From Magallana gigas (Eukaryota): a stretch of 64,000 bases of DNA. The notes below the pieces were generated by a model. The model had not been told where the DNA came from and did not search any database. It was given only the letters and a program-made list of their open reading frames with translations. The translations under genes were made by a program, and so were the position numbers. This document shows positions 1 to 64,000 of the stretch, in pieces (position 1 is the first letter of the stretch; the number at the start of each line of letters is the position of its first letter). Location: the NCBI RefSeq assembly GCF_963853765.1, contig NC_088855.1:46004001-46068000 (forward strand). The letters are read 5' to 3'.

Positions 1-2692
1 ACTAAGCAGTGACATCATTAGGCTAGGAATTACCCACATGGATCAAACACTACTGTAACATATGAATAAGATAAAATACTTTATCATTTCTAGTTCTAGA
101 ATGTCAGGGTGTCTCCAAGGGGGCATAATCTATATACAATTTTACGCGCAATGACACAAAGAGCAAGAATAATTATATGGTTTAGGGATGAGGATCTCAG
201 AACTCAAAAGTTAACAAAATATACAGTGTATCATCATTTCCTATTTCATAAAGGTGGGGGGGGGGGTTAAAGACAACACCTGGGGGTCATTAATGTATTT
301 ACACCATTTGATGCATCATAATGACATTAGAAGATATTTTGTATTTTCCTGTTTCGTGGGGTCAGAACAGTCCCATAAGGTCATGACCTACATTGTATTT
401 GATGCATTATAATACATTAAGAAAGAAATACTCCTTCCTTCCTATTAATAATATAAAATGATAAGTGTCTACACTTACTTACATGAAATTGTTTATACAG
501 GGTCAATATGGGGTCAACTCAATAGTGCAAGTCTGACAAAAGAAAAAAAATAACTTTTGCAACTAAAATGACAGAAACTTTACAAATGCGATAGGATAGG
601 TAACGATGATGAGCTTATTTAAATATTAAAAGATGATGATACGGGAGATCACATGTAGAAAGTGAAAGTAGAACTTATGTACGCTGGCATCTCATTATAT
701 TGTGCTACTGCTACTACATTATTACAACATTGTATTATGCTTACCTAAATTGGTCAACATCATAATGATAATCCAATTAAAACACAACAATGAATTCCTT
801 TAACTGCTCTTAACTAAACCTTTTCTGCATATGGAAAACACAGACATGTATGCCCATCTAATCGAAGAGCTGGGTAAAACTAGTACCCACTAATGAGACC
901 TGCAGACCTGTGTTGTGTACGTAACTTCAGACAAAGATCAGTTATTTGTAACATGCATGTATTTTTTATGACCTATTCTTCAAATCCACTTGCACTATTT
1001 TATTAGGTAAATAACAGCTTTAAGGTGGTGCAGGACACCTGCATATTGTGATGCATACTTCCTATTGAGAAAAACAATAAAGTATATATTAAATATTAAT
1101 TAAATATTTACCCCCCCCCAAATAATGTTACCTAACATTGAAGCGCAATGGGTTAGAGCGTTTACATGTCTGTAAGAGCATGGGGTCCACCGTGTATATT
1201 TGGTAATTTTGCAATTGATATAAATGAATTTTCATGGGGGGAGGAAGGGGGAGGGGGGTCTGGACCCCTCACTCCCACCCCTTCTCTAAATCTGTGCATA
1301 CGATGATGTACATGTAGGCACGCAGAAGCAAATCTAAAACCGGCAATCGCCACGGGGAGGGGGCATAATTTTTCATTTTGTATGTAATAATTATATAGAC
1401 CATTATACTTTCTATGACAGGAAATGTTACGATTATTGATTAACTGAAAATTCACTGCAAACAGTTCAACCCCAAATTGCACATAAAGTGCTGCTCATGT
1501 GTATTATCATATGGGAAGGGATCTCATCCTTCAGTTATGAAAATTATAATTTTTAAATGTATTACCGGAGCTTGCATGTGACCTTCATTTTTAATTAAAC
1601 TGGTACAAAACAGTGTTATTTAGGGGCAAACACTTGGTGCGGGTATTTCTGTCTAATGACAGCATCTAGTTTATCGTTGTATTTACTCGTCTATAAATTT
1701 ATATCACTGGCTGACACGCGATTGGAAAAATCTTTAAAATAGTGCCTACATAAAATCGATTCAAGATAAAGTATCACGAAATTTTGATCATTGACCTTAT
1801 ATAATGTTAATGTCAACATAATACAGACAACAAATATAGTTTTAGGCAATCAATGGTTTGGAGCTCCTTAAGTCAGTTTTTTGTAAAACTCGATCAAAAA
1901 TGGGTGCAATTTTGGATTTTGATAGAGGAAATTCGGACTAAATTAAACGTAAAATATGAGCTAAAAACAATTCAGTCAAATATAAAATTAGTAAAGCTAT
2001 TCGTATTTTATCAGTTCCCAATCTACAAATTGTTTTATTATTTCTAATATCAACAAAGAAAGAAAACATTGAAAATGGTGGACAATTTTGACAATTTTTT
2101 TTCAAAAACATTCAGAGGTCACTAGCAGAAAAAGTAGGTCATTGACCTAGTTATTTGAAAGTGAAAACAGCACCAGAATAGTGGGGCTACAATGTGCAAT
2201 AAGTAGTTTTTCGTTCCTATTAGTGGATTTTTTTTCGCCCCTGAGCAAACGTAATCCTTAAAGAGCTAGAGGTATTCACACCGGTATTTGTTTTCACTAT
2301 AAAACAGGATAAAGTCGGGGAGGGGGGGGGGGGGAGTTGTATTTCTCATGACAAAATATTCGGAGGAAATGTTATTTGTGACCTATCTCATCAGCCAACA
2401 GTAACACCCAAAAGGGCACATGATACGGCATTTTCTAAAAATATCTAGCTCCAAACAGGCCACCCTCAAAACCACGCGTTTACCGTTTGTATCGAAAAAG
2501 ACTGTAAACTCCTCCAGAAAGCTACTGCATGTGCCCCGAAAGACTACCCTGTGAAAAAAGATCATCATTTAACAAAATACATTTAAAATAGATCTAACGT
2601 GAAATATTATTTTACGTTACATTTTTTCCTCAAAATCATGAATTTAAAAATAAAAAGTTTATGAATTAAAATTGATAGCATTTTTATTACAG

Positions 2693-3511
2693 GTGACAGG
2701 GTCCAACAAAGGAATAGGTTATGCCATTGTCAGAGGCCTATGTAAACAATTTAAAGGCGATGTCTTCCTAACAGCAAGAAACGAAGAGCTCGGCAAAAAG
2801 GCCATTCAGAGCTTAAATGAAGAGGGTTTTTCTCCAAAGTTCCATCAACTTGATATCACCGACCAAGCAAGCATTGAAAGATTAAGAGACTTTTTGAAGA
2901 ACACTTACGGTGGTTTAGACATTCTGGTAAACAATGCTGGAATAGCTTACAAGAATGCATCTCCTGCCCCATTTGCAGAGCAAGCTGAGGTAACAAACAA
3001 AACCAACTACTTTGGAACCATCGCAGTATGCGACGCACTTTTCCCCTTGTTGAGACCACATGCAAGAGTAGTCCATTTGTCAAGCATGTCTAGCAGTTTT
3101 GCCATTAGAAAATGTAGTCCAGAAGTTCAAGCCAAATTCCTGAATCCAAATATCACGATCGAAGAGTTGACAGCCTTGATGAACGATTTCATTCAAGCAG
3201 CGAAAAATGGCGAGCATGAGAAGAAAGGTTACCCCAGCAGTGCTTATGGCATGTCTAAAGTTGGGATGAGTGTCCTCACGCATATCCAACAACGCCAGCT
3301 TTCTGCTGATTCTAGAGAAGACATCATTGTCAACGCTTGCTGTCCAGGGTATGTAGATACGGATATGACATCCCACAAGGGTCCGAAAACCGTCGACGAG
3401 GGGGCAGATACACCCATTTATCTGGCTCTCCTACCCGAAGGCACTAAGAGTCCTGCTGGAGAGTTTGTCGCTGATCGCAAAGTTTATAAGTTCAATGAAT
3501 ATAAAATGTGA
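2693..3511 (+). CDS. CBR1: Carbonyl reductase [NADPH] 1-like SDR, subtype A copy 1 (main coding exon; the 7-codon first exon is not found in the window)
   Basis: Acceptor ttattacag at 2692, then VTGSNKGIG (Rossmann TGxxxGIG), LVNNAG, catalytic S (LSSMSS), YGMSK (YxxxK), CCPGYV, GADTPIYLALLP, TGA at 3511. The ORF-track TTG start at 2672 is intronic. Confidence 0.9.
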   Translation: MTGSNKGIGYAIVRGLCKQFKGDVFLTARNEELGKKAIQSLNEEGFSPKFHQLDITDQASIERLRDFLKNTYGGLDILVNNAGIAYKNASPAPFAEQAEVTNKTNYFGTIAVCDALFPLLRPHARVVHLSSMSSSFAIRKCSPEVQAKFLNPNITIEELTALMNDFIQAAKNGEHEKKGYPSSAYGMSKVGMSVLTHIQQRQLSADSREDIIVNACCPGYVDTDMTSHKGPKTVDEGADTPIYLALLPEGTKSPAGEFVADRKVYKFNEYKM

Positions 3512-5585
3512 ATGATACATGTATGTAACATAAATAGTGTATTCGAACCCATGTTTACATGCCAAATCTAGAACATTTGTTGATTTTCGTGATATGGGCA
3601 TCTCATTAGATTTCCCACGTTATAATAGATTCATCAACGTTAACGTATTCGATGAATATATCAATATGCTCTTTACACTAATATAATAAGAAATAGTTAC
3701 TGCATTTTGCTGCATAATCTTTGTAATTTGTGTGTATCTTCGTAATTTACATTAAAATTTCTGTAACGCACTATATAATATATGTTTTTTTCTGTCTATG
3801 CTGCTCAACATCAGTCTTATTATGAATTATAAAATGTTAAGTTGGATATGACAGCGGATTTGTTGATGCTATCCATTTTTAATAAGGGAATTTTGTTTAC
3901 TGCTTTTAAGGTGGTATGAGACATCTCCATACTGTGGCGTACTTCCTATTAAAATAATCAAATATGTTTATTTGTTTCACATAGTTGTTACCTAACAGCC
4001 AAGCGCAATGTGTTAGACCGTTAACTATAAATCTATAGGTCATGTGTTTGAATTCCGCTAATGCTTTTATTAGCCTTATCATCCCAATAATTTAAAAAAA
4101 AAATATGATTTTGTAAACTGTTGCAAAATTTGAAAGTATTTTGAATGTAATGCACTTTTATCCACAGCAATATCGATACGTATGATGTTTTACTGTAAAA
4201 CAAAAATCTATGTGCCCATATTGCGAGAGAAATAATTGTGCTTATTAAATTTAACCCCCCCCCCCCCCCCTCAAGAAAAATTATCAACACTTGAAGTCTA
4301 CAACGGGTAACTATATAATTCGTAGGTTCATGTCCTATTTTGGCAATGAAGTGTATTCCAAATCAATCTATAATTATACCCAGATTTTTATTTGAATCAT
4401 TTTAATGGTCTTGGAATATCAAAAATATAATAAAGAAACTACACATTTCATTTATAGATTAACCAAAAATGAAAATAAATTAATGAATTTAAATGATGCG
4501 TAAGGATAATTTTAAAAATGTATTTGTTTTACCAAAGTGTGACAGTAAAATAGATTGCAAGTAATTTAAATATGTAAAATTACTCAAAACTTGAATATTA
4601 ATGAATGAGTTCATCTCCGTTGGTCACAAATAAACGAAATTAACAATAAGTAGATCTTATGATGGAATAGGGGTGATTCCAAAGAATAATAGAGATATGA
4701 TTCAAAATAAAGTATTTGACCTTCCAGAAATACCAATCGCTTTTGGCTTATAAGATTGTTTATTTCTATTAAAAAATATGTATCATTTTAATATTTAAGC
4801 ATCATTATATAGACTATAATGAACCTGTCATTTTCATACTGATATTAAAATGCGTATTAATTTTGATAAAATTTGTATATCAAGTAAATATCTTTTTTAT
4901 ATTTTGATCATAATTGCCAGATTTATTTTTTGAATTAAAATGTTGTTAGTAAGATGTGTATGTCAATGTTTTATAACACATTAGCACATTTTTAAGTCAG
5001 CAGAAAACAAGCAAAACTGGCTACAGCGATATAGAGTGTGATTTGCAAAAGGAAATTATATCCTTGAGGATCCAGGATTTAGCGAAGGAAATCCTACTAT
5101 AGAGCCAGTTTTCCATATGGTGGTTTAGAAAGTTAATATCAAAAGATTGATCGACATGACGCATAAATTTCTCTAATTGCATATTTAAATATGTATATAA
5201 ATTCACGTCTTTCTAAACATACACACTTTATAAAGAGTTATGTGCAGCTAGGTCTAGAGCATTTTTTCAGGGGGGTCCGATAGCTATTTAGTTTGCCGGG
5301 GGAGGGTAAGGGCATATTTTTATTGAAATGTAATAATGTGAATTAAAGAAGGTTGAATTTTGCAGGGAAGGGGGGGGGTCTGGACTTTCTGATCCGAGCA
5401 TGAGATTAATAACATCACGATTTACTTCACCCACATGTGATCATGTCTGTGTTGTTTTCTTTCTTTTTACCTAGGATTTACAAGTTAAAGGTAATGATTA
5501 AATTGTCCCACAAAACGACCCGTTTGGATTGTGTTTACTTTGGTCACATTTTAGAACAGACACGTGAATACCCGAATCTTTAATC

Positions 5586-7183
5586 ATGTCGAAGAAGGTG
5601 GCAGTGGTAAGGGTTTTTCTTTCTTAATTTTACTTATTATTTAATTGTCATTTGTAAACGTACATAAAGAAATGCTAAATTATGTCACTTTGCACACTTA
5701 TAATTATTATTTATAGCAATAAAGTAATGCTAAAAGTGAACAGGTGAAGCAATCGATAAGCCCGTATTTAGCGTAACTTTGCTGATAATCATTTAGGTAA
5801 GCAAATCAATTCAGACAGTGAAAAAGGGATTTTTGCTGTAAATTCTTGAAATGAAATATTTGATTCTCTGAAGTACTTTATATCAAATGTATGTTCTTGT
5901 TCTTAATTAATTTATAAATGTTTTAATTTTCTTGTACCTTGAATCAAATACGATTTTTCTTTCGAAAGGCTACTTATGTAAATTACAAGTATGGAGGACT
6001 GTAACGGTTAATCTTCGAATGTTTCCATCGCTAGCATGCAATACCTAATGAATATTAAAAACCGTAAAAACTATTCGAAGTTCATTTTAATTTTGTTTAG
6101 CCTCTACGTTTTTCATTTTATTTTCATCTGCAAATGTTTTGCTACCAGACACGAACTATGGTACACTAGTAACCATGCATACGCACTTTCATTACCATGA
6201 ACCTTAAGGTTGTCCTTCGCAATGTTCTATCATCATGGAAAACATGCATGGTTTTAAACGATTTTTATCAATTAATTTTTCCAATGAGATTCAACTAATT
6301 TAAAAAGTTTTAAATTGATATCATCATTTTTATTTTGAATCTTGATTTATTGGTGCATGTCTGAACTTTATAGGTAACTGGATCTAATAAGGGGATAGGG
6401 TACGCCATAGTTCGAGGTCTGTGCAAGCAGTTTGAGGGAGATGTCTACCTTACTGCAAGGAAGGAGGAGTTGGGCCAGGAGGCCACCAAGAGCTTAAACT
6501 CGGAGGGACTGTATCCAAAGTTCCATCAACTTGACATCACGGACCAAGCCAGCATTGATCGTCTGAGAGATTTCCTCAAGAATACATACGGCGGTTTGGA
6601 CATCCTGGTCAACAATGCCGGAATTGCTTACAAGCAAGACTCTACGGCTCCATTTGCGGAACAGGCAGAAGTGACAATTAGGACAAATTATCAAGGTACA
6701 CTTGATCTCTGCAATGCTCTGTTTCCGTTACTGAGACCGCATGCGCGGGTTGTAAACGTTTCAAGCATGGCAAGTACCTTTGCAATTAAGAAATGTAGCA
6801 AACAGGTTCAAGCAAAGTTTTTAAACTACAAAATTACAGTCGACGACCTAACAAATTTAATGCACGACTTCATACAAGCAGCAAAAAAAGGTAACCACGA
6901 AAACAAAGGGTATCCTAGCAGCGCTTACGGCATGTCAAAGGTCGGCGTGTCAGTTTTGACAGAAATTCAGCATCGCCAACTTTCGACAGACTCGCGAGAA
7001 GACATCTTAGTCAATGCTTGCTGTCCTGGTTACGTCGATACGGATATGTCGTCACACAAAGGGCATAAAACCATTGACCAAGGCGCAGACACACCCATTT
7101 ACTTGGCTCTTCTCCCACCAGGAACCAAAAGTCCAGCGGGGAATTTTTTATCGGAAAGGAAGATTAAGAAATGGAACGAATAA
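5586..7183 (+). CDS. CBR1: Carbonyl reductase [NADPH] 1-like SDR, subtype B copy 1 (276 aa)
   Basis: Exon 5586-5606 (MSKKVAV, donor gtaagg) plus exon 6374-7183 (acceptor tttatag; VTGSNKGIG...VSSMAS...YGMSK...CCPGYV...KWNE*), joined in frame. Confidence 0.92.
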
Positions 7184-9074
7184 TCAGTACACTTCATCTT
7201 TGTTTCGTACCTTCATTTCATATAATTAAGATATGTAAATTAACTTATTTCTGTTATGAACTCTATGAACTTGTAAGAGTATAGATACCAAATTATTTGT
7301 AAAATAAACTATTTCCTAACAGGTTTTTTTTCACTTTCGGTATTATTGTTTTCCTTAGCTTTACAGCTATTCCGTGGATTTTAATTTGTATGTTTTGTAA
7401 TACCAATTAATCATAAATGTGATCTCAACCTACATTATTTCCGATTATAAATCGATAATATGTATGGATATACATCTGAGACCTTAATTTTATGTGATAT
7501 TGAACTTTACAGGGAAAAAAGAACTTACCCTTCAACTTTTATCCCAAATTTTGGTTTGTCATATATCATAATTACTTAAAATTTAAAAAGTTACAAATGC
7601 ACTGGATAGGTTGCAAAAGATGAAAAATTGAAAAGTTTTCTCAATAGCCAAAAATAACATTAAAAATTATAAAATCTGTGAAAATATGCATTTTTTAAAA
7701 TGGACATTATTAACTTTTAATCGATTAAAAAGTATGTAAAGATAACACTTAACATTTATTAGAATATGTTAATCTTACATGTTTTTCAATAATACGTAAA
7801 ATTGTCTCGAATCGTTAATAATATATCATCCGAGACATAACAAAAATTTAACAATGAGGGTGATTTACGGTAGTGTAGAAGGAAAATAATACATTAATAA
7901 AAATATTAATCTCATTCTCAATAACAATGGAATACGACAGAATTTACATACTACAAACATAGATAACGCCGAGCGCGACGAACATTTTTTGAGTAGTAAG
8001 GAATACATAACAAACACCAATTCTCAGAATACATAAAATTCAAAACCAAGGCCACCAATAAACTGGCAGTTCATACAGTATGAATAAGTACTTTAAATAT
8101 CTCTCGAAAAATTGGTTTTAGGGGTTATATGATAAAACTCATTATTTAATCTACCCCACCTCCTCAAAAAAAAATTGTTGTCAAATCTATTTGACATGCA
8201 AAACTTGGGATGGGGCAAAGACAAATCACTTTTCTTCAAATATACATGGACTAGACGTGAGCGGTGGAAATATGGAGGTGTAGTGAGAGGCCGATTTCTG
8301 TTTACTTTATACTTATTAATGTTCCTTGTAATTATTAACTCTGAGTAACTATTGAACATCACCCTCTTTTAAACAATTAATGCATGACACAAAATGCACT
8401 TAAACTAACACAAAAACATGATATTTGCAAATCACAGTCAACATGCTAACATACGGAGAAGTCAATGATATCAAGAACATGCTTTATATTCTCTAATCAT
8501 ATTGATAGATGTTTTATAACAATCAATATTCATAGTTGAAGTAAAATATTAAATTGCTGGTCATTCATGCGTCTTAACAAAGAAAACAAGCTTAATAAAA
8601 GACAATTTAAGAATATTCTATCAATTATATTATCGCTATGACACTAATGTTGTATTATCATTTCATTGATATGGATTTCTCAAAAACTGATTGTAAAATA
8701 TTCTGTACAATAAAGATGCATAAAAAATGTATAAACTCATAAAGTGAGACGTAAAAATTAACAATATACTACAACATAACAAATAAAATCTCATTATAAA
8801 CATGATCGTTTTATTCAAAATAAATAGTGATAAATAAAATTTTAAGCATTTTGAATCTGTCTCCAAAATTAAGTACAATCATAATCATATAAAGTGTCTA
8901 AATTTCTAACAACAATTAGAATGAAGTTTTCTTATAAAAATTATCAGTTATCTTAATATTTCGTTTAAAAGAAAATAAAGCCAAATCTAAAATTTTTGCT
9001 TTTGAAGTTTCTTATAATGAAACTTCTTTTCAAATCGAACTTTTTACAACATTGTATGTTAAATTAAACCTACA

Positions 9075-9555
9075 GTTTAGTTGCTTGCTTCATCTAGTCG
9101 GTGTCTGTGGTAACGACTCAAATTTCCTCAGTGATTTGGGGACCATTCTTGGTGTTGAGATAATCGGTTATTTGATATTAATTTATTACATGTATACTCC
9201 TTAATAAAAAGTAACTTTAAAATATTCCATGTATTTAAAAAATGGAGAAAATTGGAATTTAACAGTAAGTATGTTTAAGATTATATGTATTTCTGATTTG
9301 CATTTGATCCTCCTTTACCCTGATATTTCCAAAAACTGATCCTGCCTTACCTTGAATTTCCTACATTTGATCCTGCCATATCGTGATTTGCTTTCATTTA
9401 GTCTTGACTTACCCTTATTTTGGCAATATTTTATCCTGCCTTACCTTAGGTTCCAACCGGTTGCCATGTTCATTTGTCTCATTTCCAGTTTGTGTTGCTG
9501 CTCCAACTCAGCTTTCTAGAGTTTATGATCTTGTTTGGTCTTCTCCATTTCATGA
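9075..9555 (-). pseudogene. Decayed copy of the last two coding exons of the MVP-like gene
   Basis: 9075-9175 matches 45935-46025 (YLNTKNGPQITEEI..VVTTDTD) with its 5' half deleted. 9444-9555 matches exon 46625-46762 with a 1-nt deletion. No upstream exons. Confidence 0.8.
9293..9447. repeat. 31-bp minisatellite, about 5 degenerate units
   Basis: Units resembling ctacatctgatcctgccttaccctgatttgc; paralogous to the arrays at 35717-36180 and 46288-46635. Confidence 0.75.
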
Positions 9556-9665
9556 TAAACAATATACATGCATGTACTACGTCATGAAAGAAAACAATTA
9601 TTTTCTCAAAATCACAAATTAGATAAAAAGTTTATGAATTAAAAATCATAACATTTTTATTACAG

Positions 9666-9729
9666 ATGACAGGGTCCAAAAAGGAACAGGCTATGCCATC
9701 GTCAAAAACAACTACTTTGGAACCATCGC
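9666..9729 (+). pseudogene. CBR subtype A remnant with large internal deletions
   Basis: After acceptor ttattacag: atgacagggtccaa..gccatcgtca joined directly to aaaacaactactttggaaccatcgc (about 267 bp missing relative to 2693-3511), then a jump to 3' flank sequence. Confidence 0.8.
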
Positions 9730-10660
9730 TTAAACGTCATATATTTGTTGATTTTCCTAATATGGGAGTGCATCACATTAGATTCCCCACGTTATAATTG
9801 ATTCATTAACGTTAACGTATACTTATGATGTGAAGATGAATATATCAATATGCTCTTTACACTAAAATAATAGGAAATAGTCACTGCATTTTGCTGTATA
9901 ATCTTTGTAAATTAAAACATTAAAATATCTCTGAAGCACTATATCTGCTTTTCTGTACATGATCCTCAACATCAATCTTATTATGAATAAAATGTTATAT
10001 TAGATATCTTTAAATAGCGGATTTGTTGATACTTTCCAATTTTGATAAGGGTATTTTGTTTACTGCTCTTAAGGTGATATGAAACTTTTCCATTGTGTTG
10101 CGTACTTCCTATCGAAATAATCAATTAAATCAAGTTTATTTGAAGTAAACGACAGCTGTATAATATTGAAGTGGATGAAAGAAATGAAGCTGCGGGAACA
10201 GCGAAGTCATGTTTACAACATTCAAATCAATGTATTAAATGAAGAGACCACCCAAATACAACGAAAACAAAGTTTATTCAGGTAAGAATTATATGCATGA
10301 TTGATAACGCAAAAAGCTCTACTATTACTATAGCTAACAAATTATGCCAGAATACTTTGTGACCCTTTAACTTGAGTAATATTTAGTTTTCTATAACCTG
10401 ACAAATATTTGAAATTTTTCTTAAAAGAAATCAGATCAATAATTGTTTTGGATCATTATTACTTTTTTATGAAAGTTTTATTTTATAAGAATAATTTTTG
10501 TAGTTTGAGTTAAATTACATAATACACAAATTAAAAATATTCTTAATGTCGATATCTTGCCACAGCTTGGTGGGAAAAAAACCTGAACTTAAAAATTTCC
10601 CCTTGAAATGGTTTTGAATGAAATTACATTTTTAAGGCTTGCAATTAGTTAATGTTGTAG

Positions 10661-13600
10661 GTAGGAGAAGCAAATAATACCCAGTTCACATCGATCGGAT
10701 CCTGGATTTTGTATGACAAAGAAAACAGAAGATTAAGATCTACTGCAGTGTCGTGGAATAAAGCGTTTCACTACAAGTGCCGATCACACGTGGCTTTTGA
10801 ACAACTCACTTCACCATTTATATCCGACATACAAATTGTGGGGAACCTACCCCTGCATTACTCTTCTTATACCCCAGAAGGCTGTGGAGAAATTAGGAAT
10901 AACTATGTTCTGTTCAGCGAGGCCATAGTCTTTGCTGTGGACTCCATGAACAATTTGACAGATATTCTACCATCTGTGAAACTAGGGTATGATATCATTG
11001 ATACGTGTTCCGTACCGAGCAGGTTCATTCATCAAATGGACGTATTGTATTCACTTGGGCTAAGAGATGCTAGTGTAAAGAGGAAATATTACATAGGCGG
11101 CGTTGGATTTCCATTTAGTTCAGGAGTTGAAAGTCTAGCACATTACAGTTATTCAAAGAAAATACCTACCATTAGCATCAGTGCGACTAGTTCAACATTT
11201 TCTGATAAAAATTCATACCCATATTTTATGCGTATGGTCCCATCTAATAAGGATGGAACCTTAGCTATCATTAGTGTTTTGGAACATCTGAAGATTCATA
11301 GCATAGGAAATGTTTACTGCAACGATGCTTTTGGCTCTGATCTCACAAAAAGTGTCTTTACCTTTGCAAATGTAAAAGGAATAACTGTTAACTATATGCT
11401 GAGAATTGAAGATAGCTATGTTGAAAATCCTGAAATTCTAAATTATTTAGTGGATATGTTTATAGTAAAAAATAATAAATATGTTCAAGCAGTGTTATCA
11501 CTTACACAGAGCCACGTATAAAACCAATTTTACAACGGCTTAATGATATTGAAATCAACAACATATTTTGGATTGGATGTGATACCTGGGTAGCAGGGAT
11601 AGAAAAGACATTTCTAAAGAAAAACGTTGATGTTGTTTCTAATGCTATTCTCATTGCTTTTGAAACAAATCAGTCAGAAAAGTTTTTGAAATACATGAGA
11701 GACAAGGCTAACTTAACGGAACAAAACCCATTCATCAAGAAACTCATAGAAAAGGAAAACAACTGTACCTTTGACAGAAGTCAACAAGCAAAAAGAGAGT
11801 GCAAAGATGTTGTAGATTTCAAAAATTTGTACAAGAACGTAAACCCTCACGGCGAAACTCATATAATTGATGCAGTAATTTCACTCGCTCATGGAATCGA
11901 TACACTCATACGAAACCACTGTCCACTGATGGATTATTGTACGGAAGCTAATCTACACATAGAGGAGTTGGCGGAAATTGTTCAGAAGAAACGAATTACG
12001 GGAATTGACGGCGAGAAAATATACTACGATAGCAAAGGAGACGGCAAAACTATTTTTTCATTAGGCAGATAGATCCAACTTCTCCATCTTTTCATCGACA
12101 GGTTTGATATCATTTGGTTAAAATGAATTTGAATGTTATATTTAATCTTATAATTTGCAATTTCTTTCCTTGTATTAGTACGAAGGGTTTTTTAATGTGC
12201 GTCTTCCTTTTTGCAGATAGGCATGTATCTGGAAAGCAAAATTTTGATAGATAATAGCACACTGAAAGTGCCTAAATCAATTCAAGATAAAAGTTTAACT
12301 CCATGCACCGGTCGTGACTGTTATTCAGTTCCGACAAACCTAATAGAAATGCCCTACACCTTTATGGATGGTGATGTCATGATCTATGCTTTCATAGAAC
12401 TATATGAATTCAATGGAGTATGCACAGACAATCTCATTTTGAAGCATTTTGAGGTGGCTACTTCAATTTTATGGAGTATTTCAAACATTAATAGAAAGCA
12501 GCTCAAAGGTTTCCCGAAAATTGGACTAGGGCTATTTGCCGCATGCGGACATGATACCTCCTTAGCAAAAAGTGTTTTTAAACAGACATTTGTTGTTCCA
12601 ACAATTCCATCAACCCATTACACGAAACCTATAATTGGAGTGGTTGGAGCAATAACAAACCCTGTAGCATCGTCAATCTATGACGCCAGAAAGTCATCGT
12701 CCATTGACTTTCCGATGGTAAGTATTTTCTCATGGATACAAGTAGTGGCAATTATTGAATATTAACTAACTAGACAAGGCTAAGGAATATTACACAAGTT
12801 TAATGTTTTTATTTTATTTTAAGATTATTTCAGCGTCGACAGAGAGATTCAACAATAGGGAAGGCCATCCGCGTGTTTTCAGAACCGTAATGTCTTCGAC
12901 ATTCGACGTATATCTTTCCTAACAATTAGCCAAAAAACTTGGCTGGAAATATTTCCATGCCTTATTTGGCAGTCGCGACCAAGAACTATTGGATCTTATG
13001 AAAAAAGAAGCATCAACTTTAAACATGTGCTTGGCAACTAATCGTGAGATTATTATGGACGACCTTGAAAATGAACTTAAAACCGCTGTTGATGAAATGT
13101 TGCAATATGATGGTGCAACAGTTGTTATGGTTTTCATTCCAACAGTTGCTATTGAGATGTTGCTGAAAATTGCTTCAGAGAAGAACACCGCCGGAAAATT
13201 GGTTTTCATTATTCCTAAACACGTAGAAAACATTCAAACAATCGTTTCAAAATACAAGAACCCTTCTTTAGGTAGAACATTCATGTACTATAATTTTTTT
13301 TGGCTTATTATTAACGGTGATATAATTGACTCAGTTATGACTGAGATTCTGATATCAAATAATAATTTAATTCTGGTTGTAACGCGGAATTTGATTGTAT
13401 AGAAAATTTTAGTTAAATTTGTATAACCTGGTTTGCACGTCACAAGACACGTCACAATGCACCAACGTCAAAAACGTAATAATCCGCTTGACGTTGCGTT
13501 TAAATTTTGAACAAATTAATATCATTTTTAAAAGTAAAAAGGACTCAATTTGTACGGTAAATTACAGAAAATTAAATCATAAGGAACGAACTCAAAATCT

Positions 13601-16600
13601 ACCCAAGTTATACTCGTATAACCTGGGTTGGAGCAATTTACGCTTTTTTTATAATCCGCTATGCGGATTATAAAGCGTAAATTGCCCCAACCCAGGTTAT
13701 ACTCGTATAACTTGGGTAGACATTGAGTTCATTTCTTAAATGATATGTTTTTATTTAACTTATAGGATTGGTCGTAATGCAGAACAATTTGTTGGAAAAC
13801 AAACAGTTCAGTTCATATTTCCAGCATCTGAAAATTGATGAAGGAGACTGGACAGAAACACTGCCATGGGGCAAAACATTTCGGGAGGATGTACACCAAT
13901 GTAACCTAAGGTTTTCAAATCGATACACCAAGGATTGTGCAACTGATTTAAACCTTAGTGGGCTACAAAAGAAACAGTCTCCTTTTGTAGCGTCAACAAT
14001 TCATGGGGTTTATGCCCTGTCTAAAGCTTTCCAAAATGTTCTGGACAAGCATTGCAACTTATCATCTCTTAAGAAGTGTGTCAATGGGAATATGTCAGAA
14101 ATCTACCATCAACTTGAACTTGAATTGGATCGTGTTACGGTTACTCCTGATGGAGGAACGCTATTCGGTTTTGAAAATAGAAATGCAACAATTCCTATGG
14201 TTATCCTTAACTTCCGGTATGGTCCCAAAGGCACTCCTCGATTAGTCGAAGTAAGTATATATTTAAGATTAGGTATATCTTATTAACGGTGTATCAAAAG
14301 GTGTTGGAATTTATTGAATGTTGTATGAAAACACTAGTTATCCCCATGATTCTTTTCGTTTTAGGTTGGAAGTATACAAAAGGAAGAGATAACTCTAGAT
14401 TTACGAAAACTAAGCATGTACAACTTGAATGGTGAACGGCGAATTTTTAAATCAGAATGTCCGGAAGATCAATGTTCAGTATGTCTGGATCCAAAATTTG
14501 TATCTGATTACAACGAAAAGGTGCAATATCTTTCCACCATTCCTCATGTTACTCTGAACAGTATTGAAAGCGGAGTTGGACTTACTACTATCTTTCTTGT
14601 TATCATTGGTGTCGGAGTAGCTATTGTTTGTACTTACTACCTGGCCAAATTTTCCTCTCACAAAATATTTAGTCTTTCTGCCGACGGACATGCTTGCATA
14701 ATTATAGGAACAACCGTGCAAATCCTGGGAGCAATGGTGTATTTGTTTGATGGTTCACCTTTAGCATGTGGAATTCATATCGCACTACCAGGTAAATGGG
14801 TAGAAAGATAACTTGTCAAATATAAATTTTATAATAAACCTTTATTATATGATGATGATACTAATTATCATTTTAGGAAGTGTCTATAGCATTACCCTGA
14901 CTGGCTTATTGATAAAACTCAACAAAACAGCTTGCCTTCACGCAATCGTAAAAACAAATATTACTAAGCTACCAAAATGGGATTTCGCCTTCACGTATTT
15001 ACCTATTGTAACATCGGCGCCAATCATCATATACGTCGTCTGGACTTTGGAGGACCCTTTGACTATGACGTGGTCGGTGCCATCTCTGTTTCAGATTTCA
15101 AAGATTGACGATTTATATATCCAATGGTATTGCGAATTCAACAGGTATGATACATACAATTTTGGAAAACTAATGACAATGGCTGTATCGTTCGATGATT
15201 TACAGAGGATGAACAGTATTAAACAATAAAATCAAAGCAGAGTATATATATTTCAACTCAAATCAACAAATATTTCAGTTTTCGATTTTAAATGCAAAAT
15301 GTTTTTATGTTTAAACGTCTTTAATTTTTAGGACGGAATATATCATTTTTATGTGCTTCTTTTGGATAATTCTATTCCTGTGTATGACTTTATCAGTCAT
15401 CTACAAATGCAGAAAAACAGGAAGAAAAGAGGTCAAGCAAGTTTTGTTTTCCGCAATCTGCTATTCTCTATTCACTACTGTCACAACTGTGCTCCGTTTG
15501 CTGACTGATGATCACGTGATGTTCAGAGTATTTATGGCAATTACTCTGCCTTTAAATGGAATAATTATCTTGATTATAAATTTTCTTCCACAAATTGTTG
15601 ATCTCATGAGGGAAAAGAACAGGGAACTTCTTTTTACCAGACTTATGTCCGATCACAAAACAAGCCAGGTTGCAAGCCTTTGGAAAGACTTCATTCACAG
15701 TGAAAACAATAGAACAAAAAGAAAAGGTTAGTAGAAATAGAAAGGAATTCTCAATTATATCGTAAACTCCTTAATGTAATTTTGTTTTAGTTCAATTTTT
15801 AATCACATTTTCAGCACGTTTTAGAAATTCTCTGAGCAGTCTGAAACAATTTTTTTAAATAAAAAGATGTTCGTAAAAATCCAAGTGCCCTGTTAGAACG
15901 GGTTTAGCGACCTCATTATCACCCTTGGTTGGTCCCAATAGAAAATACTCAGAACATCATATACATTGCAGGGAAACAAACAATATCGTCAAAATATCAT
16001 GCTAACACATCTATAGTTTATTATGTAAAGCTGTACTTTTTAGTATACTTAGTCTGCATGTAACTTAATTTTTTATGATAAGTAAGATTTGAAAAAAATC
16101 ATAATTTTTGTCAGAAGAAAGATTTCTCTTCCAAAGAATATATAACAGTTTTATTTTTGTACAGGACGACAATAATTCAATTCTGCTTCAATTAAGGCTT
16201 CTTAACGGTTTTCCCACAAAAATAAGGCTAACAGATATAAAAAAAAAAACCATGATATTTTTGTCATTTTAGTAAAAAATAACAAAAAAAAATCAGCATG
16301 AAAATTGCAGCTCATTTTGCTTTAAAATTAAACTACCTTACATGTAGTGTTATTTCAACTTAACAATTAATAAATACGACTCAACACAAATGTCAGAACC
16401 TTTACCCTTTCTGTGCAAAGGGATATAGAACATGGTATTTAGAAATGATGATAGTAGCAGCAGAAGAAGAAACAATATATCAAATTACACATAAACATGC
16501 AAATCATACTGACACCAGGTCAAAATATTCTAAGAGATATATTGCATTCCTTTAACTCCGGTGTCTGTTCTTTTTTGAACAATATTCAACAACTGAGTAT

Positions 16601-17614
16601 ACTAAAAAAGTAAAATAGTGCAAACCGATGATTTCGAAATCAACTGTACAAGCCATAGTGCATATTTACATCAAGGATTATGACCTTATCAAATATCGAC
16701 GGCTTTTAATGTTTTCGTTATATTTGATTGCCATTATAGGTGATTTCATGTAATGCTACTTTAATGTTGTTTTGAATGATACGAGCTAGTGCTGGTTATA
16801 AGAATGAAAAAGCATTATTTAGCGCTGTTATTTGGTAGCTTTGGTTGTAAGGTGCTACCCAGGGATTTGAGGATGCTATGGATCGTACAGGCCTCGTCAG
16901 GCAGTAATAAGTAGAGATGAACTTAACTGACTACTGAGTACTAGTATTTAAACACGATTACATGTATATTGTATAATCAGTAAGACTTGGTACATCTGGG
17001 TTTTTTTTTAGAGTACATGTTTGGCAACATAAATTCATAACAGTATAGAAATATATATTTTCTTACAGATTCAAAACAAAAGAAGAATGAGAAAGGTATA
17101 CTTTTTTCTTTATTGTATGAATTGAAATATTTAAATATTTATCGTATGACCCGCCATTATATGACGGAGTTTTACCCTTTTCCGCCCGCCTTTTGTCATT
17201 TTGTCAAAAATGTTATCGGCAGTCTTCCTATTATGCTTATAGATAAATAATTTCATGGAACTTTTTATATGTTAAGTACTGACATCAATTTCGTGTTTCA
17301 CATTGTTGATAAACTTTCGATATGGTTACTTTAAAATTCCTTACCTATTTGTCTTTGACTAAGTTCGTAGACATCAAGGTGTATCCATTTGATTAAAAAA
17401 AAATTGGTATTTATATTTTCCCCTGAAGAGTTTTTATGTACATAAGTTATCAATTTATTTAGACCACAAAATAAATCTAAAATAAAATACGTGTAATAGA
17501 TTTAATAATTTTCTCTCTTTTTGTTTAGTTTCTTTGTCCGTAGTTGGACTCTCATCAAAATGGCGTAAAAAGACACAGAACACATCCACACCTATCTCGG
17601 CATCGGAGGCATAA
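10661..17614 (+). pseudogene. Class C GPCR (metabotropic glutamate / amino-acid receptor-like) with two tandem Venus-flytrap domains and a 7TM domain; disrupted in this sequence
   Basis: Hand-built GT-AG exons: 10661-12101, 12217-12717, 12824-13271, 13766-14250, 14365-14791, 14877-15144, 15332-15726, and tentatively 17069-17095 and 17529-17614 (AATAAA at 17632). VFT motifs: KLGYDIIDTCS, ISATSSTFSDKNSYPYFMRMVP, FWIGCDTW, IIDAVISLAHGI. Second VFT: IGLGLFAACG, PIIGVVGA, VFRTV, LGWKY, GVYALSKAF. 7TM: TGLLIKLNK, KEVKQV. Lesions: -1 shift at about 11493, -1 shift in the T run at 12053-12058, in-frame TAA at 12920-12922. No signal-peptide exon found. Confidence 0.78.
13361..13739 (+). mobile_element. 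About 380-bp non-autonomous element ending in a long hairpin (same family as 54227-54601), inside a GPCR intron
   Basis: Starts aataatttaattctggttgtaac and ends cttaa. Palindrome at 13581-13737 with about 70-bp arms. Shared internal sequence aaaacgta..aatccgc..gacgtt.cgttt.aatttt. Confidence 0.7.
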
Positions 17615-18056
17615 CAACTGTGAATGCATTGAATAAACAACAGTTTTAATAATGTGACATGACTTTGTGTATTTAATATTTATTACTCATGTCCCAGCAA
17701 TTGTTTATATTTAATTTAAGTACATCTCATCGTATTTGTCTAGTGGTGACGCAAAAACAATAATATAACTAGTGACTAACATGCACTTCATTTTTTAATA
17801 AACATACATGTATTGTTTTAAAATATAACAACAGCATCAAAGTTAAAATCGTTAAAATAATGTGAAAATGATAAAGATATTTTCATTTCCTGCTCTTTCA
17901 AGGTCATACATGCCCAACGAACGGAAAATATTGTAGCAAGGTTTTACTTTAGACATTTGAAAGCTGTTTGATCTTTGTTTGTAATAATCAAACAACTTGT
18001 GTTTGGTTTTATGAGAATGTCATGCAAATGTGATGACCAAAATAAGAACGATTATA

Positions 18057-18222
18057 TTTGAACAATAAAATGCTTCTTTTGGTGATTCATTTGGGATATG
18101 AAGGTAGCGACATTGCAGAAAAAATACATGACCCGCGTTCACGGGTTATGTTATTTTTTCTACAATGATCGCTTCCTTCGTAACCCGCATGAATCATCAA
18201 AGAAGGCATTCTATTGTTTAAA
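18057..18222. repeat. Degenerate long palindrome, probably the hairpin end of a non-autonomous element
   Basis: aacaataaaatgcttctttt..gattcat..gaagg.agcga.cattg.agaaaaaata is mirrored by tattttttct.caatgatcgcttccttc..atgaatca.caaagaaggcattctattgtt. Confidence 0.5.
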
Positions 18223-20154
18223 TGAACATCTCTCTTTTAAGTAATTATTAAATTGATTATGAAAAGTTATTAAAATTCACTAAATTACTGTTAATGTACA
18301 TAAGTGCGTTAGCTAAAAAATAGCTAAATCGTCTCTTGTGAGACTTTGAGTCTGACATCAAAAATGATTATTTCGTGCAGTCCGTGATTTTTCTTGGGTC
18401 ACTGTAGGTTTCGACCAATGGATAAACAGGGCGTGTCAATTTTACTCTTGTCAGTATCTTGTCAGTTTCAGCTGCTGTAGGCCAATCGAAAAATGGAGCG
18501 TGTAGACTTCAGTGTGACTGTTTCTATAGAACTTATGAATTAAATATACGTTTCCGTAAGAAATAGAGGAAATAATATTTGGTAGATGTAAATATTGATC
18601 AATAAGTTCAAGAAAAAAATTCTTTAGTAACATGTTTTTGTTAAGTTCTTGTTACGGATCCTCGACAACCCGTGACTTCTACTTTTTAAGACAATACGTC
18701 ACAACATGGCGATTTGAACGCATTATGAAACAGTTTATATCGGCAAGATTTGTTGTCTTTCTCTGTGACGCAATGGGTGTAGCTTCAATCTGCCGATCTG
18801 CAGATCCCGGGTTAGAATATCACCGGGACTTTTAATAGTAGTATAATTTAAAGAATTTATTTTTTTCCTTAAAAATTATTTTTCTCTGTCATTTTCAAGT
18901 TGAACACATGTTAGAAATCTATATCTCTAATAAACTACAAAATTCAGGTTTGTATGCAGAGCTTTTCCCAGGTGTGTGGAGGACCCTTAAGGGATATGGA
19001 TGAATAGTTGTATTGAATAGTTAAAGTTGAAAAAAAAAATTCACGTATATATCTAAATCTCGTCAAAATTGATTGCTTATAAGATTTAAATCAAATAGAA
19101 CATTAAAATTCCAATAATTCGTCTATGTGTTTTTCTGATATTATCAAAAGGGATTAAAAAAAAATACTATGTTATTTGTGTAGTTTGTTATTTGTTGGTT
19201 TCCTAAGTTAACCAGATATTTTGGGGGCATATAGAAAAATGAATGTGTGCGTAGCATGCTAAACAGGTACATTAAAAATGTTTAAAAAAAGAGATATATT
19301 TAGATCGCTGAAGACTTTTAAACCATCAAACTGTACTGGTGCTGTTTTTTTATTCCTACACAATACCATTTTTTGACTAGTTTTGGGTTCCAAGATAACA
19401 GCCTCAGTCATCCTAAACGTCTAACAGACGTCTAGTACATGCTTTCCATATACCCTTTTTAGTTACACCCAATAATCAAAGAATTATATAAGAATTTTAA
19501 TTCATTTGAACATCAAGCGTTATTTTGTACTTTTATTGAAATAGTATAAATCAGACTAATAAACCCTTTATAAATATTACATGAATGATAGAAAGAATGA
19601 TATGAAAAACGGTCCCCAGTAAATTGACCAAAAAAAAAATTAAAAAAAATTCAGAACTCAAGTTTCATTTTGCATTTAATATTCTCTTTTTTTTTCAACT
19701 TCATTATAAACATCAAAATCATCGTTCTAGATATTTTCTATAATTCAACGTTTAAAAAGGGACATATGACACATATTTAATAATAACATCCTTTGTAGAA
19801 TTAATGTACACAAATGTAAGCTTATAATGTATATTTAGAAATCTTCAATCTAAATTCCCGATATTTGCAGAGCAGTTAGGATAAGAAAAGAACAAACTTT
19901 TTTTTATAGCAGCGCAGTTTAAAACCTTCATGACATTGAATTTCTATTTGAAATTGACCAAACTCTATAACAATTACAGTAAAATTAAGACAAAAATAAT
20001 TAACTAAAGTATATTTTTTTGCCGTAAACTTTATTATTTAGCCAAAAAATAAATTGTAATGGTAAAATAGATATTTGAACAATCCAAAATGGCCAAGACT
20101 ATTCAGCCCTCTTAATCAAGAAAAAGTTGAAGGTAAACAATAGAAACTTATTAA

Positions 20155-20546
20155 CAGGCGGAGCATAGTCTGCATGATTATGTTTTAAAGCACAGATATT
20201 AAACTTTCGCCAGAGCGAGAAATGATTTATTTGGTGAAAGTTGTAGCTTGGTTGCAATCGATAAATATAACTCAACTATACTTCCAAAAAAAAATTCTTC
20301 CCAACAAAATTTTTTTCCCCTCCAAATCATAAAATTCCTAATCCGTGGGGGGGGGGGGGGTTACTTCAATTTGACTACTCATTTCCTAATTTTCATACCA
20401 ATTTTTTACTAACTTCCAAGGGGGGCCAACTCCTTTATAATTCATTTTTTATATGTAAATCTTAAAAATGTTGTTGCTGCGAGAAAAAATGGGGGGGGGG
20501 GGGCCAGGCCCCCCCCTGCCCCCCCCCCCCTGATGCTACGTGCCTG
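20155..20546. mobile_element. MITE of the CAGGCACGTAGCATC family (left end decayed)
   Basis: Ends gatgctacgtgcctg; internal poly-G tracts and ggggg(c)caactc motif shared with 27763-28096. Confidence 0.5.
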
Positions 20547-20691
20547 ATATATGAAGCAACTTTTGTCCAATATACACTAGATACAATGTAAGAAACATCA
20601 TAAAACGATAATATGTGCCTCTTTTCCGAGAGGAAGGATTTGAATAAAACATTTACATTAGACAATAGTTCGTAAAAAAGTTATCTCAAAA

Positions 20692-22637
20692 TCAACAGTC
20701 AGGAGAAACCCTTGACTTCGAAGAAATGATGTTATTTTTCTTCGTACCCCCTTTATTCGTATTTGCATTGTCTTTGCTTCCCCAAACTTTGGAGTAAGCA
20801 TAAAATAAAAGAAAATTGTTGACAAAGATTGGGATGATAATCGCTAGGAGACATACTCCTGTGACAGCACAGACCGCTCCGATGGTTTTTGAAAGAGGTT
20901 GCGTGGGATACATATCGCCGTATCCAACAGTTGTCATAGTAACAATTGCCCACCAGAAAGCGTCTGGGATGCTAGTGAAAGCCGTATCCCCCGAAAAGAA
21001 AACGAATGCTGAGAACATCAGCATGGCCACAACAAGAAACAGCGACATCAAAAGTACTTCCCAGATACTGGCTTTCAACGCGTATAATAATACACGGAAT
21101 CCGATGAAGTTTTTCACCAAACGGAATAGACGGAATACCCGAACAATCTGAAAGCAGTGCACAATATCGAAAACAGTTGCTGTGTATTTTTCTCTTGGGT
21201 TGATAGCTTCTACAATGTATTTAGAATACATGACACAGAGAGAAAATATATCTACTAGATTTAGGAACGATGATATAAACTTTTTTTTGTTTGGGCAAAA
21301 TATAAATCGAAGGATAAATTCCACAGAAAAGAAAGCAGTGGTAATGAAATCGAGATATGACAGGAAATCAAGTGGTGCTTTAGCGTGTGTTGGCAATGGA
21401 ATGAGCGTTGTATTAGTTGATGATCCACTCGAATCAAAGTGTCCTGAATATTGTGGGTATTCTTCTCCAAAGAACTCTTCCCACTCAGATTCACGAAGTG
21501 ATCGCATGAATGTTGGATGGGTTCCACATACTAAGGCTGCAATGGACACGATGACAAAGAACGCACTTATATAGAAATATCCCTGAAAATCAATTATAAC
21601 TTTTGTAATTGATCATCGATAAACAAATATGAAAATTATAGATATAGACAATAGTATACTGTTAAATGTATTTGAAAAATACTTTTAGAACAAAAATTCG
21701 ACCACATGGATTTACATTCAGGTGGATTAAACACTGAAAATTCGATCGCTGTTACAGAAGTACAAATAGTTAAGAAATGTCCCAACAATGTACTATATCA
21801 GGCTATTTCAAATAATGCCCTTCGTTGTGTCATAGGATAATTGCATGACATCATACCATTTTATGTTGAATGATAATTGCTACGCATGTTAATATTGTCT
21901 TCGAGACCATTGTTATCGGACATAAGAGTTAACTTTGATTCATCATGCTGAGAGCTAATATAAAAGTGTTGATGTATATTCTAAAATATACCATGCCCTC
22001 ACGATAGAGCGGAGTATTTAGCTTCTGCCTGTGCAAGTTTTTTAGACATTAGAAAAGAATGGTTTTGAAAAAGTTCAGCGTCTAGCTTTTTAAAATACAT
22101 TTTATAGATAAAGACAACTAGCAGAATCGTATAATAATGATAATGATTTTGTTTTTGAATACCGACCTTTGCAAACATGTTAAATGATGGTTCTTCTAAA
22201 ACAGACCACACTTTAGCCTGAATGGAGAGCCAGCCTGTTGCTTTAACACGGCGCTGTAGCTCTGTGCGTTCGGTGATACGCTCACTTTGGTCATCTGTAA
22301 GGATTGTAAGTGCTTTCTGGTCGTCGAAAAAACCGATGTATTTGCTATAACAACAAGGCTCTATTTCTTGAGGATCGATTCCCCAAAAGTCTAATTCCTT
22401 TTTGAATTCAGCGATGCAAGTCAATGCAGGAACATGAAGACCATTTCCTTGAAAATAACTGAGAACTGCGGTAAATACTCCAAAGTTTCTTTCTAAGAAA
22501 TAGCATGATGAGTTATTTTCTTTCAAGATTTCTAGCTTCAATTTTGCATCACTTTCGGTGGACATCATATTATTAAAGGTATTTACAGATACTTCAAATT
22601 TTGTTCCACTGATATTGATGACAACTGTATTCTCCAT
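20692..22637 (-). CDS. Voltage-gated potassium channel, divergent Shaw/Kv3-like alpha subunit (453 aa, 2 coding exons)
   Basis: Exon 22637-22167 encodes the T1 domain (VVINISGTKF...ELDFWGIDPQEIEPCCY; donor gtcggt). Exon 21582-20692 (acceptor ttttcag) encodes S1-S6, pore AFWWAIVTMTTVGYGDMYP, S6 ...IPIFVNNF. The phase-0 join is in frame. Confidence 0.9.
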
Positions 22638-25600
22638 GATGTCCTTTTTGTTTCGACTTCTAACTGACTAGCACTGAAGTCTGCAAACAAAGAGTTTATT
22701 ATTCATGAATGAAACAATACTTTTTGAATGTTAGGTCATTTTCATCCGTGCCAGTTTGTTGAAAGTTCAGAACAAAAACTTGCCATATACTGACTACATC
22801 TGAAACAAATACGCGTTTTTATAGAATTTTGTTTGTAGCAAAAAAAAATCAATCAATCAGTGTGGTGAAACTTCAAATCATGATATAACTATTCGAATGA
22901 AACAACACAGCATTATTTTTACTGTGAAAATTTCCATCAATATTTTCTTTTAATAGAAAAGTGAATTTTCAAAAGAAGTTTTACCTTTAATGTATTTGCT
23001 CCAAAATTTTGAATTCAACTAATATGTCAACTTAATACTTTCCTAATTAGTTATGCTTTTAGATATATTTTATTATTAATTGAATAGAGAATTGTGGATT
23101 ATTGTCATTTCTTACCTTTAACATAATAGGGTATGAAAAAAATGAGCATATAATATTGATTCTTTGTGAATGCGACGTTAAAAAATCGATATATATCGAG
23201 TTAGTGATAGCGTTCATGAAATATCTCTTTGTCACAGGAAGCTACTTCAGACAACAGAACAAGGAAAATGAATATATGTAGAACACTTCCGAAAGTAACT
23301 AATTTATTCTCTAAACCGATGCATTTCATTTTTAATTTATTTGGTACCTATTCATCTTTATTCGAATGAAAGATTCGACTGTCTTACTGCAATCGATATA
23401 TAACCAGTGTTTGAATCATTTCGTTACCAAATTATTGATAAGCATCTATGAACTACTGGAATGTCTTACAAGATATCGCACTAAACAAATCAAACAACTG
23501 GGGATATGAACTGTAATAAGCATTTAATTGCAGACAAGTAGGTTCATTTGGGGTTCAGAAATTGGTTGGAATCTCATGTTTAGTCTGGATCCATGCTAAA
23601 TAAGCTTAGCTTTCAGGCTGCTGAAGTTTATTTTATTACTAAGATAAACAGGGAGTACAAAAGATACACGTACTGAGTAGTCAGCAGACAGTAACAATAA
23701 CATGCAAAATACATACATATACACTTATAGTAGTTTTTACAAACTACACTGTTTTCACATTGCAATGCATCTTTCAGGAAACCCATTATGTTAATATAAG
23801 TTCATACTTAAAGAATATTGATGATACACAGCTTGAAATGTGACCTCATTTACATCATGTAAACAATAAAATCATCAAGGACAGGTTGTAAATCATTATG
23901 AAGGCACATACGATGTAAATTCAAGACTCGCAAAAAGCCTACGGTGCATTTAACATGCCTTAAAAGGCATGAAAAATACATGTAGCCTTACTGTGTCCAA
24001 CACGATGAAACCAATCAATCCAAACACAATCAAATAAAGACATTTGGCAAAGAACAAAGCAATTGTTCATTATACTAGTAATAAAGAAGATAAAATGGAC
24101 ACGGATTACAAACAAGCAACAACACTTGCAATGTTCTTCAATTCACATCTAAAAAAAACTTCGTTAACTTCGTTTTTATCTGTAAAACTATATTTAACGG
24201 TTGTAAACTATAGTTAACAAATGATAATCTAAGTACATCTGTCTGCAAATAACGTTAACACTAGAATTTGCTGATAAATATAAATTCACATATAAATGTT
24301 CTTTCTCATCTGGCAGATGAAATGTTTTCTTTTTATGAAATAATAAACCATGAGAAATGGGAATTTATGAGAGAAATTCAATTTCCTAAAGGATGTATAA
24401 AAATCGTGTCTACTATTATAAAAAATGTATTTCTATGGGTTTAAGGCAAAGATGTTTTTTTTTATAGAATGTTTCCTACAGGATTTTTAAAATCATACAA
24501 GTTGTTTTTAATCATATCAAAATATATACGTTGTCTGCATCAGTCTACCACGTGACATGGATATAATGGAAACTACATTATAAGTTCTTTGAAGAATTTA
24601 AAACCATTATTATCCGACTCAGTGTTATTAGTTCAACTATTTTATTTAATTTAATGGAAAATCTGATTTATACCGGGAATATCAAAAGTTGGATTATGCA
24701 AATAAGCGTGAGTGAAAAAAACGTCTTTTGAATAACGTCTATTTCATACCATTTAATTTGGGAAAATAAAGATTTTTTATAGAGATATTTGAAGAAAAAA
24801 ATCAATTTCTCTTAGAATATTATCCTTTGATTTGGAATTTAATCAAACGTTATACCATCATCAGTATATTATGCTTCTCCAATCAATTTTAAGATCCTTC
24901 AAAAGTCTTTATCATTTCAAAATAAAAACTATTAGTTTTGCTTTAATGTATATTTTCAAATCCTTTAATGATGTCTTTTTGTATATTTGCAAAAGCATGA
25001 ATTGTTATTTGATCGATTGAAACTAAAGCTCCAACGCCACAGACTTACACTGGCTAACCTCGAGACGTGCAATTACTAGTAACCTTGGTAATCTGCTCGT
25101 GTAAGGAAATGTTTGCTTTTCCTTCTGTGCAACGTGCTAATCGGCAATATGATACTTCACGTACTTGTACTTACTTTTTTGGATGTGTAAACGTATTTAT
25201 AAAAACTTTAAACAGTCATATCATTATTGTAAATTGCATCTCTTTATTCTTGATAGTATTTCTCTTTGTTATATCAATACTACATTTGTATGTATACTTT
25301 AGTAGGTAAAGGAAAGCCACATTAAACGGTTTAAAGAAGTATGCTCACGTTTTACAAAGTAATAATATTACACCGCTGTATATCAATGTTACATAGTATA
25401 TATCGAATAAGAAATCATTCTTTGAGTACAATGAGGGAATAATTTTGGTCGGGCGTTGTCAAATATAATAAAGGACTTTATAATAGATTTGATCATGCCC
25501 CGACTGAAATTATTACCTCAAAATATTTAAAGGATAAATCCTTAATACTTATATTCATGTGATTTTCAGCAATTGTACGATTAAATATTTAAGAATATTG

Positions 25601-27762
25601 GCATATGTACATGTTTGTGATTTTCATTTCTTTTAATTATGCAAACCCCGATTGCGCCCCAACAATACTTCGTCTTAATATTACAAAACCTACTCGTACT
25701 GTTGTCACAGACAAAGACACTGAAAATATAAATATTCAGACTTAAAAGAATTCTCATAGAACACATGGAGACGTAGGAATATAACGCTGGGACAGCGCAC
25801 ATGCGAATGAGGTGTGGATTCGTGGGTGGCTGGGTAGGTGTAGAGGTCATAACATGAAACGAAAACATTTTTTAACAAATAACCAAATATTAATTTGACA
25901 TATAGACTTAGTCTGTAAAAGGTGCACTTTTTTCCCTAAAATAGTTTGCAGTGGTTTATTTATACACTTTAAAAGTATTTAGATGGTTCTTTTGGAGAGG
26001 CCTACCTGAATTATGTATGCAAACACCTGAAACGTTGCAAATGCTGTCACATGTTAGTCTGAAAAATTGTGTGCTCCGAACTTAAAAGCGATAAAAAAGG
26101 GGAAAATATCCCCCATACGCACAAAAAATATCCAATTTGAGAATCCACATGATCGAATGGAGGGGACACTCTCTTCCAAAATCTCCGCCTATAATTAATG
26201 TCTAATTGCAGATGGAAACATCATTTGGATAGACAATATAGAAAAGGCGTGATTTCTGCAATACTTTAAATACCTAGTAACTCCTTTTTTAAAAATTCAG
26301 ATTATTTTACTCGATCAACCTGTGAGTTCACAGTTTAAAGTCTAGTAAACATTACCATATAAGAATTTGTGATTCCAAGCTGAGTCTTCACAATGAAAAA
26401 AGAAAGAGTTTCGTCTTCTTTTACACCAGTGTTGCAAGCATTATGTACATTATCAAAAACATTACGTAATTTTAACTAAAGGATGTAACCTACATCAGAT
26501 ATGACATGGTGTCGTAATATACGTAAATTAAGTTCCTTGTAATCAAACTCAGTGTCAATAGTAAAATTGTACATCAACTTTATTTTATGTGAAGAAATAG
26601 TGTACATATGCCACTATACAATGATAGAACTCGATTAATTTCTCAAGTGAATCAAAACAGAACTTTTTACTAAATTAGTTTTCAGCATAGTTCGTTCATA
26701 TGATCAATGTATAGGGAATACTTTTAATTAACAGCGTTTTTATTTCACTCATTCTTCTTTCGAAATGGGTTAACGTTTGTTGTTTTGTGAAACATCATAC
26801 TGAGATGCTTTTCGATAAGTTTTAGTACAGTCGACGATTTTAAAAGTTTGAAATTGAAATATTGATGCTTGTAAATAATGCATTGAGCTTCTATTTGTGT
26901 AGACTAAACCCACACATTTCCATTGCAGGTTGAAGATAACAATCACGAAAGATCAATCAAAAAATTGATAAAACACTGCAAGTTTAACAACTTGATGAAA
27001 TAATGTATTGTACAAAACTCTGGTGCCACAACTTCAGAAAACAAAGAAGGACAAATGAATAATACAATAGTGCATGAGATCTAACATACACAATAGCAAA
27101 CAATTTTTCCAACTGACATTCTTTTTTGTTCTATAAAAGAATTATTTTGTGTCCCTATCAGTTATTACACTGTTTCCTGGTGTTGAATTCATTAGGTAAA
27201 GTTTGAATTTATCAATAAACCAGTCTCTGAAAAAATCTAAATTCTCATATATCGACGCAAGGTCGCAATAGTCCTCTCCATGTACGGATTTAGGAGAACA
27301 TTCAAAATTATTAAATTTACATAGTAAAATTACAATAAATAGGCATCGGACCCCCACAATTCCGTCTGTACAAAGGATATTATCCCCCTCCCCCGCCCAT
27401 GAAAACATTTGTGGATCCACACTTACAATCTCTGAGATATGCACAGGTAAATCGGTAAACAACAACCGGTATGAAATATAGATATCCTTGAATCATTCAA
27501 TGGATTATTATAAAAGTAAGTGAAACCGAAGGTTACTATGATTACTGCAACTATTTGAATTTTTTTAAAAAGGCACGCCCATGCAAGTCTTTGGGGTCCG
27601 TGCTATCAGTGTCCATAAATTTTGGTTTTCATCGATCAAAAAATAATATCCATATAAAGTTAAAAGTCCCCACCCCCGGAAAAAATTATTGAATGATGAA
27701 AAAATTATTAATTATACACCATTTAAATCAAGTTTACATTTAAAAAGCCAATTAATCAATTA

Positions 27763-40303: not shown

Positions 40304-42331
40304 AGCGAAGATAGGTTAAAATGAACATTTTTATTTAAAACATCAAGCAGTAGCACATAAATAATGTTGTAAAATTGTCTTGAAAAGTCGAGTTCATAGC
40401 AAGCCTGTAGAATTTGTGTTATCATATCTATAAATTTGTAGTGAACTCGGCCGTAAATCGATTTTTTCAGAGGGTAGGGAAGGGGGGGGGGGTTGAATGG
40501 AAACAAATACTGTTTTAAATCTCTCTGTACTCATCGTTGTTTTGTTTTTTTAAAGAAAGGGCCCGGCAATCTGATTTTTTTCTATATTCCATACAAGAAA
40601 AACTTTAATTAGATTTAATACGCATAAAATAATCAAAAATGATTTCAATCGAGAATTTTATAGGCAAAAGTAAGTCACCGATGTACACACATTTAGGGTG
40701 ATTTTTTATTTTATTGGACAAATTATCAACAAAGACATCGCAATTAGGATTAGACTTCTATATAAAGCACATGCTGATAATGTATTCTAAGCTGTGTATA
40801 CCAAAAGCCGTCTTCATCGAAACGGACACAATCGATCTTTTAAGAAAGGAGTGTAACTGCATGTAACGGTTCACCGGAAATACATTGACCACGCGACAAA
40901 TCGACACTGATCAACAGGTGGCTGATAAAGAAAAGACGTATGCATTTGCAAAAATTTTTTATGCAAGGGACGATTGGCTTAATATTCAATTACAGCTGTA
41001 CTTAGGAATTAAATAATCAAGTTTTTTGACGGAATGAATTAAATTTATCATATATGTACATGTTTTCATGTGATGTCGACTGTCTTTCTCCCGCGGTATT
41101 CAGGAACACGTACTTGTGTGAAAAAAATCGCTTGCATCTTTCCTTTCGTTTAATGCATTTCACCGTTTGACAAAAAACCCACAACTAGCTAAGTATACAT
41201 GCTATCGCTTATTCTACGTAAAGGTATAGGAATATATATTTACTTACGTACGTACAATGTTAACTTTGCCAATCAATTTTTTTTCTGTTTTTAGCATTGT
41301 TCATGTGTCTCATATTCTACTGCAATTGAATAATACCGTGGTACATAGAAATAATGCTTTTTAAAAATGCATACTTTACTGGTCAATTCTATTGGCAAAA
41401 TACTGAAAGAACTCAAGATTCCATGTACAGATTCAACTGACGTCGCAAACGTCAAACTACGACGTCATTGATGATGCACGATGTAAGCATGAATACACAG
41501 TATAAAATTACTAGATAAAACATGTTAAAGTTCAGTTTATATGCATTTCTTCCTGAAATATTTAATAAAATGATGATTTTGGAAATAATCACAAATAATT
41601 CTTTATCATTATTAATTAAATTCTGCTATTTCAATAAAAAGGAAGCAAATAATTACCCTAAAATAGAGTGGTCAGTGTTATTTTCTGTTATTTAAATTTT
41701 CAAAATTTGTAAAATACACATTGGCCACACTTGAGTACCTCTACGAAACTTTGCAGGCGGAAGCATTTGTGCAATATCTCTCAGTTTTAAAAGTTTCAAA
41801 GAGGTACTCAAGTGTGGCCACATTCAAATTTGGGAAATACTGCAGTAAAATCTACAATTTTCAGCTATTTTTAACGACCATAGTATGTTTGATGATGCGC
41901 ATGTGCTAAACGGTGGGGCCGAAGTGAAAAAAATTCATATGCATAGAAGCAGAATATTGTGCCCTACATTATAAGTAATTACAATTTGTATTGTTTCAAA
42001 CTTGAGTTTTGTGAAAATTTTAAGGCACATTTTGATGCTTCGTGGCTCTAGCTCTTTGATAATGTAAATTTAAAAAAATATGAATTTTGCAGGAGGGGGG
42101 ATCTGGACCACCTGACTCTCCCCCTTCCCTCTAGATCCGTGCATGAGATTCACTAACCACGCGATCTACTTTACCCAAATGTGGTCATAGCTATGTTGGG
42201 GTTTTTTTTCCCTAGGATTTACAAGTTATGTAAAAGTAAAGATAAAATTGTGTCCCCAAAACGACGCGTTTGGATTGTGATTACTCTGATCATATTTAAG
42301 AACATACTCGTGAATACCTCAATCGTTAATC

Positions 42332-44080
42332 ATGTCGAAGAAGGTGGCAGTGGTAAGGGTTAATCTTTCTTAATTTTACTCATTTTTAGTGTATTAAAAA
42401 TCGACAGGGAGGAGGGCTTTGGGCAAAGTTCCCGGGAGCTCCTGGATTTTAGGTTTTAGCTTTTGGATTTCCCAGTTTTCTTTTTTGATAATGAGATATT
42501 GTCTCCATATGTTACATATACATACTGTACATGTGTGAGGGAAATGTTGAATTTTATAAAAATGTGTATATGAAAAACGGATGCCCCAGCGGAAACCAAC
42601 TGCATATGACTTTTGATACAAGGCGTTTTGAAACAGCTCCATTTTTACAAAGCAAAACACACAAACCTTAGATGACAAACTTTGGATCAAGTTTATAATT
42701 GTCAAATTTGAATAATTTATTAAACCAAAAAAAAGTTTAAATTTTTGGAAAGGTAAAAAAAAGTAAAATCGTCAAATGAAATCTTTCATTCTCTGAAGTA
42801 CTTTAAATTAATCAAATGTATTTTCTTGTTCCTGATTAGTTGTTTTAATTTTCTTATACTTTGAAACAAGTACGTTTTTTCTTATGTAAATTGAAAGTAT
42901 TGAAAACAGTAACGGCCATTTTTCCAATGTTTCCATCTCGGTAGTATGCAATATCTAATGCATATTAAAAACCGTGAAAAACTATTCAAAATTCATTTTA
43001 ATTTTGATTCACCCCAGTCTCCGTTTTTAAAATTTCATCTACAAATGTTTTGCTACCAGACACGAACTATGGTAACCACGCATACGCACTTTCATTACCA
43101 CATGTAAGGTTGTCCTTCGCAATGCTCTATCATCATGGAAAACATGCATGGTTTTTTTACGATTTTTATCAATGAATGTTTCCGATGAGATTCAAATAAT
43201 TCAAAAATTTTAAATTTATATCATTATTTTTATTTTGAATCTTTATTCATCTGTGCATGTCTGAACTTTATAGGTGACTGGGTCTAATAAGGGGATAGGA
43301 TACGCCATAGTTCGAGGCCTGTGCAAGCAGTTTGAGGGAGATGTTTACCTTACTGCAAGGAAGGAGGAGTTGGGCCAGGAGGCCATCAAGAGCTTAAACT
43401 CGGAGGAACTGTATCCAAAGTTCCATCAACTTGACATCACGGACCAAGCCAGCATTGATCGTATGAGAGATTTCCTCAAGAATACATACGGCGGTTTGGA
43501 CATCCTGGTCAACAATGCCGGGATTGCTTACAAGCAAGATTCTATAGTTCCATTTGCAGAACGGGCAGAAGTGACAATTAAGACAAACTACCAAGGAACA
43601 CTAGATCTCTGCAATGCCCTGTTTCCGCTATTGAGACCGCATGCGCGGGTTGTAAACGTTTCAAGCATTGCAAGTAATGCGATAAAGAAATGTAGCAAAG
43701 AGATTCAAGCAAAGTTTTTAAACTTCACAATTACAGTCGACGAACTAACGAACTTGATGAACGACTTCATACAAGCAGCAAAAAATGGGGACAACGAAAG
43801 CAAAGGGTATCCTAGCAGCGCTTACGGCATGTCAAAGGTCGGCGTATCAGTTTTGTCAGAAATTCAGCATCGCCAACTTTCGGCAGACCCGCGAGAAGAC
43901 ATCTTAGTCAATGCTTGCTGTCCTGGTTACGTCAATACGGATATGACGTTACACAAAGGGCATAAAACCATTGACCAAGGCGCAGACACACCCCTCTACC
44001 TGGCTCTTCTCCCGCCAGAAACCAAAAGTCCAGCGGGGAAGTTTTTACTGGATAGGGAGATTAAGAAATGGAACGAATAA
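42332..44080 (+). CDS. CBR1: Carbonyl reductase [NADPH] 1-like SDR, subtype B copy 3 (275 aa)
   Basis: Exon 42332-42352 (MSKKVAV, donor gtaagg) plus exon 43274-44080; VSSIAS with a one-codon deletion after it, YGMSK, CCPGYV. The intron carries an insertion of about 370 bp relative to B1 and B2. Confidence 0.92.
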
Positions 44081-45933
44081 TTCGTACTTTCATTAAATAG
44101 TTTTTATAATTAAATCTGCAATTTACTCATTTCTGCTGTGATTTATATGCTTATAACTTATGGGAGTGCAAGCACCAAATTGTCTGTAAAATAAACCATT
44201 TGCTTGCTGTGTTTTTCACTTGTGGTATTATCTAATTTTCCTTAGCTTAAATGCTATCCCGAGGATTTCAATTTATGTGTTTTATAATAACCAATTAATC
44301 ATAAGTATGATCCTGACCTACCGTATTTTCAATTATGAAATGATAATATGTATGAATATACATGTGCGACCTTTATTTAATATGATATTGAGATTTATAG
44401 GGATCAAATAACTTACCCATGAATTTTAATCTCAAATTTTGGTTTGTCATAACGTTAAATCATAATTACTTTAAATTTAGAAAGTTACAAATGCACTGGT
44501 TGAAAAATATGATATAAAATGAAAGATTTCTTAACAGCCAATAAACAACAATTAATTCTATGAAAATATGCATTTTGTAATGGACATTACTAACCTTTAA
44601 TGGAATAAATTGAAATAAAAAAGATAATATTAAACATTTATTAGAACATGTTCATCATACAAGGTTTACAATAATGTGAAAAATCGTCTCGGATCATTAA
44701 TAATGTATTATCTGAAATATAACTAAAATATCACAATAAGGGCAATTTAGCGTAAAAAATACATTTCTTCATGTCAATGTTCAAATAATAATTAATGACT
44801 AATAATAATCTCATTCTCAACGAAGTACGACAGAATTTACATAATACAAACAGAGATGACAGCGACAAACATTTTTTTATTTAATTGTAAGTAATGCACA
44901 TCAAACACCAATTCTCGGAATACATAGCGTTCAAAATCAAGGTCACCAATAAACTGGCAGTTCATACAATATGAACATGTATATTAAATATATCTCGAAA
45001 AATTGGTGTTTTATTCTAGGGGTATTCAGTTAAACACATCTTCTAACCCCCCCCTTCCCAACCTCTAAAAAAATCGGTTGTCGGTGGGCGAAGCCTAATC
45101 ACTTTTCTTCAATATACATCATTTTTCCTTATCAAGATGGACAGGAAGGTGTGAGTGAGGAGAGATATGGGAGTGTAGAGAAAGGCCAATTTTTTAATTT
45201 TAATTCATATTCCTTGTATTTATTAACTCAGAGTAATAAACACCTTCTTCCCCAAAATATTAATGCATGACACAAAATGCACTTAAATTAACAAAAAATA
45301 TTATTATGGCAAATCACAGTCAACATGCTAAGTCAATGATATCAAGAATGTTTCATATTCTCTAATCATTTGAATACCAGGTATTGTATAATAGGAATTA
45401 ATATCAATGGTTGAAGTAAAATATTAAATTGTTGTTCATTCATGTGCCTTAACAAAGATAACAAGCTTTAAAGAAGACAATTTTGACACTGATGTTGCAT
45501 TATCATATCATTGATGTGGATTTCTCAAAAACTAATTGTAAAAAGATTCTGTGAAATAAAAATGCATAGAAAAAAATGTATAACTTATAAAGTGATATAT
45601 ATAAAAAAGAATAGGATAAAATTACATAACAAATAAAATCTCATTATAAACATGATCGTTTTATTCAAACTAAATAGACATAAGTGTTAAATACAATTTT
45701 AAGCATCAAAAATCCGTCTCCAAAATGAAGTACCATCATAATCTTATAAAGTGTCTTATTTTTAAACAACAATTAAAATGAAGTTTTCTTACAAAACATA
45801 TCAGTAATCTTAACATTCCTTTTGATAGAAATGCCAAATCTAAAATTTTAAATATCCCTTTGAGGTTTTTGTAAATGAAACTTCTTTTAAATCAAACTTT
45901 TTCCACATTTTATGTTAAATTAAACCTGATGTC

Positions 45934-48900
45934 TTAGCTTGCTTTTATCCAGTCGGTGTCTGTGGTAACTACTCTTATTTCCTCAGTGATTTGGGGACCA
46001 TTCTTGGTGTTGAGATAATCAGTTAAGTTAACATTCATATCATTTAATTTCTCCAAGAATTCACAATCCCAAGCCTTATCTGCTGCATTCAATTCTAAAT
46101 TTAAAAGAATATAACATTTTGAATATCATCAATTAAATCATTTTTTATCAAGGTATTACATGTATAGTCTTCAATAAAAAGTAAACTTAACAATATTCCA
46201 TGTACTTTAAAGATGCAAAAAATTGAATTTTAAAAGTAAGTATACTTTAGAGTATACATGTATGTATTTCTGGATCTACAAACTCTAGCACATCTGATCC
46301 TGCCTTAGCTTGATTTACTTACATTTGACCCTGCCTCACGCTGATTAACCTACATCTGATCCTGTCCTATCCTGATCTGCCATCATCTTATCCCATCTTA
46401 CCCTGATTTGCCTACATCTGAACCTATCTTTCCCTGATTTACCCTAATTGATCCTGCTTTACCTTTATATTCCTACATCTGATCCTGTCTTACCCTGATT
46501 TGCTTACATTTGATCCTGTCTAGCCCTGATTTTCTTAAATCTGATCCTGGGTCCCTACCCCGATTTTTCTACATCTGATCCTGCCTTACCTTGATTTGGC
46601 TACATCTGATCCTGCCTGAATTACCTTGATTTGCCTTTGTGAAGAGAGCAGTTGTCTCCAACAGGTTGCGGTGTTCAATTTGTCTCATTTCCAGCTTGTG
46701 TTGCTGCTCTAACTCAGCTTTCTTTTGTTTATGATCTTGTTTGGTCTTCTCCATGTCATGAACTTGATAAATAATAATTCATAATGGATAATGGTTTTAA
46801 CAGAATATACAGTACTGTATCCACTACAGCATGTTTATAAGGAATTCACTCTTAAAATAATGTTGGTTTTATTGTTCCATGTCTTTAATCATATTGATAC
46901 GAATTAATTGATCATAAGATTCTACAAACAAATTACATATTAGGCTAATCAAAATCATCTGTCTTTGGCACTTTGATTTGCTTCTGTTTTACTCTACAGG
47001 AACAGAAGGATTTGATATACCCCTTACCTAGTTTGGTTCTCTCTTGTTCTTTAGAAAGCTTAAAGTCAGCAAGTTTAGCTTTCTGTTCCTCAATCTCTGA
47101 TTCTAAGCGAAGTTGTGTTCGTGATTCGATTGCAGCATTCTGCATTGCCTGCAAAAACCATTTTAAAGTTGAATAATGATTTCTTTTTAAAAAATTTCTA
47201 CACTTTTGATTTTTTGTTTTGTTTTTAACTGGTATCATATTTTAGTAATTTACAATGTCTTTAACAATGAAATTACAAAATCTCTCTCAATTTGAAATGA
47301 CATACATGTACCAGGGTAATGAATGAATCTAAATATAAAAAATTCTACTTCATTTTTTTAATTTCAGCAAGGATTGAGTCTCCTCCTTACTGCCCATGAT
47401 TTTAAACTAAATATCTATTCCTGCTATTTTCTATTTTATTCATTGGAAAATAACACAATTCATCAATGTAATCATAGAACAACTCTGCAAAGACATAGTT
47501 TTACCTGGAGACTATCACTGGCATGGTAGCCCCTGAAGACAACCTTCTGAATGCTGTACCCGATCTTGTCAGCCCGCTGGGTCAGTTGGGGGAAGGTTGA
47601 AATATCACTCAGGATCTGGGTCCGATTCAGAAACTCTTCAAACCTGACGATGTTAAAAAAGGAAATTAAAAATAATGGAGTTGTGCTGCTTGTATTGTAC
47701 AACTACAGTAAAACACGGTTATAGCGAACACCCTTATAATGAATTGACGCTTACAGCGAAGTGAAGTCTCTATTTCATGTTGTAAACTTGACGGTTATAA
47801 GGAATTACGCTTATAACGAAGTTAAATTGCCCGAGCCTGGGACTTCGTTATAAGCATGTTTTACTGTATATCACACAAACTACCGGTAATAAAATTTATT
47901 CTACGTATCTTTATTTTCTGATCATAGTTGCCATATATGGTATATCATGTTTCTTTAACTTACGAAACTTTCCCAGCAAAAGCAATGACATCTGCACATA
48001 CAGCACTGAAAAAGGAGAAATGGTTCACTTAGTATCTTCTGAGTTTTAGAAAATGTATCCCCAAATTCTGCTATTTATCATATGGAAATCCAGACGTTCG
48101 TAAAGTTTTGTTCAATTTGCTATTATTAACATTTCTGACAAACTGTAAGCTATCCATACTTAAAAACTGTCTATAGATTTGTACATGAAGATAAAAGTAT
48201 TGTAATTAACAGAATCCATATCATACATATTGATATTGTTTTCTACTCAGTACATGTACATACTTTATCATATCTGCTATAGGATCTGTTGTGGTGTTGA
48301 GCTACAAAATAAAAGAAATGGAGTCATCTGCTGTTTAATCATGTACATGTGAAACATATAAAACACTTCAATAATTCAGTTTATTACATAATTTTTAGGA
48401 CTGATAACCCTATCAATACTATATGATTTTTACACAGTAAAATTACAAATGCTGAGATAATTGTTCATTGAAACAAATGTTATAGGTGATTTAATTAATA
48501 ACATAAGCAAGATAGTGTACACACCATTTTGGTCACATCTTTCAGTTCATAAAACAGCATTAGTTTTACAGTTATCATGGTGTCATCTTGTGTTCTCACA
48601 TCCTTGACCTGTAATGAAAAACAGCACAAAATGTTAACCATTTCATTTAAAGCATGCAAAGATAAAAGCAGGTCTGCAGCATCAACTCTGAAAGTGATCA
48701 AGTGGGTTAATGGGGAGGGCCTAGCAATGCTGCTGTCTTATGCAAATAAAATAATAGAAAAAGAAGGAAATATATAATTGAAATTAAAGAGCTGGGACCA
48801 ATTTCTAAAAGCAAAATGAAACACAGATCAACAATTAATTTGCCATATCAAGAGAGGGAGGAGAGGATGCTCAACCGTGCTCCTTTCCTCTTAAACCAGT

Positions 48901-51247
48901 GCTTCGTTTTAAATTACTAGAAGGAAATGTAGAATTTTCATTCATATGATGCTTAGTATTAATGGAATAGTGATAGAAGAAATATATCTACTTTTTTTTA
49001 AGAATGAATATGTAAAAATTTTCTATCAAATGAAGTCTACCGTTTATAATATCTAACACATACATGTACCAAAGTAGATTTATTTCAAAAGTATGATTAG
49101 CTCTTGTATTGCACTGCAATTGGAGCTCTATTACTAACTGAAAGATACATATGAAACTTTCTAGGCTCTACCACAGATGGAGTATATAACTATATATTAC
49201 ATTGTAGTAGAACTGATCTGGAATGACGGCCAGCTTTTGAAATACACTTTGCCCCGGGATCATCCTGGTCTTCTCCAGGGGGTCTGTTCCATGCCATGTA
49301 AACGTATGAATCCTGAAAATTGCATATAAAATTGTAAATACATGTATATTAAAAGAATAATGCTTATCAAATTTTCTAACAAATGAACAATGCAAAATTA
49401 AACTGTTAAATTATGTCCATTTATAAATTTGTTATCAATCTTAGTTTTGATATAAAATTTTGCAATATCAACTTTTATAAATAATGCATTTACATGAATC
49501 TAGCGATAATAGTGCACAATTATACACAGCGCTAAATGATATTTATGTGATAGTGTTTATGCTGGCTTGTTACATGAAAAGTAAGAACAATATTCCTTTT
49601 AATCTACAAATCTTTCCTGCCTTAAACACTTCAGGTAGAGGGGGAAGTAAGTAAGTACCGGGTAGGTACACATGTTAGTATGTTATAAGTACAGGTACTT
49701 ACCATTCTTCAGCCTCTGGCACAAACACAGTGGGTCCCTGAACAACTCTTCTCTCTACATCTGATTCTTTCAGACGTTTGTACACAACAATCAGATGGTT
49801 GGCATCGATCTTGGTGCTTTCTTTCACGGTCACAGATTCATACAATAGGGGGTTGTTGAAAACAAAGCATGGTCTGAAAAGTTGAAATAACTGATTAAAA
49901 AACTGAATTTAATCCTTTTGATATCAATTTCTCAGCATGCAACTTTAAAATATGTGAGATTTTTTTTGAAAAATGACGAATTAGTTATTATTCACCTTCA
50001 AGTAAAATGTATTTGGTTAGGGGTCCATCTAAAGGTAGCATTTCCTTCATCTAAATCCCCATTATCAGAAATTTACTTAATTCAGTCTCATATATGCTTA
50101 CTAACTGTGCATAGGACAAATCATTGAAGTTTACATACATTCATGAATATTATTTAAATTTATGCCCTAAACATTCTGACTGACCTCTTCAAACATTTGC
50201 AAGGAAAAACTCACTAATAATAATAACCGGTAATACATGTTCTTAAGCATGCATTGACCTATAAACAGCAGCATGTTGGTGAATTGATGTTAGAATGGGA
50301 AAATATCCAATAAGTTGTCCAAGCCTGCATATGTTAATTTATAAGACTGGTCTTGGCTTTTCAACAATGTCAACAATAACATACCCCCCCCCCCCTTTTT
50401 GAAAAATCATATGACGCACATATTTAATAAGCAATGTAATCAGGGCCATTAATATACTTCCCTGATGTAATTTATAAATTTTAAGTGGTTTATAAAAGCT
50501 TACCCAGGCTTATGTTGAACTAGTCCATCTCTGTCTTTAACAACTATGTATTGATAAGGATCTGCTGTGTGTTTCTTCAAGTATTGCAATCTTTCTCTGA
50601 ATAAAAAGACCTGGAAAACGAAATTAAACATATTATCACAGGAAAAGCGGAACATTCCACAACCCTTCAATAACTGATTTAAGTGATAGGAATTTAACAA
50701 TCAGCATGTGCTTAAATTCCTGCTTTACCTCTGGAAATTCACGTATTTTTGCCAGAATCATTAATTATTATGATGTCTGCAGAATTGCATACATTTTCAC
50801 TACAAACCATCTAAAAAAACACTTTAGGTACATGAACAACTGATATTCTTCAAGACAAACTGTAGTGATAAAAGTTCTGAGAGAAAGGGAATTGTTTATC
50901 TGATGAAAAATAAAGTTCCTAATTTTTTTTTATCAAAATATTCCCGAAACTTAACTCTACTAACTTCAAACCTGATTGGCCCAGAGTCAAGGTTGAGCTT
51001 AAGATTGAAGGCATTCCTTGGCAGAATTTTAAAAGGCAATTCGACTGGGTTTTTTTTAACATGTTAAGACTGACATATGAGTGAAAAATTTTAAAATTGA
51101 AATACCGGTAGTTAAAAATCCTTTGATCATGAAAGAAATTTTTGTACAAGTAATACATACCCTTTGAGGTCCCTTGACCAGTCTTCCCTCTCCAAGGTAG
51201 TTCAAGATTACTGCCTCCTGTCCTTCCAGAACAGTTTTGAACTTCAT
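45934..51247 (-). CDS. SPFH/band-7 shoulder-domain protein with MVP-type N-terminal repeats ('mini' major-vault-protein-like, 399 aa, 11 coding exons)
   Basis: Exons 51247-51161, 50610-50504, 49873-49703, 49312-49201, 48608-48525, 48301-48264, 48005-47964, 47643-47505, 47148-47028, 46762-46625, 46094-45934. All are GT-AG, all phases are compatible, and they total 1200 nt with no internal stop. Key segments: [87 protein letters not shown], then coiled coil. Possible 5' UTR exon ending at 54822 (donor gtaaga). Confidence 0.85.
46288..46635. repeat. 31-bp minisatellite, about 11 units, filling the start of the last intron of the MVP-like gene
   Basis: Unit ctacatctgatcctgccttaccctgatttgc; on the minus strand gcaaatcagg-GTAAG-gcaggatcagatgtag. 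Confidence 0.9.
47706..47866. mobile_element. 161-bp Tc1/mariner-type MITE (TA target) in an intron
   Basis: ta|cagtaaaaca ... tgttttactg|ta; internal repeats of gcttata(a)cgaa. Confidence 0.75.
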
Positions 51248-51335
51248 TCTAGTATAAAATGACTCCTAATTTTTTAAACCTATTACCAAAAAGAATAAAA
51301 AATAAAACTAGAACTTTTTTTGTCTTCAACAAAAA

Positions 51336-52444
51336 GTAAGGGCTTTTCAACAGCCCTATAGTTTCCTTTTTTTTTTTTTAAATGTCTAAAAAATTTTGTC
51401 AAATCTATTTCCAAATTTTCTGAACACCGTGGTATAACCAGTTGCTTAAATAAGAATTCATATCAAGAAATCATTTCAAAGTAAGTATTTATTCCTTCGA
51501 CGCAAAACTTGGTATGCTGAGAGTATTTGTGCACTACATTCTTAGAGCAAAGCGAGATAACTCTTCCAAAAAATAATTTTGAAATTTAAACAAGTTATGA
51601 TCTTTAGGCCCTTCAAACCCCTATAAGGAGTCAAAAAGTGGCCCCTCGGACCATAATTTTTAAATTGTACTCTTTATTCTGAAATATTAACCGAAAAGAT
51701 TTTGAAAATCGGATGAAAAATAAAAAAGATACAGCTTAAGGGCTGTTTTCAACTTTGACCCCTCTAGATCCCTTATTTTTCAAAATTTTAATCCCAAAAC
51801 CTTTTCCGGTCTGTGTATTTGGTCCTTCATTATAAAAATTAAATATGAAAATATTTACTTGAAAACAGTTTGAGAAAACGTGGCACGCGTGAATTCAGTT
51901 TAACATTAAAACACCCATAGACGATTTTTAATCAACTTATAAAACCGGAAGTTCTCAATGGTTTCAAACGAAACTTTAAATATATGATAATTATGACAGT
52001 TTTAACATTTCCCATTCCTCATTTAACAAATTTGATGGTTATTTCAATTTTCACTTTTTTCATCCCCCCTTTTTTCATAGTTTGAAGTCTAATATCTCGA
52101 AAACAGCAAGAGATAGAAAAAAGTTGTCGCTTACAATTTTGTATATCAAACTATGAAGTATCTAAATCCAAAATTTCTTAGTTTATAATTAAAAAATAAA
52201 ATATATACAAAGGTCCTTTTACTATTTTGTTTTTTACATGTGTTAACCGGAAGTATATAGACCGGAAGTCCAAAAAGGGACATGCGGGAGAACTAAACAA
52301 TTGCTAAAAGAATCTAATTTTAAATTTTTATTTTTCGGTTCCGTTTTCAAAAAATCCATGACGAAACTTTGTCGAGAAGAATAATAATAATAAAACAGAA
52401 CGAAAACAATTGGTCTTTTCGACCGAAAGTCGAAAAGCCCTAAT
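51336..52444 (-). mobile_element. Helentron/HINE-like non-autonomous element
   Basis: On the minus strand it begins ttagggcttttcgactttcggtcgaaaagacc (sub-terminal repeat plus stem-loop), followed by ttattattattattctt, and ends agggctgttgaaaagcccttactttt (matching sub-terminal repeat, short hairpin, T run). Confidence 0.6.
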
Positions 52445-52585
52445 CATGTTTTAAAATTTCAAACAAAACTAAATGTCAATCAGAAGTTATCCTTGTTTCC
52501 TGCATGTGAATGAGTGTAGCATCTCTCTTCCTCTGTGCATAAATTACTTTAATTCTCTTACACAAACATATATTTTCTAATCACA

Positions 52586-52659
52586 AGTCATAGACTGCCC
52601 CAAAGTCTCTGTAAGAAATATGGACATTTCTTACAGAGACTTTGGGGGAGTCTATGACT
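52586..52659. repeat. Isolated hairpin with 34-bp arms (1 mismatch) and a 6-nt loop
   Basis: agtcatagactgccccaaagtctctgtaagaaat-atggac-atttcttacagagactttgggggagtctatgact. Confidence 0.85.
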
Positions 52660-53405
52660 CCTCCGCTTAACGAGGCCGAGTACAGATCGAGTATGCATGC
52701 TTGAGCGCAGCGTTTCATTTGTATTATGACGTCATCTTTTTGCTTGGTTGACGCCATCGCGTGATAGTTTCAACTCCAGATATTCAGCGAAATTTGTTGA
52801 AAATAGCTCATTTGATGCGTAAATTTGATATTAAATTGTGGAATAAACATAAATGTCTTGAAGTATAAGCTATATTTGGGCTCGAATTGAAAACGTGAAG
52901 ATTGAGGGTTCAGCAAGCCTAGCCCTCTGTCAAGTTTTCTTAACCCGCCTAAATATAGCTTAATTCATATATTTCAAGACAGGAACCATGTATTTTATAT
53001 TAATGACCCTTAATATGTGATGTTATACATTTATTTATTACTTAAATATGTCTGAATGTTTTAATAATACTATAAAGATCACCATTTCCGCCTTTGTCAA
53101 ATAAAAAATAGCTATTATTTGACAGATCTGGGAAATTGGGCATACAAAAAACAACTTTGATAGGACCCCTTGAACAAACAAGGAGGTAAAAGGGTTATTT
53201 TATTTGACCATTTGATGCCTTTTAGCAATAACTTTAATATGTAGAACAGAAAAAGAAATCCCAAGGGCAGAAGTTTTTAAAAAATGTGCAAAATTGATAC
53301 ATTTCAAGCAAAATCCCATAGGGTCCTATGTTAAAAATTAACAAACTTTGAGATGACCTTTTAAACAAACGGTGTGGTAAATGTCTTTTTTTTTTTTTAT
53401 TTTAA

Positions 53406-54222
53406 CGAGGCCGGGTCTAATTTGTTCTGCCCTAGATTTTTGGATGAAACTCTTTACATGAATTTCTACTGATATAATTATTATTTTACAATTAAAAAAT
53501 AAGACATTTACCACACCGTTTGTTTAGGGGGTCATCTCAAAGTTTGTTAATCTTTAACATAGGACCCTATGGGATTTTGCTTGAAATGTATCAATTTTGC
53601 ATATTTTTTACATTTTTTCAAAACTTCTGCCCTAGGGATTTCTTTTTGTGTTCTACATATTAAAGTTATTGCTAAAAGGCATCAAATGGTCAAATAAAAA
53701 AAACCTTTTACCTCCTGGTTTGTTCCAGGGGTCTCATCAAAGTTGATTTTTGTATGCCCAATTTCCCGGATTAGTCAGATAATGGCTATTTTTTATTTGA
53801 CAAAGGCGGAAAAGATGATCTATATAGTATTATTAAAACATTCAGACATATTTAAGTAATAAAAAAATATATAACATCACATATTAAGGGTCATTAATAT
53901 AAAATACATGGTTATTTTCTTGAAATATATGAATTAAGCTATATTTAGGCGGGTTAAGAAAACGTGACAGAGTGCTAGGCTTGCTGAATCCTCTTCACGT
54001 TTTCGACCCGAGCCCAAATATAGCTTATACTTCGAGACATTTATATTTATTCCACAACGTAACATTATTTTTACGCATCAAACGAGATATTTTCAACAAT
54101 TTTCGCTGAATATCTGCAGTTGAAACTATCACGCCATGGCGTCAACCAAGCAAAAAGATGACGTCACAATACAAATGAAACGCTGCGCGAAAGCGTGCGT
54201 ACTCGTTCTGTACTCGGCCTCG
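53406..54222 (-). mobile_element. Second copy of the same element, inserted in opposite orientation inside the first
   Basis: ttaa|cgaggccgggtctaatttg ... ctgtactcggcctcg|ttaa; produces an inverted repeat with arms of about 725 bp. Confidence 0.8.
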
Positions 54223-54226
54223 TTAA

Positions 54227-54601
54227 AATAATTTAATTCTGGTTGTAACATGCTTTCTGATTGGTTGAAAAATTTATTTTATATCGTATAAAGAATGTTG
54301 CCTACGTCATAGTACTAGTATGACAAACGTCAAAAACGTATCAATCCGCCGGACGTTACGTTTGAATTTTGTACAATTTGATGTCATTTTATAGATCAAA
54401 TGACCGTTTTTATCAACAATTGATCGCAAATAAATTAAATTATAAGGAATGAATTCAATATTTATTAGTTTTATACGATATAAAATGGTTTGGAACAGTT
54501 TACGCTTTTTTATAAACCGCTTCGCGGTTTATAAAGCGTAAACTGTCCCAAACCATTTTAAATCATACAAAACTAAAAAAAATATTGAATTCATTCCTTA
54601 A
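54227..54601 (+). mobile_element. About 375-bp hairpin-ended element (family of 13361-13739)
   Basis: Starts aataatttaattctggttgtaac. Palindrome ggaatgaattcaatatt...aaaccgc-ttc-gcggttt...aatattgaattcattcc. Ends ccttaa. Confidence 0.7.
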
Positions 54602-57085
54602 GTAATAATTATATCAATAGAAATTCATGTAAAAAATTTCATTCAAAAATCTAGGGCAGAACAAATTAGACCCGGCCTCGTTAAATTATCATGGCTTGAA
54701 GAATGATTTATCTACTTGACAATGCTGAGATAGGTTTGAAGAAGATAACTTTCATGAGAAATATTTTCAGCAATTGTTTTGCCGAAATTTGAAGTGATGG
54801 GGGATCAAATGATGATCTTACCTGTAATGTCACACATAAGATACGGTTCAAAGATGAATAGTTATCATTTAAGCTTGTTGCTACTTCAATTTATCTAAAT
54901 GTAATGACATTTTCCAACAACTCAAAGAACAAAAATCCAAAGTTAGCAATGACACAATAGCTGAATTAGTGAATAGGCTTGGCTTTTTGTAAACAAACAG
55001 AGTATGACTTCCGGGATTGCTTCCCCGAGCCCGACATAAATTCTAGCACCTCCCCCCCCCCCCCCCCCCTTTTCTAACTGAAACTTTTCTGACATCTGGA
55101 GTTAACATAACAATGGTACATAGTATTCACAAATGAAGGAAAATATTGTTTAAAATATATTGAACATATTAAAACATTATTTTAACATAAAGTATTTGTA
55201 AATAAATGTCAATTAATTCAAATCATAATTAACTACATATATCTACAAATATGGCTAGAATTAGTCCTGACTTTTACCCCTTTCTATTTGTAACCAGTAA
55301 TATTTACAAAAATTGATTTAAACCTTTGGAAATATCTATCATATCGGCATGGTATCAATCAGTAAAAAACTGATTACATCAATCAGTCGTAGAATGTCCA
55401 TAAGAAATCGAACATCAAATCAAACAACTAGTCACTAACGAAATTGTTGCAAAAATAAATGGAACAACAGTTCGTTAAAAAATGGTATGATATTAATCGT
55501 TTGATAAAAAATCTATATTTGTGCTTCAAATACTTAAAATTCATTGACGTAAATGTTATGCAATAAAACATTCTTTGGGTGACAAAAGAGTTGAAAGAAA
55601 TCAAGAAAGAAATGAATTATGTTACATGTATATATCAATGTGTGAAATCCTTTTTGACAACTGATTATATAAAATATCAATTCGTTAAATTAAATTCAGC
55701 TCGTTGCATTATGACATCATTGGAATACACTTGATGCTTTAATTCTTGAAACCGCAGATTTGTAATGTATATGGATCATGATGGATTATAATTTATAATC
55801 TTGAACAGTTGTATAATGAGTGGTCGACCCCCCCCCCCCCCCCCTTGCATTCTTATTCTATATCTGGATGTTGAACTAAATTTACTAGCTGTACTATAAT
55901 TATAATAATTTTCATTGCGTTATACAGCTTATTGGACCACTTATAACATCTTACACGTATGCTATTCTCTCTTATGTGCAATGATGAGCGAGTAAATATA
56001 TTTATAAGACAAAACATATTCAACTTTTCACAATATTTGTGAAACAAAATATCTAAAGAGTTCGTCGAAACAGGCTGGCATTGTGCAATTGTGTTAGATA
56101 TGAATAGCAGAACTTAAAACCTTATCTGTGTGGTGCAAGATGTAATGTAGGTCACCTCAAAGTTTAAAATTGAATGTCCTGATAAATAACAGGCGTACAT
56201 GCAGTGGTAAGGAGTGTGCGAGCAAACAAAAAAAAAATCAGTTTTTAGATTCGCCCTGAAGTTTTAAACAGGCATCAGCTGTTTAACGACACGGCCGCCC
56301 TGTCTATATAGAAATCAATATCAGGTAAGGAGAATATGATGTTTCCCCATCGCCATCGGACGAATATTCAGTGACGGTTATTGTAAACATTTCTTGTAAA
56401 CATTTGTTGAAAATACTCGTAAGTTATGTCTTTACAAGGGGTTTATATGAAAAAACCATTTGAAATGCTGATGCGCAGTAAATTCGGGAAGTTATAAATA
56501 CCGACATACTATAAATATTTACTGGTGTCAAATAGGTTAAAATCAGTTGAATGCAGAACGTAGGAATATTTTCCAGTAATAATCATTATCGAAGCTGTGT
56601 ATAGAATTCTATGAATCAAAATTATTCATTTTAGCTTTTATGCTACAGCTAACAGTGTTAAAAAAAAATTCACATGTTTGTGTTGTTGGGTTACTGCTCT
56701 TTTAATTTACTACGAAAGAGGGGTCGTATCAAAAACCATTTTCAAGGAAGTTTAAGAAACGTAGAATGAAAATGTTTATAAAGTCAATTTTGTTTGCGAC
56801 ACTGTTCGATGTGAATGTTAATTTCTTATATACTAGAAATAAATAAAATATTATATGGTCATTTTATAATGATTTAGATATATATTAAATTATTGTATAT
56901 ATGTGTGAATTAAGGAAATGAATGATAAATTAAGCTTCATTAATGAATATATATTAGAATTCTTAAAATAATATCTTCAAAAACACTTATGAAGATTTAT
57001 AAACTAATTTAATATGAACTCAAAACATGATATACGAAAGCACAAATTCAGTTATTAATTCATTTCAATAGTATAAAAAGTGACG

Positions 57086-60000
57086 ATGCCTAACATCGCC
57101 GTGCTTGGGGCAGGCATAATAGGTGTCTCTACAGCCTTGAACATCCAAAATCTGATTCCATCGGCTCAGGTCAAGATAATCTCGGAGAAATTTGGCCAGG
57201 AAACGACAAGTTGGGGCGCTGGAGGGTTATTTCGACCGACTGCCAAATTCATCCAAGGAGTGCCCGAAGAAAAAATACGGTATTAAACTTTGCGTAAAAA
57301 GAAATATATATATTAGTTTATAAATCTTACATTGATACAAGTCCGATACAAGTCCAATGTAAATTAGATCTTTGATTCGCTCCTACAACATTAATTGCTA
57401 CATTTACTTTTTTGTAGATCTAGGTGGAACGGATCAAAGATCTAATTTTAATTAAATTGACCTTGATACGTCATACTTTAACAAAGACAATCATATGCTC
57501 CTCCCCCGCTCCATTTTGATTAATAATCAAGCAACGGCAACTGCTATCAACAGAATAGGAGTCATTAGAAGAGCGGGTAAACTTTATAGAGAGATGGAGA
57601 ATATAATAAAAGTGGATAAAGTTCCCATTATTTTCAAATCAGCTAAATTGTTAGCTTAAATCTGTCCATTAATCTTTAAAAAAAAGGAAACAAACCGAAA
57701 GTCTGAAACCTACTGGCTGCTGCAATGTCCATTAGAAACAGTTTATCTTAATCCTTCAGCCAGCTAGCCATTAGCGCTTGCTGTGTGTTTATGTGAGACC
57801 AACAATTGTTTACATTATAAATGTTAGAATGCATGGGAAAGCATTAATCTGTGTGAAAGTTTAGTTAGAATAAATGTAGCATCCGAACCCACCACAAGTG
57901 TTATCTTTCTACTAAGCAATTTTACAATGGCGACGAGGATTTTTATTCAACTTTGAAGGAAAACACAATGGCAGAATCTGGATTACCGGTTTTTCCTAAA
58001 TTTCCTGTCCATGCTGAGGGAGCAATAGGTACCCGATGGAGGAAATGGGTACAGAGACTGGAAAACTTATTCGTTGGAATGAAAATCACAGATAACAAGA
58101 GGAAACGTGCGCTACTCCTTCATTACGCTGGCGAGGAAGTCTACGACATTTTCGACACATTTGCAGATACAGGGAATGACGAGAATTATGACCAAGCCAA
58201 AGATGCGTTGAAAAATTACTTTGAACCAAAAGTAAACAAGGAATACGAGCGGTACGTTTTCCGACAAACGAAGCAATCGGAAGGGGAAACGGTGGACACA
58301 TACCACACCCGATTGAGACAACTCGTTACAAAATGTGAATTTGCAGACAATGATAGTGAGATCAAGTCTCAGATCATACAGAGCTGCACATCATCAAAAT
58401 TAAGAAGAAAAGCACTTAGTGAGGAGATGACACTCAACAAGCTACTAGAAACGGCAAGAACATTAGAACTGGCGGAGAAGCAGGCATCGGGAATCGAAAA
58501 TAACAATTCCAGTGTAAACAAAATACACCAAAAGGAATCAGGACAAAGAACTCATCATTGGAAACCAAGGCGAAATCCAGAGCCGAGAACAAAAGGTACA
58601 TATAGACAGAGTTCTAAATGTTATAACTGTGGCGGCCATTACCCCCACAAGACAAAGTGTCCAGCATTCAAACAAATCTGTAGTAACTGTGGACGAGAAA
58701 ATCATTTCGCTGCTTATTGTAAATCAAAACCCCAGTTTAAGAAAAAACATGTTAAACAAATCCAGGACTGTGATGAAGATGATGGATACGTATTCAGCGT
58801 CAGGAACAACTCTACAACAAAACAACCAAAGTTTAATATTACGCTTAATGGGCAACGCTTTCACATGTTGATTGACACAGGCTCCAGTGTTAATATTTTG
58901 GACGAGGTCACATTTTCCAAACTGCATCCAAAACCTAAACTGAGCAAATCAAGTACAAGAATTTTCGCATATGGTTGTAAAAACGACATAAAAACGTTTG
59001 GATATTTCACTGCGACCATTGAAACAAAGTCCAAAATAGCTGTTGGAAAATTCTATGTAGTCGAAGGAAATTGTGGTACACTCCTAGGATACCAAAGTGC
59101 CGTAGATCTTGGTATCATACCAGTGATCAATCGTTTGTCAACAGATGTGAATGAAATATGTGAAGAGTTTGCTGACCTGTTTCAAGGAATTGGAAAAATA
59201 AAAGATGTAAAAGTGAAAATTCACGTCGATAAAAGCATCAAACCTACTGTTCAGCCTCACCGACGGATACCTTTCCATTTACGAAAGAAAGTAGAAGCAG
59301 AGTTAAGAAGGCTTGAGGATCTTGACATCATCGAGAAAGTAGAAGGCCCTACACCTTGGGTTTCACCAATTGTCGTTGCACCCAAACCGAAAACACCAGA
59401 TGAAATTAGGATGTGCGTGGATATGCGTTTACCTAATAAGGCAATTCAAAGAACAAGACATATCACACCTACAGTTGATGACATAATTCATGATTTAAAT
59501 GGAGCCAAAATCTTCTCAAAATTGGATATGAATGCAGGGTATCACCAAATTGAATTGGAAGAGCAATCAAGATACATAACGACGTTCACAACTCACGTAG
59601 GATTGCGCCGATATAAACGTCTCAACTTTGGCATTTCATCAGCTGCTGAAATTTTTCAAGAGACTGTTAGTGAATCACTCCAAGGCTTACAAGGGGTAAA
59701 GAATATGAGTGACGACATCATAGTGTATGGGGAAACACAAGAACAACATGATACGCGTTTAAGAAAAGTCATGGAACGGCTACGGGAGCGCAACATAACA
59801 CTAAACCGACCAAAATGTGAGTTTAACAAACAAAAGCTATCTTTTTTTGGCTATGTATTTTCCGCAGATGGCATTTCAGCTGATCCTGCTAAAATACAAG
59901 CTATCAAGTCAGCGAAAAGTCCAACAAACACAAGTGAAGTGAAAAGTTTTCTTGGAATGACAAATTATGTATCTAGATTTATTCAAGATTACTCAACAAT

Positions 60001-63000
60001 TACGCAACCGATAAGGATTCTCACACAGAAGAATATGGCGTGGAAGTGGGAAACGAAACAACAGTTGGCGTTTTAAAAGCTAAAGAATTCACTTACAAGT
60101 GATACTGTTATGTCATACTATGACCAGAACAAATCAACGGAAGTAGTTGTTGATGCAAGCCCAGTTGGACTTGGAGCTATCCTTTCCCAGGAAGGAAAAA
60201 TTGTTGCGTATGCAAGCAGATCATTGACCCAAGTAGAACAACGTTATTCACAAACAGAAAGAGAAGCGTTAGCCATCGTTTGGAGCTGCGAACATTTTCA
60301 CTTGTACATATACGGATCCAGGTTTACATTGGTTACTGACCATAAACCGCTAGAAAGTATATTCAACAATCCGAAATCAAAACCCCCTGCAAGGATTGAA
60401 AGATGGCGTTTGCGTTTGCAAGCATATGATTTTCATGTCAAATATAAGAAAGGAGTTGACAACCCAGCCGACTATATGTCCAGACACCCGGATATACGAA
60501 CCGATGAGAATGGATCAAAAGAAGAAAAAATAGGGGAAGAATTTGTCAACTTTGTTGCACAACATGCTGTCCCAAAAACTGTTACTTTATTGGAAGTAGC
60601 GGAAACCACAGCAAATGATGCAAATCTACAAATGGTTATTCAAAATCTGAGGACTGGAAAATGGAAAACTAAATCTGACAATATGTCAATGCAGTCGTTT
60701 TACAAACTAAGGAACGAGCTGTGTATTGGAAAACATGAAGAGATGGAAATTCTTTTAAGAGGATCAAGACTAGTGATTCCTTCATCACTACAGAGGAAAA
60801 TAGTCGACATAGCACATGAAGCACATCAAGGCATTGTTAAAACGAAACAATTGCTAAGGGAAAAAATTTGGTTCCCTGGAATCGACTCAATGGTAGAAAA
60901 CCTATGCAAATCTTGCATCCCATGTCTATCATCTGTTCCTGCCAACAAGATAGAACCGTTGAGGATGTCAAAGCTACCAAACAAACCGTGGTTGGAAGTA
61001 AGCGTAGATTTTGCGGTCCTTTCCCATCCGGAGAATACTTACTAGTGGTAATTGACGACTATTCGAGATATCCGGAGATAGAAATTGTATATTCAACTTC
61101 AGCAAGATCAACAATGACGAAATTGGATAAGATTTTTTCTACACATGGAATTCCGAATATTGTCAAGACAGACAACGGACCTCCATTTCGAAGCCATGAA
61201 TTTAACGAATTTACGAAATATATGGGATTTACGCACCGTAAAATTACACCATTATGGCCAAGAGCTAATGGAGAAGTTGAACGGTTTATGCGGACCATAG
61301 GGAAAGTTGTCAAAACATCGCATGCAGAGAGCCGCAATTGGAAACAAGATATTTTCCAATTTCTGAGAAATTACCGAGCAACGCCCCATTCTACAACAAA
61401 AGTTCCACCGGCGGAAGCTTTATTTGGAAGAAATATAAAAGTTCGTCTTCCGGAAAACCCTAAAACAACGAAATTCAGAAAAACGGAAATGCGGAGACGG
61501 GATGAAAATCAGAAACAAAAGATGAAACATTATGCAGACAAGAAAAATAATGCGAAGCATTCATCTTTAAGAAAGGAAGACAGAGTTATTGTTCAACAAA
61601 AGAAACGCAATAAACTATCTACTCCGTACGAAATTGAGCCATTGGAAGTCATAGGGAAAAAGGGATCCATGATAACAGCATCAAATGAAAACAAAACCGT
61701 TACAAGAAACTCCAGTGCATTCAAAGAAATAAAACCAGCAGAAGTTATTATTGACCAGTCTGATAAATGCGATAACGGAGATGTAAACAACCCAGAAACC
61801 AACACAGAAACAACGAAGTCTCCAGATGCGATACCAATGACTCCGCGCTATAATTTAAGGCAGAAAACAAATCGTCCAGCATATCTAGATGATTATGTTT
61901 CCAAGTAAAAGATAACAAGTCGTGTTGAGAGGCATAATAATCCTCTGGCTTGTTCCGTGTAGTTTAGTTTTATAATCAATCTTGTAGTTATTAAATATGT
62001 ATAAATGTTGTGAGTGACTGATAACATCTTATAAACAAAAGGAACATTTCTATTTACATTTAATTTGGACAATGTTAATATCAGTGATAATTTCATAAGA
62101 GACTTTCATAAACAAACAATAAATGAACACAATTAAAATTCAAAGGAAAGGAGGGATGTAATGTCCATTAGAAACAGTTTATCTTAATCCTTCAGCCAGC
62201 TAGCCATTAGCGCTTGCTGTGTGTTTATGTGAGACCAACAATTGTTTACATTATAAATGTTAGAATGCATGGGAAAGCATTAATCTGTGTGAAAGTTTAG
62301 TTAGAATAAATGTAGCATCCGAACCCACCACAAGTGTTATCTTTCTACTAAGCAATTTTACAGCTGCTTAAAGATGTGATCTGAATTATATTGCAGGAGA
62401 TGGGCTCGGGTAGGATGGGATTTCTACTCTTCTCTTGCAGTGTCAGATAAAGCTAAAGATTCGGGGATGCAAATAGTCTCTGGGTTCATACTTAGTCAAA
62501 CGAAGGTCGAGGTATGTTGAAAGAGAAATGCAGGCACACGAATACGAATGTTTTGCATTACCCGGGTTTTAAATGACTTGCTTTTCTTCTTAAATAAGAT
62601 TCTAATGATTATGAAAAAGATATGTATAATTTGAGAGCAATCAGTTTATACTTCGGGAATTAAATTGTATGGTCAACAAATCAAATCATCCTTAAAATTG
62701 TAGAAATGAATTTTTAAGCCGTATACTATGTTTAGCGAAGAGAAAATCTTCCCATTTTAGCATTAAAAAACATTGAATAATTTCCTATATTATGACACTT
62801 AGCTCTTTTCTAAAGGAAATTAATATACATATAGTCTTAACATGACCAGGACCATCCAACCTCTTAATGCAGAGCATATTGTAAGAAAAACATGGGGAAG
62901 TAACAATCATTAATCTGAAAAAAGGAAACTTCAGTATAAGCGTACCCCGAGTCACAATGATATAGTGTTGGAATTAGCGGGATGTTAATATGTTCACAGC

Positions 63001-63331
63001 GTAAACAGACTGAGTTTTCCCCCAGACAGGGGGAATTTTGTTTAATATTACCCGAATGTTCTTTGATTTAACATTTGAGAAAAGTATAGTTAATTTGAAT
63101 ACAGTTATCTGTCGTCATATGTAAGATTTTCCTTATTTATTTTAGAACCCGTTATACAAGGATTCTGTTTATAGCTTCCACGAAATCAGCAGAAAAGCGG
63201 CAACAGAACTCGGATTTGGGCACTATAAGTGAGATGATTTTGTTTGATCATTTCATATACATCTCGTAGTGTTGAAATTATTAATCATTTTTAACGAGTT
63301 TCTTGAAAGTTTACTCCGTCAAAATCATTTT

Positions 63332-63374
<43 letters not shown>

Positions 63375-64000
63375 TAACCGAAAAATATTGTCTTGTCAAT
63401 TTAAAATTAAGTTTTCAACTATTTGTAATATTATTGTAGATCCAAATTCAAATTCAATGACTTGTAAGATAATTTCTGTTTTGTTTTGTACCTGTAGGTA
63501 TGTCTATCAGGTGACTACTGTGATAGCCATAGTAAGGGATTACCTACCTTACCTTTTCAAAAGGTACATGTATAGCTTAATTAAGGGCATGGTCACGATT
63601 TTGGTCAAAATTTATTTTTCCGTCTTTAATGTTTACAATGCTTTTCTAAGGCATAGTCAAAGTAAATTTGAGTGTCAGTGGTCGAGTTATAAGCGAGATA
63701 TACAATTCAAAATAACAAATATAATGAATAAGTTGATATATAAATGATATATTATTTTTAAGACCTTTAACACTTAGACTGAACTTAAACAATTAATGTT
63801 TTACAAGTACAGCACATAATATTCTCGGTATTGTGGCATACTTAGACATTTTTGTGACAAAGTTTCGGAGCAGAATTGCCTTTACAGAATAAAGATATCA
63901 TAGAAAGTATATGTATACATTCAAAATTCATTACATGTAATCATTTTCAGATTCGAAGAAAACGGAGGGCAGACAGAACAAAGAAGAATTGACGATTTAA
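57086..64000 (+). CDS. D-amino-acid oxidase family flavoprotein (D-aspartate oxidase / DAO-like), 5' part; continues beyond the window
   Basis: Exons 57086-57279 ([20 protein letters not shown]-binding GxGxxG; [12 protein letters not shown]), 62397-62511, 63146-63228, 63498-63563 ([22 protein letters not shown]) and 63951 to window end ([16 protein letters not shown]). GT-AG, phases compatible. The residues that separate DDO from DAO lie outside the window. Confidence 0.88.
57721..57926 (+). repeat. 5' LTR (206 bp)
   Basis: tgcaatgtcc...gcaattttaca; identical to the 3' LTR except at position 3; AATAAA at 57869-57874. Confidence 0.95.
57928..57940 (+). promoter_or_regulatory. Primer-binding site, probably tRNA-Ser(GCU)
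   Basis: tggcgacgaggat lies one base after the LTR; complementary to the ...AUCCUCGUCGCCA 3' end of animal tRNA-Ser(GCU) (recalled sequence). Confidence 0.75.
57968..61908 (+). pseudogene. Single gag-pol polyprotein interrupted by one stop and one frameshift
   Basis: Two Cys/His knuckles ([28 protein letters not shown]), protease LIDTGSS, RT ([22 protein letters not shown]), RNase H ([21 protein letters not shown]), integrase zinc finger (HEAH...CIPC) and core (IDDYSRY, TDNGPPF, NGEVER). TAA at 60074-60076; -1 shift at about 61010-61015. Confidence 0.92.
62142..62156 (+). promoter_or_regulatory. Polypurine tract
   Basis: aaaggaaaggaggga directly abuts the 3' LTR. Confidence 0.9.
62157..62362 (+). 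repeat. 3' LTR (206 bp)
   Basis: tgtaatgtcc...gcaattttaca followed by the TSD gctgc. Confidence 0.95.
63333..63371. repeat. (AG)n microsatellite, about 19 units, intronic
   Basis: Pure agag... run. Confidence 0.95.

What the first reader, a model, noticed from the sequence alone, without database searches (positions are those of the whole stretch)
45934..51247. Intact 'mini-vault' gene: about 3 MVP-type repeats, an SPFH shoulder and a short cap helix
Seen: 11 small exons, mostly hidden in the ORF track, splice into one uninterrupted 399-aa ORF. By-eye comparison with human major vault protein (recalled sequence) is collinear across several domains. [36 protein letters not shown] resembles repeat 9 ([33 protein letters not shown]). 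PDQF..[19 protein letters not shown] resembles PDFF..[52 protein letters not shown] resembles [45 protein letters not shown] resembles LQRSVQLAIEITT. Established: canonical MVP has 9 repeats, an SPFH-like shoulder and a long cap helix, and self-assembles into the vault particle. Inference: this is a half-size MVP paralog (about 3 repeats, about 110-aa helical tail) that could build a smaller cage or ring, or co-assemble with vaults. It could link vaults and stomatin/flotillin-type SPFH cages. I cannot tell from the sequence whether such proteins have already been characterised.
Basis: partly seen in the sequence, partly recalled or inferred. Interest (0 to 1): 0.8.

Follow-up and report, generated by a model that had tools for sequence, protein, structure and literature searches.

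The report
Three-repeat mini vault protein gene
This Pacific oyster gene is real and expressed, and it encodes a half-size relative of the major vault protein from an unnamed family shared by animals and bacteria; in bacteria the gene sits inside operons for NAD+ recycling and ADP-ribose removal, which suggests a function.

Summary
Eleven GT-AG coding exons on the minus strand (51247-45934) splice into a 399-aa ORF. RNA reads and three independent transcript contigs show every junction.

An AlphaFold2 model (pLDDT 87.5) matches major vault protein (MVP) best: model residues 1-388 align to MVP 321-783, which is repeats R7-R9, the shoulder and the cap helix. The N-terminal 152 residues alone match only MVP repeats. 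The protein passes Pfam Band_7 but not the Vault or MVP_shoulder models. It has no membrane segment.

It is not a truncated copy of MVP. It belongs to an ancient, strongly conserved family of about 400 aa, with two animal paralogue clades, protist members and at least 161 bacterial loci at 38-50% identity. The family has no NCBIfam model, and I found no paper on it.

In 54 of 57 loci of one bacterial clade the gene lies among same-strand NAD+/ADP-ribose genes (PncB, NadE, NrtR, ARH, PncA, PARG, Nudix, Tpt1). Recent papers place an NAD+/ADP-ribose pocket at the R9-shoulder junction of MVP.

Cage assembly and ligand binding remain untested. The scan's index held no earlier finding naming vault or MVP.

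The parts
54822..55008 (-). Non-coding 5' exon. The upstream end is a minimum. A GT donor follows at 54821-54820.
   Evidence: Transcript contigs L097-L099 map here and continue into exon 1. A loose end of an RNA contig at 51281 matches 54824-54853. Sequence read.
51161..51279 (-). Coding exon 1. It holds 32 nt of 5' UTR and the ATG at 51247, and encodes residues 1-29 (start of repeat A).
50504..50610 (-). Coding exon 2, residues 30-65 (end of repeat A and first half of repeat B).
   Evidence: Junctions seen in RNA.
49703..49873 (-). Coding exon 3, residues 65-122 (end of repeat B and repeat C). It includes the RRVVQGP motif that aligns with the RVVFGP of MVP R9.
   Evidence: This exon alone found 105 relatives.
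49201..49312 (-). Coding exon 4, residues 122-159. It holds the invariant WHG motif and the loop that aligns with the 'keyhole loop' of MVP, then the first shoulder strand.
48525..48608 (-). Coding exon 5, residues 160-187 (SPFH/shoulder strands, DVRTxDD motif).
48264..48301 (-). Coding exon 6, residues 188-200 (DPIAD motif, first shoulder helix).
47964..48005 (-). Coding exon 7, residues 200-214 (shoulder helix).
47505..47643 (-). Coding exon 8, residues 214-260 (rest of the SPFH domain and start of the long helix).
47028..47148 (-). Coding exon 9, residues 261-301 (cap-helix-like long helix).
46625..46762 (-). Coding exon 10, residues 301-347 (long helix).
   Evidence: The donor at 46625 was confirmed only by the transcript contigs.
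45746..46094 (-). Coding exon 11, residues 347-399 (end of the long helix, a short helix at 370-377, a low-confidence tail). The stop codon is at 45936-45934, and the 3' UTR runs at least to 45746.

Best explanation
The gene encodes a soluble 46-kDa 'mini-MVP'.

Architecture (shown by prediction and comparison):
- three tandem MVP-type beta repeats (about 1-40, 41-84 and 85-125);
- an SPFH/shoulder domain (about 126-256);
- one uninterrupted helix of about 109 residues (257-365) that corresponds to the vault cap helix;
- a short conserved C-terminal helix.

Family (shown): it belongs to an ancient, slowly evolving family of about 400 aa found in many invertebrates, some protists and many bacteria. 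This family is distinct from canonical MVP, which the oyster also has.

Assembly (inferred): every structurally solved SPFH-plus-helix protein, MVP included, assembles laterally into a closed ring or cup. By that analogy this protein most likely forms a small, membrane-free homo-oligomeric cup or cage.

Function (inferred, less certain): its biochemical role is probably tied to NAD+ or ADP-ribose, through binding, buffering, or scaffolding of enzymes that use or remove ADP-ribose. Two things point that way. The bacterial members are embedded in NrtR-type operons for NAD+ salvage and ADP-ribose removal. MVP itself binds NAD+ or ADP-ribose at the R9-shoulder junction, which is the segment that aligns best between the two families.
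For: Gene and expression.

Fold:
- Whole-protein model, pLDDT 87.5.
- MVP is the best match by Foldseek and by VIA-align (Z 16.5; model 1-388 on MVP 321-783).
- The N-terminal model matches MVP repeats only.
- Internal repeats: hhalign E 5e-5, 8e-4 and 4e-4.
- Pfam Band_7 scores 26.3 bits against a cut-off of 23.6. Sub-threshold Vault_3 hits occur in 8 of 50 relatives.
- hhalign to the oyster's own MVP R9/shoulder exon: E 4e-5.
- No hydrophobic segment (maximum KD19 of 1.45).

Family:
- Orthologues of about 390-410 aa occur in molluscs, nemerteans, an annelid, crinoids, hemichordates and sponges.
- 161 bacterial loci share 38-50% identity.
- 75 positions are at least 90% identical across 112 animal and bacterial sequences.
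- On the tree, bacteria (82 rows, support 99) and animals plus one protist (38 rows, support 98) separate.

NAD+/ADP-ribose link:
- 54 of 57 loci of one bacterial clade carry same-strand neighbours. These are NrtR (48 loci), nicotinamidase-type isochorismatase (45), Nudix (40), ADP-ribosylglycohydrolase (37), NadE (29), Tpt1/KptA (28), NAPRTase (26) and microbial PARG (14).
- The MVP pocket for NAD+ lies at R504-R511 and L517, with P565 and K573 (PMC12280208).
- ADP-ribose is bound at the shoulder of native vaults, and TEP1 is an NADase (bioRxiv 10.64898/2026.05.01.722283).
- The family's invariant WHG-DP-NKTR loop and DPIAD-INA motif align with those MVP segments.
Against: - No oligomer evidence exists. 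The dimer job gave no answer, and assembly rests on analogy.
- The NAD+/ADP-ribose link comes from bacterial gene order only. No such neighbours lie in the oyster window, and animal genes have no operons.
- The MVP pocket residues are not conserved one for one. For example, N200 aligns with K573. The loop alignment comes from a 70%-probability hhalign and is unreliable at residue level.
- A second bacterial clade (23 loci) lacks these neighbours, and some of its members carry an MshEN domain instead. The operon association is therefore not universal.
- The protein fails the Pfam Vault and MVP_shoulder models.
- A family profile finds no MVP among PDB sequences.
Confidence: 0.55

Rival explanations
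1. It is a nucleotide-binding regulator or adaptor that acts as a monomer or small oligomer. It shares the MVP/SPFH fold but builds no cage.
For: No oligomer signal was obtained. The very high conservation of surface motifs fits ligand or partner binding as well as it fits an assembly interface. A sister bacterial clade fuses the module to MshEN, a c-di-GMP-binding domain, as expected of a signalling protein.
Against: According to a 2026 review of the solved structures (PMC13100048), all SPFH-plus-helix proteins examined form large rings or half cages. A 109-residue solvent-exposed single helix is unlikely to be stable without lateral packing.
Confidence: 0.2
2. It is an accessory subunit of the canonical vault. 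It would co-assemble with full-length MVP, for example by capping or shortening particles.
For: The oyster has a canonical MVP gene on the same chromosome, at G000:C3:54.45 Mb. The mini protein aligns in register with MVP R7 through the cap helix.
Against: The family thrives in bacteria where no MVP-type neighbour was seen. Identity to MVP is only 14-19%, and interface conservation was not tested. Animal and bacterial members keep the same 75 near-invariant positions, which suggests a self-contained function.
Confidence: 0.1
3. It is an ordinary membrane-scaffold SPFH protein of the stomatin or prohibitin type, and the likeness to MVP is superficial.
For: Its only Pfam hit above threshold is Band_7. 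The databases name relatives 'Band 7 domain-containing protein'.
Against: It has no transmembrane or hairpin segment. Residues 1-83 have no counterpart in stomatin, prohibitin, flotillin, erlin or HflK/C, which align only from about residue 84. The N-terminal 152 residues match nothing in PDB but MVP repeats.
Confidence: 0.05
4. It is a recent bacterial transfer, a contaminant, or a decaying truncated MVP duplicate.
For: Identity to bacterial proteins is unusually high (up to 50%). Decayed partial copies of the gene's 3' end lie nearby.
Against: The gene has eleven spliceosomal introns confirmed by RNA, within a chromosome-scale contig. The ORF is intact, and orthologues reach sponges. Animals and bacteria lie on opposite sides of a well-supported branch. 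The decayed copies cover only exons 10-11.
Confidence: 0.02

Closest known systems
Major vault protein (MVP), the shell protein of the eukaryotic vault
   Same: The domain order is the same: tandem five-stranded beta repeats, an SPFH-type shoulder, then a long cap helix. The model superposes in register on MVP 321-783 (Z 16.5). The repeats match only MVP repeats. Neither protein has a membrane anchor. The R9/shoulder segment aligns at sequence-profile level.
   Different: - It has three repeats instead of nine.
- Its helix is about 109 residues, against about 155.
- No cap-ring region is recognisable.
- It fails the Pfam Vault and MVP_shoulder models.
- Identity is 14-19% in the structural alignments.
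- It is a separate gene family that coexists with canonical MVP in the oyster and is widespread in bacteria.
Short MVP homologues already described: Naegleria gruberi 530-559 aa proteins (PMC3595041) and Asgard archaeal five-repeat MVPs (PMC12962969)
   Same: They have fewer repeats than nine, with the shoulder and cap helix retained. Smaller closed cups have been proposed for them from modelling.
   Different: Those proteins carry five or more repeats and are recognised as MVP or MVP_shoulder. The present family has three repeats, scores as Band_7, is about 400 aa in both animals and bacteria, and has its own gene context in bacteria.
Membrane SPFH cage proteins (stomatin, prohibitin, flotillin, erlin, HflK/C, QmcA)
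   Same: They share the SPFH domain followed by a long helix (Z 11-12.6 from residue 84 on). The Pfam Band_7 hit is above threshold.
   Different: This protein has no transmembrane, hairpin or lipidated N-terminus. MVP-type repeats take that place.
NrtR-regulated NAD+ salvage operons and ARG-centred ADP-ribose reversal systems of bacteria (PMC9503650, section 3.8)
   Same: The bacterial relatives sit in operons with a Nudix-winged-helix NrtR regulator, ADP-ribosylglycohydrolase, PARG, Nudix, Tpt1 and NAD+ salvage enzymes.
   Different: That description lists chaperone-like and effector partners. It does not mention any Band 7 or MVP-like component. Whether the operons seen here are the same systems was not established.

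Membership tests
Canonical major vault protein (MVP) | Nine tandem MVP repeats | tested here: not met
   There are three repeats by structure and by internal sequence comparison.
Canonical major vault protein (MVP) | Matches to Pfam Vault (PF01505) or Vault_2/3/4 above threshold | tested here: not met
   The oyster protein has none. Sub-threshold Vault_3 hits occur in 8 of 50 relatives. A six-frame genome search with PF01505 hits the canonical MVP locus but not this gene.
Canonical major vault protein (MVP) | Match to Pfam MVP_shoulder (PF11978) | tested here: not met
   No hit in the protein or at this locus. The shoulder scores as Band_7 instead.
Canonical major vault protein (MVP) | Fold order of MVP repeats, then SPFH shoulder, then long cap helix | tested here: met
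   Predicted model, in register with MVP 321-783.
Canonical major vault protein (MVP) | Self-assembly into a 78-subunit, two-halved vault | not testable with these tools
   The dimer job returned no answer. This needs purified protein and electron microscopy.
SPFH / Band 7 superfamily (Pfam PF01145, clan CL0433) | Band_7 profile match above the gathering score | tested here: met
   26.3 bits against a cut-off of 23.6, residues 87-284. 36 of 50 relatives match.
SPFH / Band 7 superfamily (Pfam PF01145, clan CL0433) | Alpha/beta SPFH fold followed by a long helix | tested here: met
   The stomatin SPFH domain superposes at rmsd 1.9 A over 109 residues, Z 12.6.
Membrane-anchored SPFH scaffolds (stomatin, prohibitin, flotillin, erlin, HflK/C) | Membrane anchor N-terminal to the SPFH domain | tested here: not met
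   The maximum 19-residue Kyte-Doolittle mean is 1.45. The N-terminus is made of beta repeats.
Three-repeat mini-MVP family (defined here) | About 400 aa, three GP-containing repeats, and the motifs EWxHxFxWHG, FYYNVxDVRTxDD and DPIADxINA | tested here: met
   All are present in the oyster protein. 75 positions are at least 90% identical across 112 animal and bacterial members.
NAD+/ADP-ribose-binding shell (the MVP nucleotide pocket) | Basic pocket formed by the R9 'keyhole loop' and shoulder residues of two neighbouring subunits | tested here: inconclusive
   The aligned segments are the family's most conserved ones. However, the pocket residues of MVP are not kept one for one, and I had no coordinates or oligomer model to inspect.

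The most novel reading that the evidence does not exclude
The three-repeat protein is the core of a small, membrane-free vault-like cage that binds or encloses NAD+ or ADP-ribose and works with enzymes that write, erase and recycle ADP-ribose. Under this reading the vault's recently found NAD+ connection (the MVP pocket, PARP4, the TEP1 NADase) is inherited from a bacterial NAD+/ADP-ribose module. It would not be a eukaryotic add-on. Many invertebrates would then still carry this minimal form alongside full vaults.
Probability: 0.3. Interest if true: 0.85.

Novelty: new variant of a known kind. Interest (0 to 1): 0.72.

Why it matters
The function of the vault has been open for four decades. 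[quoted passage not shown] This family shows MVP-type repeats in a much smaller protein of about 400 aa. It is conserved from planctomycetes to oysters and should be easy to express.

Its bacterial gene context points to one specific chemistry, NAD+ salvage and ADP-ribose removal. That is the same chemistry that cryo-EM work in 2025-2026 tied to the vault shoulder. The result is a tractable bacterial system and a simple set of experiments (assembly, ligand binding, operon genetics) to test what vault-type shells are for.

It also offers a possible minimal self-assembling cage for engineering.

For oyster biology, it names a conserved, expressed gene that is currently annotated only as 'uncharacterized' or 'Band 7 domain-containing'.

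Tried and rejected
- Pfam on single exons found nothing useful, and phmmer of exon 3 against PDB sequences found nothing. The exons are too short, so I moved to full-length relatives found with exon 3.
- The family profile against PDB sequences gave only chance coiled-coil hits. The MVP relationship is visible by structure and by profile-profile comparison only.
- hhalign of the family against the oyster MVP cap-helix exon and against a two-repeat Vault exon gave no significant alignment.
- Complex prediction with two copies returned 'no answer' (score 0.00). This is neither support nor evidence against self-association.
- NCBIfam and PADLOC hold no model for the family.
- The name 'type II secretion system protein E N-terminal domain' given to some mollusc relatives does not apply to them. 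Pfam finds no MshEN domain in them. I think the name was carried over from bacterial MshEN fusions, but I did not check this.
- tblastn of the bacterial operon proteins against the window found no NAD+/ADP-ribose genes beside the oyster gene.
- Weak exon-8-like matches at 43063-43098 and 32493-32534 (E about 5-10) were set aside as chance.
- Literature searches that combined NrtR with SPFH, band 7 or vault found no paper holding both.


Full report
**Organism and locus.** Earlier notes of this scan identify the genome as Pacific oyster. The closest named relatives are other oysters, at 83-86% identity (Crassostrea virginica, Ostrea edulis, Saccostrea). The window is G000:C3:46004001-46068000.

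**The observation.**
- On the minus strand, eleven coding exons with GT-AG borders join into 1200 nt, which is 399 codons plus TAA.
- Laying two contig runs and two raw polyA runs on 45600-51450 gave joints at nine of the ten coding introns, at exactly the predicted borders. Exon reads had their first mate on the + strand only, as expected for a minus-strand RNA.
- The exon 10/11 joint was not seen in the reads. Three transcript contigs from three different public runs (L097-L099) cover every exon collinearly, that joint included.
- Their product, P0129, stands for a cluster of 83 sequences. It is 99.25% identical to my spliced model over all 399 residues.
- The same contigs, and a loose end of an RNA contig, show an extra non-coding 5' exon at about 55008-54822. 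It has a GT donor and is spliced to 51279.

**What the protein is.**
- Single exons gave nothing in Pfam or against PDB sequences.
- A search of 1.84 billion representatives with the 56-residue exon 3 found 105 relatives. Among them were full-length proteins of about 400 aa with the match at the same position, and longer proteins in which the segment matched two to four times. That was a first sign that it is a repeat.
- A search with the Aplysia orthologue returned about 135 proteins. Most are 390-415 aa and come from molluscs, nemerteans, an annelid, crinoids, hemichordates, sponges and some protists. They are named 'uncharacterized' or 'Band 7 domain-containing'.
- The oyster protein passes Pfam Band_7 (26.3 bits against a cut-off of 23.6, residues 87-284). 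36 of 50 relatives do as well, and 8 of 50 give sub-threshold Vault_3 hits.

**Structure.** AlphaFold2 on a 50-sequence alignment gave a confident model (mean pLDDT 87.5). It has beta strands through residue 150, an alpha/beta SPFH domain at 154-255, one unbroken helix at 257-365, and a short helix at 370-377.

*Whole-model comparison.*
- Foldseek against PDB ranks twelve MVP structures first (E 3e-15 to 1e-10). Erlin, flotillin, stomatin, prohibitin and HflK/C follow at E 4e-8 or weaker.
- VIA-align places model 1-388 on MVP 321-783 (Z 16.5). That span is repeats R7-R9, the shoulder and the cap helix.
- The membrane SPFH proteins align only from about residue 84 onward, at Z 12.6 or less.

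*N-terminus alone.* I folded residues 1-152 separately to test the N-terminus (pLDDT 93.6).
- The 16 best Foldseek hits are all MVP. The next hit has probability 0.10.
- In an unbiased alignment to 48,161 representative chains, only two reach Z of 5 or more, and both are MVP. They are R3-R5 (rmsd 2.5 A over 128 residues) and R7-R9 (rmsd 3.1 A over 142).

*Sequence-level support.*
- Segments 1-40, 41-84 and 85-125 align to each other at sequence-profile level (E 5e-5, 8e-4 and 4e-4). They share a 'G ... GP' pattern.
- The family profile aligns with the oyster's own canonical MVP exon that covers the end of R9 and the shoulder (E 4e-5, 109 columns). The cap-helix block is not supported by sequence alone.
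- There is no hydrophobic segment.

By Pfam criteria, however, the protein is not a canonical MVP.

**It is a family of its own, not a shortened MVP.**
- The oyster has a canonical MVP gene 8.4 Mb away on the same chromosome. It also has a second paralogue of the mini family on another chromosome.
- A scan of one genome per bacterial and archaeal species found 161 loci encoding relatives at 38-50% identity over about 375 residues. They come mainly from Planctomycetota, Verrucomicrobiota and Myxococcota, and also from Acidobacteriota, Armatimonadota, Omnitrophota and others.
- On a maximum-likelihood tree of 126 sequences, bacteria (82 rows, support 99) and animals plus one protist (38 rows, support 98) fall on opposite sides of a branch. 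The two animal paralogue clades each include sponges, so the duplication is old. This was the 'quick' search, and the root is not inferred.
- 75 positions are at least 90% identical across 112 animal and bacterial members.
- The family has no NCBIfam or PADLOC model.

**Bacterial gene context.** I clustered ORFs from the 80 fetched loci.
- One bacterial clade has a conserved same-strand neighbourhood, present in 54 of 57 loci.
- Pfam and NCBIfam identify the neighbours:
  - nicotinate phosphoribosyltransferase (26 loci)
  - glutamine-dependent NAD synthase (29)
  - an NrtR-type Nudix/winged-helix regulator (48)
  - ADP-ribosylglycohydrolase (37)
  - an isochorismatase-family protein of nicotinamidase type (45)
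  - microbial PARG (14)
  - a Nudix hydrolase nearest to ADP-sugar pyrophosphatases (40)
  - Tpt1/KptA (28)
- Together these cover an NAD+-using transferase, ADP-ribose erasers, ADP-ribose breakdown, resynthesis of NAD+ from nicotinamide, and an ADP-ribose-sensing repressor.
- The other bacterial clade (23 loci) lacks these neighbours. Some of its members carry an N-terminal MshEN domain, which is known to bind c-di-GMP.

**Link to vault biology (from papers).**
- Human MVP binds NAD+ in a basic pocket between two subunits. The pocket is formed by the R9 'keyhole loop' (R504, K506, R507, P508, H509, R511, L517) and the shoulder residues P565 and K573 (PMC12280208).
- Native and reconstituted vaults carry ADP-ribose at the shoulder. 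TEP1 is a TIR-like NADase, and PARP4 is the known vault ADP-ribosyltransferase (bioRxiv 10.64898/2026.05.01.722283).
- I took human numbering and the alignment. On that basis the family's invariant WHG motif and the following DP-NKTR loop (128-138) fall opposite MVP 500-511. The DPIAD-INA motif (193-201) falls opposite MVP 566-574.
- These are among the most conserved stretches of the family.
- The residue-level correspondence is weak, and the MVP pocket residues are not kept one for one. This is a lead and does not show that the pocket exists here.

**Mechanism.**
- Shown: the gene model, its expression, the fold prediction with its best match, the family's range, and the bacterial gene context.
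- Inferred from the SPFH-plus-helix proteins with solved structures: lateral self-assembly into a ring or cup, here without a membrane.
- Inferred from operon context and from the MVP pocket: a role tied to NAD+ or ADP-ribose.
- The dimer prediction gave no answer.

**Novelty.**
- Short MVP homologues are on record: Naegleria proteins of 530-559 aa (PMC3595041) and Asgard archaeal five-repeat MVPs (PMC12962969).
- I found no paper describing a three-repeat family in animals and bacteria, or any Band 7/MVP-like gene in NrtR or ADP-ribose operons.
- The library searched does not cover most subscription journals.

**Surroundings.**
- Two decayed copies of the gene's last 1.6 kb (exon 10 through the 3' flank) lie at 34576-36289 and 8267-9555. 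They share about 77% nucleotide identity with the gene and carry stop codons in the exon-like parts. Each lies downstream of one copy of an intronless gene for a carbonyl-reductase-like short-chain dehydrogenase, so these copies may have arisen with duplication of that gene, though I did not test this.
- Intron 10 holds a 31-nt minisatellite whose unit resembles the end of exon 10 plus its donor.

Noticed in passing
window 34576-36289 and 8267-9555 (minus strand): There are two decayed partial copies of the gene's 3' end, covering exon 10, intron 10, exon 11 and about 770 bp of flank. They share about 77% nucleotide identity with the gene, and the exon-like parts contain stop codons. Each lies 1-2 kb downstream of an intronless ORF for a carbonyl-reductase-like short-chain dehydrogenase, as the real 3' end does.
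   Followed up: partly
window 2654-3508, 6374-7180, 29023-29847, 32718-33524, 43274-44077 (plus strand): Five open frames of 268-285 aa start with a VTGSNKGIGYAIVRGLCKQF-type motif. From memory this resembles an intronless carbonyl-reductase-like short-chain dehydrogenase gene. No domain search was run on them.
   Followed up: no
window 46290-46617 (intron 10): A 31-nt minisatellite runs for about 10.5 copies. On the minus strand its unit resembles the last bases of exon 10 plus the GTAAG donor, so the intron starts with a row of decoy donor sites. Using the next such GT would shift the frame into an early stop.
   Followed up: partly
window 47560-47951 (intron 7) and 51284-51450 (upstream of coding exon 1): RNA depth is very high on both strands, and most reads run on into unlike sequence. 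These look like copies of abundant repeats and not part of this gene's transcript.
   Followed up: no
window 57869-61905 (plus strand): Three long open frames (735, 322 and 355 aa) lie upstream of the gene. From their size and layout I guessed a retroelement. No domain search was run on them.
   Followed up: no
G000:C8:45470128-45477472 (minus strand): This is a second oyster paralogue of the mini-MVP family, at 39-45% identity over the matched exons. It belongs to animal clade B, which also includes sponge members.
   Followed up: partly
L056:2427-4238 and L096:5389-7221 (Gemmataceae and related bacterial loci): In a second bacterial clade, which lacks the NAD+/ADP-ribose neighbours, the mini-MVP module is preceded by an MshEN domain. 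MshEN is a c-di-GMP-binding domain. I suspect this is the source of the 'T2SS protein E N-terminal domain' names on some mollusc relatives, which lack the domain.
   Followed up: partly
G000:C9:21384442-21499827 and G000:C2:35761533-35761688: Further matches to Pfam MVP_shoulder and Vault lie outside the main canonical MVP locus (G000:C3:54.45 Mb). They may be extra MVP-like genes or fragments.
   Followed up: no
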